A stretch of 64,000 nt of DNA from Alphaproteobacteria bacterium (GCA_965232515.1 CBDDPY010000002.1:2816001-2880000); one strand, 5' to 3'; positions 1 to 64,000 are shown, counted from the stretch's first letter. The notes: generated by a model not told the origin, from the letters alone. Program-made: numbers and translations.

Positions 1-325
1 CGACATCGAGCGCCCGCCGGCAGGCCGCCTCGGCCGCCGAAGACTGATCCTGCGCCAGCAGCACGGTGGCGTAGTTTGCCTGGGCGTCTGCGAAGTCCGG
101 GTAGACGGCCGCCGCCTTGCCGAGCATGGAAAGCGCCGTTGCGGGATCGCCCGACTGAAAGGCCGCCATGCCGCCCAGGTTCAACGCATCCCGGTTGTCG
201 GGCCGGTCCGCCAGCACGGACCGATAGAGCGTCAAGGCGTCGTCGATCCGCCCAGACCGATGATGCGCGACCGCCTGTTGCAGCCGGCCGAATACCTCTT
301 CGTCGCTGGAAGCGCCCGCCGTCAT
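1..325 (-). CDS. Tetratricopeptide repeat protein (N-terminal part; runs off the window edge)
   Basis: Not in the ORF track. Manual translation from ATG at 325 gives MTAGASSDEEVFGRLQQAVAHHRSGRIDDALTLYRSVLADRPDNRDALNLGGMAAFQSGDPATALSMLGKAAAVYPDFADAQANYATVLL..., a typical TPR periodicity. The frame is open to the edge. Confidence 0.8.
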   Translation of the reverse strand, partial: MTAGASSDEEVFGRLQQAVAHHRSGRIDDALTLYRSVLADRPDNRDALNLGGMAAFQSGDPATALSMLGKAAAVYPDFADAQANYATVLLAQDQSSAAEAACRRALDV

Positions 326-433
326 TCCGGCACCTGCTTATCGCGTTTCGTCAGCACCAACGCCACCTGTTGACGCAACAAAGCGCAGGCAATCGGGAAA
401 GGCAATCCCGCACGCGACGGCTGCGACAATCGG

Positions 434-1198
434 TCAGAGCGCAATGGGTTCGTAACGCGCCTGATCCGGCCGGCCGGCGGCGAACAGCCAGCGCGGCGAC
501 TGCCGTTCCGATGTCAGTGACGTCGGCGGCACCGGCAACGCGATCAGCGAGCTGGAGGTCGTCCCGAAGCCCCAATCCGTCGCGATCGACATGGCCGCGG
601 CCGGCCCGTCGGCGGCATCGAACGAGGTATCGGCGAGGACGTCCTGCCAGGCCCGCCACTCGTCCACCTCCGGCGCCGGCTCGTCGGCGGCCTCGAACCT
701 GGGCAGATAGCGCCGGGTCCGCGCGCACGCGGGATCGTTCCGGTCGTGGGCCGTCAGCACGCTGAGACCGGTCGGCAGCGGCATCACCTCGATCCCCGCG
801 GCATTGTCGGCGTTGCGCAGCCAGAACGCCGCGTCTACGTCGGCAACGATCAGGTTGAAGCTGCGATAGGCATCGGGATCCAAATCCGCCAAGGCCCAGG
901 CCGCGGCAGACGCCTCGGCATGGTCGAGCGCCTCCAGCACCAGCTCGCCACGACTGCGTTTGTTCGATTGCGGTCCCAGACTGCCGGTACGGTTGAGGAT
1001 GGCAGCCAGCACGCCGTCGTCGTTGAGGCCCAGCCAGGTGCCGCCCGCCAGATGGTCGAGGCCGGCCACGACATCGGGGCGGTCCGGCCAGTGGCGCGCC
1101 GGCGGCGCCCAGGGCCGGTCTGTCATCTCGTCACGGTTGGCGGCGAACAGCACCGGCCAGGCATGGCCCGGGCGACGCAACAAAACGGCGGTGCACAT
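434..1198 (-). CDS. NRDE/TANGO2 family protein
   Basis: Starts MCT, contains AANRDE, GGTWLG, SRGELV and a C-terminal FGTTSSS. The true start is the ATG at 1198, just after the enolase stop. Confidence 0.9.
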   Translation of the reverse strand: MCTAVLLRRPGHAWPVLFAANRDEMTDRPWAPPARHWPDRPDVVAGLDHLAGGTWLGLNDDGVLAAILNRTGSLGPQSNKRSRGELVLEALDHAEASAAAWALADLDPDAYRSFNLIVADVDAAFWLRNADNAAGIEVMPLPTGLSVLTAHDRNDPACARTRRYLPRFEAADEPAPEVDEWRAWQDVLADTSFDAADGPAAAMSIATDWGFGTTSSSLIALPVPPTSLTSERQSPRWLFAAGRPDQARYEPIAL

Positions 1199-1202
1199 GC
1201 GG

Positions 1203-2288
1203 TCAGGCGCGCAGGGCCGCAAGCCCGTCCCAGTCGAACGCGACGCCGTGGCCGGGCCGTTCCGACGCGGTCGCGTAGCCGTCGACGATCTCCAGCGGCT
1301 CGGCGATGAAACGCTCGAGCCCAAACCCGTGCACTTCAAGGAAGGAGGCGTTCGGCACGGCGGCCAACAGATGCACGTGCAGGTCATGCACGCCGTGCGA
1401 CGTGACCGGCAGGTTATGCGCCTCGGCCAGATGCGCGACCTTCATCCAGGGCGTGATGCCGCCACAGTTCGAGACATCCGGCTCGGGGAAATCGACGCCG
1501 CCGGCGGCGATCATCTGGCGGAATTCATGCAGGGTACGGAAGTTCTCGCCGGTGGCGATCGGCAGCGGTGCTTCCTGCGCGATCCTCACGTGGCCAGGCA
1601 CGTCATCGGGAATGGTCGGCTCCTCCAGCCAGAATACGTCATGTTCGGCCAGCGCGCGGGACGCGCGGATCGCCTCGTCGACGCGCCAGCGCATATTGGC
1701 GTCGACCAGCAGCGGGACATCGGGCCCAAGCCGTTCGCGCATGGCGGCGACGCGTTCCACGTCCTCATGCAGCCGCGGCCGCCCGACCTTCATTTTTATC
1801 GCCCGAAAACCTTTCGCGATATTGTCGTCCGTTTGCTGCAACAGCGCGTCAAGCGTGAACTGCAGATCGATTCCGCCGGCATAGGCCTTGACCCGCGGGT
1901 CGTGGCCGCCGAGCAGGCGCCAGAGCGGCGTCCGCAGCCGGCACGCTTTCAGATCCCAGAGCGCAATGTCGATCGCGGCCATGGCGAAGCTGCCCGCGCC
2001 GCCGCGTCCGGCATAATGCATGCCCCACCACATGCGTTTCCAAAGCGCTTCGATCCGGTCGCCGTCCTTGCCGAGCAGCAGCGGCTTCAGATCGCCGTCG
2101 ATCAGCCGATGGATCGCCGCCGCGCCGGGGCCGACCGTATAGGTGTAACCGAGCCCCGTGGCGCCGTCGGCGTCCCGCAACCGCACCGTCACCAGATCGA
2201 AAAACGGGATGTCGCCGTGCGTGGAGTCCGACAGCGTCACCGGCAGTGGGATGCGGTAATGATCCGCGGTCAGTTCGGCAATGGTCAT
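1203..2288 (-). CDS. Mandelate racemase/muconate lactonizing enzyme family (enolase superfamily) dehydratase
   Basis: AIDIALWDLKA, KMK, metal ligands in DAN/WLEEP/TGEN and a catalytic His (TSH). GGAG RBS before ATG 2288. Confidence 0.92.
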   Translation of the reverse strand: MTIAELTADHYRIPLPVTLSDSTHGDIPFFDLVTVRLRDADGATGLGYTYTVGPGAAAIHRLIDGDLKPLLLGKDGDRIEALWKRMWWGMHYAGRGGAGSFAMAAIDIALWDLKACRLRTPLWRLLGGHDPRVKAYAGGIDLQFTLDALLQQTDDNIAKGFRAIKMKVGRPRLHEDVERVAAMRERLGPDVPLLVDANMRWRVDEAIRASRALAEHDVFWLEEPTIPDDVPGHVRIAQEAPLPIATGENFRTLHEFRQMIAAGGVDFPEPDVSNCGGITPWMKVAHLAEAHNLPVTSHGVHDLHVHLLAAVPNASFLEVHGFGLERFIAEPLEIVDGYATASERPGHGVAFDWDGLAALRA

Positions 2289-2326
2289 CCGGCTCTCCAC
2301 TCAATGTCGGCCGTGAAAGACTAGCA

Positions 2327-3307
2327 CTAAGCCAAGCGGTCGTCCGGGCCGACCAGAGACCGGGGCGCCTCGCCGCCGAGCGCGCGGCGGATGTTCTCGG
2401 CGGCACGTCGAAGACCGATCGCTCCGGCGCCCGGCACGGACGCCGAGTTGTGCGGTGAGGCCAGCACGTTCGGCAGGTCGAGAAACGGGTGGTCCATGCG
2501 GAACGCGCCGTGGCGGATGGGTTCGACCCACCAGGCGTCGACGCAGGCGGTAAAGTCGGGGTTTTCTTTCAGGTGCGCATAAAGCGCCGCCTCGTCGATA
2601 ATCTCGCCGCGCGCCAGATTGACCAGGATCGCGTCCGGCCGCATGCGGGCCAGCTCTTGCGGACCGATCAGACCCGTCGTCGACCGCGTCAACGGCGTTG
2701 CAATGACGAGAACGTCGGCGGCGCGCAACACCTCGCCCAGCGCTTCCGGCGGGCCGATGAACTCGACCGGCTGATCCGTGACGCCGCTCCGGTTGATCGC
2801 CATGACCCGCATGCCGAGCCCCCGCGCCAGGCGCGCCGTCGCCTGGCCGACACCGCCAAACCCGACGATGCCGCAGACGCCGCCGCCGAGCATTCTGTTG
2901 GCGGCGAATTGATTGAACTGACCCGCCTGCAGGTTCCGATGCTCGATCAGCAGCCGCTTCGACGCCGCGAGCGCCATGGCCATGCCATGCTCGGCCATCG
3001 GTTCGGCATAGGCGCCCGCATTGCAGGCGATAGGGAGACCGGCGGGCAGCCGGTCAAGCCGGATGAAATCGATGCCGGCGGAAACGAACTGCAAGAGCTT
3101 GGCGCCGGCGATCAGGGCGCACTCGTCATCGTGCAGTTCGTGATCCGTATTGCGGGACAGCACGGCGGCAGCGCCAGCCAGCAGGGCCGCGCGCTCCGAC
3201 TCCGAGGCATCGCCGAGATAGACCGGCTCGGCGCCACCGCCAAGCCCGGCGGCGATCGCCGCGCGCGCATCGCCGTTCGCCTTAAACAGGACAGCTACGT
3301 TATCCAT
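2327..3307 (-). CDS. D-isomer-specific 2-hydroxyacid dehydrogenase
   Basis: GIVGFGGVG Rossmann motif, LVNLARGEIIDE, DAWWVEP and SPH catalytic motifs. Confidence 0.9.
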   Translation of the reverse strand: MDNVAVLFKANGDARAAIAAGLGGGAEPVYLGDASESERAALLAGAAAVLSRNTDHELHDDECALIAGAKLLQFVSAGIDFIRLDRLPAGLPIACNAGAYAEPMAEHGMAMALAASKRLLIEHRNLQAGQFNQFAANRMLGGGVCGIVGFGGVGQATARLARGLGMRVMAINRSGVTDQPVEFIGPPEALGEVLRAADVLVIATPLTRSTTGLIGPQELARMRPDAILVNLARGEIIDEAALYAHLKENPDFTACVDAWWVEPIRHGAFRMDHPFLDLPNVLASPHNSASVPGAGAIGLRRAAENIRRALGGEAPRSLVGPDDRLA

Positions 3308-3369
3308 GACGCCATCGTACACGCGGCGGCTGGCTGACCATGGTGCAAACGCCGACTGCCGGAACCGCG

Positions 3370-3864
3370 TCAGTCGCTGAACATGCCGATGCTGAAGACG
3401 AGGAATTCGAAGACCTCGTCTTCAGGCACCCGCCAGCCGACGTACACGCTGGTCTTCCGCGTCTGATCGTTCGGCGCGAATTCGCGCGCGCCGCTGGTCA
3501 CGTACCAGCCCTGCGCGTCCGGCAGGCCGATCACGCTGGTCGTGAAGTCACTGTGCGAAGGTTCCGGATTGTCGCCGATATAGTAGGTCGGCACCCAGTC
3601 ATCGGTACTGGCGAACAGCGGCTTGAACTGCAGCTCGAAGCGGATCTTGCGCCAAACCGTCTGATCGCGGATCAGCAGGTGCACGTCGTGGGACTTGGTC
3701 AGACTGATCAGCGAGGTGCCGGCTTCGGTGCGCAAATGCAGTCCCTCCTCGGTCAGGGTCTGCGTCACGCCGTCGCTGTAGACCTCCCAGCCTTCCATAT
3801 GCATGCAGGCGAATGGGGTCACGTTGAACGCCGAGCTTACCTTCGCGCGTGCGCGTCCCAGCAT
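3370..3864 (-). CDS. Hypothetical protein (start uncertain)
   Basis: Fills the gap between genes, has coding-like codon bias and a beta-rich composition. No recognised motif. Confidence 0.55.
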   Translation of the reverse strand: MLGRARAKVSSAFNVTPFACMHMEGWEVYSDGVTQTLTEEGLHLRTEAGTSLISLTKSHDVHLLIRDQTVWRKIRFELQFKPLFASTDDWVPTYYIGDNPEPSHSDFTTSVIGLPDAQGWYVTSGAREFAPNDQTRKTSVYVGWRVPEDEVFEFLVFSIGMFSD

Positions 3865-4021
3865 GCCGCACCTTTTCGGCTGATCCTCGATCGTCCGGTC
3901 ACATGCGGGCCGCCAAGCGGCGGCGAATAGACCGAATCAACCGCTAAACAAGCACGGGGGTCGGGCCAGGGCAAGCCTGGCCAGGAACAATTCAGACGGG
4001 GAAACAGATTGGCGGAAACAG

Positions 4022-4058
4022 AAAACGCCCCGCGTGCCGTGACGGCGCGCGGGGCGTT
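4022..4058 (-). terminator. Probable intrinsic terminator downstream of 4085..4363
   Basis: 16-bp GC-rich inverted repeat (4024-4039/4043-4058, one mismatch) followed by a T-rich run on the minus strand. Confidence 0.65.
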
Positions 4059-4084
4059 GTCGACCACCCTGTGCTGAGCTGTGC

Positions 4085-4363
4085 TTAACGCACCAGTTCG
4101 CGCCGCAGGCCGTGATAGACCCGTGTCGGCGGCGATCTGAACTCAACTTCGACCCAACGCGGCGCGCCGCTTTGAGTCTGCAACCGCCAGGTATCGCCGG
4201 TTTCGCGGTCGAGCAGCAGCACGCCGCCGCCTTCCGCCGTAACGATCTGATAACGCGGCGCTTCCGATACCTGCAATAGAGACGTCTCTTGCGCGGCAAG
4301 TGGCGCCGCCACGCCCAAACCGACCGTTATCGCGACGGCCGCAAAAAACTTCGATCTCATCAT
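4085..4363 (-). CDS. Small secreted hypothetical protein
   Basis: Sec signal peptide (MRSKFF...PLAAQ), GAGGA RBS and an LLLDRETGDTW beta-hairpin motif. Confidence 0.75.
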   Translation of the reverse strand: MMRSKFFAAVAITVGLGVAAPLAAQETSLLQVSEAPRYQIVTAEGGGVLLLDRETGDTWRLQTQSGAPRWVEVEFRSPPTRVYHGLRRELVR

Positions 4364-4434
4364 GCTGTTGTCCTCATTACCCTGCGGACATGATTTTGCA
4401 AAAATTTTATGAATTTTAAAAGGAATTATTTATT

Positions 4435-4451
4435 GTTAACTAATAATTAAC
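4435..4451. promoter_or_regulatory. CtrA binding site (TTAA-N7-TTAAC)
   Basis: GTTAA-ctaataa-TTAAC matches the consensus on both strands in an AT-rich divergent intergenic region, with GANTC sites nearby. Confidence 0.7.
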
Positions 4452-4920
4452 CATGATTCGAGTTTTTATACTTAACAAGAATCAAGAAAATCTCAGATTT
4501 CGACCTAAAGTTGGAATGTTCCTGAAAAGAAGACAGTAACGTGCAAATTTCTTCAGATGACGCGCCGCAAACCAGAATTCGAATTCCCAAATCGCGGAAC
4601 CTTTTAACATCGACAACATGGTGTCTTCGGTTCAATATCGACCCTATAGGGGGCGCTGATGGTTGGGGCGACGTATGAGCAGAGCGTTAGCGGTCTGCGA
4701 AACGACGATGGCGCGATCACGCCGCTTGATGCTGCAAGGGCACGGCGACGAAGCGGCCAAGACGGCCGCACGCATTTACGACTGCCGCGGGCGCGCGTCC
4801 CTGAGATGCCCAAGGGCCCGGATCTGCGCCAAGCGATTTCCGGCGCCGACGCTGACGTCGACAACCAAGCCTGACGAACCGGGCCTGCTCGTCACGGACA
4901 CGCCGGCCCGAAACATCATC

Positions 4921-5451
4921 GTGAACGGCCATCGCACGCGGCACGGCGTCATCAACGTCGAAACGGCGGCCGACAAGCTTGGCAACGAAATCGTGGTTCG
5001 AACCTTGGACCTGGATCTCGCCCGCGGCTATGAGGACTCCGGCATGCGCACGTTCCTCGCCATGTACGAGGAGATGCGGCGGCCGACCTTCGACGACATC
5101 GGTTTCGACAGGCTGGCACAGCATTCCTGGATGCCCTGGCTCTACCGCATGGGCTTCGAGGACCCGAACAACCCCCGTTATCTCCATTGCGGCGACGGTA
5201 TCGTCAACCATTTCGGCGCCAATCATACCGGCCGCACGCTCGGCGACCTGGGCAGCGACAGTCATCGCCTGGTCATGGGTGGCATCAGCCGGAAGGTTCG
5301 TGTCGAGGGCCGGCCGCACTACGGGCGCATTACGCGGGTGCTGAGGGTGCCGGGCGCGATCCCCAGCCTGAGCTATCGGCGTCTGGAAGTTCCGATCTTC
5401 GACGGTGCGTCGGTGACCGGATCATTGGTCTACTTCTCGGCGGAGTGCTGA
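4921..5451 (+). CDS. Stand-alone PAS-like (PAS_5-type) domain protein; start uncertain (frame open from 4663)
   Basis: Pattern RPTFDDI..RYLHCGDGIVNHFGANHTGRTL..YRRLEVPIFDG resembles alphaproteobacterial PAS_5 proteins. Confidence 0.6.
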   Translation: MNGHRTRHGVINVETAADKLGNEIVVRTLDLDLARGYEDSGMRTFLAMYEEMRRPTFDDIGFDRLAQHSWMPWLYRMGFEDPNNPRYLHCGDGIVNHFGANHTGRTLGDLGSDSHRLVMGGISRKVRVEGRPHYGRITRVLRVPGAIPSLSYRRLEVPIFDGASVTGSLVYFSAEC

Positions 5452-6150
5452 GGTGTCGTCGGCGAGCTGGTCGAGCATCTCCGCGCGGCTGATGGCGTTG
5501 CAGTAGACGTCGTACTCGAGACCGAGCGGCTCGAACACGCCCGTCGAAAACAGCGTCGTGCTGGTATAGCCATAGACGCGCCGTTGCACGCCGTTGTCGG
5601 CCATGGCGCGGTCAACCAGGCCCGTGCACCAATCGACCTGCCAGTCGCGCATCGCCAACGCGCGGGGGATACGGGTGAGATACCAGGTCAAACGGCGACC
5701 GGAAAAATCATTCCCGCGCCATGGCGGTCGGACAACCGCAGCGCCGCCATGGCCGACGCGTCCCCGGATCGGCGGCATCGACGGGTCGTCGACAAAACCG
5801 CCGAGCGGTGTCGGCGGCGCACCGTCCGGACCACCCCAGAGCGTCCCCTCGCGCAGAACCTGCTTGTAGTCATCGCAGACGTCGAGCCGCTGGCAGGTCC
5901 AGGCAATGGTGTCGTCGCCGATGCGCATGCGAAACCAGCGCGCGACAAACGCATCCGGTGAGTGCCGACGCGGATCGAACCCCGGATAGATGAACCGGGC
6001 GACATCGCGATGCCGCTCCGCCGTCTCGAGCCAGCGCCAGAGATCGTCGTCGGCGGTGACCACAATGTCATGCCGGGCCAGGACGCGTTCGGCCAGACCA
6101 AGAAAAATCTCGATCCGGTCCAGGTCATCGTCTGTCAGATCGCCCGCCAC
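5422..6150 (-). CDS. Hypothetical protein, possible GNAT/acyltransferase-like fold
   Basis: AVVRPPWRGN..LTWYL resembles GNAT motif A (V.P..RG.G). Coding-like composition. Confidence 0.6.
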   Translation of the reverse strand: MAGDLTDDDLDRIEIFLGLAERVLARHDIVVTADDDLWRWLETAERHRDVARFIYPGFDPRRHSPDAFVARWFRMRIGDDTIAWTCQRLDVCDDYKQVLREGTLWGGPDGAPPTPLGGFVDDPSMPPIRGRVGHGGAAVVRPPWRGNDFSGRRLTWYLTRIPRALAMRDWQVDWCTGLVDRAMADNGVQRRVYGYTSTTLFSTGVFEPLGLEYDVYCNAISRAEMLDQLADDTSALRREVDQ

Positions 6151-6205
6151 ACCCCCGTCACCACGGCTCGCTTTGGCGGCCGGTCAGCTCGGACCGGCCG
6201 ATCGG

Positions 6206-6397
6206 TCAGTGTCTAGTGGCCTCCAGCTCGTGAGCGTCTTCGACCACGGCAAGGTTTGCCACCTCGATCAAATGCGCCACCAGCTTGAAGTCCGCCCGAA
6301 GCGCGGCGTCGCGCAGCGCCGAGAGCGCCGACTGCAACTCACGCGCGGTAAGTGAACGCTCGACCACGTCCATACCGCCCCCCACCGCGTTTTCCAT
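6206..6397 (-). CDS. Small helical hypothetical protein
   Basis: AGGAG RBS upstream. Amphipathic helical sequence LVAHLIEVANLAV. Confidence 0.55.
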   Translation of the reverse strand: MENAVGGGMDVVERSLTARELQSALSALRDAALRADFKLVAHLIEVANLAVVEDAHELEATRH

Positions 6398-6536
6398 CGT
6401 ACGTCTCCTATCGTCCTGCTTTCATCTCGAATTGCGAACATCGCCGTTGATGAATCTTGGCGCTAATTGGTGTCCGCGCCTAGCCTGTCTTACGACGTAC
6501 GGCATTTGACGTACACGAAGGGGCGTGATTCGAGCG

Positions 6537-7178
6537 TTAATCTCGGCTGGGATGAATATCCGCGGCCAATGCCAGACGAATAAGTTCAGGCGTGCTTCGC
6601 GCCTGCATCTTGCGGCTGATACGCGAGAGATAAACTTCGACCGTACGGTGACTGATCCCGAGGCGCGCCGCGATCTCCTTTCGCCGCGCGCCACTCACCA
6701 GATGCCGCAACACCTCGACCTCACGATCGGACAATGACAGGAATCGATCCGCGGCGATGCTGTCGCGGTTACGGCGCACGGCCGCCGGCTGTGCCTCCCG
6801 CCGCCCCTGCTCCAGGCTGTCGAGCAGGATCGCCGGCGATGCCGGGCGCTCGATGTAGTCGTAGGCGCCAGCCCGCAACGCCCGGACCGCGAGCCGGACC
6901 TCGTTCGGACCGAGCAGCACGGTCGGTCGAACGAAGAGACCGCTGCCGCGAAGTTGGTCAAGGATCGCAAAACCGTCCATATCCGGCAGGTCGGCGTCGA
7001 TCAGCAGGCCCGAGATCGTGCCGATGTCGGCGACGTCGAGGAAATCCCAGGCACTGAGGTAGTTTACGGCCGTGTAGCCATTTTCTTCCAGCAACGCGGA
7101 GAGCGATTCGGCATCCTCGCGACTGCCGACGACGATCGCGATCTGCCTCGATTCCGGTCTGCAACTGCTTGCCGACAT
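6537..7178 (-). CDS. FixJ/LuxR-family response regulator with atypical receiver domain
   Basis: Receiver (LIDADLPDMDG, AVRALRAGAYDYIERP) plus LuxR HTH (LSDREVEVLR..KEIAARLGISHRTVEVY). Confidence 0.88.
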   Translation of the reverse strand: MSASSCRPESRQIAIVVGSREDAESLSALLEENGYTAVNYLSAWDFLDVADIGTISGLLIDADLPDMDGFAILDQLRGSGLFVRPTVLLGPNEVRLAVRALRAGAYDYIERPASPAILLDSLEQGRREAQPAAVRRNRDSIAADRFLSLSDREVEVLRHLVSGARRKEIAARLGISHRTVEVYLSRISRKMQARSTPELIRLALAADIHPSRD

Positions 7179-7322
7179 CGCCTCACCGCTGCCCGTGCGG
7201 GATATACTTGGTTGGCTGACGCCAATCAGATTCCCCACGCCAAGCTTTGAAAAGCATTGCATATACTAACGCCTGACGGCGCGTCACGTCAGCGTGGATC
7301 AATAATTAAAAAGGATTGTGAA

Positions 7323-7934
7323 ATGAGGCTTTTCAACTCCGTGGGACCGAACCCGAAAGTCGTGCGCATGTTCCTCGCAGAAAAAAATCTGACTCTACCT
7401 GTGATTGAGATCGATCTGCGTGGCGGCGAGAACCGGCAGGCGCCCTATACCGACAAAAATCCGTCCGGCCAATGCCCTTGCCTGGAACTCGACAACGGCA
7501 CCTATCTCTCTGAAATCACTGCCATTTGCGAGTATATCGAGGACAAGCAGCCAGCGCCGACACTGATCGGATCGACGCCAGAAGAAAAGGCGGAGACCCG
7601 AATGTGGGTGCGGCGCATCGATTTGAACATCCTCGAGCCCATGGCCAACGGATTCCGCTATTCAACCGGCTTGAAGATGTTCCAGGAACGGATTCACTGC
7701 ATCCCGCAAGCGGCCGACGACCTGAAAACGTCGGCGCAGGAAAAACTGGCATGGCTCGACGGCCTGATGGCGGACAGAGCCTACGTCTGCGGCGACCGAT
7801 TCACGCTGGCCGACATCATGCTGTTCGTCTTCGTCGATTTCTTCAACGGCATCGACCAGCCGATGAATCCCGATCTGAAAAACATCGCCGCCTGGCATGG
7901 CCGCATCAAGGAACGCGACAGCGCTAACGCTTAG
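7323..7934 (+). CDS. Glutathione S-transferase family protein
   Basis: [34 protein letters not shown] and GDRFTLADI motifs. AAGGA RBS. Confidence 0.93.
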
Positions 7935-10287
7935 CCCGTAACGCCGACCAGATGCGTTCCGGCGTCGCCGGCATGTCGATATGCGTGATGCCGAACTCGG
8001 CCAGCGCATCGACCAGCGCGTTCATCACCGCCGGCAACGCGCCGGTGACGCCGGCCTCGCCGCAACCCTTGACGCCGAGCGCGTTGGTCGTGGCCGGCAC
8101 CGGATGCGAGGCGAAGCCGAAGTCCGGCACCTGGTCGGCGCGCGGCATGGCGTAGTCCATGAACGAGCCGTTGAGCAGTTGGCCCTCGCCGTCGTAGACC
8201 GCCTGCTCCATCAACGCCTGGCCGATGCCCTGGACGACGCCGCCATGCACCTGACCCTCGACCAGCATGGGGTTGACCAGCGTGCCGAAATCGTCGACCA
8301 CGACATAACCCGCGATCTCGACGGCGCCGGTCTCGGGATCGACCTCGAGCTCGCAGACGTGACAGCCGTTCGGATAGCTTGACGGCCCGGTGTCGGCGAT
8401 CAGCGAGGCATCGAGGTTCGCCGGCACATCGTCCGGCAGGTCGCCCGCCGCGCGCGCGCGGCGCGCGAGATCCATGATCGGGATCGTGCGGTCGGTGCCG
8501 GCCACGCGGAAAACGCCGTCGGCGAAATCGATGTCCTCGACGGCCGCCTCCAGGAAATGCCCAGCCAGCTGCCGGCCCTGGGCGATGACCTGGTCACCGG
8601 CCTGCAGGATGGCGTTGCCGCTGGCCATGGTGGAGCGCGAACCGCCGGTGCCGCCGCCGGCGATCAGTTCGTCGCTGTCGCCCTGCAGCAAGCGCACCTG
8701 CTCGAACGGCACGCCCAGCTTGTCGTGCAGGATCTGCGCGAACGTCGCGGCGTGACCCTGGCCGTAGTTCAGCGTGCCGGTGATGATGGTCACGCCGCCG
8801 TCGGCATCGAAGCGGATACCGCCCATTTCCTTGCCGGGCGGCGCCGTGACCTCGAGATAGCTGGCAAGCCCGATTCCGCGCAGCCTGCCGCGTTCGCGCG
8901 CCGCCGCCCGCCGGGCCGGAAAGCCCGACCAATCGGCCGCCTCTAGGCATTCGTCCATCAGCGCCGCGAAGTCGCCGCTGTCGTAGACCTGGCCCGAGGC
9001 GGCCGTGAACGGCATGGCGTCTGACGGGATCATGTTGCGGCGGCGCAGCGCGACGGGGTCGTGTCCGGTTTCGCGCGCCGCCTTGTCGATCAGCCGCTCC
9101 ATATAGTAGTTCGCTTCCGGCCGGCCGGCGCCGCGATAGGCGCTGACCGACGTGGTGTTAGTGAACACGCATTTCATGCGCACGGCGATGGCCGGCGTGC
9201 GGTAACAGCTCGGCAGGTTCTTGTGGATGTTGCCGGACTGCACGTTGGGGCCGACGGTCGACAGGTAGGCGCCCATATTGGCGAAGCCGGTGATGCGCGC
9301 GGCCAGGAAGTTGCCGTCGGCATCCAGCGCCAGTTCGGCGTCGACCAGACTGTCGCGGCCGTGCTGGTCGGAAAGAAAACTCTCGCTCCGCTCGTCGCAC
9401 CATTTCACCGGCCGGCCCAGCGCCCGGGCGGCATGCAGCAGCGCGACATATTCCGGGTACGGCGGCGCCTTCATGCCGAACGAACCGCCGACATCGTAGA
9501 TGCGCACGCGCATCTTCTCGGGCGGCACCTTGAGAATGTTGTTGGCAAGCGAATTGCGCAGCCCGAACGCGCCCTGCGCGCCGACATGCAGCGTGAAGCG
9601 TTCCTCGGCCGGGTCGTATTCGGCGACGGCCGCGCGCGGTTCCAGCGCCGCCACGACCAGACGGTTGTTGTCGATCCTGAGCCGCGTCACGTGCGCGGCC
9701 TCCGCAAAGGCGCGCTCGACGGCCTCAACGTCGCCGTTCTTCCAGTCGAGGCAGATATTGTTAGGCGCCTCGTCGGGCCAGATCTGCGAAGCGTCCGGTG
9801 CCACCGCCTGCTCGACCGTGGTCACCGCCGGCAGCGGATCGATATCGAGCATGACCAGCTCCGCCGCGTCCTTGGCCTGCGCCGGCGTCTCGGCGACGAC
9901 CAGCGCCACGGGATCGCCGAGATGTCGCACCCGCCCGACGGCGAGCGCCGGATGCGGCGGCACGATCAGCGGCCGGCCGTCATGGCTCTTTAGCGGCAAA
10001 GCGCAAGGCAGATCGCCGTAGTCAGTGAGATCGTCGGCGGTGTAGACCGCGAGCACGCCCGGCGCGGCGGACGCCTCGGACGTACCGAGCGTGTCGATAA
10101 CGCCGTGCGCGATCGTCGAACGGACCAGCACGCCGTAGACCTGCCGCGGCAAGTTGATGTCGTCGGCATAGCGGCCGCCGCCGGTCAACAGGCGCGGGTC
10201 CTCGGTACGTTTCACCGGTTGCCCGACGCCATACTTCTCGGTCCGCTCAAGCGGCGTGTCGACTACGTTCATCGTCGCAAATCCCAT
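7924..10287 (-). CDS. Xanthine dehydrogenase family molybdopterin-binding large subunit (CoxL form II-like)
   Basis: [50 protein letters not shown] and KGCGEAG motifs. Confidence 0.93.
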
Positions 10288-10422
10288 GTCGGAAGGCGCA
10301 TCCGCGGCCCGGAAGCGGCAGCCGCGGCACCACGCCACAAAGATCTAATGCAGAAGAGACGGAATGCTACACCAATTCCGCGCCCCGCCAACAGGTCATG
10401 CCGCTGCCATATCGGTGTGAGC

Positions 10423-12093
10423 TCAATCCAGCATCGGCAGTTTGAGATTGTGCTCGCGGGCGCATTGGATGGCGTCGTCGTAGCCGGCGTCGGCGTGGCG
10501 CATAACGCCCGAGGCCGGGTCGTTGTGCAGGACGTTGGCGAGGCGGCGGGCGGCGGCTTCGGTACCGTCGCAGAGGATGACCATGCCGGCGTGCTGGCTG
10601 AAGCCGATGCCGGTACCGCCGCCGTGGTGGATCGAAACCCAGGTGGCGCCGCCGGCGCAGTTCAGGAGCGCATTCAAGAGCGGCCAGTCGGCGACCGCGT
10701 CGGAGCCGTCCTGCATCGCCTCGGTCTCACGGTTGGGACTGGCGACCGAGCCGGAATCGAGATGGTCGCGGCCGATCACGACGGGGCCTTTCAGCTCGCC
10801 TGACGCCACCATCTCGTTGAAGGCGAGGCCGACGCGGGCGCGGTCGCCGAGGCCGAGCCAGCAGATCCGGCTGGGCAGGCCCTGGAACTGGATGCGCTGG
10901 CGCGCCATGTCGAGCCAGTTGTGCAGGTGCGGGTCGGCGACGAGTTCTTTCACCTTGGCGTCGGTGGCGTAGATGTCGTCGGCCTCGCCCGAAAGCGCGG
11001 CCCAACGGAACGGCCCCTTGCCGCGGCAGAACATCGGCCGGATGTAGGCGGGCACGAAGCCGGGGAAGTCGAAGGCGTGATCGACGCCCGCCTCCTTGGC
11101 GAACTGGCGGATGTTGTTGCCGTAGTCGATGGTCGGCACGCCGGCGGCGTGGAAGTCGAGCATGGCACGCACTTGTTGCGCCATCGACTGTTTCGCCGCG
11201 GCCTCGACCTCGGCGGGATCTGATTGCTGCTTCACTTCCCATTCCTCGACCGTCCAGCCGACCGGCAGATAGCCGTTCAGCGGATCGTGCGCCGCGGTCT
11301 GGTCGGTGACGATATCAGGCATGACGCCGCGTTTGACCAGCTCGGGGAACACGTCGGCGGCGTTGCCTAGCAGGCCGACGGAAAGGGCCTGCTTGTTGGC
11401 GCAGGCGGCGCCGACCCAGTCCAGCGCCTCGTTCAGATCGGCCGTCCAGCGGTCGAGATAACCCGTCTCGATGCGGCGCTCGATGCGGCTCGCCCGGCAT
11501 TCGACGGCCAGCAGCGAGGCGCCGGCCATGGTCGCGGCGAGTGGCTGCGCGCCGCCCATGCCGCCGAGCCCGCCGGTCAGGATCCAGCGGCTCGACAGGT
11601 CGCCGCCGTAGTGCTGACGGCCGGCCTCCACAAAGGTCTCGTAGGTGCCCTGGATGATGCCCTGGCTGCCGATATAGATCCAAGAGCCGGCGGTCATCTG
11701 GCCGTACATCATCAGGCCCTGGCGGTCGAGTTCGTGGAAGTGGTCCCAGTTCGCCCACTGGCCAACCAGATTGGAATTGGCGATCAGAACCCGGGGCGCG
11801 TCGGCATGGGTGCGGAACACGCCGACCGGCTTGCCCGACTGCACGAGCAGCGTCTCGTCGTCTTCCAGCGCCCGCAGGCTGTCGACGATGCGGTCGAAGC
11901 ATTTCCAGTCGCGGGCCGCGCGGCCGATGCCGCCATAGACGACAAGTTCGTTCGGCTTCTCGGCGACATCCGGATCGAGATTGTTCATCAGCATGCGCAT
12001 GGGCGCCTCGGCCTGCCAGCTCTTGCAGCTGATCTCTGTGCCCCGGGGCGAACGCACCTCGCGCGCATTGGCGAAACGATCCTGGTCCGTCAT
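10423..12093 (-). CDS. hutU: Urocanate hydratase
   Basis: [30 protein letters not shown] and [19 protein letters not shown] signatures. Confidence 0.98.
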
Positions 12094-12119
12094 GGCGTGT
12101 CCTCGCTCAGGTTCAGGGC

Positions 12120-13070
12120 CTACGACGGCCGCAGGTCGGCGGCCGGCTCAACGAATGCCGCTCCCTCGCCGGCGCGCAACGCACGCCAATAGGTGCGATG
12201 AAACACGCCGTAGCCCGGCGATGTGACGGCCAGTCGATCCCGCATCAGGTCGTGCAGGCGCGGCAGGGCGTGGAACGGCACGGCGGGGTAGACGTGATGC
12301 TCGGTATGGAACGGCATGTTCCACATCAGAAACCGCACCAGTGGCGTCGCGAATGTCGTGCGCGTGTTGCGCAACATGTCGTTGGGGTCTTCAATGCAGC
12401 CGGTGTGCTCGGCCAGCAGGTAGAGCCGCAGGAACGGCTGACCCAAGACGGCCGGCAGAACCCAGAACCAGAGTGCGGCGGACGATCCGGTGACAGCGGA
12501 GACCGCCAGCACGGTGGCATACGCCAGCAGATGGAGCCGCGCCTCCCAGGCGATGGCGCGACGTTCGGCCGTGGGCACGAAGCCAGCCTGGACCCGGCCG
12601 ACGGCATGCCGCGCGAGCTCACCGAACCGGTCGCGCCAATAGCGGAAGCCCGAGATGTAGAGCAGATAGCCGGCCGTCGTCGCCGGCTTGGGCCCGGCCA
12701 GTTCCGGATCGCGGGCCGGATCCTGGGTGTGGCGATGATGGGCGGTGTGGAAGCGGCGGAAAAACCGCGCCGGCAGGAAATGCACCAGGCCGGTGACGGT
12801 GGCGACGATGTCGTTCAGCCAGCGGCTGCGAAACGCGGTGTAGTGCACGGTCTCGTGCAGACCGGCGAACAGGGCGACCTGCACGATACCGTGCAGCAGC
12901 ATGGCCGGCAGCATCCACCAGGTGCCGAGCGTCGCCGCGATCCCGCTCGCCGTCAGCGCCAGTACGCCAATATGGCCGAGCAGCTGCAGGGAACCCCTCG
13001 CGTCCGAGCGCCGGTTCAGCGGCGCGACGGCCGCGGCGGAAAGCAACGCATTGCGGTCACGGACGGTCAT
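12120..13070 (-). CDS. Membrane fatty-acid-desaturase-like di-iron enzyme (MocD-like)
   Basis: His boxes HETVH, HTAHHRH and HTEHH, plus LAEHTGC. Transmembrane segments present. Confidence 0.88.
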
Positions 13071-13101
13071 CGCGGCAGTCTAGCTCAGGGCGCCGCCCGC
13101 G

Positions 13102-13908
13102 TCAGTTCAGTCGGGCATAACCCGCTTCCGCGGCCGCGGTTTCCATTTCCAGAATGCGGTCGTAGGCCGGGAGGTCGAGCACCGCGATATCGGCGATGAG
13201 CAGGTTCGCGCGCACATCCACGAGCGCCGGATCGGCGACGGCACGCGCCAGCCCGGCGCGCAGGCGCTGGACCAGTTCCGGCTTCGCGCCGCCGCGCGTG
13301 ACGTAAGGCAGGCCGGGCGCGGGCGCGGACCGATCGAGAATGCGCACCGCCGACAGCAGCGCTGGATCGTACTTTTCGATCAGCGCATAGGTGACGCAGT
13401 CGATCGCCGCGACGTCTGCGTCGCCGGCGGCGACCTTGGCGATGCTCTGCACGTGGCTGCCGCTGACGACGATATCGGCGAAGAAGCGGCCGTCCCGGGC
13501 CAGCGGCGCGACCGCATGACGCAAGGCGCTCATGCCGGATTGCGAATCCCAGCCGTTGACGGCCGCGACCCGCCCACGCAGGTCCGCCATCGTGCCAAAG
13601 GTGCTGTCGGCGGGAACGATCAGATGGCTGACATAAGTAGGGCCGACACATCCCGACGCGGCGTAAGCCGGGGTCGCCACCAGCACGACCCGGCCAGCCA
13701 ACGCATGGGTCAACGGATATCCGCAGGTCTGCGCGAGCAACAGCTCGGGCGATGTCAGTAGGGCCTTGTGGTCAGTCGGCCGCGCCAGACGCGGCGGCAA
13801 ATCTTCCAAGCCCTCCGCGCCCAGCGTGCGCCGCAGACCCTGCCACCAGGCGTCGACGGCCGGCCGCATTCGCGGCAGATCGTACATCGCGAGGGCGGCG
13901 AGGTTCAC
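13102..13908 (-). CDS. PhnD/SsuA-fold substrate-binding-like protein lacking a signal peptide
   Basis: AAVNGWDSQSG, SGSHVQSIAKVAAGDADVAAIDCVT and LLAQTCGYPL. The GTG start overlaps the upstream stop. Confidence 0.82.
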   Translation of the reverse strand: MNLAALAMYDLPRMRPAVDAWWQGLRRTLGAEGLEDLPPRLARPTDHKALLTSPELLLAQTCGYPLTHALAGRVVLVATPAYAASGCVGPTYVSHLIVPADSTFGTMADLRGRVAAVNGWDSQSGMSALRHAVAPLARDGRFFADIVVSGSHVQSIAKVAAGDADVAAIDCVTYALIEKYDPALLSAVRILDRSAPAPGLPYVTRGGAKPELVQRLRAGLARAVADPALVDVRANLLIADIAVLDLPAYDRILEMETAAAEAGYARLN

Positions 13909-14768
13909 GCTTCCGTGCCCGATTCGAGTTCGGTGAGCAGACTGCGCAAGAACGCCGGCACGTCGGGCGGCTGCACCACCGCCGCGCGGATCAGACCGTC
14001 GAAATGGCGGGTCAGAACCCGGATATGCTCGGTCGTATTGAAGACGAGATACATCTGGCCGACATAGACGGCGGCGCGTTGCGGACCGAAGATCGTCACC
14101 GGCACGGAATAGCGTTTCAGGCCGTCATAGAGGAACCAGCGCAGGGTCGGATACAGCTCCTCCACCAGCTTGATCATGAGCCGCAACTGCTCGATGCGGT
14201 CGTCCCGGTCGAGGCCATTCCAGATGTTCTTGCCTTGCGCAAAATCCTGCAGGTGCTGGACGGTGTTGCAGATCTCCATGTCGGTCTCGGGCAGCCGGGA
14301 ATACTCCAGCCGGCCCGCAGCCTGCACGCGCGCGTCCTCGGTCCGCACGGTTTCCGACGGCACGTATTCATATTCAATGACCCGATCGGTCTTCATCAGG
14401 TCGGGAATCGTCGTGGGCACGTAGCGGATCTTGTAGCCCGACGCCTCCTCGAACCAGTCCGCTAGGCGCCGCACGCTGCTCAGCGGATCGCTGCGCTCGA
14501 TCTGCAGGGACTGCTCGAGAATGTCGGCGCCGAGCTGGGCGTCATGGCTCAAGCCCAACAGCCAGTCGAGGCTGACCTGGAGCGTTGCCGCCATGGCCGC
14601 CACGGTATCGGCGCGCGGCAGGCGGTCATTTTCCTGGGACAGCAGTTGCGACAACGTCGAACGGTCGACGCCGACCTGCCGCGCCAGAGCGGATTGCGTG
14701 AGCCCGGTCCGCTCCATGGCCTGGGCCAAATTGCTGCGAAACAAGCGAACGGTGTCACGCCGGTCCAT
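13905..14768 (-). CDS. XRE-family HTH transcriptional regulator
   Basis: N-terminal HTH LTQSALARQVGVDRSTLSQLL..VSLDWLLG followed by a long C-terminal sensor domain. Confidence 0.88.
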   Translation of the reverse strand: MDRRDTVRLFRSNLAQAMERTGLTQSALARQVGVDRSTLSQLLSQENDRLPRADTVAAMAATLQVSLDWLLGLSHDAQLGADILEQSLQIERSDPLSSVRRLADWFEEASGYKIRYVPTTIPDLMKTDRVIEYEYVPSETVRTEDARVQAAGRLEYSRLPETDMEICNTVQHLQDFAQGKNIWNGLDRDDRIEQLRLMIKLVEELYPTLRWFLYDGLKRYSVPVTIFGPQRAAVYVGQMYLVFNTTEHIRVLTRHFDGLIRAAVVQPPDVPAFLRSLLTELESGTEA

Positions 14769-15032
14769 GGTTTGCAATCCTGTGCGCTTTTTCTCTAATG
14801 TTAAAACTCATCAGCATATTGTTTCGTAAAATCACCAATACATAAAATTTAATACAATATTTGCGAATTGTAGCACAAACCCTCGTTGCTTCAACAACGC
14901 GCATTCTTCTAACCTGACGTCATCTTAAATGGCGACACGCGGCACGGTCGGTTTGCCGATCGAATCCCGGAAAACTGCCGTTTTGCCATCAATCGCGACA
15001 CTGGAAAGCTTTTGCGCGGATACATGCAATCG

Positions 15033-15971
15033 ATGGCGAAACGGCCCGCTTGTGACAAAAATTGGACGAACGCCGCATGGCGTCGGTTCGAGCTGCCGAC
15101 CTGGGCCGTGGCGGCCGGTATCTATGTCGGCTTCGGTCTGCTGACCTGGCACCATCACACACTGCCCATCTGGCTGTTGCCGCTGCTGGGCGGCTGGTTC
15201 GTCTGCTGGCACGGATCGTTGCAGCATGAAATCGTGCATGGCCATCCGACGCGCTGGTCCTGGCTGAACGCCGCCATCGCCCTGCCGTCGTTGGCGCTCT
15301 GGCTACCCTATACGCTCTACCGCGAGATCCATATCGCCCATCACCGCACCGACGCGCTGACCTGCCCGACACACGACCCGGAATCGTTCTACGTTCGGCC
15401 CGAGGACTGGGCACGCTTCGGGTCGCCGCATCGCTGGCTGTTGCAGGTCATGAACACGCTCGCGGGTCGACTGATTCTGGGGCCGATCTATGTTTGCGTC
15501 CGCTTCTGGCACGCGGAACTCCACCGCATCGCCGCGGGCGACCGACGGCGCCTCGGGCACTGGCTGCTGCATGGCGCCGCCGTCACGCCGGTTCTGTATT
15601 GGACTCTCGCGGTCTGCCAGATCCCGCTCTGGCACTATCTGCTGTTTTTCGTCTGGCCCGGTATCTCGCTGACGCTGCTGCGGTCATTTGCGGAACACCG
15701 CGCGGCGGCCGATCCGGACCACCGGACCGCGATCATCGAGAGCAACGGCCTGATCTCGCTTCTGTTCCTGAACAACAACCTGCACGCGGTGCACCACGAC
15801 GACCCGCGCCTCGCCTGGTACGAGCTGCCGCGGGTCTACCGTGCGGCGCGCGGGCGGATCGCGGCGCAAAACGGCGGCTATGTGATGCGCGGCTATGCCG
15901 AGTTGGCGCGGCGGTTCCTGCTGCGGCCGAAGGACTCGCCGGTGCAGCGGTGGACCACCGCCGCGACGTGA
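15033..15971 (+). CDS. Second membrane fatty-acid-desaturase-like di-iron enzyme
   Basis: His boxes QHEIVHGHP, HIAHH, FAEH and NNNLHAVHH. Confidence 0.88.
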   Translation: MAKRPACDKNWTNAAWRRFELPTWAVAAGIYVGFGLLTWHHHTLPIWLLPLLGGWFVCWHGSLQHEIVHGHPTRWSWLNAAIALPSLALWLPYTLYREIHIAHHRTDALTCPTHDPESFYVRPEDWARFGSPHRWLLQVMNTLAGRLILGPIYVCVRFWHAELHRIAAGDRRRLGHWLLHGAAVTPVLYWTLAVCQIPLWHYLLFFVWPGISLTLLRSFAEHRAAADPDHRTAIIESNGLISLLFLNNNLHAVHHDDPRLAWYELPRVYRAARGRIAAQNGGYVMRGYAELARRFLLRPKDSPVQRWTTAAT

Positions 15972-16091
15972 GCAAACGGGCCATTCGGCGACGCCATTGG
16001 GCCATCCCGGCCCTTTCCCCAATGCTATAGCGTAGACAACGACATGCGGCCGCCTCCGCCGCGGCCGTGTGCGAACAAGGAGATGTTGACG

Positions 16092-17423
16092 ATGACCACG
16101 CTGCCCGAGTCCACGACCTATGCCGTCATCGGCGCCGGCGTGCACGGCATGAGCACGGCCTGGCACCTGGCGATGGAGCTGGAGGCCCGCGGCAGCGGCT
16201 CGGGCGCCGACATCGTCGTGCTGGACAAGACCGGGCCCGGCGCCGGCGCCACCGGCATCGCCTGCGGCTGCGTGCGCAACTTCTACATGACCGAGCCGCT
16301 GCACGCGATCCTGCGCCACTCGGTCGATGTCTGGATGCAGGACCCGATCAACTTCGGCTTCCAGCAGACCGGCTATATCTCCTGCGGCGAGACCAACCAG
16401 ACCGACGACTACGCGGCCATGCACAAGAGCCAGAACGCGGTCGGCTATACGTCCGACCTCTACGTGGGCCAGGAGGCGCGCGACTTCCTGACAGGCATCT
16501 GGCCCGACTTCAAGACCGACGGCATCGACGTGGCGCTGCACGAGAAGCCGTCGGGCTATGCCGGCACCTGGCAGTTCGTGCGCGGCATGGCGGCGAAGCT
16601 GGAACAGCACGGCGTGCGGCTGCTGTCGGGCGTCGAGGTGACGGGCTATGACGTGGAGAACGGCGTCGTCAAGGCGCTGCACACCAACCAGGGCGACATG
16701 AAGGTCGACATGGTGGTGCTGAGCGCCGGCGCCTGGGTCAGCAAGCACTGGCAGATGCTGGACAAGCCGGCGACCATGGATTGCCGCTATCCCGACGGCA
16801 CGGCCGCGACCAAGGACATGTGGACCTATTGGCGGCTGGTCGAAGGCGAGGTCTATGTCGATGAGCCCTATCGCACTTCGGACGACCGCGACCCGCCGGT
16901 GCTGCACGTCGAGTTGATGAACACGCCGGTCGTCACGCCGGACGGCCGCGAGCTCGACGATCATCTGTACGTCTACTGGAAGAACGCGGCCGAACGCATG
17001 GACCGGCCCGGTGTGCAGGGCGGCTCGATTCCGGTGCTGATCGGCCCCGACGCCGCGCTCGACCCCTACGGCCACGACAACGACGACTACCAGGCCGAGC
17101 CGGAATTCGCCGATTATCTGACCGCGGCCATGGGCCAGTTGATGGGCCGGTTCGAGGGCTGCCGCAAGAACTTCCGCGAGCGGCGCAACGGCGGCATCGG
17201 CGCCTTCACGCCGGACAACGTGCCGATCTTCGACTGGATCTCACCGAACGTGTTCATGCTGGCCGACTCCAACCACGGCTTCAAAATGACGGGCGTCGGC
17301 AAGCTGCTGGCGAAGCAACTGGCGGGCGGCAACGCGGTCTCCGAGCTGCAGCCGTTCAGCCTCGGCCGCTTCGCCGAGGGCAAGACCTTCGGCGGCAGCA
17401 ACAGCCACTGTCCGTGGGTTTAG
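16092..17423 (+). CDS. FAD-dependent oxidoreductase (DAO/sarcosine oxidase-like)
   Basis: VIGAGVHGMSTAWHLA dinucleotide-binding motif, GAFTPDNVPIFD and SNHGFKM. AAGGAG RBS. Confidence 0.9.
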   Translation: MTTLPESTTYAVIGAGVHGMSTAWHLAMELEARGSGSGADIVVLDKTGPGAGATGIACGCVRNFYMTEPLHAILRHSVDVWMQDPINFGFQQTGYISCGETNQTDDYAAMHKSQNAVGYTSDLYVGQEARDFLTGIWPDFKTDGIDVALHEKPSGYAGTWQFVRGMAAKLEQHGVRLLSGVEVTGYDVENGVVKALHTNQGDMKVDMVVLSAGAWVSKHWQMLDKPATMDCRYPDGTAATKDMWTYWRLVEGEVYVDEPYRTSDDRDPPVLHVELMNTPVVTPDGRELDDHLYVYWKNAAERMDRPGVQGGSIPVLIGPDAALDPYGHDNDDYQAEPEFADYLTAAMGQLMGRFEGCRKNFRERRNGGIGAFTPDNVPIFDWISPNVFMLADSNHGFKMTGVGKLLAKQLAGGNAVSELQPFSLGRFAEGKTFGGSNSHCPWV

Positions 17424-17450
17424 GTGGCGAGGGCGTCAACCGATATCGCA

Positions 17451-17550
17451 TGCTTCGAGACGCGGCCGCGCCGCTCCTCAGCATGAGGCTGGGGGTCGAT
17501 ATAGGATCAGGGCTTCATCCTGAGCAGGCCCAATGGGCCGTCTCGAAGGA
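17451..17550. repeat. Inverted pair of REP-like elements (CTCATCCTGAG...GTCTCGAAGGA type)
   Basis: tgcttcgagacg..ctcctcagcatgagg (17451-17488) faces cttcatcctgagc..cgtctcgaagga (17513-17550) between convergent genes. Confidence 0.7.
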
Positions 17551-17585
17551 TCGGCCATAGAGCGGCGGTCGCCGCCGCTTCGCCC

Positions 17586-19700
17586 CTATTCCGCCGCGTC
17601 GACCTCGACGGTGATCACCGGCTCGACCTGCTGCAGCTCGGCGAGCGGGATGTGGCAGGCGATGACGTGGTCGGGCGCGGCCTCCTGCTCGGGCGGCGGC
17701 TGCTCGTCGCAGATCGCCCCCACTTTTCGCGGACAGCGGGTCGCGAAGGGACAACCCTTCGGCGGATTCAGCACGCTCGGCAGGTTGCCTTCCAGCACGA
17801 TGTGCCGCTTGGAGACCGAGGTGTCGGCGATCGGCACGGCCGACAACAGGGCTTCGGTATAGGGGTGATAGGGCGGCGAGAAGACCTCTTCCGTGCCGCC
17901 ACGCTCCATGATCTGGCCCAGATACATCACCACGATCCGGTCCGACAGATAGCGCACGACCGAGAGGTCGTGGCTGATGAACAGCAGCGTGGTACCGAAC
18001 TTGCGCTGGATATCCATCAGCAGGTCGGTCACCGCCGCCTGCACCGAAACGTCGAGCGCCGAGACCGGCTCGTCGGCGATCACCATGGCCGGGTTGCCAG
18101 CAAACGCGCGGGCGATGCCGACGCGCTGTTTCTGGCCGCCCGACAGCTGGCGCGGCCGCCGGTCGGCGAACGCGCGCGGCAGCTTCACCAGGTCCAGCAG
18201 CTCCATGACCCGCTCGTGGATCTTGTCCTTGTCGCTCTCGACGCCGAACTTGCGGATCACCCGGGCGATCTGCTGGCCGACCGTGATCGACGGGTTCAGC
18301 GTGTCGTTCGGGTTCTGGAACACCATCTGCAGCGAGCCGATCTCCTCGGGCGTGCGCTGCTCGACCGGCTTCTCGCCGATCTGCTCGCCGTTGAAGACGA
18401 TCTCGCCCTTAGTCGTCGTCTCCAGGCCCATCAGCACCTTGGCGAAGGTCGACTTGCCGCATCCGGACTCGCCGACGATGGCCAGCGTCTCGCCCTTGCG
18501 CGCCTTGAAGTTCAGACGCTCGTTCGCCTTCACGTAGCGCACCGTCTCGCCCGACAGCATGGCTTTGATCGAGCGGTCGTGGATCGGATAGTACTTCTGC
18601 ATATCCTCGATATGCAGCACCTCGACGCCGGGCGGCACTTCCTCGAAGGTCGGCGGCGGCGGGGGCGGCGGTTCGCCGGCAAGATCGTTCCAACGCAAGC
18701 AACGCACCCGGTGGTCCGCCGACGGGTGCTGGATCTCGCTCATCTTTATGTCGTGGCTGTCGCACAGACCGGCCTGGGCATAGTTGCAGCGCGGACCGAA
18801 GTTGCAGCCCTGCGGGCGTTCATGCGGCAGCGGCAACTGCCCGGGAATGGCAACCAGTGGCCGGCTGTTCTTGTCGGCCGCCGGCACCGGAATGCAGCCG
18901 AACAGGCCTTGCGTATAGGGATGCCGTGGATTTTCGAAGATCTCGCCGATCTCGGCCTCCTCGACCACCTCGCCCGAATACATGACGCAGACCCTGTCGC
19001 AGGTCTCCAGGATCAGGCCCATATTGTGCGAGATGTAGAGCATGCTGGTGCCGAACTTCTCGCTGATCTCGGCGATCAGCTCGACGATGCCGGCCTCGAC
19101 CGTCACGTCGAGCGCCGTCGTCGGCTCGTCCAACAACAGGAGGCTGGGGTTCGACAGCAGCGCCATGGCAATGACCACGCGCTGCTGCTGGCCGCCCGAG
19201 ATCTGGTGCGGATAGGCCGCCATGACCCGGTCCGGGTCGGGCAGGCGCACGTCGGCCAAGATCTGCCGGGCCCGATCGTAGGCGTCCTGTTCGCTGATGT
19301 CCTCATGGAACAGCGGCACTTCCATGAGCTGGCGGCCGAGCGTCAGGCTGGGGTTCAGCGCGGCCATCGGCTCCTGATAGATCATGGCGATCTCGGAACC
19401 GCGCAGCTGGCGCAGCTCCTCCTCGCTCATGGTCATCATGTCGCGGCCCTTGAACTTGATCGAGCCGCCGACGATCTTGCCGGCCGTGCCCATGTAGCGC
19501 ATCACCGCCATGGCGACGGTCGACTTGCCACAGCCGGATTCGCCAACGAGGCCGATCGCCTGGCCATGCTCCAACGTCAGCGAGAAGTCGATCACGGCCG
19601 GGATTTCGCCGGCCCGCGTGAAGTACGAGATGTGCAGGTTTTCGATCTCCAGCACCGACTCCATGGAGCCGCCGCCGTTGCCCGTCGCCGGTGCCGTCAT
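17586..19700 (-). CDS. Peptide/nickel-type ABC transporter ATP-binding protein (fused double ATPase)
   Basis: Two GESGCGKST Walker A motifs, SGGQ signatures and C-terminal oligo-HPY cysteine motifs. Confidence 0.96.
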   Translation of the reverse strand: MTAPATGNGGGSMESVLEIENLHISYFTRAGEIPAVIDFSLTLEHGQAIGLVGESGCGKSTVAMAVMRYMGTAGKIVGGSIKFKGRDMMTMSEEELRQLRGSEIAMIYQEPMAALNPSLTLGRQLMEVPLFHEDISEQDAYDRARQILADVRLPDPDRVMAAYPHQISGGQQQRVVIAMALLSNPSLLLLDEPTTALDVTVEAGIVELIAEISEKFGTSMLYISHNMGLILETCDRVCVMYSGEVVEEAEIGEIFENPRHPYTQGLFGCIPVPAADKNSRPLVAIPGQLPLPHERPQGCNFGPRCNYAQAGLCDSHDIKMSEIQHPSADHRVRCLRWNDLAGEPPPPPPPTFEEVPPGVEVLHIEDMQKYYPIHDRSIKAMLSGETVRYVKANERLNFKARKGETLAIVGESGCGKSTFAKVLMGLETTTKGEIVFNGEQIGEKPVEQRTPEEIGSLQMVFQNPNDTLNPSITVGQQIARVIRKFGVESDKDKIHERVMELLDLVKLPRAFADRRPRQLSGGQKQRVGIARAFAGNPAMVIADEPVSALDVSVQAAVTDLLMDIQRKFGTTLLFISHDLSVVRYLSDRIVVMYLGQIMERGGTEEVFSPPYHPYTEALLSAVPIADTSVSKRHIVLEGNLPSVLNPPKGCPFATRCPRKVGAICDEQPPPEQEAAPDHVIACHIPLAELQQVEPVITVEVDAAE

Positions 19701-19710
19701 GGCCGGTCCC

Positions 19711-20601
19711 TCAATCCCTGATCGAAATTTCGCGCAAGCCGTCGGCGAGCAGGTTCAAGCCCAGCACCAGCGAGGAGATCGCGAGGCACGGGAACACGCT
19801 CATCCATGGGAACACCTGCGCCATGGTGCGGGTCTCGTTGATCATGCCGCCCCAGTCAGGATTTGGCGGCGGCAGGCCGAGGCCGAGGAAGCCGAGCACG
19901 CCGATGGTGATGGTGACGTATCCCAGACGCAGGCAGGCATCGACGATCAACGGCCCGCGCGCGTTCGGCAAGATCTCGACCAGCATGATCCACATCGAGG
20001 ACTCGCCGCGCGTCTGCGCCGCCGCGACATAGTCCCGCGTGCGCAGGTCCAGCACCAGGCCGCGCACGATGCGCATGATGCCCGGCGCGCTGGCGAAGGT
20101 GATGGCGATCAGGATGTTGATCCCCGAGGCGCCGACCGTGGCGATGATGATGACGTAGAGCACCAGCACCGGGAACGACAGGATCAGGTTGGCGACGAAC
20201 GACAGGATATCGTCCCACCAGCCGCCCTTGTAGCCGGCAACGACGCCCATCAGAATGCCGACCGCGTAGGCGCAGATCGTCGCGACCGGCGCGTAGATCA
20301 GCACGGTCTGCGAGCCGTAGATGATACGCGACAGGATGTCCCGGCCGATATGATCCGTGCCCAGCCAGAAGGTGCCGCCCTCGGGACCGTCGAACGGCGA
20401 GAACGGCGGCAGCATCGGCGCCAGCGTCGCGTTCGGCGGGAACGGCGCGATCAGCGGCGCGAACAGCGCCATCAACACCCAGAATACGATGATCACGGCG
20501 CCGATCATGGCGACGCCGCTTTCGCGCAACAGCACAAAGGATTTCAGAATGCGGAAGATCAGCGGTTCCCGTTTCGGGATATCGGCCGTCGTGTCTGCCA
20601 T
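19711..20601 (-). CDS. ABC transporter permease (DppC-like)
   Basis: WLGTDHIGRDILSR, EILPN and LGFLGLG..PDWG. Confidence 0.95.
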   Translation of the reverse strand: MADTTADIPKREPLIFRILKSFVLLRESGVAMIGAVIIVFWVLMALFAPLIAPFPPNATLAPMLPPFSPFDGPEGGTFWLGTDHIGRDILSRIIYGSQTVLIYAPVATICAYAVGILMGVVAGYKGGWWDDILSFVANLILSFPVLVLYVIIIATVGASGINILIAITFASAPGIMRIVRGLVLDLRTRDYVAAAQTRGESSMWIMLVEILPNARGPLIVDACLRLGYVTITIGVLGFLGLGLPPPNPDWGGMINETRTMAQVFPWMSVFPCLAISSLVLGLNLLADGLREISIRD

Positions 20602-20616
20602 GATACCGCGCCTCGC

Positions 20617-21549
20617 CTAGCTGAACCGGATGCGTGGGTTGAGATAGGTGTAGCCGATATCGGCCAACGTCTGCGTGCTTACCGCGACGAAGACCGCGAC
20701 CATGGCGCAGGCTTCGATCACGTAAATATCCTGGGCCAGCGACGCTTCCAGCAGCAAGGCGCCGAAGCCCTTATAGGCGAAGAAGAACTCGACCACGATG
20801 ACGCCCGACAGCAGCCAGTTGATCTGCAGCATGATCACCGTGAATGGCGCGATCAGGGCGTTGCGCAGCGCGTGCTTCATGATCACCACGCGATAGGGCA
20901 GACCCTTCAGCACCGCCGTGCGGATGTAGTGCGTCGTCATCACCTCGGCCATGGACGCGCGGGTCATGCGCGCGACATAACCGAAGTCGTAGAGCACCAG
21001 CACCATCACGGGCAGGATCAGTTCGACGAAATTGAATCCGTCCGTCATCCCCGATGTGCCGGGCAGCAAGCCCAGGCCGAAAACGAAGATCGTCGACAGC
21101 AGCACGGCGCTGGCGAATTCCGGCACCGAGGTGAAGACAATACCGATGACCGATATCGAGCGGTCCTGAAAGGACCCCTCCTTCATGCCGGCAAGCACGC
21201 CCAGCGTCAGCGACAGCGGGATCATGACCAGGAACGTCGCCAGCCCCAGGATCCCGGTGTTGGCCAGCCGGTCCCAGAGAATGTCGTTGACCGGCACCTT
21301 GTATTTGATCGATTCGCCCAGATCGCCGGTGACGAAGCCGCCGAGCCAGTCGAAATAACGAATAAAGAGCGGTTCGTTGTAGCCGTTTTCTTCGAGCCAG
21401 ATCGCGCGCTGTTCTTCGGACGAATACGGCCCCAAAACCTTCGTGGCGATGCTGCCGGGCGAGAACTCCAAGACCAGAAACACGATCAGCGACAGCACCA
21501 ACATGGTCAGCGCCATGTAGGCCAACCGCCGGGCTAAAAATACCAGCAT
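20617..21549 (-). CDS. ABC transporter permease (DppB-like)
   Basis: GDLGES, RMTRASM, YIRTAVLKGL, HALRNA and LNPRIR. Confidence 0.95.
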   Translation of the reverse strand: MLVFLARRLAYMALTMLVLSLIVFLVLEFSPGSIATKVLGPYSSEEQRAIWLEENGYNEPLFIRYFDWLGGFVTGDLGESIKYKVPVNDILWDRLANTGILGLATFLVMIPLSLTLGVLAGMKEGSFQDRSISVIGIVFTSVPEFASAVLLSTIFVFGLGLLPGTSGMTDGFNFVELILPVMVLVLYDFGYVARMTRASMAEVMTTHYIRTAVLKGLPYRVVIMKHALRNALIAPFTVIMLQINWLLSGVIVVEFFFAYKGFGALLLEASLAQDIYVIEACAMVAVFVAVSTQTLADIGYTYLNPRIRFS

Positions 21550-21610
21550 CTATGCGCCCCCTGCTGCGCCCATCATCTGTCGCGATGGTTGTTCTGGCTG
21601 GGTTGTCGGT

Positions 21611-21632
21611 GGGGGCGGCGTTGGCCGCCCCC
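21611..21632 (-). other. Intercistronic hairpin after the binding-protein gene
   Basis: gggggcggc-gttg-gccgccccc 9-bp stem between the substrate-binding and permease genes. Confidence 0.55.
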
Positions 21633-21644
21633 GCACAACTTGAC

Positions 21645-23339
21645 TCAAGCGCTGAACCCGACCTTGCGGAAGTCGTGGTACTGCGTCGGATGCGTTGCGT
21701 AGCCGGCGACCTTCTTGCTGGTCGCTGAGAAAACGCCACGCCAGAGCGGCTGCACCATGATGGCGTCGGTCTGCAGAATGGTCTGAACCTTCTCCATCTT
21801 CTTTTTCCGCTCGGCCACGTCGAGTGTGGCGCTGGCGTCGTTAAGCGCCGCTTCGAACTCGGGATTGCTGTAGTGGCTCTCGTTCCAGGGCACGCCGGCG
21901 CGATAGGCGAGGTTGAGCACCATGACGCCCAATGGCCGGTGGGTCCAGGAGGTGAAGCCGAACGGCGTCTTGTCCCAGACTTCCCAGTAGGACGAGCCGG
22001 GCATGATGTTGAGCTCGAGATTGATGCCGGCGGGCGCCAGTTGCTCGCGCATGACCTGCATGGCGTCCGCGTGCCACTTGTCGGCCGAGCCGAGATCGAT
22101 CTTCAGGTTCAACCCGCCGCCGTGGCCGGCATCGGCCAGCAGCTTCTTCGCCTTGTCGTAATCCTGGCTCATCTTCGGCAGGGCGAAGTATTCCGGGTGG
22201 ATCGGCGCGACATGGTGATCCTCGCCGATGGCGCCGCGGCCGCGATAGGCGATGTCGAGCAGCTTCTGATGATCGATGCAGGCCTGCACCGCCTGACGCA
22301 CACGGACGTCATCGAACGGTTTCTGATCCATCTGCATCCGGGCGACGCCGGTCTGTGCGGTCACCGCTTCGTGCAGCACCAGATGCGGCACCTTCTCGAC
22401 GATGTCGATCTGCGTGATGTCGACCTCGTAGACCATATCGACCTGGCCCGAGATCAAGGCGTTCAGCAGCGCCGAATAGTCGTCGCCGTGATCGATATAG
22501 GTGATCTGGTCGAGATAGACGTCGCCGCCCCAGTAGCCGGGCCGCTTCTTGACCACGTACTTCTCACCGACGCGGTATTCGACCTGCTCGAACGGGCCGG
22601 TGCCGATCGGGTTCTTCGACAGGTCGCCGCCCATCTCGTCGAACTTCCGATGCACGATCGCGGTCGGATAGTTGTAGAGGTTCTCCGGCACCGCCAGCTC
22701 AGGCGACTTCAGGTTCAGCCGTACGGTGTGCGCGTCGACCTTCTCGACCGCGCCCGAGATCATGCGCTTCGACATGACGGCGTTGCCGTCCTTGTCCTTC
22801 TTGCCGGTGTCGATGTCCTCGACCATGCCGGAGAACAGACCGATGTTGGACGAGCCCGTCGCCGGATCGAGCCAGCGCTCGAAATTGTGCACGACGTCAT
22901 CGGCGCCGAAATCGTCGCCGTTGTTCCACTTCACGCCCTTGCGCAGATGCAGCGTCCAGGTCTTGAGATCGTCCGACGCTTCCCACTTCTCCGCCAGATA
23001 GGGGCGGGTCACGTTGTCGGTGCCGGTTACCGTCAGGTATTCGATGATCTGCCGCGCCTGGTTCGACTTCTGCGTCCAGTCGAACGTCGCCGGATCGGTC
23101 ATCTCCTGCACCCGCATCGAGCAGCGCATGTTACCGCCCATTTTCGGCGTCGCGGCCTGCGCCTTCGGGACGAAGCTTTCGCCGGTCACCTGGCCGACCA
23201 TGGCGTAGGCCGCCGTGGCCGACACGCCGAGCAAGGTCGCGGTGCGCAGGAATTCGCGCCGGTCCACCTCACCCTTCTTGAACTGCTCGTAAATCTCCGG
23301 GACGTAAGGGTGAACCTTCGCCTTCCCATTCCTGGCCAT
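21645..23339 (-). CDS. ABC transporter substrate-binding protein, family 5, Tat-exported
   Basis: DRREFLRTATLLG twin-arginine motif, PYLAEKWE..TWTLHLRKGVKW and PIGTGPF. Confidence 0.95.
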   Translation of the reverse strand: MARNGKAKVHPYVPEIYEQFKKGEVDRREFLRTATLLGVSATAAYAMVGQVTGESFVPKAQAATPKMGGNMRCSMRVQEMTDPATFDWTQKSNQARQIIEYLTVTGTDNVTRPYLAEKWEASDDLKTWTLHLRKGVKWNNGDDFGADDVVHNFERWLDPATGSSNIGLFSGMVEDIDTGKKDKDGNAVMSKRMISGAVEKVDAHTVRLNLKSPELAVPENLYNYPTAIVHRKFDEMGGDLSKNPIGTGPFEQVEYRVGEKYVVKKRPGYWGGDVYLDQITYIDHGDDYSALLNALISGQVDMVYEVDITQIDIVEKVPHLVLHEAVTAQTGVARMQMDQKPFDDVRVRQAVQACIDHQKLLDIAYRGRGAIGEDHHVAPIHPEYFALPKMSQDYDKAKKLLADAGHGGGLNLKIDLGSADKWHADAMQVMREQLAPAGINLELNIMPGSSYWEVWDKTPFGFTSWTHRPLGVMVLNLAYRAGVPWNESHYSNPEFEAALNDASATLDVAERKKKMEKVQTILQTDAIMVQPLWRGVFSATSKKVAGYATHPTQYHDFRKVGFSA

Positions 23340-23676
23340 CTATCTGCTCCCTGCTTTGAAGATTGTCGTGATCGCTGCGTTTCGGTCGCTAATTCTATCG
23401 AGACGTCCGCAAAAAGGCGTCAAATAGAACCATAGAAATTCTCAGCTCGCGCCCAATATCCATAAGACGACTTTTTATATTCGATTCGCGACAGCCGCGT
23501 TGTCGTCAATTATATTAGAATTGGACAAACCGAAACTTGGCCCTATCGCCTCCCGTTGATTAGGCCGATCTGCCGATATCATCTGATCTTGTGGCAACTC
23601 TGTCAAACCAATTCCGGGGAAAACACAGGACTTCCCGTGGAATCACTTGGGTTTGACATCGCGGTTGGCCCGCGCG

Positions 23677-25206
23677 TCAGGGCCGGAACAATCCTTCGCC
23701 AACGGACCCGCGGAACCCGCCCTGCCGGATCCATGCCGCGACGGCGCCGATCTCCGCGGCAAGCGACCGGTCCTCGGCCAGAAACGGGCTGATCCGCCGA
23801 AGTTGTCCATGCACGGCCGACAGATCGGGCGACGTTGCCAGGGGCCGGCGTAACTCAACCGCCTGGGCGGCGGCCAGCAACTCTATGGCGATAACACCGG
23901 CGGCGTTCTCGCACATGGTGTCGAGACGCCGGGCGGCATAGGTCGACATCGAGACATGGTCTTCCTGATTGGCCGATGTCGGCAGGCTGTCGACGCTGGC
24001 GGGATGCGCCAGGGCCTTGTTTTCGCTGACCAGCGCCGCGGCGCTGACCTGCGCCAGCATGAAGCCCGAATTCAGGCCGCTGTCCGGAATCAGAAAGGCC
24101 GGCAGGCCGGAGTTCATGTTCGGATCGACCAGCAGCGCGATGCGTCGCTCGGCCAGCGCGCCGATTTCGGCGATCGCCAGCGCCAGGTTGTCGGCCGCAA
24201 AGGCCACCGGTTGACCATGGAAATTGCCGCCGCTCAGCACCTCGCCGCGGTCCGCGAAGACCAACGGGTTGTCGGACACCGCGTTCGCCTCGGTGCCCAG
24301 GACGGTCGCCGCATGCGACATCTGGTCCAGACAGGCGCCCATCACCTGCGGCTGACAGCGTAGCGAATAGGGGTCCTGCACCCGGTCGCAATCGATATGG
24401 GAATCGCGGATCTGGCTGCCGTCCAGCAGACGGACATAAACGTCCGCCACATCGCGCTGTCCGGCATGGCCGCGCAGCGCGTGAATGCGCGGGTCGAACG
24501 GCGTCGTGCTGCCAAGCGCACCATCCACCGACATGGCGCCGGCGACAACCGCGGCGGCGAACACGTTTTCAACGGCGAATAGCCCGGCGAGCGCAAGCGC
24601 CGTCGAGACCTGGGTGCCGTTCAGCAACGCCAGCCCTTCCTTCGCTTCCAGCGCGAGCGGTTTCAGTCCGGCTTTCGTCAGGCCCTTGGCGGCGGGCACC
24701 ACCTTTCCGTTCAGCCGGACCTCGCCCTCGCCGATCAGCACGGCGCTGAGATGCGCGAGCGGCGCCAGGTCGCCCGACGCGCCGACCGAGCCCTTCTCGG
24801 GCACGACCGGATAAGCCCCGGCGTTGAACAGCGCCACTAAAGCCTCGACGACCTCGCGCCGGACGCCGGAATGACCGAGCGCGAGGCTGCCGGCCTTCAG
24901 CGCCAGAACCAGCCGAATGACATCGTCGGCGAGTGGCGCGCCAAGGCCGGTCGCATGGCTCAAGACCAAACGTCGCTGCAGCGTTTGCAGTTGCGCGTCG
25001 TCGATGCGCGTGCGCGCCAGCAAGCCGAAGCCGGTATTGACGCCATAGATGGTGTCGCCCTTGTCGACGACGTCGCGCACGGCCCGTGCCCCGGCATCGA
25101 TGGCGGCATGGCATGCCGGGTCCAGGGTCAGCTTGACGCCGCCGTTCGCGATGCAGCGCAGGTCGCTCAACGAGAGCGCGCCCGGAGAAAGCTGGCGTGT
25201 CGTCAT
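23677..25206 (-). CDS. hutH: Histidine ammonia-lyase
   Basis: [22 protein letters not shown] (ASG MIO), [19 protein letters not shown] and [10 protein letters not shown]. Confidence 0.97.
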
Positions 25207-25352
25207 GGTCGATCCAGATCGATTCGTCGCGCCCGATAGCATGGCATGCGCGCGCGCTCGAGAGGCGAACGATTTCGCGCCGTGATGAACCGATTAGCCG
25301 ATATGGTAGGCGCCGCACGACACTTGATAAGAGCCACGAAAGGTCGGAACGC

Positions 25353-26525
25353 GTGACGGACAATCTCGGCGCCTTCATCAGCCACGACAAAGTCGCCATC
25401 AAAGGCGCGGAGAGCGGCCCCTTGCGGGGCCTGACGTTTGCCGCCAAGGACCTCTACGACATCGCCGGACACGTGACGGGCGCGGGCAATCCGGAATGGC
25501 TGCGCACGCACGAAGCCGCGACCGAAACCGCGCCGGCCGTGCGGATGTTGCTGGACGCCGGCGCCGATCTGATCGGCAAGACCCATACCGACGAGCTGGC
25601 CTACAGCCTGAACGGCGAGAACGTGCACTACGGCACGCCGGTGAACAGCGCCGCGCCCGGCCGCATTCCCGGCGGCTCGTCCAGCGGGTCGGCGTCCGCC
25701 GTCGCCGGCAAGGCGGTCGATTTCGCGTTGGGCAGCGATACCGGCGGTTCGGTCCGCATTCCGGCGAGCTATTGCGGGCTGTTCGGCCTCAGACCGACGC
25801 ATGGCCGCATACCCATCGATTGCGCCGTGCCGCTGGCGCCGAGCTTCGACACGGTTGGCTGGTTCACGCGAGACGGCGAACTGTTCCAGCGCGTCGGCGA
25901 AGTGCTGCTGCCGGACTATGCGGCAAAGCCCCGACCGCCATCGATCCTGCTGGCGCGCGACGCCTTCGACATGCTGCCCGGCGAAATCGCCTCGGCGCTC
26001 GCGCCGGCCGTGGTGCGGCTGGCCGCCCTGATCGGCAACGGCGTCGAAGTCACGGTCAGCCCGGACGGCCTCGATTCCTGGATGCCGCACTTTCGCGTGC
26101 TGCAGGCCTTCGAGGTCTGGCAATGCCATGGCGATTGGGTCGGCGCGCACAATCCCGATTTCGGCTCCGGCGTGCGCGAGCGGTTCGAGATGGCAGCCGG
26201 GATCAGCGAGGCCGAAGCCGCCGCACACCGGCCCGCGCGCGCCGCGATCACCGAACGCATGAACGACCTGCTGGCGGATGGCGCGGTACTCTGCCTGCCG
26301 ACGGCGCCCGGCATCGCGCCGCTGAAGGACACGCCGGCCGACGAGCTCGACGACTTCCGCTATCGGATCCTCGGCCTGACCTGCATCGCTGGTCTCTCCG
26401 GCTGTCCGCAGATCAGCCTACCGTTGGCCAGTTATCAGAACTGCCCACTCGGCCTGTCGCTGATCGCACGCCGCGGCGACGACGAGGTGCTGCTCGATAT
26501 CGCGGCCGAGATCGGTGTGGTTTAG
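25353..26525 (+). CDS. Amidase signature family protein
   Basis: AAKDL, PGGSSSGSASAV and LGSDTGGSVRIPASYCG. GTG start at 25353. Confidence 0.93.
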   Translation: MTDNLGAFISHDKVAIKGAESGPLRGLTFAAKDLYDIAGHVTGAGNPEWLRTHEAATETAPAVRMLLDAGADLIGKTHTDELAYSLNGENVHYGTPVNSAAPGRIPGGSSSGSASAVAGKAVDFALGSDTGGSVRIPASYCGLFGLRPTHGRIPIDCAVPLAPSFDTVGWFTRDGELFQRVGEVLLPDYAAKPRPPSILLARDAFDMLPGEIASALAPAVVRLAALIGNGVEVTVSPDGLDSWMPHFRVLQAFEVWQCHGDWVGAHNPDFGSGVRERFEMAAGISEAEAAAHRPARAAITERMNDLLADGAVLCLPTAPGIAPLKDTPADELDDFRYRILGLTCIAGLSGCPQISLPLASYQNCPLGLSLIARRGDDEVLLDIAAEIGVV

Positions 26526-27418
26526 GCCTTGCGCGGATTGACCAGGGCGACGCCGCCCAGCAGCAGCACCAGGCTGAGCCAGATCCAGGCGCTGTGCGTC
26601 TCGCCGAACAACAGCATGCCCCAAAGCACGCCGGCGACGGTGACGACGTAGGCGACCTGGCTAAAGAACACCGGCCCGGCACGATTCAGGATCACGAAAA
26701 ACAGGAATTGCGCGAAGGTCGCGATCAGGATCAGCAGCAGGATCGCCAGATGCGTCACGTCCCAGGGCGGCAGGACGCTGTAGGTGTTGCCCGTCAGCAG
26801 CGCCGCGGTGCCGAGCAGCAGACCACCGCCCAGCAACATGCCGGCGGCCAAGGCCAGACTGTCGGCATCGACTGGCCGGAAGCGCGTGCCCACAATGTTG
26901 TTTACGGCGTAGCAGACCGGCGCGATCAGCGCGACCAAAGCCCACAACAGACCGTCTTCGCCCGGCAGGTTGGCCTCAGGCCCGATGATCAGCCAGACGC
27001 CGGCGAGGCCCAGCGTCAGCCCGACCAACCGACTGAGCGTGATCTGCTCCATCGACAGCGTCAGCGCCAGGCCATAGGTCATCATCGGGACGGTCGTGAC
27101 CAGCATCGACAGGATGCCGGCCGGCAGGTGTGGCGCCGCCGTATAGAATGCCGCCGACGGCAGGGCGATGCCGGTGGCGCCGGTCAGCAGATAGAATGCC
27201 GCGTAGCGTACCGACAGCGGCGGCGGCCGGCCGCGCAGCAAGCCGACCGCCATCAGCACGGCGCCGCCGCCGAAGCCTTGCCACATGGCGACGCCCAGTG
27301 GATGACCGCCGGCGCTGACCGCGATCTTGGCCAGGCTGAAGCTGCCGCCCCACATGGTGCCCAACAGCAACAGCGCGCCGTAGACCCATAACGGCGGACG
27401 CGCGGAACTCGCGTTCAT
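26522..27418 (-). CDS. DMT/EamA family transporter
   Basis: About 10 hydrophobic segments, WGGSFSLAK and LFGE. Confidence 0.9.
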   Translation of the reverse strand: MNASSARPPLWVYGALLLLGTMWGGSFSLAKIAVSAGGHPLGVAMWQGFGGGAVLMAVGLLRGRPPPLSVRYAAFYLLTGATGIALPSAAFYTAAPHLPAGILSMLVTTVPMMTYGLALTLSMEQITLSRLVGLTLGLAGVWLIIGPEANLPGEDGLLWALVALIAPVCYAVNNIVGTRFRPVDADSLALAAGMLLGGGLLLGTAALLTGNTYSVLPPWDVTHLAILLLILIATFAQFLFFVILNRAGPVFFSQVAYVVTVAGVLWGMLLFGETHSAWIWLSLVLLLGGVALVNPRKA

Positions 27419-28062
27419 GGACCGCGCAGAAACGGCAACAATTTCAAGGCGTCAGACACCGACTCCGCCGGCAAGACCGGAAACGCGTCATCTGCTTCGG
27501 CCAGAACGGCTTCGCGATGCGCGGCGCCATAGCCCGTCATCACATGCATGCCGCCGGCAAGCCCCGCCTTCTTTCCGGCCTCGATATCGCGGGCATGGTC
27601 GCCGATAATCCAGGATCGACCGAGCTCTATCCGCAGCATTGCGGCAGCCGTGTTCAACATGCCCGGATTGGGCTTGCGCGCCGGATGATCGGGATGCGCG
27701 TAGGGCGGCTCGGCGTCGGGATGGAACGGGCAGGCCATGATGGCGTCAATGCGCGCACCGCCGGCATCGAGCTCGGACAGAATGCGCGCCTGTACGTCCG
27801 CGAAGTCTGGCCAACCAAACAGGGCCCGGCCGATACCCGACTGGTTGGTGACGATGACGACATGCAGGTCGCGCGCGTTCGCCGCGGCAACCACCTCGAT
27901 GATCCCCGGAATAAGCCGCACGTCCCCGGGCCGGCGCAGGTGATGCACCTCCTCGACGATCACGCCGTCGCGGTCCAGGAACAAGGCCGGCGCCGACCGG
28001 GGCTCGGCGCGGCGCTCGGCCCAGACCAGATCGTCGCCGACCTGCGGCGGCAGCTTGCTCAC
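27415..28062 (-). CDS. gmhB: HAD-IIIA phosphatase, D,D-heptose 1,7-bisphosphate phosphatase-like
   Basis: LFLDRDGVI, VTNQSGIGR, RKPNPGML and IGDH..DI. Confidence 0.8.
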   Translation of the reverse strand: MSKLPPQVGDDLVWAERRAEPRSAPALFLDRDGVIVEEVHHLRRPGDVRLIPGIIEVVAAANARDLHVVIVTNQSGIGRALFGWPDFADVQARILSELDAGGARIDAIMACPFHPDAEPPYAHPDHPARKPNPGMLNTAAAMLRIELGRSWIIGDHARDIEAGKKAGLAGGMHVMTGYGAAHREAVLAEADDAFPVLPAESVSDALKLLPFLRGP

Positions 28063-28081
28063 AGGTCAGCCCGGCGCGCCT

Positions 28082-28843
28082 TCAGTTACCGCGGGCGGCG
28101 GCGATTTCGGCCTTGGCGCCCAGCGCCATCAGGCGGACGTCGTTCAGGATGGTGCAGAACTGGAAGCCCTTGTCGACCATGCGCTTGACCATGTCGCCCG
28201 AGCCGCAATGGATGCCGGCGGCGATGCCGGCCTCTCTGGCCGCCGTCTTGATGGTCTCGATGGCGTCGACCACGGTCGGCTCGCTCGGGTCCGGGCTGGG
28301 CGGAAAACCCAGGCTGATCGACAGGTCGCTCGGGCCGACGTAAATGCCGTCCAATCCCGGCGTCGACACGATCTCGGCGACGTTGTCGAGCGCTTCGCGG
28401 GTCTCGATCATCGCCATCGTGATGATGGTGTCATTGGCGTGCTGGGCATAGTCGGCGCCGCCATAAAGGATGCCGCGCGCCGGCCCGAAGCTGCGATAGC
28501 CCTGTGGCGCGTAACGGCAAGCGCCGACAAACTTCTCGGCCTCGGCCCGGTTGTTCACCATCGGGCAGACGATGCCATAGGCGCCGGCGTCCAGCAGCTT
28601 CATGATCGGCGCCGGGTCGTTCCAGGCGACGCGCGCCAGCGGCGGCTTGTCGGTCGTGGCGATGGCCTGGAACATCGGGATCGCGGCCTGGAAATCGACC
28701 ATGCCGTGCTGACAGTCCACGGTGACGCTGTCAAAGTCCTCGTGCGCCAACACCTCGGCGCTATAGGAATCCGCGGCGCCGCACCAGGCGTTGACGACGG
28801 CGCCGCCCTCGGCCCAGATCTTTTTGACTTTGTTCTCACGCAT
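28082..28843 (-). CDS. HpcH/HpaI class II aldolase
   Basis: VDCQHG, KLLDAGAYGIVCPMV, AMIET and YVGPSDLS. Confidence 0.92.
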   Translation of the reverse strand: MRENKVKKIWAEGGAVVNAWCGAADSYSAEVLAHEDFDSVTVDCQHGMVDFQAAIPMFQAIATTDKPPLARVAWNDPAPIMKLLDAGAYGIVCPMVNNRAEAEKFVGACRYAPQGYRSFGPARGILYGGADYAQHANDTIITMAMIETREALDNVAEIVSTPGLDGIYVGPSDLSISLGFPPSPDPSEPTVVDAIETIKTAAREAGIAAGIHCGSGDMVKRMVDKGFQFCTILNDVRLMALGAKAEIAAARGN

Positions 28844-28860
28844 GATTCGTTCCTTCCCGT

Positions 28861-29916
28861 TTAGGCGCGCGGCCGAGGTGGCCGGACGCCGAGCTTGTCG
28901 GCCCAGGGCTGCAGCGCCCCCATGATCGTCGGATAGAGTACGACACCATTCTCCAATGCCGCGCGCTTTCGCGCCAGTGCGCCGTCGCCCGGCATGCGCA
29001 CGGGCGGCTTGCCGTCCGGCACCGCCGCGGCGCGGCAGACATCAGCCAGATGACCGGTTTCGCGCCGAAACGCCTCGGCGCCGCCGAACGCGGCGGGGTC
29101 GATGATCTGCAGGAACACCGAGGCCCCCCACTGCGTCGGTCCCTCGGCGCGGCCGTAGCCGCACAGCCCCGAGGTCAACGCTTCGATCATCAGCGCCAGG
29201 CCGAAACCCTTGTGGCCGCGGTCGGGGCCGCCCAACGGCTGGAAGGCACCGGGCGGATCGGCACTCAACACCGCCGGGTCGTCACTGGGCCGGCCCTGAT
29301 TATCGATCAGCCATGGACCGGGCAGGCGCTCGCCCGCCGCGTCGAAACGGCCGGCCAGGCCCATGGTCGTGGCGGACGCGCTGATGTCGATCAGCACCGG
29401 ATCGCCGGATGTGGGAAAGCCAAAGGCAAGCGGGTCGGGCGTGAAGGTCGGCTGATAACTGCCATAGGGCGCCACGGCTTTCACCGACGGGTCCGAGCAG
29501 GTCAGCAGCACGGCGTATCCGCGTTCCGTGGCCAATGGTAGGAACGCCGCGAGACAGGCGATGTGGTGGCTGCGACGGATCGACACCGAGACCGTGCCGT
29601 GCTCGGCGACACGGCCCATGGCGGTCTCGATGGCGTGCGCGACCAGCCAGACACCGGACATATACCGGCCGTCCCAGGTCAGGACTCCACCGCGATCGGC
29701 GACCACGTCAGGCTCGCCGTCGGCCGCCATTTTGCCGGCCTCGAGGTCGCCGAGATAACCCGGCGCCTGGGCCAGGCCGTGGGTGTCGTGCCCCATCAGG
29801 TCGGCCTCGACCAGCAGCTCGCCGACCACCTTGGCGCGCGCCGCCGGCATGCCGAGGCCGGCGAACAGGTCGGCGCAATACGTCATCAGCGCCGACGCGT
29901 CGTACCGTTCGGCCAT
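28861..29916 (-). CDS. Ldh_2 (malate/L-lactate/ureidoglycolate dehydrogenase-like) oxidoreductase
   Basis: ADLMGHDTHG, RRSHHI and GHKGFGLALMIEAL. Confidence 0.9.
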   Translation of the reverse strand: MAERYDASALMTYCADLFAGLGMPAARAKVVGELLVEADLMGHDTHGLAQAPGYLGDLEAGKMAADGEPDVVADRGGVLTWDGRYMSGVWLVAHAIETAMGRVAEHGTVSVSIRRSHHIACLAAFLPLATERGYAVLLTCSDPSVKAVAPYGSYQPTFTPDPLAFGFPTSGDPVLIDISASATTMGLAGRFDAAGERLPGPWLIDNQGRPSDDPAVLSADPPGAFQPLGGPDRGHKGFGLALMIEALTSGLCGYGRAEGPTQWGASVFLQIIDPAAFGGAEAFRRETGHLADVCRAAAVPDGKPPVRMPGDGALARKRAALENGVVLYPTIMGALQPWADKLGVRPPRPRA

Positions 29917-29918
29917 GC

Positions 29919-30776
29919 TCAGGCGACCTCGGCCCGCCCGTTGTTCAGCACCACCACGTCGCGCTCGACGACGCTGCTGCGGAACGAGATCACGCCGTCG
30001 TCGCGCCAGACTTCGGTGCGGATGGTCTCGCCCGGATAGACCGGGGCCGAGAACCGGAGCGCCATGGACTTGAAGCGCGCCGGGTCGTAACCGCAGGCCG
30101 TCTTCAACAGCGCGTGCCCGGCGACGCCAAGCGTGCAGAGGCCGTGCAGGATCGGCCGTTCGAAGCCGGCCGCGACCGCGACCTTGGGATCGGCGTGCAG
30201 CGGATTGAAGTCACCCGACAGCCGGTAGATCAGCGCCGCCTGCGGCAGTGTGGGCAGGTCACAGACCTCGTCCGCATCGCGCTCAGGCAGCGCGTGCGGT
30301 TTCGGCGACGGTCCTTCCGGCCCGCCGAAGCCGCCGTCCCCGCGGGCGAACGTGGTCGAGGTCAGTGTCGCCAGCAGGTCGCCGCTCGCCTTGTCGACGA
30401 CGTCACGTTCGGACAGGATCAACGCGCCCCGGCCCTCGCCCTTGTCGATGATCTCGGTGACCCGCGTCCTGCCGACAACCGTGCCTTCGGCCGGCAGCGG
30501 CTTGTGCACGATGATGCCCTGCTCGCCGTGCAGCACCTTGACCCAGTCGACGCCGGTCTCCGGATCCTTCAGCCAGAAGCCGGGATAGCCCAGCACCACG
30601 CTCATGGTCGGCAGCGCCGCCATGCCGTCCTCGTAGACGAAGCGGAGCTGACGCTCGTCCATGGGATCGGCGCCGAGGCCGAGGCCAAGCGCGTAGAGGA
30701 TCGAGTCCTTGGTCGTGTAGGTCTGCTCGATCTCGCCGAAGTCCCAGTTCTTCAGCTTGTCGTAATCGATCGCCAT
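29919..30776 (-). CDS. MaoC-like (R)-specific enoyl-CoA hydratase
   Basis: ILYALGLG, LHGEQ and YRLSGDFNPLHADP..ILHGLCT hydratase-2 motif. Confidence 0.93.
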   Translation of the reverse strand: MAIDYDKLKNWDFGEIEQTYTTKDSILYALGLGLGADPMDERQLRFVYEDGMAALPTMSVVLGYPGFWLKDPETGVDWVKVLHGEQGIIVHKPLPAEGTVVGRTRVTEIIDKGEGRGALILSERDVVDKASGDLLATLTSTTFARGDGGFGGPEGPSPKPHALPERDADEVCDLPTLPQAALIYRLSGDFNPLHADPKVAVAAGFERPILHGLCTLGVAGHALLKTACGYDPARFKSMALRFSAPVYPGETIRTEVWRDDGVISFRSSVVERDVVVLNNGRAEVA

Positions 30777-30792
30777 CTCGTCCCGCCCCGGC

Positions 30793-31713
30793 TCAGACCG
30801 GATCCCAGCTGAACACGTCGGCCGAGCGGTCCAGCGGATAGAAATGCGCCTTCATGGCCGGCATGGCGTGCTCGGCAATGGCTTCGGGCGTCCAGCCCTC
30901 GCTGCGCTGCACCGAGCGGATCGGCCGGTTCTGGCTGAACAGGAAGATCTCGTTGTGGCGGCAGCCGAAAATCTGGCCCGTTACTTCCGAGGCGGCGTCG
31001 CTGCAGAGATAGACCGCCAGCGGCGCGATCTTGGCCGGCACCATGTTCTTGATCTTCTCGACACGCTCGCGCTGCGCCTCGTCCGCGATCGGGATCGTGC
31101 CGATCAGCCGGCTCCAGGCGAACGGCGAAATGCAGTTCGAACGCACGTTGAAGCGCGCCATGTCGAGCGCCACCGACTTCGACAGGCCGACGATGCCGAG
31201 CTTGGCCGCAGCGTAGTTCGCCTGACCGAAGTTGCCGACCAAGCCCGAGGTCGAGGTCATGTGCACCATGGCGCCGGACTGCTGCTCGCGGAATTGCGTC
31301 GCCGCCGCGCGGGCGACGTTGAAGCTGCCCTTCAGGTGCACCGAGATCACCGAGTCCCAGTCGTCCTCGGTCATCTTGTGAAAGATGACGTCGCGCAGGA
31401 TGCCGGCATTGTTGACGACGCAGTCGATGCGGCCATAGGTGTCGACGGCCTGTTGCACCATGTTCTGGGCGGCCTGGAAGTCGGTGACGCTGTCGTAGTT
31501 GGCGACCGCCTCGCCGCCGGCCTCCTTGATGTCGCCGACCACCTCCATGGCGGGCGTGCGGTCCGAGCCCTCGCCCTTCTCGGTGCCGCCGATATCGTTC
31601 ACCACCACCTTGGCGCCCTGGGCGGCCAGCAGCAGCGAGATGTCCCGGCCGATGCCGCGTCCGGCACCGGTCACGATGACCACCTTGTCCTTAACCATCT
31701 GTCCGTTCGTCAT
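30793..31713 (-). CDS. SDR family 3-hydroxyacyl-CoA dehydrogenase-like oxidoreductase
   Basis: TGAGRGIG, NNAGILRD and GNFGQANYAAAK. Confidence 0.93.
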   Translation of the reverse strand: MTNGQMVKDKVVIVTGAGRGIGRDISLLLAAQGAKVVVNDIGGTEKGEGSDRTPAMEVVGDIKEAGGEAVANYDSVTDFQAAQNMVQQAVDTYGRIDCVVNNAGILRDVIFHKMTEDDWDSVISVHLKGSFNVARAAATQFREQQSGAMVHMTSTSGLVGNFGQANYAAAKLGIVGLSKSVALDMARFNVRSNCISPFAWSRLIGTIPIADEAQRERVEKIKNMVPAKIAPLAVYLCSDAASEVTGQIFGCRHNEIFLFSQNRPIRSVQRSEGWTPEAIAEHAMPAMKAHFYPLDRSADVFSWDPV

Positions 31714-31859
31714 GGCGTTTACACCCTTACCCTGTTGTCGTTCCGGTCGTATCTGCCCTCTTTTTAGGCCGCGACAACCGGCGGGGCCAGCGCTTAACAC
31801 CATCGTTTTCGAAAATTACGGCCGTTCGTTAGAATGCGGACCGCACGGAGGAGACATTT

Positions 31860-32996
31860 ATGTTTGAACGCACGTTGTATGACGAGGAACACGAGATCTT
31901 TCGCGAGACGGCGCGCCGGTTCGTCGAGAAGGAGATCGTGCCCTATCACGACCAGTGGGAGAAGGACGGCCAGATCTCGCGTGAGGCCTGGCGCGCCGCC
32001 GGCGAGGCCGGACTGCTTTGCGCCACCATGCCGGTGGAGTATGGCGGCGCCGGGGCCGACTTCCGCTACAGCGCCGTCACCATCGAGGAGCTGGCGAAGG
32101 TCGGCGCCACGGGGCCCGGCTTCTATCTGCATTCCGAGATCGTCGCGCCCTACATCCTGCACTACGGCTCGGAGGACCAGAAACGCGAGTTGCTGCCGAA
32201 GATGGCAACCGGCGAGACCATCGGCGCCATCGCGATGACCGAGCCCGTGGCCGGCAGCGACCTGCAGGGCATCAAGACCACGGCCGTGCGCGACGGCAAC
32301 CATTTCGTCATCAACGGCCAGAAGGTCTTCATCACCAACGGCCAGCTCGCCGATCTGGTGATTACGGTCACCAAGACCGACGCGACCGAGGGCGCCAAGG
32401 GCGTGAGTTTGATTCTGGTCGAGCGCGAGCGTGAGGGCTTTGAGCGCGGCCGCAATCTCGAGAAGATCGGCTACAAGGCGCAGGACACATCCGAGCTGTT
32501 CTTCGACAACGTGCGGGTGCCGATCACCAATCTGCTGGGCGAGGAAGGCAAGGGCTTCGTGCAGCTGATGGAGCAGTTGCCGCAGGAGCGCCTGCTGGTC
32601 GCGATCCGCTGCGCCACGGCGATCGAGGCGGCGCTGGACGAGACCAACAACTACACCAAGGACCGCCAGGCCTTCGGCCGGCCGATCGCCAAGTTCCAGA
32701 ACACGCGGTTCAAGCTGGCCGAGATCAAGACCGAGGCCACCGTCGTGCGGATTTTCGTGGACCGCTGCATCGAGATGCACCTGAAGGGCGAGCTCGATGC
32801 GACGGACGCCGCCATGGCCAAGCTCTATACGACGGAACTGCTGAACAAGGTCCTGGACGAGTGCCTGCAGCTGCACGGCGGCTATGGCTATATGTGGGAA
32901 TACCCGATCGCCCGCGCCTGGGCCGATGCCCGCATGTCCCGCATCGCCGGCGGCACGTCGGAGATCATGAAGGAGATCATCGGCCGCTCGCTGTAG
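31860..32996 (+). CDS. Acyl-CoA dehydrogenase (long-chain type)
   Basis: AIAMTEPVAGSDL, NGQKVFITNG, QLHGGYGYMWEY and GGTSEIMKEII. Confidence 0.96.
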   Translation: MFERTLYDEEHEIFRETARRFVEKEIVPYHDQWEKDGQISREAWRAAGEAGLLCATMPVEYGGAGADFRYSAVTIEELAKVGATGPGFYLHSEIVAPYILHYGSEDQKRELLPKMATGETIGAIAMTEPVAGSDLQGIKTTAVRDGNHFVINGQKVFITNGQLADLVITVTKTDATEGAKGVSLILVEREREGFERGRNLEKIGYKAQDTSELFFDNVRVPITNLLGEEGKGFVQLMEQLPQERLLVAIRCATAIEAALDETNNYTKDRQAFGRPIAKFQNTRFKLAEIKTEATVVRIFVDRCIEMHLKGELDATDAAMAKLYTTELLNKVLDECLQLHGGYGYMWEYPIARAWADARMSRIAGGTSEIMKEIIGRSL

Positions 32997-33080
32997 AGGC
33001 AAGGGGGTGGGGGCCGCGCCCGGGAAACAACGGAACAACCCCATGCAAAGGGGGATTCGGGGGTCAAAGGGGACGGATTG

Positions 33081-34670
33081 ATGGGGAATTCGACAAAACC
33101 GGCGGCGCGGTTTTCCCGCATGGCGGACATGATCCGCCACCACGCCAGCGAGCGCGGCGACAAGGTGGCGCTGATCTTCGAGGGCCGCGAGACCCGCTAC
33201 CGGCAGCTCGACGACACCGCGAGCCGCATCGCCAACGCGATCATCGCCGACGGCGTCCAGCCGCAGGGCCGGGTCGCGATCCTGGCCAAGAACACGGATG
33301 CCTTCTTCGAACTCTACTACGGCGCCTGCAAGGCCGGCGCCGTGCTGGTGCCGGTGAATTTCCGCCTGGCGCCGCCCGAGGTCGCCTTCGTGGTCAACGA
33401 TGCCCAGGCCGACCTGCTGTTCGTCGGGCCGGATTTCTACGAGCTGGTCGAGGGCATCCGCAACGACCTGACGACGGTGAAAAAGATTGTCGCTTTGCCG
33501 GACCTTGACGGCAACAGTCACGGCGTCTGGACGGGCTACGACGACTGGCACGGCGCGCACGATGCGGCCGATCCCCGGCGCGACGGCGCGCCGCACGAGA
33601 CCTGCATACAAGTCTATTCCAGCGGCACCACGGGCCACCCCAAGGGCGTCGAGATCACGCACGACAATTTCATGACGCTGTTCGCGGTCGCCATCGAGGA
33701 CTGGGGCAACTGGCGGGTCGACGATGTCTCGATGGTGGCGATGCCGCTGTTCCATGTCGCCGGCAACGAATGGGGTTTCGTCGGCTTCTACATGGGCGCG
33801 ACCAACGTGCTGATGGCCGACGTGGACCCGGCCGCGATCCTGCGGACGATTCCCGAATACGGCATCACCAAGACGCTGTTCGTGCCGGCGGTCATCCTGT
33901 TCCTGCTGCAAACGCCCGGCTGCCGGGAGACCGACTTCTCCAGTCTGGAATCCGTGCTCTACGGCGCCTCGCCGATCCCGCTGCCGGTGCTGCAGGAAGC
34001 GGTCGAGGTGATCGGCTGCGACTTCGCGCAGGTCTACGGCCTGACCGAAACCAGCGGCGCCGTCACCTATCTGCCGCCGGAAGACCATGACGGCGGCGAG
34101 CGCATGAAGTCCTGCGGCAAGCCCATGCGCTCGGCCGAGATCCGCGTGGTCGACGACAACGGCGACGACTGCCCGCCCGGCACGGTCGGCGAGATCATCG
34201 TCGCCGGCGGCCAGATCATGAAGGGCTATTGGAACCTGCCCGAGGAGAGCGCCAAGGCGATCCGCGGCGAGTGGTTCCATTCCGGCGACGCCGGCTATTT
34301 CGACGAAGACGGCTATCTCTATATCCACGACCGCCTGAAGGACATGATCGTCTCCGGCGGCGAGAACATCTATCCGGCCGAGGTCGAAAGCGCCATGGCC
34401 GCCCATCCCGACGTCGCCGACATCGGCGTGATCGGCATCCCCGACGACAAGTGGGGCGAAACGGTCCTCGCCATCATCGTCGCGAAGGACCCGTCCTCAC
34501 CGCCGAGCGAAGCCGCCCTCGACGCCTTCGCCCGCGAACGCCTCGCCGGCTACAAGGTCCCCCGCCGCTACGCCTTCACCGACGCCCTCCCCCGCAACCC
34601 CTCGGGCAAGATCCTCAAACGCGAGCTCCGCAAGCCCTACTGGGAGGGGCAAGAGCGGCAGGTGCATTGA
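33081..34670 (+). CDS. Long-chain fatty acid--CoA ligase
   Basis: YSSGTTGHPKG AMP-binding motif, YGLTE, FHSGD, SGGENIYPAEVE and PRNPSGK. Confidence 0.94.
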   Translation: MGNSTKPAARFSRMADMIRHHASERGDKVALIFEGRETRYRQLDDTASRIANAIIADGVQPQGRVAILAKNTDAFFELYYGACKAGAVLVPVNFRLAPPEVAFVVNDAQADLLFVGPDFYELVEGIRNDLTTVKKIVALPDLDGNSHGVWTGYDDWHGAHDAADPRRDGAPHETCIQVYSSGTTGHPKGVEITHDNFMTLFAVAIEDWGNWRVDDVSMVAMPLFHVAGNEWGFVGFYMGATNVLMADVDPAAILRTIPEYGITKTLFVPAVILFLLQTPGCRETDFSSLESVLYGASPIPLPVLQEAVEVIGCDFAQVYGLTETSGAVTYLPPEDHDGGERMKSCGKPMRSAEIRVVDDNGDDCPPGTVGEIIVAGGQIMKGYWNLPEESAKAIRGEWFHSGDAGYFDEDGYLYIHDRLKDMIVSGGENIYPAEVESAMAAHPDVADIGVIGIPDDKWGETVLAIIVAKDPSSPPSEAALDAFARERLAGYKVPRRYAFTDALPRNPSGKILKRELRKPYWEGQERQVH

Positions 34671-34930
34671 GCGGGATCGCGGCGCATTGTCGCTTGCGGC
34701 TATCCCCGACAGCTCCAGACCCTCTCACGTCAAACCGCACGTCGGATGCAGAACGCCGTGTGGCGGCGCGAAATCGTCTGCAGTTGGCGACGAAGACAAG
34801 CAACGGTCCATTCATGCCGACAGCGCACCGCGTTCAGAGACGAAGTCGAAGCAAATCTTTGTAAATAACGAGTGGGTTTGCCGGCCAATACTCGGAAAAA
34901 CTTCCATCAAAAACTAACGGCCGTCTGAAT

Positions 34931-34960
34931 TTGACAGCCTTGGTTCGGGCAAGGAATACT
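34931..34960 (+). promoter_or_regulatory. Candidate sigma70 promoter of the ABC/selenoprotein operon
   Basis: TTGACA (34931-36), an 18-nt spacer and AATACT (34955-60), followed by a GGAGG RBS before ATG 34987. Confidence 0.5.
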
Positions 34961-34986
34961 ATTGCGCCTGGGAGGGGTTACCGATC

Positions 34987-36543
34987 ATGAAAACTGAGTA
35001 TCAAAGACACCATGCATCTGCTTTGGTGAAAGCAGCGTTCGCGGTTTTCGCCGCTGTCGCTTCCATTTTGACGATCACGCCGTTCGCCTACGCCGCGGAC
35101 GACATGCTGCGGGTTCGGATCGGGTCGGATGTGGGCGTGCTGGACCCGGCGCGCATTTTTGGCATCGAGAACCAGACCGTCGCGGGGCACATCTATAACG
35201 GCCTCGTCAAATACGATCAGGCGACCAATAAGATCATGCCGGATCTGGCGAGCGAATGGTCCGTGTCGGACGACGGCACCGAATACACCTTCACGCTGCG
35301 CGACGGCGTCACCTGGCACAAGGGCTATGGCGAGCTCACCGCCGACGACGTCAAGTTCTCGCTGGAACGCGTCCTCGATCCGGAGACGAAGAGCCGCTAC
35401 GCGGGCCAGCTCGCCGGCGTGACCGCGGTCAAGGCCGTCGACAAGCTGACCGTCAAGGTGATGCTCGACAAGCCGAACGCGGGTCTGCTGAACAAGCTGA
35501 CCGCCTTCAACCAGGGCTGGATCGTCTCGCGCAAGGCCGTGACGGACATCGGCGACAAGAACTACCAGATGCAGCCGATCGGCACGGGACCCTTCGTGTT
35601 CGAGAAATGGACGCCCGGCAACCAGGTCACGGTCACCGCCAACCCGGACTATTTCGAGGGCGCCCCGAAGATCTCGGGCGTCACTTTCAAGCTGATCAAG
35701 GACGAGACGGCGGCGGCGATCGCGCTGGAGAACGGCGAGATCGACATCTTCTTCGCCCTGCAGCAGCCGGTGATCATCGACCGGCTGAAAAACGCCAAGG
35801 GCGTCACCGTGCACGACCGGCCGGCGAACCACACCATCAACCTGGTACTGAACACGTCGAAGAAGCCGCTGGATAACGTGAAGGTGCGCCAGGCCATCGC
35901 CTACGGCGTCAACCGCGAAGGCCTGATTCAGGGCTACTTCAAGGGCACCAAGGCCATGGGCCACAGCGTGCTGACCTCGTCGTTCCCGGAATACACCGAG
36001 GACGTACCGCAATACCCGCACGATCCGGAAAAGGCGAAGGCCTTGCTGGCGGAATCGGGCGTCGGCACGTTCGAGCTGGAGCTGGTGAGCGTGGGCCTCA
36101 GCCCGTACGACCAGCTGATCATTCCGGTCGCGAACGACCTCAACAAGATCGGCATCGAGACCAAGATCACGATCCTGGAACGCGGCGCGTACCTGCAGGC
36201 ACGCACCAAGGGCGACGTCATGACCGTCGTCACCGGCGTGGTCGGCCCGCCCGATCCGGATTCGCCGCTGGTGACGCTCTACGCCACCAAGTCGTTCCCG
36301 CCTGGCCTGAACACGGCGCGCTACGACAAGGCGGACGACCTGCTGGCCCAGGCCGCCGGCGAACTGGACGCCGACAAGCGCACCGGCATCTACCGGCAGC
36401 TCCTGAAGCAGACCATGACGGACGTGCCCGTGCTGCCGCTCTACGCCGACCGGCTGTTCATCGCCCATTCCGATGCGGTGACCGGCTTCGTGCAGAACTC
36501 GCTGTTCACGATGCACTCGTATTCGGTGTCGCTGAACCGCTAA
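34987..36543 (+). CDS. ABC transporter substrate-binding protein, family 5
   Basis: Signal peptide, PDLASEWSVSDDGTEYTFTLRDGVTWH and PIGTGPF. Confidence 0.95.
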   Translation: MKTEYQRHHASALVKAAFAVFAAVASILTITPFAYAADDMLRVRIGSDVGVLDPARIFGIENQTVAGHIYNGLVKYDQATNKIMPDLASEWSVSDDGTEYTFTLRDGVTWHKGYGELTADDVKFSLERVLDPETKSRYAGQLAGVTAVKAVDKLTVKVMLDKPNAGLLNKLTAFNQGWIVSRKAVTDIGDKNYQMQPIGTGPFVFEKWTPGNQVTVTANPDYFEGAPKISGVTFKLIKDETAAAIALENGEIDIFFALQQPVIIDRLKNAKGVTVHDRPANHTINLVLNTSKKPLDNVKVRQAIAYGVNREGLIQGYFKGTKAMGHSVLTSSFPEYTEDVPQYPHDPEKAKALLAESGVGTFELELVSVGLSPYDQLIIPVANDLNKIGIETKITILERGAYLQARTKGDVMTVVTGVVGPPDPDSPLVTLYATKSFPPGLNTARYDKADDLLAQAAGELDADKRTGIYRQLLKQTMTDVPVLPLYADRLFIAHSDAVTGFVQNSLFTMHSYSVSLNR

Positions 36544-36571
36544 CCCGCGTTCGGAAGCGGTTGGGGTCGCC

Positions 36572-37513
36572 GTGGTCAAATACCTGGCGCAACGTTTGTT
36601 GCTGATGGGCATCACGGTCACCGGCATGGTGACCGTGGTGTTCTTTCTGCTGCGGCTGATCCCCGGCGACCCGGCGGAATACATGCTGGGCGACTACGCG
36701 ACCGAGGAAAGCCTGGCCGCGCTTCGGGCCGAACTCGGTCTCGACCTGGCGATCCACGAGCAATACCTGCGCTTCATGGGCCGGGCCTTCAGCGGCGATC
36801 TCGGCACCTCGGTCGTGACCGGCCAACCGGCGCTGGACGAGGTGCTGGCGAGCCTGCCCTGGTCGGCTGCGCTGGCGCTGGCCGGCATCATCATCGCGGT
36901 GGTGATCGGCGTCCCGCTCGGGGTCATATCGGCGGTGCGGCAGGGCAGCTGGACCGATCTCGGCGTCATGCTGATCGCGCTCGCCGGTATTTCCTTTCCG
37001 GTGTTCTGGGTCGGCCTTGTCGGGATTTTGATCTTCGCGCACGAGCTGCCGCTGTTCCCGGCACTCGGCGCCAGCTCGTCCGACAACGTGCTGACGCAGC
37101 TGCACCATCTGGCGCTGCCGGCGCTGGTGCTCGGCACGTCGGTCGCGGCCTATATCGCGCGGCTGACGCGCTCGGCCATGTTGGAGGTGCTGGGACAGGA
37201 ATATGTCCGCGTCGCCCGGGCCATGGGCGTGCGCGAGACCCGCGTGGTCTACCGCCTGGCGCTGCGCAACGCGCTGATCCCGGTGCTGTCGGTCATCGGC
37301 GTGACCTTCGCCTGGTCGCTCGGCAGCGCAATCCTGGTCGAGGCCGTGTTCAGCCGGCCCGGCCTCGGCTCGATGATCCTGAAGGCGATCTTCGCGCGCG
37401 ACTATCAGCTCGTACAGGCCGGCGTGATGGTGCTGTCGCTCGCGGTCGTCCTGATCAACACCAGTCTCGACATTGTCTACGGCATCGTCGATCCGCGGGT
37501 GCGCACGGGATGA
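36572..37513 (+). CDS. ABC transporter permease (DppB-like)
   Basis: IPGDPA, GDLGTS, RLTRSAMLEVL and ALRNAL. Confidence 0.95.
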   Translation: MVKYLAQRLLLMGITVTGMVTVVFFLLRLIPGDPAEYMLGDYATEESLAALRAELGLDLAIHEQYLRFMGRAFSGDLGTSVVTGQPALDEVLASLPWSAALALAGIIIAVVIGVPLGVISAVRQGSWTDLGVMLIALAGISFPVFWVGLVGILIFAHELPLFPALGASSSDNVLTQLHHLALPALVLGTSVAAYIARLTRSAMLEVLGQEYVRVARAMGVRETRVVYRLALRNALIPVLSVIGVTFAWSLGSAILVEAVFSRPGLGSMILKAIFARDYQLVQAGVMVLSLAVVLINTSLDIVYGIVDPRVRTG

Positions 37514-38400
37514 CCGACGCTTCGACGACGGCGCCGGCGCGCACGGCCTTTGGCGGCATCCGGTCCCGCTATCTGCGTCATCCGGGATTCATGACCGGCC
37601 TGATCGTTATCGCGGCCATATCCATCGTCGCCATCGGCGCGCCCGTCTTCGCGCCCTACTCGCCGCTGGAAACCGACATGCTGAAGACGTTGGCGCCGCC
37701 GTCATGGGAGCATCCGCTGGGCACCGACCAGTTCGGCCGAGACGTGCTGTCGCGGCTGATCTGGGGGGCGCAGATCTCGCTTCAGGTCGCGGCCATGGTG
37801 GTGGTGATCTCGCTGACATTCGGGACGCTGATCGGCGCCGTCGCCGGGTATGCCGGCGGCTGGGTGGAGCGTGTCATCATGGTCGGCAACGACATCCTGC
37901 TGGCGTTTCCCGGCTTCCTGCTGGCGCTGGCGCTGGTGGCGGTGCGGGGGTCGTCGCTCGAATCCGTGATCCTGGCCGTCTCGATCGCCTATACGCCGCG
38001 GGTCGCGGCGGTGATGCGCTCGGTCGTGCTGACGATCAAGCCGCGCCCCTATATCGAGGCCAGCCAGGCCATCGGCATGACGGCGAGCCGCGTGCTGTTC
38101 GTACATGTCATCCCGAACGCCCTGCCGCCCGTCATCGTCGTCGCTACGGTCAGCGCCGCGACCGCGATCCTGGCGGAGGCCGGCCTCAGTTATCTCGGCC
38201 TCGGCGTGCAGCCGCCGGCCGCGACCTGGGGCAACGTGATCTCGGACGGGCAGAGCTACATCATCTCCAATCCCTGGATCTCGATCTCCGCCGGCGCCTG
38301 CATCGCCATCGTCGTGATCGCGCTGAACCTGCTGGGCGACGGCCTGCGCGACACGCTGGACCCGCAGATGCGCCGCTATGCCGGCTCGCGGATGTTGTAG
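37510..38400 (+). CDS. ABC transporter permease (DppC-like)
   Basis: HPLGTDQFGRDVLSR, HVIPNA and LLGDGLRDTLDP. ATGA overlap with the upstream gene. Confidence 0.95.
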   Translation: MTDASTTAPARTAFGGIRSRYLRHPGFMTGLIVIAAISIVAIGAPVFAPYSPLETDMLKTLAPPSWEHPLGTDQFGRDVLSRLIWGAQISLQVAAMVVVISLTFGTLIGAVAGYAGGWVERVIMVGNDILLAFPGFLLALALVAVRGSSLESVILAVSIAYTPRVAAVMRSVVLTIKPRPYIEASQAIGMTASRVLFVHVIPNALPPVIVVATVSAATAILAEAGLSYLGLGVQPPAATWGNVISDGQSYIISNPWISISAGACIAIVVIALNLLGDGLRDTLDPQMRRYAGSRML

Positions 38401-38404
38401 CGCC

Positions 38405-39424
38405 ATGCCGGACGGAACCCCGCAAGCGACATACGCGCTAGACGTGCGGAACTTGCGCACGGCCTTCCCGACCGACACCGGCACCATTGCCGTGGTCGAC
38501 GACGTCTCGCTGGCGATCCGGCCGCGCGAGACCCTGGCCGTCGTGGGCGAGTCCGGCTCCGGCAAGACCATGACTTTCCTGTCTGTGCTGGGCCTGACGC
38601 CGCCGCCCGGCAAGGTGGTCGGCGGCGAGGTCCTGTTCGGCGGCCGGGACCTGACCAAGCTGTCGACGGAAGAACTTCGCGACATCCGCGGCGCCGGCAT
38701 CGCCATGGTGTTCCAGGACCCGCTGACGGCGCTGAACCCGGTCTTCACCATCGGCGCGCAGATCGTCGAGGTGATCCGCGCGCACCGGCCGGTCGGCCTT
38801 CGGGAAGCGCGAGAGCAGGCCGTCGAGCTGCTGGCCCGCGTGCATATTCCCGACCCCGCCCGCCTTATCGACAACTATCCGCATCAACTGTCTGGCGGCA
38901 TGCGGCAGCGCACGCTGATCGCCATGGCGATCGCGCTCGAGCCGGCGCTGCTGATCGCGGACGAACCGACGACGGCGCTCGACGTGACGGTGCAGGCGCA
39001 GATCCTGGAACTGCTGGCCGAGCTGCGGGAGTCCTATGACATGGGCATGGTGCTGATCACGCACGACCTGGGCCTGGTGGCGAAATACGCCGACCGCATG
39101 GCGGTGATGTATGCCGGCCGCGTGGTCGAGTATTGCGAGATCCACGAGGGCTTCGCGGCGGCGCGGCACCCCTACACCCATTCGCTGCTGCGCAGCATTC
39201 CCCGGCTCGACGCGCCCGCCGGCGAGGATCTGGCGGCGATTGAAGGCCAGCCGCCGAACCTGGAGACGTTGCCGCCGGGCTGCGCCTTCCGGCCACGCTG
39301 CTTCCTCGGATCGGAACGCACGGATTGCGCGGCCGAACGGCCGGCGTTGATGCCGACCGACCGCGACGCGCATTTGAGCGCCTGCCTGCATTGGCGCGCG
39401 CTTTCGGCCGGCGGGAGTCAGTGA
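38405..39424 (+). CDS. ABC transporter ATP-binding protein (DppD-like)
   Basis: [25 protein letters not shown] and HPYT. Confidence 0.95.
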
Positions 39425-40491
39425 CGGCCATGGCGGAACCAATGACCGGCGACGCGGACGTGCTGCTGCAGATGGCGCGCGTCAGCAAGACGTTCAGCAA
39501 GTCGGAAGGCCTGTTCAGCCGCCGACGCCACACGGTCAAGGCGGTCGACGACGTGACGTTCACGCTTTACCGGGGCGAGACCCTGGGCCTGGTCGGCGAG
39601 ACCGGCAGCGGCAAGAGCACGCTCGGGCGCCTGGCGCTGCGACTGCTCGCGCCCGACGGCGGCCGCATCGAATTCGACGGCACCGACACCACGGACCTGT
39701 CGCCGCGCCAAGTCCGCCCGCTCAGGCGCAGGGCGCAGATGGTGTTCCAGGACCCCTACGGCTCGCTCGATCCCCGCAAGAAGGTGTCGTCGATCCTGGC
39801 CGAGCCGCTGGTCGTGCATGGCCTCTGGGACAAGGACGGCCAGCAGCGGCTGCTGGACATCCTGGACAAGGTCGGCCTGCAACCGGCGCACCTCGATCGC
39901 TATCCGCACGAGTTCTCGGGCGGGCAGCGCCAGCGCATCGGCATCGCCCGCGCCATGGTGCTGAACCCGGATCTGTTGGTGCTGGACGAGCCGGTCTCGG
40001 CGCTTGATGTCTCGATCCAGGCGCAGATCATCAACCTGCTGCGCGCGCTGCAGCGGCAGGCAGGACTGACCTTCCTGTTCATCGCCCACGATCTGGCCGT
40101 TGTGCGGCATGTCAGCGATCGGGTCGCGGTGATGTATCTCGGCCGGATTGTCGAGATCGGTCCGCGCGACGATCTCTACCGCGCGCCGCGCCACCCTTAT
40201 ACCGTCTCGCTGTTGTCGGCCGTACCGGTGCCGGACCCGGATCTCGAGCGCCAGCGAACCCGCGTGCTGCTGCATGGCGAGATCGGCTCGGCCACGGACA
40301 TGCCCGGCGGCTGCCGCTTCCATCCGCGCTGCTACAAGGCCCGGCTGCTGGCCGACCGGCCCGATGTCGAGACGGTCGCCGCCAAGGACGGTACCCGGCT
40401 GCCGCGCGCCTGCGTCGAGCGGGCGCCCGAGCTTGCCGGCGACAACGGCCATCTGGCGGCATGCCATTTCCCGGAAGCCGCGAGCGATTAG
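39421..40491 (+). CDS. ABC transporter ATP-binding protein (DppF-like)
   Basis: GETGSGKST, FSGGQRQR, DEPVSALD and GCRFHPRC. GTGA overlap with the upstream gene. Confidence 0.95.
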   Translation: MTAMAEPMTGDADVLLQMARVSKTFSKSEGLFSRRRHTVKAVDDVTFTLYRGETLGLVGETGSGKSTLGRLALRLLAPDGGRIEFDGTDTTDLSPRQVRPLRRRAQMVFQDPYGSLDPRKKVSSILAEPLVVHGLWDKDGQQRLLDILDKVGLQPAHLDRYPHEFSGGQRQRIGIARAMVLNPDLLVLDEPVSALDVSIQAQIINLLRALQRQAGLTFLFIAHDLAVVRHVSDRVAVMYLGRIVEIGPRDDLYRAPRHPYTVSLLSAVPVPDPDLERQRTRVLLHGEIGSATDMPGGCRFHPRCYKARLLADRPDVETVAAKDGTRLPRACVERAPELAGDNGHLAACHFPEAASD

Positions 40492-40546
40492 GCACCCACA
40501 TCGGGCGCGCAGGTTGTATGATTTGGATAGTGGTCAGGAGAACGGA

Positions 40547-41308
40547 ATGAGCGACGCGATCAGGGTATTCTGGCAACCGCATTGAACCAGCTGTCTCCGG
40601 GTTAAGGATTACCTGTCGGTCCGTGGGATCGAATTCGAATCCGTAAACGTGCTGGAAGAGAGCGGTATGGCGGCGCTGCAGGCGCTCGGCGCGCGTAGCG
40701 TGCCCGTGGTGTCGAAGGGCGACAAGTTCGTCTTCGCGCAGGTCATCAAGGATGTGGTCGACTTCCTGGAGCTCGAGGACGACACCGCGCCCGAGCTGTC
40801 GCCGGACGCGCTGGCGGCACGCTATGACGGCATCCTGGAAACGGCGATCCGGTTGACGCGGCAGATGCCAGACGCGCGCCTCGAGGACGAGCTGCCGAAC
40901 CGGCCGCGATCCTGGCGGGTGCTGATGCACCATGTCTTCCAGATCCCGGTGGCGTTCCTCGACATGGAGGAAACGGGCGCGACGCTGACCTACGAAACCA
41001 TGGTGGCGCCGCCGCCGGACGACATGACCAGCAGCGCCGACATCGCCCGGTTCGGCGAGGCCGTGCGCGCCCGCTTCCAGGATTGGTGGGCGGACGCCAG
41101 GGGTGGCGACTTTTCGGGCGACGTGCCGACTTACTTCGGCGCCACGTCGCGGCACGAGATGCTGGAACGCACGGTCTGGCATTCGACCCAGCACGTGCGC
41201 CAGGTCGCCTCGCTGTTGCAGCAGGCGGGTGTCACGCCGGACCGGCCGCTGACGGCGGCCGATATCGAGAACTTGCCGCTGACCGAGGCGGTTTGGGACG
41301 AGACCTGA
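40547..41308 (+). CDS. Probable selenoprotein: glutaredoxin-like (UxxC) domain fused to a DinB/YfiT-like domain
   Basis: AGGAG RBS (40536-40) and ATG 40547 give MSDAIRVFWQPH-[TGA 40583-85]-TSCLRVKDYLSVRGIEFESVNV, in frame with ORF 40649..41308. Grx features include RSVPVV (cis-Pro). DinB His motifs are LMHH and WHSTQH. Confidence 0.82.
40597..40620 (+). promoter_or_regulatory. Putative bacterial SECIS hairpin
   Basis: After an 11-12 nt spacer following the UGA, cgggu(u)aa-GGA-uuaccug forms a stem with a bulged U and a G-first apical loop. ACC/GGT can close a lower stem. Confidence 0.6.
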
Positions 41309-41329
41309 TACGGACGAGGAAGGACGAAC

Positions 41330-41983
41330 ATGACGGACATCGACAGCCAGCAGAACTATTACGACAAGATCGGATTCAGCGAGCGCCTGGGCTTCGGCAA
41401 GCGGCCGGCCGTGCTGGTGATCGACATGAGCCGCGGCATTACCGAGCCCGGCAAGATGTATATCGACATGGACGAGCACATCCCGCGCATCCAGGCGATC
41501 AACGAGGCGGCGCGGCGGATCGGCGCGCCGGTGATCTTCACCACGGTCGCCTATCACAAGGATCTCGCCGACGCCGGCACCTTCGGCCAGAAGGTGCCGC
41601 TGGTGCAGAACCTGCTCTACGGCTCGACCGACGTCGAGATCGACCCGCGCCTGCCGGTCGAGGAATCGGACCACCTGCTGGTGAAGAAGTTCCCGAGCGC
41701 CTTCTACGGCACCAACCTGCAGTCGATGCTGACCGGCCTCGGCGTCGACACCACCATCATCGTCGGCAACTCGACCAGCGGCTGCGTGCGGGCGACGACC
41801 TGCGACGCCATCTCGGGCGGCTTCCGCCCTGTTGTCCCCAGCGACTGCGTCGCCGACCGCGCGCCGCTGTCGCACGAGGTGAACCTGTTCGACATGGACT
41901 CGAAATACGCCGACGTCATGCCGAGCGGCGAGGTGCTCGCCTATCTCGACGGCCTGGCTACGGACCGGGTCGCGGCCGAGTAG
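41330..41983 (+). CDS. Isochorismatase-family cysteine amidohydrolase (maleamate amidohydrolase / N-carbamoylsarcosine amidase-like)
   Basis: GFGKRPAVLVID, KKFPSAFYGT and STSGCVRAT catalytic D-K-C triad. Confidence 0.9.
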   Translation: MTDIDSQQNYYDKIGFSERLGFGKRPAVLVIDMSRGITEPGKMYIDMDEHIPRIQAINEAARRIGAPVIFTTVAYHKDLADAGTFGQKVPLVQNLLYGSTDVEIDPRLPVEESDHLLVKKFPSAFYGTNLQSMLTGLGVDTTIIVGNSTSGCVRATTCDAISGGFRPVVPSDCVADRAPLSHEVNLFDMDSKYADVMPSGEVLAYLDGLATDRVAAE

Positions 41984-41994
41984 TCACCTCATAC

Positions 41995-42020
41995 GTCATG
42001 CCCGGACGTGATCCGGGCAT
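41995..42020. repeat. Half copy of the REP-like element GTCATGCCCGG..CCGGGCAT
   Basis: gtcatgcccggacgtgatccgggcat matches the left arm at 61255-61280 at 25 of 26 positions. Confidence 0.7.
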
Positions 42021-42949
42021 TCCGGCAGGGGCGGATCGGCGGAGATGCCGTTCATGGCCGCGACGCCGGGCCAGTAGTCGCTGCGGCGGAGCTGGCAGTC
42101 GAAGAACTCGTAGCGGAACCGTTCCTTGCCGGGGAAGTCCGGCGGCCACCCGTCGTCCAGGAATTGCCGCGCCCGGGCGTAGTGGCCGGTATAGATCAAC
42201 TCCAGCATGATGTCCCACAGCTTGAAGTCGTAGGGGTAGACGTCGATGCTGCCCCAATATTCGCTGTTGCGCAGCGCCTGCGCTTCGCGCCGCAGCGTCT
42301 CTTCGGAGATCGCGGACCGACGCATCAGTTCCGGCGCGAACCGGTACTTGCCGTCGCGGAACTTAAGCACGACGCCGGGCGCCGGCGAGCTGGCGAAACT
42401 CGTTTTCCAGTAGGCGAAATTAAAGTCGTAAAGCTGCGCCTCAAGCGCCGGATCGTCGTCGAGGTTCGAGAAACTCATTGGGGAGTCGCCCGTATGGAAC
42501 TCCTGCACTTTCCGGAAGGCCTTACCGACGGAATAGATATGGTAGGAATAGCAGCAATGCGCGCCGCCGGAATAAGTGGCGACCAGTACGTTCGGTTCGC
42601 CGTCGCCCGTCATGTCCTTGCCCAGCGGTATAGGCGGCACACGGTCCCAGAACGGCAACGCTCTCGGACCGACATAGATGTGTTGCTCTTCTAATTCGTC
42701 GACGATGCGGCCGGCGTTTTCGATCACCAGGCGGTCCTCCAAGCTGATGCGCCAACCGATCATGCCGCATCTGATGTCATAGATCCGGAAGGTGTAGTCG
42801 CCGATCGACGCCGATGTTTCGAGTTCCGGCCTGGCGTCACTGCTGTCGGCCGTCGTCGGAACGATGCACACCGATACCAGCGCAACGGCGAAAGCCACGG
42901 TCAGAGCCACACACCGCTTCCGTAAACCCTCCACCCGTGGGATCATCAT
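41996..42949 (-). CDS. Secreted hypothetical protein with a GGAHCC motif
   Basis: N-terminal hydrophobic signal, a DMTGDGEP Dx[DN]xDG-like loop and TYSGGAHCCY. Confidence 0.72.
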   Translation of the reverse strand: MMIPRVEGLRKRCVALTVAFAVALVSVCIVPTTADSSDARPELETSASIGDYTFRIYDIRCGMIGWRISLEDRLVIENAGRIVDELEEQHIYVGPRALPFWDRVPPIPLGKDMTGDGEPNVLVATYSGGAHCCYSYHIYSVGKAFRKVQEFHTGDSPMSFSNLDDDPALEAQLYDFNFAYWKTSFASSPAPGVVLKFRDGKYRFAPELMRRSAISEETLRREAQALRNSEYWGSIDVYPYDFKLWDIMLELIYTGHYARARQFLDDGWPPDFPGKERFRYEFFDCQLRRSDYWPGVAAMNGISADPPLPECPDHVRA

Positions 42950-43137
42950 CTCTGCCGCCCGCTCCCGGTCATCTTGGAACGAACGCATCTTATCATAGAA
43001 AAATCTAACTTATATACACTAAGAAGTAGAATTCAATTTCAGCGGCATACTTCGATCCACACCGAAGCACGGGCCAGAACCAAGCGTTACCTTCGCCGAC
43101 GTTCACTGAATGACATCGGCGGGAAGGCAGGCGGCTC

Positions 43138-44115
43138 ATGGCGAATGCGGCGCGAGCGTCAAACCGAGCGGTGGAGCTGGCGCTGTTGGGGTTGCTGGCG
43201 TTCCTGTGGGGGGCGTCCTATCCATTATTGAAGGTAGCGGTGGCGGAGATCCCGCCGCTGACGGTGATCGCGGTGCGGGTCGCGACGGCGGCGGCGGTGC
43301 TGACCGCGTTGGCGCGGTGGCAGGGCCATCGTCTGCCGCGCGAGACCAAGATGTGGCGGGCGCTGCTGGTGCAGGCCTTCTGCAACAGCATCGGCGCCTG
43401 GACGCTGCTGGCCTGGGGACAGCGCCATGTCGACAGCGGTCTCGCGGGCGTGCTGAATTCGACGTCGCCGATTTTCGTCTTCGCGATGACGTGGCTCTGG
43501 ACCCGGCACGAGGCGGTGAACGGCCGCAGGCTGCTCGGCGCCCTGCTGGGGCTGGCGGGCGTGGTCCTGATCATCGGCATCGACGTGCTGCAGGGACTGG
43601 GCCGAGAGGTGGTTGCGCAGGCTGCCGTGCTGGCGGGCGCCGTGCTCTATGCGATCGCGGCGATCTACGGCAAGCGCTTCGCCGGCCAGCCGCCGGCGGT
43701 GACGGCGGCCGGCACGATGATCTGGGCGACGGTCTGCCTGGTACCGCTCAGCCTCACCGTCGAGCGGCCGTGGACGCTGCAGCCCTCGATGGCGGCGATC
43801 ATGGCCACGGCCATACTGGCCGTGTTGTCGACGGCGCTGGCGCTGCTGCTCTATTTCCGGCTGGTGCGAACGCTGGGGTCGATGGGCGTCGCCAGCCAGA
43901 GCTATCTTCGGGCCGGCATCAGCGTCCTGCTTGGCGTGGTCCTGCTGGGCGAGACGATCAGCTGGCCGGTCGGCCTAGGCCTGGCGGCGATCATCGCCGG
44001 CGTCGCCGCCATCAATGTCGCGAGACCACGCCGTCCCGCTCAGTCGGGTGAGGCGAGCAGATCCGGATACACGAGAAAGGCCGTCACGAGGAACGCCAGC
44101 AGGCCGGCGGCCTGA
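43138..44115 (+). CDS. EamA/DMT family transporter
   Basis: LWGASY, SGLAGVLNSTSPIF, LLGE and multiple TM helices. Confidence 0.9.
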   Translation: MANAARASNRAVELALLGLLAFLWGASYPLLKVAVAEIPPLTVIAVRVATAAAVLTALARWQGHRLPRETKMWRALLVQAFCNSIGAWTLLAWGQRHVDSGLAGVLNSTSPIFVFAMTWLWTRHEAVNGRRLLGALLGLAGVVLIIGIDVLQGLGREVVAQAAVLAGAVLYAIAAIYGKRFAGQPPAVTAAGTMIWATVCLVPLSLTVERPWTLQPSMAAIMATAILAVLSTALALLLYFRLVRTLGSMGVASQSYLRAGISVLLGVVLLGETISWPVGLGLAAIIAGVAAINVARPRRPAQSGEASRSGYTRKAVTRNASRPAA

Positions 44116-44300
44116 AACATGGCGGCGGCGCGCCGACCGCGCCGGAAGGCGTAGACGATCAGGAACGCCCACACCAGCACGCCCCATAGAAACGCGATCT
44201 GAAATGCCAGCAGATTGTCCATATCCATTCCCAGCGCAGACCGAGCAAAAATATGACATGGATCACATCACGGTTGGGACGGCGTGCTTAACTTTGAGGC

Positions 44301-44501
44301 ATGCACATTCGATTTGATGATGTGGTTGCGCGGGTGCGGCGGCTGCCGGCGGCGCAACAGGACGAGGCGGCGGCGTTGCTGATTGATTTTCTGCGGAATG
44401 TCGACAAGCCGCCGGCCGGGTGCGACGGCCGGACAGGCGTGCCGGGGCGTTATGCCACGGCGGCGCAGATCGACGCGGTCTTCAGATCGCTCAGCCGCTA
44501 A
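44301..44501 (+). CDS. Small hypothetical protein, antitoxin-like
   Basis: VARVRRLPAAQQDEAA and ATAAQIDAVF resemble alphaproteobacterial addiction-module antitoxins. Confidence 0.45.
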   Translation: MHIRFDDVVARVRRLPAAQQDEAAALLIDFLRNVDKPPAGCDGRTGVPGRYATAAQIDAVFRSLSR

Positions 44502-44514
44502 CGCCGCGGGCGGC

Positions 44515-45345
44515 CTAGCGCCTGACGCCGTGGACGATCAGGTAGTCTCTGGGGACGCAGATCCCCAACTCGGTCGCGAAATGCGCATGGAAGGCGACGA
44601 ACTTCCGCTTGAGGTCCTGGCAGGCCGCCTCGTCGAGCCTCGCCACGAGCGTGCGCAGCGGGCCGTAGCCGGTTGAGAACGTCTCCCAGGCCGTGAGGCC
44701 GTCCGGCTCGCGATAGTACGAGGTGCCGTGCTCGAAGGTGAGGTCGAAATCGTCGCCGAGAAGTTCGGCAATGCGTTCCGGCCTGCCCCATTCGAACGGC
44801 GAGGCCGGCGGCGTGCCGGCCGGCGCCGGCATGAAGGCCTTCATCACCTTGAACATCTCGAAGACGTTGCCGTCCGGTGTCCAGGTCGCCAGCGCCAAGC
44901 GGCCGCCCGGCCGGCAGACACGGGCAAGCTCGGCGGCGGCGTCTGCCGGCCGCTGCACGAACATGACGCCGAAGGTCGAGATCACGGCGTCGAAGGCGCC
45001 CGTCGGATAGGCCAGCAGCTCGGCGTCGCCGTCGTCGAATGCGATATCGAGACCGCGCGTGCCGGCGAAGTCCCGCGCCGCGGCGACGACGTCGGGCGCG
45101 AAATCGACGCCGGTGACCTTGAAGCCCCGGTCGGCCAGCCGCCGCGCGGTCCAGCCGGTGCCCGTGGCGACGTCGAGAATGCGGTCGCCCGGCTCGGGCG
45201 CCAGACGATTGATGCAGTGCTCGATGGCGTCCGCGATGCCCCGGCTCACCTCGTCGTAGGCGCGGCCGGCCGACGACCAGGTCGCCGACGGCACGGCATT
45301 GTGCGGGCGGACGGTTTTCTCGACAGAATCTTGTGCAAGAGTCAT
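44515..45345 (-). CDS. Class I SAM-dependent methyltransferase (UbiE-like)
   Basis: ILDVATGTG, DGDAE, FDAVISTFGVMF and RVCRPGGRL. GGAG RBS before ATG 45345. Confidence 0.92.
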   Translation of the reverse strand: MTLAQDSVEKTVRPHNAVPSATWSSAGRAYDEVSRGIADAIEHCINRLAPEPGDRILDVATGTGWTARRLADRGFKVTGVDFAPDVVAAARDFAGTRGLDIAFDDGDAELLAYPTGAFDAVISTFGVMFVQRPADAAAELARVCRPGGRLALATWTPDGNVFEMFKVMKAFMPAPAGTPPASPFEWGRPERIAELLGDDFDLTFEHGTSYYREPDGLTAWETFSTGYGPLRTLVARLDEAACQDLKRKFVAFHAHFATELGICVPRDYLIVHGVRR

Positions 45346-45429
45346 TCTTGTCTCCATTCGATTGCACGCCCGAGACCAGATGGCCCCTGGACGTGGCGGG
45401 GAGATCGGAAAGCGAGAACCGACGATCCA

Positions 45430-45444
45430 GTTCAGAAAATGAAC
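45430..45444. promoter_or_regulatory. Palindromic operator candidate GTTCA-N5-TGAAC
   Basis: Perfect inverted repeat between the divergent methyltransferase and HxlR-type regulator genes. Confidence 0.55.
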
Positions 45445-45516
45445 CGGACACGGGATTGGCCGTCGCCTACATATCGACAGACGCCGATCCGGCAACCCAG
45501 TCAGGACCGTCGAGCC

Positions 45517-46224
45517 ATGAAAAAAGAAACGGAATACGGGCAATTCTGCCCTGTCGCCAAGGCGGCCGAGATCGTTACCACGCGATGGACGCCGCTGATC
45601 CTGCGCGAGCTGATCTGCGGCAGCTCGCGCTTTAACGAAATCCATCGCGGCGTGCCGCTGATGTCACGGGCCCTGCTGTCGAAGCGGCTGAAGGAGCTGC
45701 AGACATCAGGCGTCATCGAACGTGACGGGCCGGCTGGATCGCAGACCTCGGCCTACCGCCTGACGCAATCGGGCGAAGCGCTGCAGCCGATCATCGTCGC
45801 GCTGGGCCTCTGGGGCCAGCAATGGGTGGAGAGCGCGCTCGAGGGACCGGACTGGGATGCCGGCGTGCTGATGTGGGACATGAAACGGCGCATCGATACC
45901 TCGGTCATGCCCACCGGACGTACGGTCATGCAGTTCGACTATCACGACGCGCCAAGCGAGCTGAGCCGCTGGTGGCTGGTCATCGACGACGACGATGTCG
46001 ATCTTTGCCAGTCCGATCCGGGGCACGAGGTCGACCTTTACGTCGCTTCCAGCGTTCCGGTCATGGCCAGCGTCTGGATCGGCAAGCGGTCGCTGGCGGG
46101 CGCATTGGATGACGAGGAAATCGTCGTCGTCGGCGACGCCGCGCTCTGCAAGACAATCCGGCGCTGGCTGAAGTTGTCCCTGCTGGTCGATGCCGCGAAA
46201 GCGTCAGAAGCCCTAGCGGGTTAG
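45517..46224 (+). CDS. HxlR-family winged-helix regulator with C-terminal SCP2-like extension
   Basis: YGQFCPVAKAAE, RWTPLILREL, RFNEI, LLSKRLKEL and YRLT. Confidence 0.9.
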   Translation: MKKETEYGQFCPVAKAAEIVTTRWTPLILRELICGSSRFNEIHRGVPLMSRALLSKRLKELQTSGVIERDGPAGSQTSAYRLTQSGEALQPIIVALGLWGQQWVESALEGPDWDAGVLMWDMKRRIDTSVMPTGRTVMQFDYHDAPSELSRWWLVIDDDDVDLCQSDPGHEVDLYVASSVPVMASVWIGKRSLAGALDDEEIVVVGDAALCKTIRRWLKLSLLVDAAKASEALAG

Positions 46225-46388
46225 AGACCGGCGATGGTGACGAGATTAACCATAGTCGCAAAAAGTTGATCTAATGCGCCGATTTCCGGCGTTTTCCGAG
46301 CAAGCTGCGGAGCCTTGCCGGCCATTGTTCGGGCATGCGACTATTGGCGGCATTCGGGCAAACGGGGGCGCAAGGCGGGTTGCGGCCG

Positions 46389-46757
46389 ATGGCAAGAACA
46401 ATGTTTGAAAAATACGGCGGATTCGGCGCCGTCAGCAAAGTGGTCAGCGCGTTCTACGACAAGGTGCTGGACTCCGACATCATCGGTCCGTATTTCGACG
46501 ATGTCGACATGCGCCGGCTGGTGGATCACCAGACCAAGTTCATCTCGGACACCATGGGCGGCCCGGCCAGCTATTCGAACGAGGCCCTGCGCAAGGTGCA
46601 CGCGTCGCACCATATCGATCGCGAGGCGTATGAGGAGATGGCCCGGCTGCTGCGCGAGACGCTGCTGGAGTTCGAGATCGAGCCGGCCGACGTCGACGCC
46701 ATCATGAGCGAGATCGAGGCCCGGTCGGCCTACGTGATCTCCGGTCAGGCGACGTGA
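46389..46757 (+). CDS. Group I truncated (2/2) hemoglobin
   Basis: FEKYGG, FY (B9/B10), YF (CD1), HQTKF (E7), MGGP and a proximal His in KVH. Confidence 0.92.
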   Translation: MARTMFEKYGGFGAVSKVVSAFYDKVLDSDIIGPYFDDVDMRRLVDHQTKFISDTMGGPASYSNEALRKVHASHHIDREAYEEMARLLRETLLEFEIEPADVDAIMSEIEARSAYVISGQAT

Positions 46758-47842
46758 GCGAGCCGGCCCGGGATATCGCCATGAACATGGACCGCTTCCG
46801 CGCGGCCCTGCTCGACACGGTCGGTGTCGGCTTGGCCGTCGTCGAGCCGAACGAGTTCCGCTTGCTGATCCATAACGCCATGTTCGCCGAATGGTTCCCG
46901 GCCGTGAATGAGGGTTCGGTGCGGCTGCTGGACATCCTGCCCGACTTCGACTTGCCGATGGCGAAGGCGCGCCTCAGCGAAGCGCAGAGCTGGAAATTCG
47001 AGGTCGAGGTCAAACCGAAACGCCGCACCATCGTGCTGGCGATCGAAGTGGTGCCGGCCGAGGGTTCGATCGACGGCGAGCTGATGGTGCAGTGCCAGAA
47101 CATCTCGAAGATCCGCGAACTGGAATACATGATCGAGTCCTACTCGAACATGATCGAGCGGCAGAACCGCGACCTGCGCAAGGAGAAGGAGCGGGTCGAA
47201 AAGCTGCTGCTGAACATCATGCCGCAGCAGGTCTACGAGGAATGGAAGGAGTTCGGCGTCACCACGCCGCACCGCTATGACGCGGCATCGGTGCTGATGC
47301 TGGATTTCGTCGGCTTCACCGAGATGTCGATCACGCACGAGCCGACCAAGTTGATCGCCGAATTGAACGACATCTTCACCGGCTTCGACCGCATCGTCGA
47401 ACAGTTCGGCTGCGAGCGACTGAAGACGATCGGCGATGCCTATGTGGCCGTCGCCGGCGTGCCGGAACCGAACCCGGATCACGCGCGCAACGTCGCCCAG
47501 GTGGCCCTGCGCTTCGTGCGGTTTCTCAAACGCCGCAACAGCACCAGCGAGTTCGAATGGCGCTGCCGTGTCGGCATCAGCTCGGGCCCGGTGATCGGCT
47601 CCGTCGTCGGCGTGCAGAAATACGTCTACGACATCTTCGGCCCGGGCATGAATCTCGCCGCCCGGCTGGAGCCGCTGTGCCAGCCCATGGAGATCCTGGT
47701 CAGCGGCGACACGCACGCGCTGATCGGCAACGACTTCGCCTTCTCGAACATGGGCACGCACGACATCCGCGGCTTCGGCCCGAAGGCCGTCTACCGCCTG
47801 GAAGGCGACTTCGGCGCGGCCAACGATTCCGCCTTCGGATAG
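46754..47842 (+). CDS. Soluble class III adenylate cyclase with N-terminal PAS-like domain and S-helix
   Basis: KEKERVEKLLLNIMP coiled coil, LDFVGFT, LKTIGDAY and YDIFGPGMNLAARLE. The GTGA start overlaps the globin stop. Confidence 0.9.
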   Translation: MSEPARDIAMNMDRFRAALLDTVGVGLAVVEPNEFRLLIHNAMFAEWFPAVNEGSVRLLDILPDFDLPMAKARLSEAQSWKFEVEVKPKRRTIVLAIEVVPAEGSIDGELMVQCQNISKIRELEYMIESYSNMIERQNRDLRKEKERVEKLLLNIMPQQVYEEWKEFGVTTPHRYDAASVLMLDFVGFTEMSITHEPTKLIAELNDIFTGFDRIVEQFGCERLKTIGDAYVAVAGVPEPNPDHARNVAQVALRFVRFLKRRNSTSEFEWRCRVGISSGPVIGSVVGVQKYVYDIFGPGMNLAARLEPLCQPMEILVSGDTHALIGNDFAFSNMGTHDIRGFGPKAVYRLEGDFGAANDSAFG

Positions 47843-47849
47843 CGCCGCG

Positions 47850-49106
47850 TCAATCACCCAGCGAAGCCGACCGCGATGCGGTGTCGACTGTCTCACGCGC
47901 CAGATAGTCACGCTGCAGGTCCGTGATGTAGTCGCGGGTGATCGGGGCGGCATCGCGCTGGCGGGAGAGCTGCATCTGGAAGACGAGCTGGCTGCCGGTG
48001 CGGAACATCATCTCGGCGCTGATCAGATAGAACTCCCACATACGGGCGAAGCGGGCGTCGTACATCGCTTCGATTTGCGCCCGGTTGGCCTGGAAGCGGC
48101 GGTCCCATTCCAGCAGCGTCTTGGCGTAGTGCACGCGCAGGAATTCTAGGTCGGTGACCCAGAGGCTGTGCTGCTCGACGACCTCGAAGACTTCAGACAA
48201 CGCGGGCGAATAGGCGCCGGGAAAGATGTATTTCCTGAGCCACGGGCTCGCCGTGCCGGGCGGGCTCATATGGCCGATGGAATGCAGCATCATCAGGCCG
48301 TCGTCGGGCATCAGATCGTTGATCTTGGCGAAGAACTCACCGTAGTGATGCACGCCGACATGCTCGAACATGCCGACCGAGACGATACGGTCGAAGCGGC
48401 CCTCGACCTCGCGGTAATCACGCAGCTCGAAACGCACCCGGCCCTCCAGCCCGGCGTCACGCGCGCGCTGCTGCGCCAGCGCGTGCTGCTCTTCCGAGAG
48501 CGTGACGCCCAGCACCTCGATATCTTCGAGCCCGGCGAGGTAGAGCCCGAGTCCGCCCCAGCCGCAGCCGATATCGAGCACGCGCTGGCCCGGCTTGAGG
48601 CCGAGCTTGGCGGCCAAGAGCCGCATCTTGTTGCGCTGCGCCGCCTCCAGGCTGTCGCCATCGTCGCGGAAATAGGCGCACGAGTAATGCATGTCGTCGT
48701 CGAGGAAGAGTTTGTAGAAGTCGTTGCCGAGGTCATAGTGATGGGCGACGTTCTGCTGTGCCTGCCCGACCCGGTTGGCCTGCTGGAACTTCTTCAGCAT
48801 GCGCGAGATGCGCCGCAACACGTGCTGCAGCGGATAGGAGCCCAGCGCCAGACGGTTGATCGAGAACAGCGTCAGAAAATCCCGTAGACCGGAGTCCTCG
48901 AAGCTGAGCCGGCCGTCCATATAGGCTTCGCCGGCATGCAGTTCGGGATTGAAGAACAGCTTGCGGTAAAGCGTCGGATCGCTGAGCCGCATGGTCACGA
49001 CCGGCCCCGGCGCGCCGGCAAAGACATGAACGCGGTCGTCGGCATCGATCACGTTCAGCGTGCCGGTTTGCACGAACGACTTCAGCATGTGCGACAGGGG
49101 AAACAT
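47850..49106 (-). CDS. cfa: Cyclopropane-fatty-acyl-phospholipid synthase family methyltransferase
   Basis: NVAHHYDLGN, YSCAYF, LDIGCGWGG, SVGMFEHVG and KYIFPG. Confidence 0.93.
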   Translation of the reverse strand: MFPLSHMLKSFVQTGTLNVIDADDRVHVFAGAPGPVVTMRLSDPTLYRKLFFNPELHAGEAYMDGRLSFEDSGLRDFLTLFSINRLALGSYPLQHVLRRISRMLKKFQQANRVGQAQQNVAHHYDLGNDFYKLFLDDDMHYSCAYFRDDGDSLEAAQRNKMRLLAAKLGLKPGQRVLDIGCGWGGLGLYLAGLEDIEVLGVTLSEEQHALAQQRARDAGLEGRVRFELRDYREVEGRFDRIVSVGMFEHVGVHHYGEFFAKINDLMPDDGLMMLHSIGHMSPPGTASPWLRKYIFPGAYSPALSEVFEVVEQHSLWVTDLEFLRVHYAKTLLEWDRRFQANRAQIEAMYDARFARMWEFYLISAEMMFRTGSQLVFQMQLSRQRDAAPITRDYITDLQRDYLARETVDTASRSASLGD

Positions 49107-49368
49107 CCGCGCATCCTCGAATCTCTCGGCCGGCCGAGTCGCCGCCGCCGCTACCTTAACGCGGTAACAGATACGTCCAAAGACGCACCGTTAGATGCAC
49201 GGCGCCGGCAATACGTCACGGCCTGGCGAAAACGTTTGGTCGCGCCGGGACGGCGCGGTCCTTCGTCCCGACCAACCAGCGTATCGCCCCGATTCACAAG
49301 ACGTCGGGCGATATCAACACGGCGTGCGATATCGCCACAACGGCCGTGAAGGCCCCGGACGTGCCGGC

Positions 49369-52300
49369 TTAAGCCGCTGCCGGTTGCGCCGACATGCCCG
49401 GCGAGCCGGTAGCCGGCACGGCCCGACGGTGCAGCAGCACGTAGACCGCAGGCACGAAGATCAGCGCCAGGATCATCGAGCCGCCGACCCCGCCGACCAG
49501 CACGATCGACAGCGACGGCCAGAAATCGCCGCCGACGATGATCAGCAATGGCAGGAACCCGCCGATGGTGGTGAACGTCGTCGACAGGATATGCCGCGTG
49601 GTGCCGACCACGGCTTCGACCATGGCCGTCGGCTCGGCCGCCGCCGCGTTGGGTTCGGCCCGGATCGCCGCCAGCACGACGATTGAGTTGTTGAAGGCAA
49701 GACCGATCAGGCCGAGCGTGCCCAAAATGGTGTTGAAGCTGATCGGGAACTGGATCAGCCATGTCGCCAGCAGCCCGAGTCCGACCGACAACGCGGCGAC
49801 CACGCTCAAAAGCGCCGCCAGCCGCACGCTGTTAAAGGTCAGGACCAGCGTCGCGATGGTGAGCGTCACCAATACAGGCACATAGATCACCAGGTTGCCC
49901 TTGGCCTCGGCGTCCTGCTCCGCGGCGCCGCCGCTTTCGATGCGATAGCCGGGCGGCAGCGCGAAGCCGCTCGCGGCCAGTCGTTCCTCGACCGCCCGGG
50001 TCACGTCGATCGGCAGGGCATCGTTGCTGGTATAGCCCTTGATGATGTTAGTGCGCTCGCCGTCGAACCGGGTAATGCCGCCGAGATCGGGCCTGAGGCC
50101 GATCTTGCCGATGGCAGCCAGCGGCACCCAACCGTCGCTGCCGGCACGGACGAATTGCGTGGAGGCGATGTCATCCAGGCTGGCGCGTTGCGACTGGCTG
50201 TAACGCACGCGCACGGGCATCTGTTCCAGATTCTCGATCACCGACCCGCCGACGCTGCCCTCGAGATTGCTTTGCAGCTGGCTGGCGACATCGTTAAGCG
50301 TCAGCCCGGCAAGACGCGCGGCGTCCTCGTCGGCCTCGAGCCAGAGCTTGGGCTCGCCGCGCGGCATGGTCGCCTGCGTATGCAGGGCATCCGGATGGGA
50401 CTGCAGCGCCAGCCGCACCTGCTCGCCCAGGTCCTGCAGCACCGGAATGCTGGGCCCGAACACCCGGTACTCGACGTCGGCGACGACCGGCGGCCCCTGG
50501 CCGAACTGCCGCACGACGATCTGAGCCTCGGGAAAGCGTCGATCGAGCTCGGCCTGCAACGGCGCGATCATCGCCTTGGCGTCCTCATTCGAAGTTGCCG
50601 TGACGATGGCCTGGGCGTAATGGCCGGCATTGTCCTGGTTCATGATCAGGTTGTAGTAGACCGTCGGAAAGCTGCCGCCGACCAGCCAGTAGACCCGCTT
50701 GGTGGCCGCGAACTCGCGGATTGCCGCCTCGATGCCGATCGCCTGCCGTTGCGTGTTGTCGATCGCCGAGTCGGACGGCAGCCAGACCTGGACCTGGAAC
50801 ATGTCGCGGTCGACCGGCGGAAAGAACTCGTTGCCGAGCGAACGTGCCGCGATGAAGCCACTCAAGGGCAGGAAGCTGGCAATCAGGATGGCGGCGACCG
50901 GCAGGCGCAGGCCCGCGAGCAGGCCACGGCGATAGAGACCGGTCAACCAGGCCGGGCCCAGACCGTCGCGCCAGAACCGTTTCTTGGCGCCGGGCGGCGT
51001 CGGCCGGGCGAACAGACCGGCGAGGCCGGCGGTGATAGTCATGGCGATGGCGAATGAGGCGATCAGCGCCATGATCACGCTGCCGCCGATCGAGCCGACG
51101 AAATCGCCCGGCCCGCCCGGCAGCAGCAGGATCGGCGCGAAGGCCAGCACGGTCGTCAATGTCGAGGCGAGGAGCGGCAGGAAGAGATGCCGGACGGCGC
51201 CGTCGACCGCGGCGAGCGCCGTCGCCCCCTTGGCCTTGCGCTTCGCGACCTCGTCCGCCATGACGATAGCGTTGTCGATCAACAGGCCGAGCGCGATGAT
51301 CATGCCGAAGATCGACATCTGGTGGATGGCGTTGCCGCCGATCTGCAGGCCGAACAGCACCGTGCCGATCACCAGCGGCAGAGCCAGCCCGACGATCAGC
51401 GCCAGCCGCCAGCCCATCATCAGGAAGACGACGGCGATCACCACGGCGGCGCCGGCCAGCAGATTGCCGACCAGTTCGCGCAGCAAACCGGTGGTGTATT
51501 GCTCCTGCTGAAAGATGCGGTCGATGGCGACGCCGCCGCCGACCTGGGCGGCGAAATCGTCGACCACGGCATCGGCCTCGGCGGTCCAGAGATCGACCCG
51601 CTTGCCCGTGCCCATGCGTACGGCGACCAACACGGACCGGCCGCCGTCGATCATGGCGATCTCGTTGGGCGGCGTGCGCCAGTCGCGGCGGATGTCGGCG
51701 ACATCGCCGAGGCGCACCATGGCCTGCGTATCGCCATCAGCCAACGGGACATCGGCGATGCGCTGCAGAGAGGTCAGTTCGCCACGCACCTCGAGCAGTA
51801 CATCCGAGCGCGCACCGCGCAGCACGCCGGCCGGCGTCTTCGAGTCCGCAGCGGCGATGCGGCGGGCCACGTCGTTCGCGTCTAGCCCAAGCTCGGCCAG
51901 CTCGTCGGAGTCGACCGTGACCGTGATCTCCTCGTCCGGCTCGCCGTAGAGCCGCACCAGTTCGGTGCCGTCGATATTGCGCAGGCGGTCGGAGAGGTCT
52001 TCCGCCAACCGGTTCAGAATGCCAAGGCCGGGCGCGCCGTCGGCCGTCCAGCGGACCGCGACGATCAGCGTGAAAGCGGCCGGATCGCGCTTGTCGTCGA
52101 TCACCGGCGCCAGGGCTTCGGGCGGCAGCTCCGGCAGCACCTCGCCGATCTCGTCGCGGATCTCGGCAAAGATTTCCGTGTTCTTCGACGACGTTATGGT
52201 TTCCTTGAGCTCGACCGAGATGATCGAGATGCCGGCGCGCGACGTGGACTCGATGTCCTTGATCGCGGCGACTTCCTGCAGCGATTCCTCCAGCACCTCG

Positions 52301-52509
52301 GTGACCAGCGTCTCGACCCGCTCGGCCGACGCGCCGGGAACCGCCGTGATGATGATCGGATTGCGGTTGACGATGCGCGGGTCTTCCAGCCGCGGCAGCG
52401 AGAACACGGCCGACAGACCGGCGACCAGGATGACAAGGATCGCCAGAACCAGCAAATGCCGGTTCCGGAACAGCAGGGTCGCGAGGCTACGTTCGGGATC
52501 CGACGTCAT
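49369..52509 (-). CDS. RND efflux permease (AcrB/AcrD/AcrF family)
   Basis: 1046 aa with ALGLLIDNAIV, STLTTVLAFAP and ILSTTFTTIGG. Confidence 0.95.
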   Translation of the reverse strand: MTSDPERSLATLLFRNRHLLVLAILVILVAGLSAVFSLPRLEDPRIVNRNPIIITAVPGASAERVETLVTEVLEESLQEVAAIKDIESTSRAGISIISVELKETITSSKNTEIFAEIRDEIGEVLPELPPEALAPVIDDKRDPAAFTLIVAVRWTADGAPGLGILNRLAEDLSDRLRNIDGTELVRLYGEPDEEITVTVDSDELAELGLDANDVARRIAAADSKTPAGVLRGARSDVLLEVRGELTSLQRIADVPLADGDTQAMVRLGDVADIRRDWRTPPNEIAMIDGGRSVLVAVRMGTGKRVDLWTAEADAVVDDFAAQVGGGVAIDRIFQQEQYTTGLLRELVGNLLAGAAVVIAVVFLMMGWRLALIVGLALPLVIGTVLFGLQIGGNAIHQMSIFGMIIALGLLIDNAIVMADEVAKRKAKGATALAAVDGAVRHLFLPLLASTLTTVLAFAPILLLPGGPGDFVGSIGGSVIMALIASFAIAMTITAGLAGLFARPTPPGAKKRFWRDGLGPAWLTGLYRRGLLAGLRLPVAAILIASFLPLSGFIAARSLGNEFFPPVDRDMFQVQVWLPSDSAIDNTQRQAIGIEAAIREFAATKRVYWLVGGSFPTVYYNLIMNQDNAGHYAQAIVTATSNEDAKAMIAPLQAELDRRFPEAQIVVRQFGQGPPVVADVEYRVFGPSIPVLQDLGEQVRLALQSHPDALHTQATMPRGEPKLWLEADEDAARLAGLTLNDVASQLQSNLEGSVGGSVIENLEQMPVRVRYSQSQRASLDDIASTQFVRAGSDGWVPLAAIGKIGLRPDLGGITRFDGERTNIIKGYTSNDALPIDVTRAVEERLAASGFALPPGYRIESGGAAEQDAEAKGNLVIYVPVLVTLTIATLVLTFNSVRLAALLSVVAALSVGLGLLATWLIQFPISFNTILGTLGLIGLAFNNSIVVLAAIRAEPNAAAAEPTAMVEAVVGTTRHILSTTFTTIGGFLPLLIIVGGDFWPSLSIVLVGGVGGSMILALIFVPAVYVLLHRRAVPATGSPGMSAQPAAA

Positions 52510-53672
52510 CGCGCGTCGCCCTCCAGCGCTGCGATCAAGGCGTCCGACGCCGGGGTGACCCGCACCCGCTGACCCGGCACCAGCCGATGCCGGCCACCGA
52601 CCACGACGCGCTCACCGTCGCTGAGCGTGCCGCGCACGAAGACCCGGTCCGCTTCCTGGTGCAGCAGCTCCAGCTCGCGGCGTTCGACAACCGCCGTGTC
52701 GCTGTTGGCGGCGTCGACGACATAAACCGCCCAGAGCCCGCGCACGCTTTCGGTCAGCGCCGTCAGCGGCAGCCAATAGCCGGGCTCGGTGACCGAACGG
52801 TCGATTTGCAGCCGCGCAAGGTCGCCGCGCCGGATCCCATTGAAGGGCGCCTGCAGCGTCAGCATCACATCGACGCTCCGCGTCGCGCGGTCGCGCACCG
52901 GCAGGACCGCGCGTACGACGGCCGGAACCTCGTTGCCGCGCACGTCGAGCGTGTGGGTCTGACCAACGGAGATGGCGGCGATGGCGTCGCCGGCGACGCC
53001 GATCCGAACCTCGGGATAGCTGTCCTCCAGCAGATCGACGATCGCGTGGCCGGTCGACACGACGGTGCCTTCATCGACGGCGCGGGCGGCGACGATGGCG
53101 TCGAACGGCGCCCGCAACGTCGATTTTTCGATATCCAGCGCCACGGCGGCGATGTCGGCGTCCACCTGCTGCAACCGGCCCAGCAACGCGGCCTCCTCGA
53201 ACCGCGCCTCGTCGAAGCGCTGGCGGGACGAGTGCCCCTGCTTGGTCAACATTTCCTGCCGGGCGCGGGTGGCGCGGGCCAGCTCGATATTGGCTTTAAG
53301 CTCGGTGCGCTGACCGACCAAGCGCTGCCGCCGCAACTCCAGTTGGTCCGTGTCGAGCCGGGCGATGACCTGGTCTTTGCGGATGACGTCGCCCTCGTCG
53401 ACGCGCACCTCGGTCACCAGCCCCGGCAGCTCGAACCCAACCCGGCTCTCGCGCCGCGCTTCGATGCGGCCGACGAAAGCGCGCGGCACGGCATAGCCGG
53501 GCACGAGCGTCGCCGGCATGACGGCAACGCTCAGGACGCGTTCCTCGGTTGCCGCGACCTCGTCGCTCGGCGCGGTCAGCCGCACCATGCCGCCAAGACC
53601 GACCAGCACGCCGCCGCCGACCAGGAGCGTCGCCAGGCTGCGCTTCAGACGACCCTTCGTGGATTGCCGCAT
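52506..53672 (-). CDS. RND periplasmic adaptor (membrane fusion protein)
   Basis: N-terminal TM anchor, lipoyl halves VDEGD..IARLD and LRAPFD. Confidence 0.93.
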   Translation of the reverse strand: MRQSTKGRLKRSLATLLVGGGVLVGLGGMVRLTAPSDEVAATEERVLSVAVMPATLVPGYAVPRAFVGRIEARRESRVGFELPGLVTEVRVDEGDVIRKDQVIARLDTDQLELRRQRLVGQRTELKANIELARATRARQEMLTKQGHSSRQRFDEARFEEAALLGRLQQVDADIAAVALDIEKSTLRAPFDAIVAARAVDEGTVVSTGHAIVDLLEDSYPEVRIGVAGDAIAAISVGQTHTLDVRGNEVPAVVRAVLPVRDRATRSVDVMLTLQAPFNGIRRGDLARLQIDRSVTEPGYWLPLTALTESVRGLWAVYVVDAANSDTAVVERRELELLHQEADRVFVRGTLSDGERVVVGGRHRLVPGQRVRVTPASDALIAALEGDAR

Positions 53673-53710
53673 ACCTACCCCTCCAACACCCGGACACCCG
53701 TGAATTCGAA

Positions 53711-53726
53711 GACGTGCATATACACG
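53711..53726. promoter_or_regulatory. MarR operator candidate, copy 1
   Basis: GACGTGCATATACACG, a near-palindrome upstream of the MFP gene. Confidence 0.6.
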
Positions 53727-53767
53727 TTATCTGGCAAAGTTTAGTACGCGGCTGGACATGATTTAGA

Positions 53768-54226
53768 TCACGCCACAGATGCGACAAGCGCCATATGGCG
53801 ATGAAAGCCGTCCCATGCCTCAGCGCCGAGCGACGACTTCAACTGCTGCTGCGCGCGGCGCCAGAGCGGCACGGCCTCGGCCAGGAGCCGCTCTCCTGCC
53901 GGCGTGATGTCGACATGGCGCGATCGGCGATATCCTTCCGCCGAGATCTTGATCAACCCCTGCCGCTCGAGCGGCCGCAAGTTCCGGCTGAGCGTGGTCC
54001 GATCCATGCCCAGATTTTCGGCGAGATCGGTCAGCGTCGCCGCGCCCTGCGCGTAAACGACCGCGGTCAGCAGAGTGAATTGGGTGGCCTTCAGCCCCGT
54101 CGGCTTGATGGCTTCCTCGTAGGCGCGGGTGATCAGTCGCGCCGTCTGCCGGGATTTGAAGCAGGCGCAATTCCCCGCCACTTCCCGCGACAGGGCCAGC
54201 GCCGATTTTGCAGATGTTTTGCCCAT
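53768..54226 (-). CDS. MarR-family transcriptional regulator
   Basis: CACF..RQTARLITRAY, GLKATQFTLL and LGMDRTTLSRNLRPLER. Confidence 0.93.
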   Translation of the reverse strand: MGKTSAKSALALSREVAGNCACFKSRQTARLITRAYEEAIKPTGLKATQFTLLTAVVYAQGAATLTDLAENLGMDRTTLSRNLRPLERQGLIKISAEGYRRSRHVDITPAGERLLAEAVPLWRRAQQQLKSSLGAEAWDGFHRHMALVASVA

Positions 54227-54241
54227 GACGTGCATATGCAC
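54227..54241. promoter_or_regulatory. MarR operator candidate, copy 2
   Basis: GACGTGCATATGCAC directly abuts the marR start codon and is 14/15 identical to copy 1. Confidence 0.6.
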
Positions 54242-54263
54242 TCATTTGGCATGAATTTCAAGC

Positions 54264-54307
54264 CGTCGCCCCGACCCGCCCTAGCTTGACGCCGGGTCGG
54301 GGCGACG
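54264..54307. repeat. 15-bp perfect inverted repeat (terminator-like hairpin)
   Basis: cgtcgccccgacccg (54264-78) / cgggtcggggcgacg (54293-307), just downstream of the phosphatase-family gene. Confidence 0.6.
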
Positions 54308-54317
54308 TTGGTGGTGC

Positions 54318-55535
54318 TCAGCTTCGATCCGCGGTCGGACTGGGGGTGGATTTGAAACGCGCCAGTTGCGCGCGCAAGTAGGCCAGCGCTGCATCGTTGC
54401 GGGTAAGCAGGTTGTCGATCGATCCTGCCTCGTGCCAACGATCGATCTGGGCGATGCCGAAGAACGGCGGCGGATCGCCGGGCGTGCGGGCGTTGCGCTC
54501 CAGCATCAGGGCATTGTCGGCGCGGGGATCGGCAACGGACAGCAGGCGCAGCTCCGCCGCGACCAGGAGGTGGGCCTTGATCTGCTCGTTCAGGCGCAGC
54601 AATTGCCGTTCACCGTCGGGCGCCGCCGCCGGCCCGTTGTTGAATATCTCGGCCAGCACGCGGCCGGCCCCCGGACCCGGATTGGGCGGCGTCACGCCCA
54701 GCGTCGCGGCGATGGTCGGCACGACGTCGATGATCTCGGCATAGGGAATCGTATAGCCCTGCCGCACGCCGGGCCCGTGGAAGATCATCGGCGTGCGCCA
54801 GCTCTGTTCATCCATGGGCAGATGCCAGCCGTGCCGGCCCTGTCCGTCGGCCATGAAGACGAAAAACGTCTCGTCCCAGCGGTCGAGCTCTTTCAGCCTG
54901 GCGATGAAACGGCCGAGCTGGCGGTCGGCCGCGCGCGCGGTTTCGGCATAGGGCGAGTCGGGATGCCAGATATCGGCCTGCCAGGCGGTACCGTCCGGCG
55001 CGTTGATGGTGCGATAACCGGCGCGCCCGGGATCCTGCAGCTGTATACGGAAGAAGGTGGGATCGTGCCGGTCAAGAAGGTCCAGCATGGCGTCGGTCAG
55101 CGCCGTGTCCGACGTGTCGAGCATCTCGACCAAGCTGAAGCCGCGGGTGATGGTGTCGTAGGCCTTGCTGCCGACCGCGACGGCCGTGGTGACCTTTCGC
55201 GGGAACTGGTGCTGCAGCATCGGCTGATCGGGCCTGAGGAACAAATTGCCCGCCATGGTCACGGGGTTCGGCAGCGAGGTCGAATGCATGCGGCCATAGC
55301 CGCCCGTGGTCGGATGCCAGGGAAACACCATCACGGCGTCGTCGACATCCGTGCCGCCGGCGCGCAGGGCCTTCAGGTTCGGCAGGTCGAGCCGGTCGAT
55401 GGCGTCGGGGTGCAGGCCGTCGAAATAGAACAGAACGGCCCGTTCGGCCCGCGGCGTGGCGGCCGCGATGTGGGCCGGGCCGGAGAGCCCGAGGGCAAGG
55501 ACGCCCAAGCCCAGGATTGTCGGCAGGGTGCGCAT
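54318..55535 (-). CDS. Secreted alkaline phosphatase/sulfatase superfamily protein
   Basis: Signal peptide, FYFDG, STSLPN, FMADGQG, PMIFHGPG and IIDVVPTIA. Confidence 0.8.
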   Translation of the reverse strand: MRTLPTILGLGVLALGLSGPAHIAAATPRAERAVLFYFDGLHPDAIDRLDLPNLKALRAGGTDVDDAVMVFPWHPTTGGYGRMHSTSLPNPVTMAGNLFLRPDQPMLQHQFPRKVTTAVAVGSKAYDTITRGFSLVEMLDTSDTALTDAMLDLLDRHDPTFFRIQLQDPGRAGYRTINAPDGTAWQADIWHPDSPYAETARAADRQLGRFIARLKELDRWDETFFVFMADGQGRHGWHLPMDEQSWRTPMIFHGPGVRQGYTIPYAEIIDVVPTIAATLGVTPPNPGPGAGRVLAEIFNNGPAAAPDGERQLLRLNEQIKAHLLVAAELRLLSVADPRADNALMLERNARTPGDPPPFFGIAQIDRWHEAGSIDNLLTRNDAALAYLRAQLARFKSTPSPTADRS

Positions 55536-55633
55536 CGTCGAAGTCCTTTGTCGAAGTTCGGGGTGCTTCAGACGTTGCGATCCGCCATGTCGCCTTCAAA
55601 TATCAATCAGAGCTTTATTGAGACTATGGCGAT

Positions 55634-56530
55634 ATGACGATCGAACTCCATCACCTCCGGCATTTCGCGGCCGTGGCCGACGAACTGCATTTCGGGCGCG
55701 CCGCGCAACGCCTTGGCATGACGCAACCACCGCTCAGCCAGTCGATCAAGCGGTTGGAAGCCGCGCTCGGCGTGACCCTGTTCGAACGCAGCCGCCGCAG
55801 GGTGGCGCTGACCGCCGCCGGCCGGGTGTTCCAGGCGGAGGCGGCGCGCACGCTCGCCCAAGCCGACGCGGCGATCCGGCTGACGCGGCGGGCCGCCTCG
55901 GAGGAAATCGCCGAGCTCCGCATCGGCTTCGTCAGCGCGGCGCTCTACCGGCTGCTGCCTGAGGTGCTGCGCCGGTTTCGGGAGCGATTTCCGGATGTCG
56001 AGATCCGCCTGGAGGAACAATCGACGGAGGCCCAACTCGACGGACTGCGCGACGGCAGCCTCGATATCGGTTTTGTTCACCCGCCCCTACGGAACGTGGA
56101 TGACCTGACGGTGGCAACCGTGAGTCGGGACCCGCTGATCGCCGCGGTTCCGGCGACGCACGCGCTGGCCGGCGCGGCGACGATCGAGCTCTCGGCTCTC
56201 GCCGACAGCGACTTCGTGCTCTTCCCCGCGCGCCAGGGCCCGGTTCTGCAAGGCCGCATCATCCAGGCCTGCCGCCGGGCGGGCTTCCTGCCGCGCATCG
56301 TGCAGGAGGCGCAGCGCATGCACACGATCCTCAGCCTGGTCGCGGCGGGTCTTGGGGTCTCGCTGGTGCCGGACGGCGCCCGCAGCCTGCGGCTCGACGG
56401 CGTCAGCTTTGTGCCGATCGACGGTTTGCCGAACGAATTGGCATGGGAGCTGGCAACGGTTCGTACACTGCGCCCGCCGCGGCGACATGAACGCGCGTTT
56501 ATCGCTATGATCCGTGCCATCGGGGATTGA
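55634..56530 (+). CDS. LysR-family transcriptional regulator
   Basis: LRHFAAVADELHFGRAAQRLGMTQPPLSQSIKRLE. A TCAAT-N9-ATTGA dyad lies at 55603-55621. Confidence 0.95.
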   Translation: MTIELHHLRHFAAVADELHFGRAAQRLGMTQPPLSQSIKRLEAALGVTLFERSRRRVALTAAGRVFQAEAARTLAQADAAIRLTRRAASEEIAELRIGFVSAALYRLLPEVLRRFRERFPDVEIRLEEQSTEAQLDGLRDGSLDIGFVHPPLRNVDDLTVATVSRDPLIAAVPATHALAGAATIELSALADSDFVLFPARQGPVLQGRIIQACRRAGFLPRIVQEAQRMHTILSLVAAGLGVSLVPDGARSLRLDGVSFVPIDGLPNELAWELATVRTLRPPRRHERAFIAMIRAIGD

Positions 56531-56549
56531 TCTCTGCCAAGAGGAAGCC

Positions 56550-56960
56550 ATGACAACGAACAATGACAAGGCGAACGCGGCGGCGGCAGCGCAGGCGCAT
56601 TTTCACGACACCACGGGATACCTGCCGGAATCAATCCGGGTGTTGAGCGAACATGCGCCGCACGTGGTGGACGGTTATCTGGTGCTGCGGGAATACGTGC
56701 ATGCGGTGCCGCCCGACGGGCACCTCGACGTCAAGACGCGCGAGCTGCTGTTCACCGTGCTCGATGTCGTCGAGGGTCATGTCGATGGCGCCAAGGCGCA
56801 TGTCGAGGCGGGCCTGCGTGCCGGCCTGACCATCGGCGAACTGACCCAGGCGCTGACGATCGCCATGATGGTCTCGGGCATCCACACCTGGTCGATGTGG
56901 GGCCATCAGGTGGTCGACCACGCCGCTAAACTGGCGGCGGGCGGCGCATCTGAAGGCTAA
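56550..56960 (+). CDS. Carboxymuconolactone decarboxylase (CMD) family protein
   Basis: LDVKTRELL, HVEAGLRAGLT..EL. No CxxC motif. Confidence 0.85.
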   Translation: MTTNNDKANAAAAAQAHFHDTTGYLPESIRVLSEHAPHVVDGYLVLREYVHAVPPDGHLDVKTRELLFTVLDVVEGHVDGAKAHVEAGLRAGLTIGELTQALTIAMMVSGIHTWSMWGHQVVDHAAKLAAGGASEG

Positions 56961-56963
56961 CGA

Positions 56964-57944
56964 TCAAGCCCGTTTGCGGAAGCGGCGGCGGGTCGGAAAG
57001 CTCTTCTTCGCCGCCGCGTAGCCGTCGATCGGCGGCGGCGAGGTCGGCGCCGGCATGCCGCGGGCGGTCGACTCGATCTTCTCGATGCGCTCCTGCGTGT
57101 CGGGGTGGGTCGAGAACAGCGAGTTCGTCGCCTCGGTCTCGCGCGGCGTCACCTGCAGCATGGTCTTGAAGAAGTTCGCGGCGCGGGACGGATCATGGCC
57201 GGTGCGGCCGAACACCGTCAGGATATGCTGGTCGGCCTCGCGCTCGGCGCCCCGCGAATAGCCCGATGTCACCATGTCGAACAGCGGGTCTTCCAGGGCG
57301 TCGATCAGCTTGTCGGTCATGTAGGCATCGCCGCTGCCCATCTCGGCCATGATGGCCTCGCGGCCGAGCGCGGTCAGGCCCTTGTTGAAGCTTTTCGAGC
57401 GCATCTGCTTGATGCCGTGGCTGAGCTCGGCATGGCCGATCTCGTGGCTGAGCACGGCGGCGAGTTCGGCCTCGTCGGCGGCGTAGCGCAGGACGCCCTT
57501 GTTGACGGCGATCTTGCCGCCGGGCAGCGCCCAGGCATTCAGCGTGTTGTCGTTGATCAGCACGACCTCCCACGGCAGCTTGCTCCGCCCCGAGGTGGCG
57601 ATCAGCGGGTCGGCGAAACGCCGCAGCCCGGCCTGCGCCTTGGCGTTGCCGTAGGCGCCGCCGGACTTGTCGACGAGGCGCCCGAACAGCTCGTTGCCGA
57701 TGCGGATCTCGTCGTCCTCGCCCAGGCTCAGGCCCTCGAACAGGTCCTGCGCGCCCTGCAGGATGCGGCCGAGATCGAGGTTCAGGCCGGATCCGGAATC
57801 ATTGTCCGAGCCGCCGAAGCCGAAGCGGAACTGCGCCAGCGCCGGCGCGGCGACGGCACTGGCGGCCACGCTCGAGAGGCCGGCGACCACGGCTCGGCGT
57901 CCGAATTGTCGCTTCGAAGCCTTTGGCCTTGATGTATCCGACAT
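56964..57944 (-). CDS. M48 family zinc metalloprotease, Tat-exported
   Basis: GRRAVV twin-Arg signal, NAWALPGG, HEIGH, YSRGAEREAD and STHP. Confidence 0.92.
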   Translation of the reverse strand: MSDTSRPKASKRQFGRRAVVAGLSSVAASAVAAPALAQFRFGFGGSDNDSGSGLNLDLGRILQGAQDLFEGLSLGEDDEIRIGNELFGRLVDKSGGAYGNAKAQAGLRRFADPLIATSGRSKLPWEVVLINDNTLNAWALPGGKIAVNKGVLRYAADEAELAAVLSHEIGHAELSHGIKQMRSKSFNKGLTALGREAIMAEMGSGDAYMTDKLIDALEDPLFDMVTSGYSRGAEREADQHILTVFGRTGHDPSRAANFFKTMLQVTPRETEATNSLFSTHPDTQERIEKIESTARGMPAPTSPPPIDGYAAAKKSFPTRRRFRKRA

Positions 57945-57993
57945 ATCGATCCTCCTTCTGAGATCGTAAATCTACTGGCCCATAGGGCCTGTA

Positions 57994-58076
57994 CTCGACC
58001 CGTCCCACTCCCCCACCCGACCACCCACGGAAGTATGCTTGATGGGTGGTCGGGTGGGGGAGTGGGACGGGTCGAG
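57994..58076. repeat. Perfect 34-bp inverted repeat (REP/MITE-like)
   Basis: 57994-58027 is the exact reverse complement of 58043-58076, with a 15-nt spacer. Confidence 0.9.
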
Positions 58077-58093
58077 CTCTTTGCCCATTGGCA

Positions 58094-60217
58094 TCATTTC
58101 GTAGTCGCGACAAAGGCGCGGTCCCAATTGGCGGGCGGCGGCTCGGCCAGATAGTGCCGGCAGCGTTCGACATACATGGCCGCCGCCTCGTCATCGCCAG
58201 CCAGGCGTTGGAAGGCCGCGATGGCGTCGGCGAAGCGGCGCCGGTAGTAGAGTGCCAGCGCCGAATGGAAGGCGCGCACGCCGCTTAACCGGTTGTCGCC
58301 GACCTCGGCGCGACGCCCCACCACCTCGTAGACCTTGACCGGCTGGGTCCGGCCCTTGACCACCAGGCGATCTAGGCGGCGCAACACGAACTCGTCACCC
58401 AGTTTGCGGGCCGTCTCCTCGCCGACCATCAGCAGGCTGCCGTAGGTCTTGTTCGCGCCCTCGAGCCGGGCCGCCAAGTTTACGGTGTCGCCGGTTACCG
58501 TGTAGTTGAAGCGCGCGGTCGAGCCCATGTTGCCGACCACGGCCGCGCCGGTGTTGATGCCGATGCGGGTGCCGATATCCGGCAGGCCGTACTTGCCGCG
58601 CACGATATCGCGGTTGAAGTCATCGAGCGCGGCGAGGCAGTCGACGGCGGCGCCGACGGCGTGCCGCTCGGCCTCGGCATCGGGCAGCGGCGCGCCCCAG
58701 ACCGCCATCACCGCGTCGCCGATGAACTTGTCGATATAGCCGCCATGGCGCTCGACGATCTCGGTCACGGTGGTGAAGTATTCGTTGACTACCTCGACCA
58801 GCAGCTCCGGCGTGTCGCGCAAGCGCTCGCTGATGCCCGTATAGCCGACGATATCGGAGAACCAGATCGTCACCCGGCGGCTTTCGCCGCCGAGCTTCAG
58901 GCTGTCGGCATCGTCCGCCAGCCGGTCGACCAGGCTCGGCGCCAGATAATGCCGGAAGGCGTGCTGAATGCGGCGCTTGGCCTTGTCCTCGACGACGAAG
59001 CGGAAGGCATAGACAATGGTATAGGCAACGATGGCGGCCAGCAGGATGGCGCCGATCGGCAAGACCACGCCGGACCGGAAGGCGAGCAAGGCGGCAATGC
59101 CTTCCGCGGCCAGCGTCGCGGCGCCAGCCACGAGGCCGGTCATCGGCGGCAGCAGGAAGAACAGCAGCGCCAACCCCGAGGCCCCGGCCGCGACCAATGC
59201 GAAGACCCCAACGGCCGGCAACAGCGTCAATGCGTTGTCCTTGGCCATGGTGTTGACCGCCGCCGCATGCACATAAATGCCCGGGATCGAGCGGCGGTCG
59301 GCGACGGCGCCGAAGCGATCGGCGTCGAACGGCAGGACGCAGCGCGCCGGCCCGCCGTTGTCGCGCGAAATGGCGAAACGTTTGGCCGGCACCCGCCGGT
59401 CCTCAAGGTCCAGCGCCGAACCGATGATGACGATGCGGTCGCCGAAATGTTCGGCGAAAAAGGCGTCGCGCCCCGTCTCTCGGCAGGCGTGCAGGTCGGC
59501 GAGGCTGTAGGTCGGCACGTCGCCGGCCCCGGTGTTGTAGTTGATCAGGAATTCGCCGTCCGGCAGCGGGAATCCGGCGCGCCGCGCCAGTTCGGCCGCG
59601 AAGGTCGTGACCGCACCGCCGGCCTCGGTCGGCACGGTCGGCCGATAGCGCCGCACCACCTCGTCCGCATCCAGCACCAGATTGAGCGACTTGACGTTCG
59701 ATGGACCGCCCGCGGCCCGTATCTGGCCCAGGTAGGGCCGAATGGTCTGTTGCGACAACCGGGTCTCGCCCAGGATCAGACGACCGGCCCTACCGGCGCG
59801 GAAAAAGCTCTTGAGCAACGGTTTGTCATAGCCCGGCAGCAGGCCCCGCCGGTCCAGGCTGGTTGGATAGATCAGGTCAAGTCCGATGACCCGAGCGCCC
59901 GCTTTATCGATGGAATCGATGATCTCGGCCAGGAGCGGCGTCCAGGCCACCTTCGGCGTGTCGATGAACGGCGGCGTGCGGTAGGTCTCCTCATCGATGA
60001 CCACGGCGACGACGGCGGAATCAGACGGTGGAAACAGGGGGCCTTCGGTCTGGTGCCGGGCGGCGATCAGTGCGTCGATGCCCATTCGATGCAGCAATCT
60101 GGCGTCCGGCCAGATGGCGATGGCGCCCAGGACCAGCCCCAGACAACCCGCGATGAGCAGCCGCCGCGACCAGTTCCCGCGGCCAAAGGCCGGTTTCGCG
60201 CGCGTCGTGCCCGCCAC
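58094..60217 (-). CDS. CHASE2-domain transmembrane adenylate cyclase
   Basis: CHASE2 motifs (VVIDE, IGLDL, DADEVVRR, PGIYVHA), three TM helices, FSDIVGYT, DKFIGDA and YTVTGDTVNLAARLEG. Confidence 0.93.
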   Translation of the reverse strand: MAGTTRAKPAFGRGNWSRRLLIAGCLGLVLGAIAIWPDARLLHRMGIDALIAARHQTEGPLFPPSDSAVVAVVIDEETYRTPPFIDTPKVAWTPLLAEIIDSIDKAGARVIGLDLIYPTSLDRRGLLPGYDKPLLKSFFRAGRAGRLILGETRLSQQTIRPYLGQIRAAGGPSNVKSLNLVLDADEVVRRYRPTVPTEAGGAVTTFAAELARRAGFPLPDGEFLINYNTGAGDVPTYSLADLHACRETGRDAFFAEHFGDRIVIIGSALDLEDRRVPAKRFAISRDNGGPARCVLPFDADRFGAVADRRSIPGIYVHAAAVNTMAKDNALTLLPAVGVFALVAAGASGLALLFFLLPPMTGLVAGAATLAAEGIAALLAFRSGVVLPIGAILLAAIVAYTIVYAFRFVVEDKAKRRIQHAFRHYLAPSLVDRLADDADSLKLGGESRRVTIWFSDIVGYTGISERLRDTPELLVEVVNEYFTTVTEIVERHGGYIDKFIGDAVMAVWGAPLPDAEAERHAVGAAVDCLAALDDFNRDIVRGKYGLPDIGTRIGINTGAAVVGNMGSTARFNYTVTGDTVNLAARLEGANKTYGSLLMVGEETARKLGDEFVLRRLDRLVVKGRTQPVKVYEVVGRRAEVGDNRLSGVRAFHSALALYYRRRFADAIAAFQRLAGDDEAAAMYVERCRHYLAEPPPANWDRAFVATTK

Positions 60218-60235
60218 GGGTGCCTACGCGGCCGG

Positions 60236-61066
60236 TCAACGACTGACCGGCACCACCCGGCTGAGCGCCGTATTCGGCCCTTCCAGGTCCGGGTCGATCG
60301 AGAACAGGGCTTCCAGCGCGGCACTGCCGGCCATCGCAACATTGACCTGGTAGGGCCACCCGATTTCCAGTGCCGGCGCATCGGCGGGATATTCAACCCG
60401 GTCGCCGTCGACGCTGGCCTGCCAGATGACCTGCGGCGGCTCCTGGTCCATGTCGATAACGGAGACCGTGGCGGCGCCGCCGGTCGAGGTCCATTTAAAA
60501 GTCGGTCGCGCGACCTTGACCGTCCATTCCGACCAGTCCTGACCCGAGAACGGTGTGTCCTTTTGGACCCGCGTCACGGCCGCGCCGGCTTCCGCGCCGC
60601 CCTCGCCGGACGCAGCGGCAACGACGATCTGATCGCCCTGGCAGGCTACCTTCTCCATGCTGACCCTGCCGCCATCGACGGCGCTGGCACCGCGCTCGAC
60701 CGTGACCCGGCCGCCCTGGATGGTCTCCAGCATGCAGGAATCGAAGTAGGACAGGATCAGTGTGCCCTTGCTGCCGAGGTCGATGGTTTGCCCCGGAAAC
60801 ACGTAGTCGAGGAAGGACACGCCGGCGTCGGGCGCGCTCTTCACATCCTCGACCAACGCCGCGGCGCCGTCGCCGCCGACGGCACCGCCGCCGCCCGACT
60901 GCAGGCCCATGCGGCCGCTGTTGTCCTGATCCTGAGATTGATTGCCCTTGGTCGCGCCCTTCAGGAGGCTCTCGAAGAGATTCTGGGCGTTCACGGGCGC
61001 CGGTCCGCCCGCCGCCATGGCAAGACACAACAAGCCGGCAACCATTGGAATGCGGTGCGTTCGCAT
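60236..61066 (-). CDS. Secreted hypothetical protein (FecR-like/beta-sandwich by inference)
   Basis: Signal peptide, a beta-rich N-domain with a Cys pair and an RPTFKW..LEIGWPYQV C-domain. Confidence 0.78.
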   Translation of the reverse strand: MRTHRIPMVAGLLCLAMAAGGPAPVNAQNLFESLLKGATKGNQSQDQDNSGRMGLQSGGGGAVGGDGAAALVEDVKSAPDAGVSFLDYVFPGQTIDLGSKGTLILSYFDSCMLETIQGGRVTVERGASAVDGGRVSMEKVACQGDQIVVAAASGEGGAEAGAAVTRVQKDTPFSGQDWSEWTVKVARPTFKWTSTGGAATVSVIDMDQEPPQVIWQASVDGDRVEYPADAPALEIGWPYQVNVAMAGSAALEALFSIDPDLEGPNTALSRVVPVSR

Positions 61067-61199
61067 CTCTTTTCCCCTCTTCCCGCCGGTCGTCTGTCGC
61101 CAAACGACATTTGCGCGTCAAATGTTAGCAAATTCCTAACGCGAGCGCCGACGGCCGTCGGTGATCCGCGTCACGATCCCGCGAGTTTCGTTACTCGAC

Positions 61200-61228
61200 A
61201 AAAAAACGGGGGCGCCGAAGCGCCCCCG
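61200..61228 (-). terminator. Intrinsic terminator of the thiolase operon
   Basis: Minus strand reads cgggggcgc-TTCG-gcgcccccg-TTTTTTT (9-bp stem, UUCG tetraloop, U7). Confidence 0.9.
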
Positions 61229-61254
61229 CGTTAACGATATCCGGTTGCTTGTTT

Positions 61255-61338
61255 GTCATGCCCGGACTTGATCCGGGCATCCAGGAGCACGGCCTAACCG
61301 CCCGTCACCTGGATTGCCGGGTCAAGCCCGGCAATGAC
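61255..61338. repeat. Alphaproteobacterial REP-like palindromic element
   Basis: GTCATGCCCGGACTTGATCCGGGCATCCA...TGGATTGCCGGGTCAAGCCCGGCAATGAC, two arms each with an internal hairpin. Confidence 0.82.
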
Positions 61339-61354
61339 GACAGGCCGTGGCGAT

Positions 61355-62557
61355 TTACCCGTCGTAGCGGCCGACGATGGAGATCGACGAGACGTTCTGG
61401 TGCGGGAAGCCGCCCAGATTGTGGGTCATGCCGTGCGTGGGATTCTCGAGCTGGCGGTCGCCGGCCCGGCCCAGGATCTGGCTGTACATCTCGTAGAGCA
61501 TGCGCAGGCCCGAGGCGCCGATCGGATGGCCGAAGCACTTCAGGCCGCCGTCGATCTGGCAGGGGATCTGGCCGTCGGCGTTGTAGAAGCCGTCCAGCAC
61601 GTCGCGCCAGGCATTGCCCTCTTCCGACAAATACAGGTCTTCCATGGTCACGAGCTCGGTGATCGAGAAGCAGTCATGGCATTCGAACATGCTGATCTCG
61701 TCGCGCGGCTTCTCGATGCCCGCCTCCTTGTAGGCCCGCTCCGCCGCCTTGCGCGTGGTCATGAAGTAGCTGCCGTCCCAGGAATTGTGGCTGGCCTCGA
61801 CGCCATTCGAGACCGCGAGCTGCAACGCCTTCACCGAGACGAGGTCGGTCTTGCCCAGGCTCCGGGCGATCTCCGGCGTGGTGACGATGGCCGCCGCCGC
61901 GCCGTCCGACACGCCGCAGCAATCGAACAGGCCGAGCGGCTCGGCGATCATCGGCGCGTTCAGCACGGTGTCGATGTCGATTTCCTTGCGCAAGTGCGCG
62001 CGCGGGTTCTTGGCGCCGTTGGCGTGGCTCTTGACCGAGATCTGCGCCATGGCGCGCTTCAGCTCATCGGCATCGACGCCGTGCTTCTCGCGGTAGGCGC
62101 TGGCGAGCTGGGCGAAGCTGCCGGGCGCCGACGCGTTGGCCCAGTACATGGACTGCAGCACGCCGCGGTTACGCTGCGGCAGACCGCCGTAGCCGGTGTC
62201 TTTCAGCTTCTCGACGCCGGCGGCGAGCGCGATATCGGCCGCGCCGGAAGCGACGGCGTAGACGGCGCCGCGAAACGACTCGGTGCCGCTGGCGCAGTAG
62301 TTCTCGACCCGGGTGACCGGGATGTACGGCAGGCGGAGCGCCACCGACAGCGGCACGCCCGACTTGCCGACATGCGCTTCCTCGATGGCGGTCGAGAACC
62401 AAGCGGCGTCGATCTGACTGGTCTCGATGCCGGCGTCCTCGAGGCATTCCTCGTAGGCCTCGACGATCAGGTCCTCGGCCTCCATGTCCCAGCGCTCGCC
62501 GAACTTCGAGCAGCCCATGCCGAGAATGGCGACCTTATCCTTGATACCGCTTGCCAT
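61355..62557 (-). CDS. SCP-x type thiolase / acetyl-CoA acetyltransferase
   Basis: VENYCASG catalytic Cys, ECHDCF, GGLKCFGHPIGASG and HNLGG. Confidence 0.93.
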   Translation of the reverse strand: MASGIKDKVAILGMGCSKFGERWDMEAEDLIVEAYEECLEDAGIETSQIDAAWFSTAIEEAHVGKSGVPLSVALRLPYIPVTRVENYCASGTESFRGAVYAVASGAADIALAAGVEKLKDTGYGGLPQRNRGVLQSMYWANASAPGSFAQLASAYREKHGVDADELKRAMAQISVKSHANGAKNPRAHLRKEIDIDTVLNAPMIAEPLGLFDCCGVSDGAAAAIVTTPEIARSLGKTDLVSVKALQLAVSNGVEASHNSWDGSYFMTTRKAAERAYKEAGIEKPRDEISMFECHDCFSITELVTMEDLYLSEEGNAWRDVLDGFYNADGQIPCQIDGGLKCFGHPIGASGLRMLYEMYSQILGRAGDRQLENPTHGMTHNLGGFPHQNVSSISIVGRYDG

Positions 62558-62619
62558 GATGTCTCTCTCCTATCGCTGGCGCCTGTCGGCACGCCTGTCT
62601 GTGGTCTCTAGGGTCGGAT

Positions 62620-64000
62620 CTACTGACGGGTATGGTCAGGCGCGGCCTTCCAGAAGTATTTGGTAAAGCCGCGCTGCTCGTCGTGCTCCTTGATGCGGAA
62701 GACCATGCGCATCGGCATGCCGACGTCGACGCCGCCGACGTCCACGTCGGTCAAGTCTGCCATAAGCCGGCCGCCCTCTTCAAACACCACCATGCCGAAA
62801 TGCTGCGGCGGATCGGGTGTGTAGGTCAGGTTGTCGGCGGTCCAGCTCTGGACCTTGGCCGGAATGTTGGCGAAGGGGTGATCCTCCTGCGTGCGGAAGG
62901 CGCCGCAGTTCGGATTCACGCAAACGTTCGATTTCGGATACTGCACCGTGCCGCAGCGGCCGCACTTGCCGCCGACAAAGCCGGTCAGCATGTCCTTCTT
63001 GCGGTAGAGCGTCGACAGTGCGGTCTGCTTATCGAGTTCGGCGCGGATGCCGCGGTCCTGCGTCACCAGATGATTGAACGACAGGTAGCGGTTGTAGTTG
63101 GTCTCTTCCTTGCGGCGGGCGAGGAAACCCTTCACGCCCTGGCGGCCGCTGAAGCCGGCGAGCGCGTCCGTCGTGCGGAACAGAAGCGCGTCGCAGCCCT
63201 GGCCCCAGCCCAGCAGCAGCACGGTCTGGCCGGGCTTCGCGTCCTGCAGCGCGTCGACCAGCATGATCAGCGCGTGCGCCGTGCCACTCTCGCCCATGAC
63301 GCCATGCAGGTTGTCGCGCACGGCGGTATCGGGGATGCCGGCCTTCTTGGCGACGCGGCCCGGCACCGGGCGCATCACCGTCGGCATCACGAAATGGTCG
63401 ATGTCGCCGGGCTTGATGTCGGTCTTGGCGAACAGGCCGTCCAGCGCGCGCGGCACGATCTTGAAATAGCCCTCGTCGCGGATCCAGCGCTCTTCCCAAT
63501 TGTAGTCGAAGTCTTCGTTGCCGCCGCGGTAATGGTCGACGAAGTCGGTGGCGACCTGATGCGCGGCGACGAACTCGGCAATGACGCCGTCGCTGCCGAG
63601 TGTCAGCGCCGCGGCGCCGTCGCCGTAGAGCAGCTCGTGCGTGCCGGACGACTTGGTGCGCCGCTTTTCGGTCGCGACATAAAGCGTCTGGCCGCCCTGG
63701 CCGGCGAGCGCGTTCAGCGCGTTGATCAGGCCCGAGGTGCTGGCCCGCTGCGAGGCGGTGACGTCCATCGTCATCATGTCCTCGCCCAGGTTCAGCGCGG
63801 TCGCCAGCACGCCGGCGTTCTGGCGGTCCTGGAACGGCAGCGTGGTGGAGGCGAGATAGATCGCCTTCAGGTCGGCGGGCGCGTCGCCGGCAAAGCAGTC
63901 GCGGCCGGCCTCGACGGCCATGGTCAGGCTGTCCTCGTCCCAGTTGCAGATCGAACGCTCGCCCTTGGCCAGGCCCCTGATGCCCGGATTGAACCAGGAA
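62620..64000 (-). CDS. HMG-CoA-synthase-like domain fused to a DUF35 Zn-ribbon/OB-fold (5' end outside the window)
   Basis: ERSICNWDEDSLTMAVEA, GDGAAA and a C-terminal CGRC..CVNPNC followed by an OB-fold ending YFWKAAP. Confidence 0.88.
   Translation of the reverse strand, partial: SWFNPGIRGLAKGERSICNWDEDSLTMAVEAGRDCFAGDAPADLKAIYLASTTLPFQDRQNAGVLATALNLGEDMMTMDVTASQRASTSGLINALNALAGQGGQTLYVATEKRRTKSSGTHELLYGDGAAALTLGSDGVIAEFVAAHQVATDFVDHYRGGNEDFDYNWEERWIRDEGYFKIVPRALDGLFAKTDIKPGDIDHFVMPTVMRPVPGRVAKKAGIPDTAVRDNLHGVMGESGTAHALIMLVDALQDAKPGQTVLLLGWGQGCDALLFRTTDALAGFSGRQGVKGFLARRKEETNYNRYLSFNHLVTQDRGIRAELDKQTALSTLYRKKDMLTGFVGGKCGRCGTVQYPKSNVCVNPNCGAFRTQEDHPFANIPAKVQSWTADNLTYTPDPPQHFGMVVFEEGGRLMADLTDVDVGGVDVGMPMRMVFRIKEHDEQRGFTKYFWKAAPDHTRQ

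Follow-up and report, generated by a model that had tools for sequence, protein, structure and literature searches.

Does a selenoprotein encoded between a peptide-type ABC importer and an amidohydrolase act on what the importer brings in, or does it only lie beside them? This question is raised by a group of genes in the 64,000-nucleotide stretch of alphaproteobacterial DNA analyzed here (the window), for which a preliminary description had proposed a selenium-dependent catabolic operon. In this work, we examined the gene content and transcription signals of the cluster, the conservation of its neighborhoods, and the relationships of its proteins, in order to weigh this proposal against alternative explanations of the gene arrangement.

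Organization and transcription signals of the gene cluster

Seven co-oriented genes occupy positions 34987-41983 of the plus strand, as stated in the preliminary description, and reading frames and Pfam matches confirmed the set: a substrate-binding protein (SBP), two permeases, two ATPases, a glutaredoxin-DinB fusion with a selenocysteine (Sec) codon (Grx-DinB), and an isochorismatase-family hydrolase. The features of the region are as follows:

31860-32996, plus strand: acyl-CoA dehydrogenase gene (upstream context, co-oriented)
33078-34670, plus strand: acyl-CoA ligase gene (upstream context, co-oriented)
34931-34960, plus strand: sigma-70-like promoter candidate, TTGACA, 18 nt, AATACT (promoter-pattern scan)
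34987-36543, plus strand: SBP gene, family 5 (Dpp/Opp/Nik/Gsi type), periplasmic, 518 aa (PF00496, SBP_bac_5, 311 bits)
36572-37513, plus strand: ABC permease gene, DppB/OppB type (BPD_transp_1, 142.6 bits, and BPD_transp_1_N)
37510-38400, plus strand: ABC permease gene, DppC/OppC type, with a 4-nt overlap with the preceding permease gene (BPD_transp_1, 103.5 bits, and OppC_N)
38378-39424, plus strand: ABC ATPase gene, DppD/OppD type (ABC_tran and oligo_HPY)
39430-40491, plus strand: ABC ATPase gene, DppF/OppF type, start ATG 39430 or GTG 39421 (ABC_tran, 113 bits, and oligo_HPY)
40547-41308, plus strand: glutaredoxin-DinB fusion selenoprotein gene, 253 aa, U13-T-S-C16 (translation; PF00462 match)
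40583-40585, plus strand: selenocysteine codon TGA at position 1 of the redox motif (TGA conserved in related loci; Cys homologue)
40616-40632, plus strand: SECIS-like hairpin (RNAalifold consensus, covariation)
41330-41983, plus strand: isochorismatase-family cysteine amidohydrolase gene, 217 aa, N-carbamoylsarcosine amidase clade (PF00857, 119 bits)

The seven genes are separated, in order, by 28, -4, -23, 5 (or -4), 55 and 21 bp, and a 316-bp gap lies between the acyl-CoA ligase gene and the SBP gene. An 870-aa open reading frame on the opposite strand (31794-34406), with no family match, is probably spurious.

The promoter candidate ends 27 bp before the SBP start, inside the 316-bp gap, and the ribosome-binding site GGGAGGGG precedes the SBP ATG at 34987. 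The cluster had been said to stand behind one sigma70-like promoter; such a site was found, the sole one in 31500-43200, and its placement is apt, but its count is not above chance expectation (1 found against 1.6 expected from shuffles). A sequence scan revealed neither promoter-like nor terminator-like sites between genes 5, 6 and 7, and no terminator-like site after gene 7; tight spacing together with the absence of terminator-like sites fits a single seven-gene operon. RNA-library contigs from a 90-99% identical relative (depth 3-9) bridge the Grx-DinB/hydrolase junction in three runs from a single study, and contig X4 (40405-40845) bridges the ATPase/Grx-DinB junction and runs beyond the TGA, DNA carry-over being possible in both instances; these contigs extend also upstream of the promoter-like site. 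These observations weakly suggest that Grx-DinB is co-transcribed with its neighbors, and the contigs alone do not prove a single transcript.

Conservation of the linkage

One explanation of the gene order, possible but rather doubtful in our assessment, is that the co-location is incidental, and that Grx-DinB would be a general redox or detoxification selenoenzyme standing outside the importer-amidohydrolase pathway and placed beside it by chance in one shallow lineage. The distribution of Grx-DinB across its family agrees with this explanation: each genome carries one copy, whose location varies among genomes, and single-copy occurrence at varied positions fits a general-purpose enzyme better than a pathway-specific one. 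Its neighbors are diverse, including flavin reductases, monooxygenases, P450, CBS-BON/hemerythrin proteins, several non-orthologous amidases, and selA, which lies directly 3' of Grx-DinB in 4 loci. Family-wide, they also comprise Old Yellow Enzyme-type reductases, luciferase-like monooxygenases, glyoxalase-fold proteins, nitroreductases and GSTs, which suggests that Grx-DinB takes part in small-molecule redox or electrophile chemistry.

The hydrolase adjoins Grx-DinB in 5 of 47 loci of one set and in 1 of 20 of another, all close orthologues, and orthologous ABC genes adjoin it in 4 of the 47. This linkage is limited to orthologues at least 75% identical, where 5 of the 12 rows in their clade have it and the other 7 do not; all linked cases lie within a single shallow section of the Grx-DinB tree and might share a single origin. 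Within these limits, the pair is kept in three flanking arrangements: importer, Grx-DinB and hydrolase in the window and L057/L104 (and in L060, up to the contig end); Grx-DinB, hydrolase and importer in L068/L110 and its duplicate L091/L111; and Grx-DinB with the hydrolase but no ABC genes in L080/L105 and L099. The two genes stand 18-21 bp apart in the window, L105 and L099, and the gap is wider in L104 (23 bp) and L110 (99 bp). Thus, the conserved link to transporter and hydrolase genes anticipated in the preliminary description does not extend to most of the family, and holds among the nearest orthologues.

Counting the window, Grx-DinB immediately precedes the hydrolase in six of the 15 close orthologues of the hydrolase gene; the 14 besides the window divide into five with Grx-DinB in this position, four with an AhpD-type CxxC gene, and five with neither. 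The AhpD-family gene, which matches PF02627 and TIGR00778 (33 bits, cut-off 27.8), takes the Grx-DinB slot in all four loci, 12-15 bp upstream of the hydrolase in L106 and L107 and immediately before it in L108 and L109. In the five loci with no adjacent redox gene the ABC importer adjoins the hydrolase, and Grx-DinB is encoded elsewhere in the same genomes. The hydrolase tree, whose root falls on a very long branch, has Grx-linked rows in three lineages. More remote homologues of the hydrolase, from actinobacteria and 36-41% identical, lie in a different gene cluster and showed no DinB, Grx or AhpD gene among 31 neighbors in the 13 of 34 loci scanned.

The five hydrolase-importer units devoid of Grx-DinB are in line with an incidental association, as is the gap of 18-21 bp, a small target for rearrangement, so that neutral retention of the pair is possible. 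Against it, the flanking genes changed at least twice while the pair stayed intact, four other loci carry a different redox-type gene (CxxC) in precisely the position of Grx-DinB, and the genes are tightly spaced with no terminator-like site between them.

Importer and hydrolase

Judged by its family 5 SBP, two permeases and two oligo_HPY ATPases, the importer is of the Dpp/Opp type, and it has the same five-gene architecture and Pfam domains, including oligo_HPY, as the Dpp, Opp, Gsi and Nik systems. The SBP has DppA-like solved relatives at about 1e-57, and its best NCBIfam matches (GsiB, 206 bits; NikA, 205; DppA, 194) are all far under their cut-offs; likewise, the DppD/OppD-type ATPase scores 330 bits with the OppD model (cut-off 575), and none of the substrate-specific equivalogs GsiB, NikA, DppA and OppA is reached by the importer proteins. 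Family matches of the SBP and the permeases cover the whole of their frames, and the transporter genes contain no in-frame TGA.

By sequence comparison, the hydrolase is placed in the N-carbamoylsarcosine/maleamate amidase clade of isochorismatase-like cysteine hydrolases. Its nearest solved relatives are N-carbamoylsarcosine amidohydrolases (26st, 2e-47; 1nba, 9e-42), with 4l07 (3e-44) and 3ot4 (9e-36) also matching; we take the chains 4l07/4l08 and 3ot4/3uao to be Ami and NicF, both maleamate amidohydrolases; 4l07 and 3ot4 have PDB titles that name no activity, and a literature search for it found nothing. Similarity to all these enzymes extends over the full length, and the Asp-Lys-Cys triad (D32, K119, C152) is invariant in 27 sequences. 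The earlier assignment to the isochorismatase family and the comparison with NicF-type hydrolases hold, with N-carbamoylsarcosine amidohydrolases as the nearest solved enzymes and the presumed maleamate amidohydrolase chains next. No NCBIfam equivalog cut-off was reached (BiuH, RutB, PRK11440), no maleate isomerase or hydantoinase gene adjoins the hydrolase in the window, and the gene context is unlike that of creatinine or nicotinate clusters.

Domain architecture of Grx-DinB

The N-terminal part of Grx-DinB matches the glutaredoxin family PF00462 (37.1 bits, cut-off 22.9, residues 6-62). In the AF2 model (pLDDT 95.2) U13-x-x-C16 precedes a helix at 14-25, and the cis-proline P53 is invariant in the alignment. 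The closest relatives of this domain are protein-disulfide reductases of the NrdH and YruB types, and no NCBIfam model, the NrdH and YruB equivalogs included, reached its cut-off on the protein. The remainder scores below the Pfam cut-offs for DinB_2 (20.6 bits against 24.8) and DinB (19.2 against 23); nevertheless, the DinB fold proposed for it is supported by a Foldseek comparison of the AF2 model, which gave a TM of 0.82-0.83 to 6iz2 (DR0053) over about 150 columns and of 0.70-0.71 to 2p1a, 2qe9 and 2f22, indicating the DinB/YfiT four-helix fold, and by three invariant histidines (H129, H212, H216) that are putative metal ligands.

These traits bear on a second explanation, which we consider improbable, namely that Grx-DinB, or the AhpD-type protein that replaces it, serves in enzyme maintenance, keeping the hydrolase C152 in the reduced state or clear of adducts in oxic water rather than acting on a metabolite. 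The hydrolase relies on an invariant Cys, the two alternative upstream genes have different folds and share only a UxxC/CxxC redox motif, and the kinship of the glutaredoxin domain with protein-disulfide reductases would suit such a role. However, five hydrolase loci have no neighbor of this kind, the conserved DinB domain and its histidine triad would be left unexplained, and we know of no partner reductase for the isochorismatase-like hydrolase family.

The in-frame TGA as a selenocysteine codon

The Grx-DinB frame is interrupted solely by the TGA at 40583-40585, codon 13 within the motif W-Q-P-H-U-T-S-C. Public gene calls contain just the 213-aa tail (P0005 is the shortened call of this very gene), and most of the 120 top-ranked entries among 1777 homologues are calls of 211-222 aa that start 3' of the TGA. 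Every related locus that spans this codon has TGA there (44 of 44), and exactly one TGA is present in 29 of 29 full-length genome matches. Identity among the latter falls to 44%, and down to this level the 12 codons 5' of the TGA and the surrounding motif are conserved, always with TGA; F8, W9, P11, S15 and C16 are invariant. A Cys form, P0010 (252 aa, 75% identical), reads W-Q-P-H-C-T-S-C, and is the only full-length one among eight proteins examined from the best 120 homologues.

Downstream of the codon, an RNAalifold consensus of 58 sequences revealed a hairpin of 7 bp (UCGGUCC-GUG-GGAUCGA), whose stem begins 30 nt past the UGA and whose apical G-U-G loop sits 37 nt past it, at the upper edge of the usual SECIS loop distance of 16-37 nt. 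Pairing holds in 90.8% of cells (12.8-64.8% in slid controls), with compensatory changes in 3 of 7 pairs and a covariation score matched by 0 of 500 shuffles, a test that kinship among the sequences can inflate; the single-sequence fold is unexceptional (z -1.07), and Rfam gave no bacterial SECIS match at this region. The Sec machinery is complete in the genome, with selB (429 bits), tRNA-Sec (71.6 bits), selD (290 bits) and selA (576 bits) each exceeding the respective cut-off and lying together at C2:5.873-5.885 Mb.

On this evidence, TGA conservation, Cys homologue, covarying hairpin and Sec machinery together, the codon is read as a genuine Sec codon and the predicted protein as the genuine selenoprotein that the preliminary description had taken it to be. 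The alternative in which translation simply stops at this TGA and the gene consists of a DinB-only frame of 213-219 aa, downstream of a short untranslated one, agrees with the public gene calls and the Rfam result, but is practically untenable, as it is contradicted by the conserved codons before the TGA, the full-length Cys form, the Pfam glutaredoxin match running across the TGA, the hairpin and the machinery.

Comparison with known systems

Selenoproteins with a UxxC motif named Grx and Grx-like were predicted in ocean metagenomes (Zhang, Fomenko & Gladyshev 2005, PMC1088965; Zhang & Gladyshev 2008, PMC2398784), and a Sec-glutaredoxin of Clostridium is listed in a 2026 review (PMC13188914). 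As described in those publications, they resemble Grx-DinB in having a glutaredoxin-fold domain with Sec at position 1 of UxxC, Cys homologues and a downstream SECIS hairpin; on a comparison with the main text of the reports, Grx-DinB differs from the published Grx and Grx-like sets by its C-terminal DinB domain, and DinB is unmentioned in the main text of all three papers. A literature search combining selenoprotein or selenocysteine with DinB found no selenoproteome paper.

Thiol-dependent metalloenzymes of the DinB/YfiT type include the bacillithiol and mycothiol S-transferases and the mycothiol-dependent maleylpyruvate isomerase. The four-helix fold is common to these enzymes and Grx-DinB, which has the three invariant histidines; they use a free low-molecular-weight thiol, whereas the thiol or selenol of Grx-DinB would come from its fused domain.

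A selenoprotein in a nutrient-uptake operon had been regarded as unusual; however, a precedent exists in the SAO locus, where selenoproteins are reported within an ABC-uptake locus and a metabolic role rather than stress defense is proposed for them (Haft & Gwadz 2022, bioRxiv 10.1101/2022.07.06.499078). According to the same report, the SAO binding protein and permease are the selenoproteins, with CU motifs and in anaerobes, whereas the selenoprotein here is the cytosolic Grx-DinB. The cluster is not itself an SAO system, since its SBP and permeases lack Sec.

Discussion

Functional coupling of the selenoenzyme with the importer-hydrolase module is, in our judgment, plausible, although we stop somewhat short of calling it probable. 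Under such coupling, the Dpp/Opp-family importer and the small cysteine amidohydrolase would constitute a transport-and-hydrolysis unit, whose substrate would belong to the small, peptide-like amides or N-carbamoyl carboxylates. Grx-DinB, in which the attacking residue of an NrdH-like glutaredoxin domain would be the selenocysteine of U-T-S-C and this domain is joined to a four-helix domain of the DinB/YfiT type, may have been recruited to assist the hydrolase in the lineage of the window and a few close relatives, and would most likely be made from the same transcript as the hydrolase. The selenolate could then add to, or reduce, an activated double bond or a disulfide, this being the thiol-reactive group of either the imported compound or a product of it, with the DinB site as the putative place of reaction; the enzyme would subsequently be recycled by the resolving Cys16 and a cellular reductase. 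In other lineages, the AhpD-type CxxC protein may take over this job without selenium.

The gene content and the selenoprotein of the proposed selenium-dependent catabolic operon are borne out, and a selenium-dependent breakdown pathway is possible but unproven. Taken together, our results present the cluster as an importer and amidohydrolase module that recruited a widespread, single-copy selenoenzyme.

Organization of the gene cluster

The source genome (7.39 Mb, ~65% G+C) carries, as the preliminary description had proposed and as open reading frames and Pfam matches confirmed, seven co-oriented and closely packed genes, with successive intergenic distances of 28, -4, -23, 5 (or -4), 55 and 21 bp:

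34987-41983, + strand: seven-gene cluster encoding a family 5 substrate-binding protein (SBP), two permeases, two oligo_HPY-tailed ATPases, a glutaredoxin-DinB fusion (Grx-DinB) and an isochorismatase-family hydrolase
27 bp before the SBP gene: sigma-70-like site, the only one in 31500-43200
Upstream of the cluster across a 316-bp gap, + strand: acyl-CoA dehydrogenase and acyl-CoA ligase genes

The single sigma-70-like promoter formerly placed ahead of the cluster is apt in its position but not in its number, since one such site against 1.6 expected in 31500-43200 does not exceed chance. No terminator-like sites were found between the last three cluster genes, and an Rfam scan of 34000-43000 at E values up to 5 returned a chance miRNA match, with no riboswitch or SECIS family.

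Regarding the surroundings, a 330-aa open reading frame (41996-42988, - strand) with a hydrophobic N-terminal stretch and no match in Pfam or NCBIfam converges with the hydrolase gene at a stop-to-stop distance of 13 bp, and an 870-aa frame (31794-34406, - strand), antisense to the acyl-CoA dehydrogenase and ligase genes and with no credible family match, is in all likelihood a long but spurious frame of a G+C-rich genome. The segment 9-13 kb upstream (21645-26525) contains another family 5 binding-protein gene, a gene for an aromatic amino acid (histidine/phenylalanine) ammonia-lyase and one for an amidase whose score attains the NCBIfam PRK08310 cut-off, followed by a minus-strand series of EamA, HAD, HpcH aldolase, Ldh_2, MaoC and SDR genes.

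Three RNA libraries (X4, X10 and X13) from one study, labelled as another organism ("organism B"), contained contigs that are 90-99% identical to 34800-42100 and collinear with it across both junctions, and thus a close relative was present in those samples. One contig (40405-40845) covered the ATPase end, the gap, the Grx-DinB start and its TGA, and three contigs bridged the Grx-DinB/hydrolase junction. These contigs are compatible with co-transcription of the ATPase, Grx-DinB and hydrolase genes; their depth is low, the region upstream of the promoter-like site is also covered, and DNA carry-over is possible.

Selenocysteine in Grx-DinB

The Grx-DinB frame, 253 codons long, yields a Pfam glutaredoxin match of 37.1 bits (cut-off 22.9) followed by two sub-threshold DinB matches (20.6 and 19.2 bits), and its sole interruption is a TGA at position 1 of the redox motif (W-Q-P-H-U-T-S-C). 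The features relevant to its decoding are:

40583-40585, + strand: in-frame TGA
40616-40632, 3' of the TGA: 7-bp hairpin with a GUG loop
G000:C2:5873594-5884533 (same genome, outside the window): selD, tRNA-Sec, selB and selA cluster

Across the 61 relatives' genomes, every full-length match (29 of 29) held exactly one in-frame TGA, at identities down to 44%, and in 47 loci from a species-wide collection the selenocysteine codon was TGA in all 44 that covered it. Eight proteins were fetched from the best 120 of 1777 database matches, of which one was a full-length Cys form (C-T-S-C) and the others were gene calls beginning 3' of the TGA; likewise, the public call for the window's own gene is a 213-aa tail. 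In an alignment of 58 sequences, 90.8% of the hairpin cells were paired (13-65% in slid controls), and three pairs displayed compensatory changes, one of them linking a Val-to-Ala with an Ile-to-Val change. The covariation score was matched by 0 of 500 shuffles, a test that kinship among the sequences may inflate, and the hairpin is visible in the alignment only, the single-sequence fold 3' of the TGA being no better than shuffles (z -1.07). Furthermore, selD, tRNA-Sec, selB and selA all scored above their cut-offs; the open frame containing the selD match is 778 aa long, suggestive of a fusion form, for example the NADH-dehydrogenase-SelD type described for marine bacteria.

Judged from sequence, five lines of evidence identify Grx-DinB as a selenoprotein, and the earlier assignment of selenocysteine was borne out by the conserved TGA, the Cys form, the covarying hairpin and the selenocysteine machinery; that the TGA is a plain stop codon, as the public gene calls would have it, is scarcely credible.

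Protein families and structural predictions

An AlphaFold2 model of Grx-DinB, built from an alignment of 47 sequences, reached a pLDDT of 95.2 and a pTM of 0.91. Its C-terminal part matches DinB/YfiT structures (TM 0.82 to PDB entry 6iz2), while the entire chain retrieved weak GST-like matches only. Invariant residues include U13, C16, the cis-proline P53, H129, H212 and H216. NrdH- and YruB-type proteins are closest to the glutaredoxin part, below their cut-offs, and the fusion attained no NCBIfam cut-off.

The hydrolase matches the Pfam isochorismatase family with 119 bits and has an invariant Asp-Lys-Cys triad. Its closest solved structures are N-carbamoylsarcosine amidohydrolases (2e-47 and 9e-42), followed by two isochorismatase-family entries that we take to be maleamate amidohydrolases. 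Neither the hydrolase nor the SBP reached a substrate-specific NCBIfam cut-off, and a literature search on NicF, maleamate and N-carbamoylsarcosine found nothing relevant. The core of the cluster is a unit of importer and amidohydrolase, predicted to serve a small amide or N-carbamoyl carboxylate.

Distribution and genomic context of Grx-DinB

A strong Grx-DinB match was found in 28 of 32 genomes of the source's bacterial family, with one copy per genome searched; the protein is a general single-copy enzyme of that family. Among 20 loci from relatives, the ATPase and hydrolase genes adjoined it only in a same-genus contig; the view that the linkage is limited to the genus was overturned by wider locus scans, in which a hydrolase orthologue adjoined Grx-DinB in 5 of 47 further loci and orthologous ABC genes in 4 of 47, the linked loci including two identical copies in different MAGs and the same-genus contig again.

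Elsewhere, its neighbours encode Old Yellow Enzyme-type reductases with luciferase-like monooxygenases and glyoxalase-fold proteins; a monooxygenase, a short-chain dehydrogenase and a P450; CBS-BON and hemerythrin proteins; PhyH dioxygenases and nitroreductases; and non-orthologous amidases. A common orthologous amidase partner of Grx-DinB and the hydrolase was considered and rejected, as amidases from different loci share only 24-36% identity across groups, leaving a loose amide-hydrolase theme. Four loci, all from Hyphomicrobiaceae MAGs, place Grx-DinB directly upstream of selA:

L069:6865-8280
L070:6856-8271
L074:6881-8296
L075:1327-2742

In a further locus (L048), Grx-DinB adjoins a Pyr_redox_2-AIRS (Ndh-SelD-like) fusion gene, with hydantoinase A/B genes nearby. 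Two loci from one study (L068/L091, also L110/L111) have identical tblastn matches and identical Grx-DinB, yet their MAGs are assigned to separate phyla (Planctomycetota and Ectothiorhodospiraceae), so that in at least one bin the contig is misplaced or shared.

The hydrolase-linked loci occupy a single shallow part of the Grx-DinB protein tree, where a 12-row clade comprises five linked and seven unlinked rows; as far as this tree goes, a single origin of the linked loci is possible.

Linkage viewed from the hydrolase

Close orthologues of the hydrolase (75-95% identity) were found at 14 loci besides the window, the next homologues being actinobacterial (36-41%). Grx-DinB lies directly upstream in 5 of the 14, and the Grx-linked loci show three flanking arrangements: ABC-Grx-hydrolase, Grx-hydrolase-ABC, and Grx-hydrolase without the importer. 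Four others hold an AhpD-family gene in the same slot:

L106:7038-7985 and L107:1733-2323: AhpD-family gene, 12-15 bp from the hydrolase gene
L108 and L109: AhpD-family gene, directly upstream of the hydrolase gene

The AhpD-family protein (~197 aa) carries a C-x-x-C-x-x-H-H motif (N-E-C-P/S-Y-C-T-V-H-H), and its next-best NCBIfam names, both below cut-off, are "peroxidase-related enzyme" and "YciW-related (seleno)protein"; a TauD-type dioxygenase gene and two class II aldolase genes lie near these loci. The remaining five have the hydrolase and ABC genes with no adjacent redox gene, and three of them a divergent amidase upstream; four of these five loci, and also L106, come from genomes that encode a selenocysteine Grx-DinB elsewhere. 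The importer-amidohydrolase unit recurs both with and without the selenoprotein. In the hydrolase tree, Grx-linked rows occur in three lineages, and the AhpD-linked and ABC-only groups each form a clade; the root sits on a very long branch, which leaves the polarity unsure.

No redox partner was found near the distant actinobacterial homologues among 31 neighbour proteins at 13 of 34 loci. These proteins belong to a different cluster of PEP-mutase/isocitrate-lyase-like, Amidohydro_1 (~470 aa), hydrolase, cupin and metallo-beta-lactamase genes, which looks like an uncharacterised pathway for a nitrogen compound:

L118, L125, L129, L138, L140 and L142: conserved actinobacterial cluster, hydrolase ~40% identical

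Discussion

The expected association of Grx-DinB with transporter and hydrolase genes does not hold across its family (5 of 47 and 1 of 20 loci), but is recurrent among close hydrolase orthologues (5 of 14). In one shallow lineage, Grx-DinB came to lie directly before the hydrolase gene and stayed there through rearrangements, and a sister lineage has an unrelated CxxC protein at the same place. We tentatively favour the reading that Grx-DinB was recruited as a thiol/selenol redox accessory, whose selenolate, acting at the DinB site, would attack a thiol-reactive group on either the substrate or the product. That the co-location is incidental is a possible, somewhat less likely alternative, set between the varied neighbourhoods of this single-copy enzyme and its recurrence beside the hydrolase. 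Maintenance of the catalytic cysteine of the hydrolase by Grx-DinB, for which the invariant triad offers a target, seems unlikely, the unit occurring also with no adjacent redox gene.

Similarly improbable is that Grx-DinB constitutes a self-contained GST-like enzyme performing a selenium-dependent step on the imported amide, with AhpD-type CxxC proteins as selenium-free replacements in sister lineages. At a DinB metal site, its own selenolate would then serve as nucleophile in place of glutathione, mycothiol or bacillithiol. The step would be cis-trans isomerisation, conjugate reduction or disulfide cleavage of the imported amide, itself unsaturated or thiol-reactive, and would precede or follow the amidohydrolase reaction.

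The usual roles of selenium are in stress defence or anaerobic respiration. A selenoprotein in an uptake operon, earlier described as unusual, has a precedent in the SAO system, an ABC-uptake locus with selenoproteins that differs from the present cluster in every component (10.1101/2022.07.06.499078). Ocean metagenomes yielded predicted selenoproteins of the UxxC glutaredoxin type in 2005 and 2008 (PMC1088965, PMC2398784), and a 2026 review lists such proteins (PMC13188914); the main texts of these papers do not mention DinB. A literature search linking DinB to selenoproteins or selenocysteine retrieved no selenoproteome paper; the sequence supplements of the metagenome selenoproteome papers may list the family. 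Two features are new: Grx-DinB is recurrently paired with a defined amidohydrolase and a defined importer, and an AhpD-type protein occurs as the alternative.

If the coupling is not real, the locus would be an ordinary importer-hydrolase operon containing a mis-annotated selenoprotein gene; if it is real, selenium use would be tied to the way an organic nitrogen compound is taken up and degraded. Should the GST-like reading be true, marine Alphaproteobacteria would require selenium for aerobic catabolism of organic nitrogen, and more than 1,700 uncharacterised sequences would gain a first functional handle. Grx-DinB selenoproteins are widespread and routinely truncated by gene callers, and the locus matters mainly as a handle on the function of this mis-annotated selenoenzyme: its pairing with an assayable amidohydrolase and a dedicated importer provides a concrete experimental entry, and the AhpD-type partner a natural selenium-free comparison.
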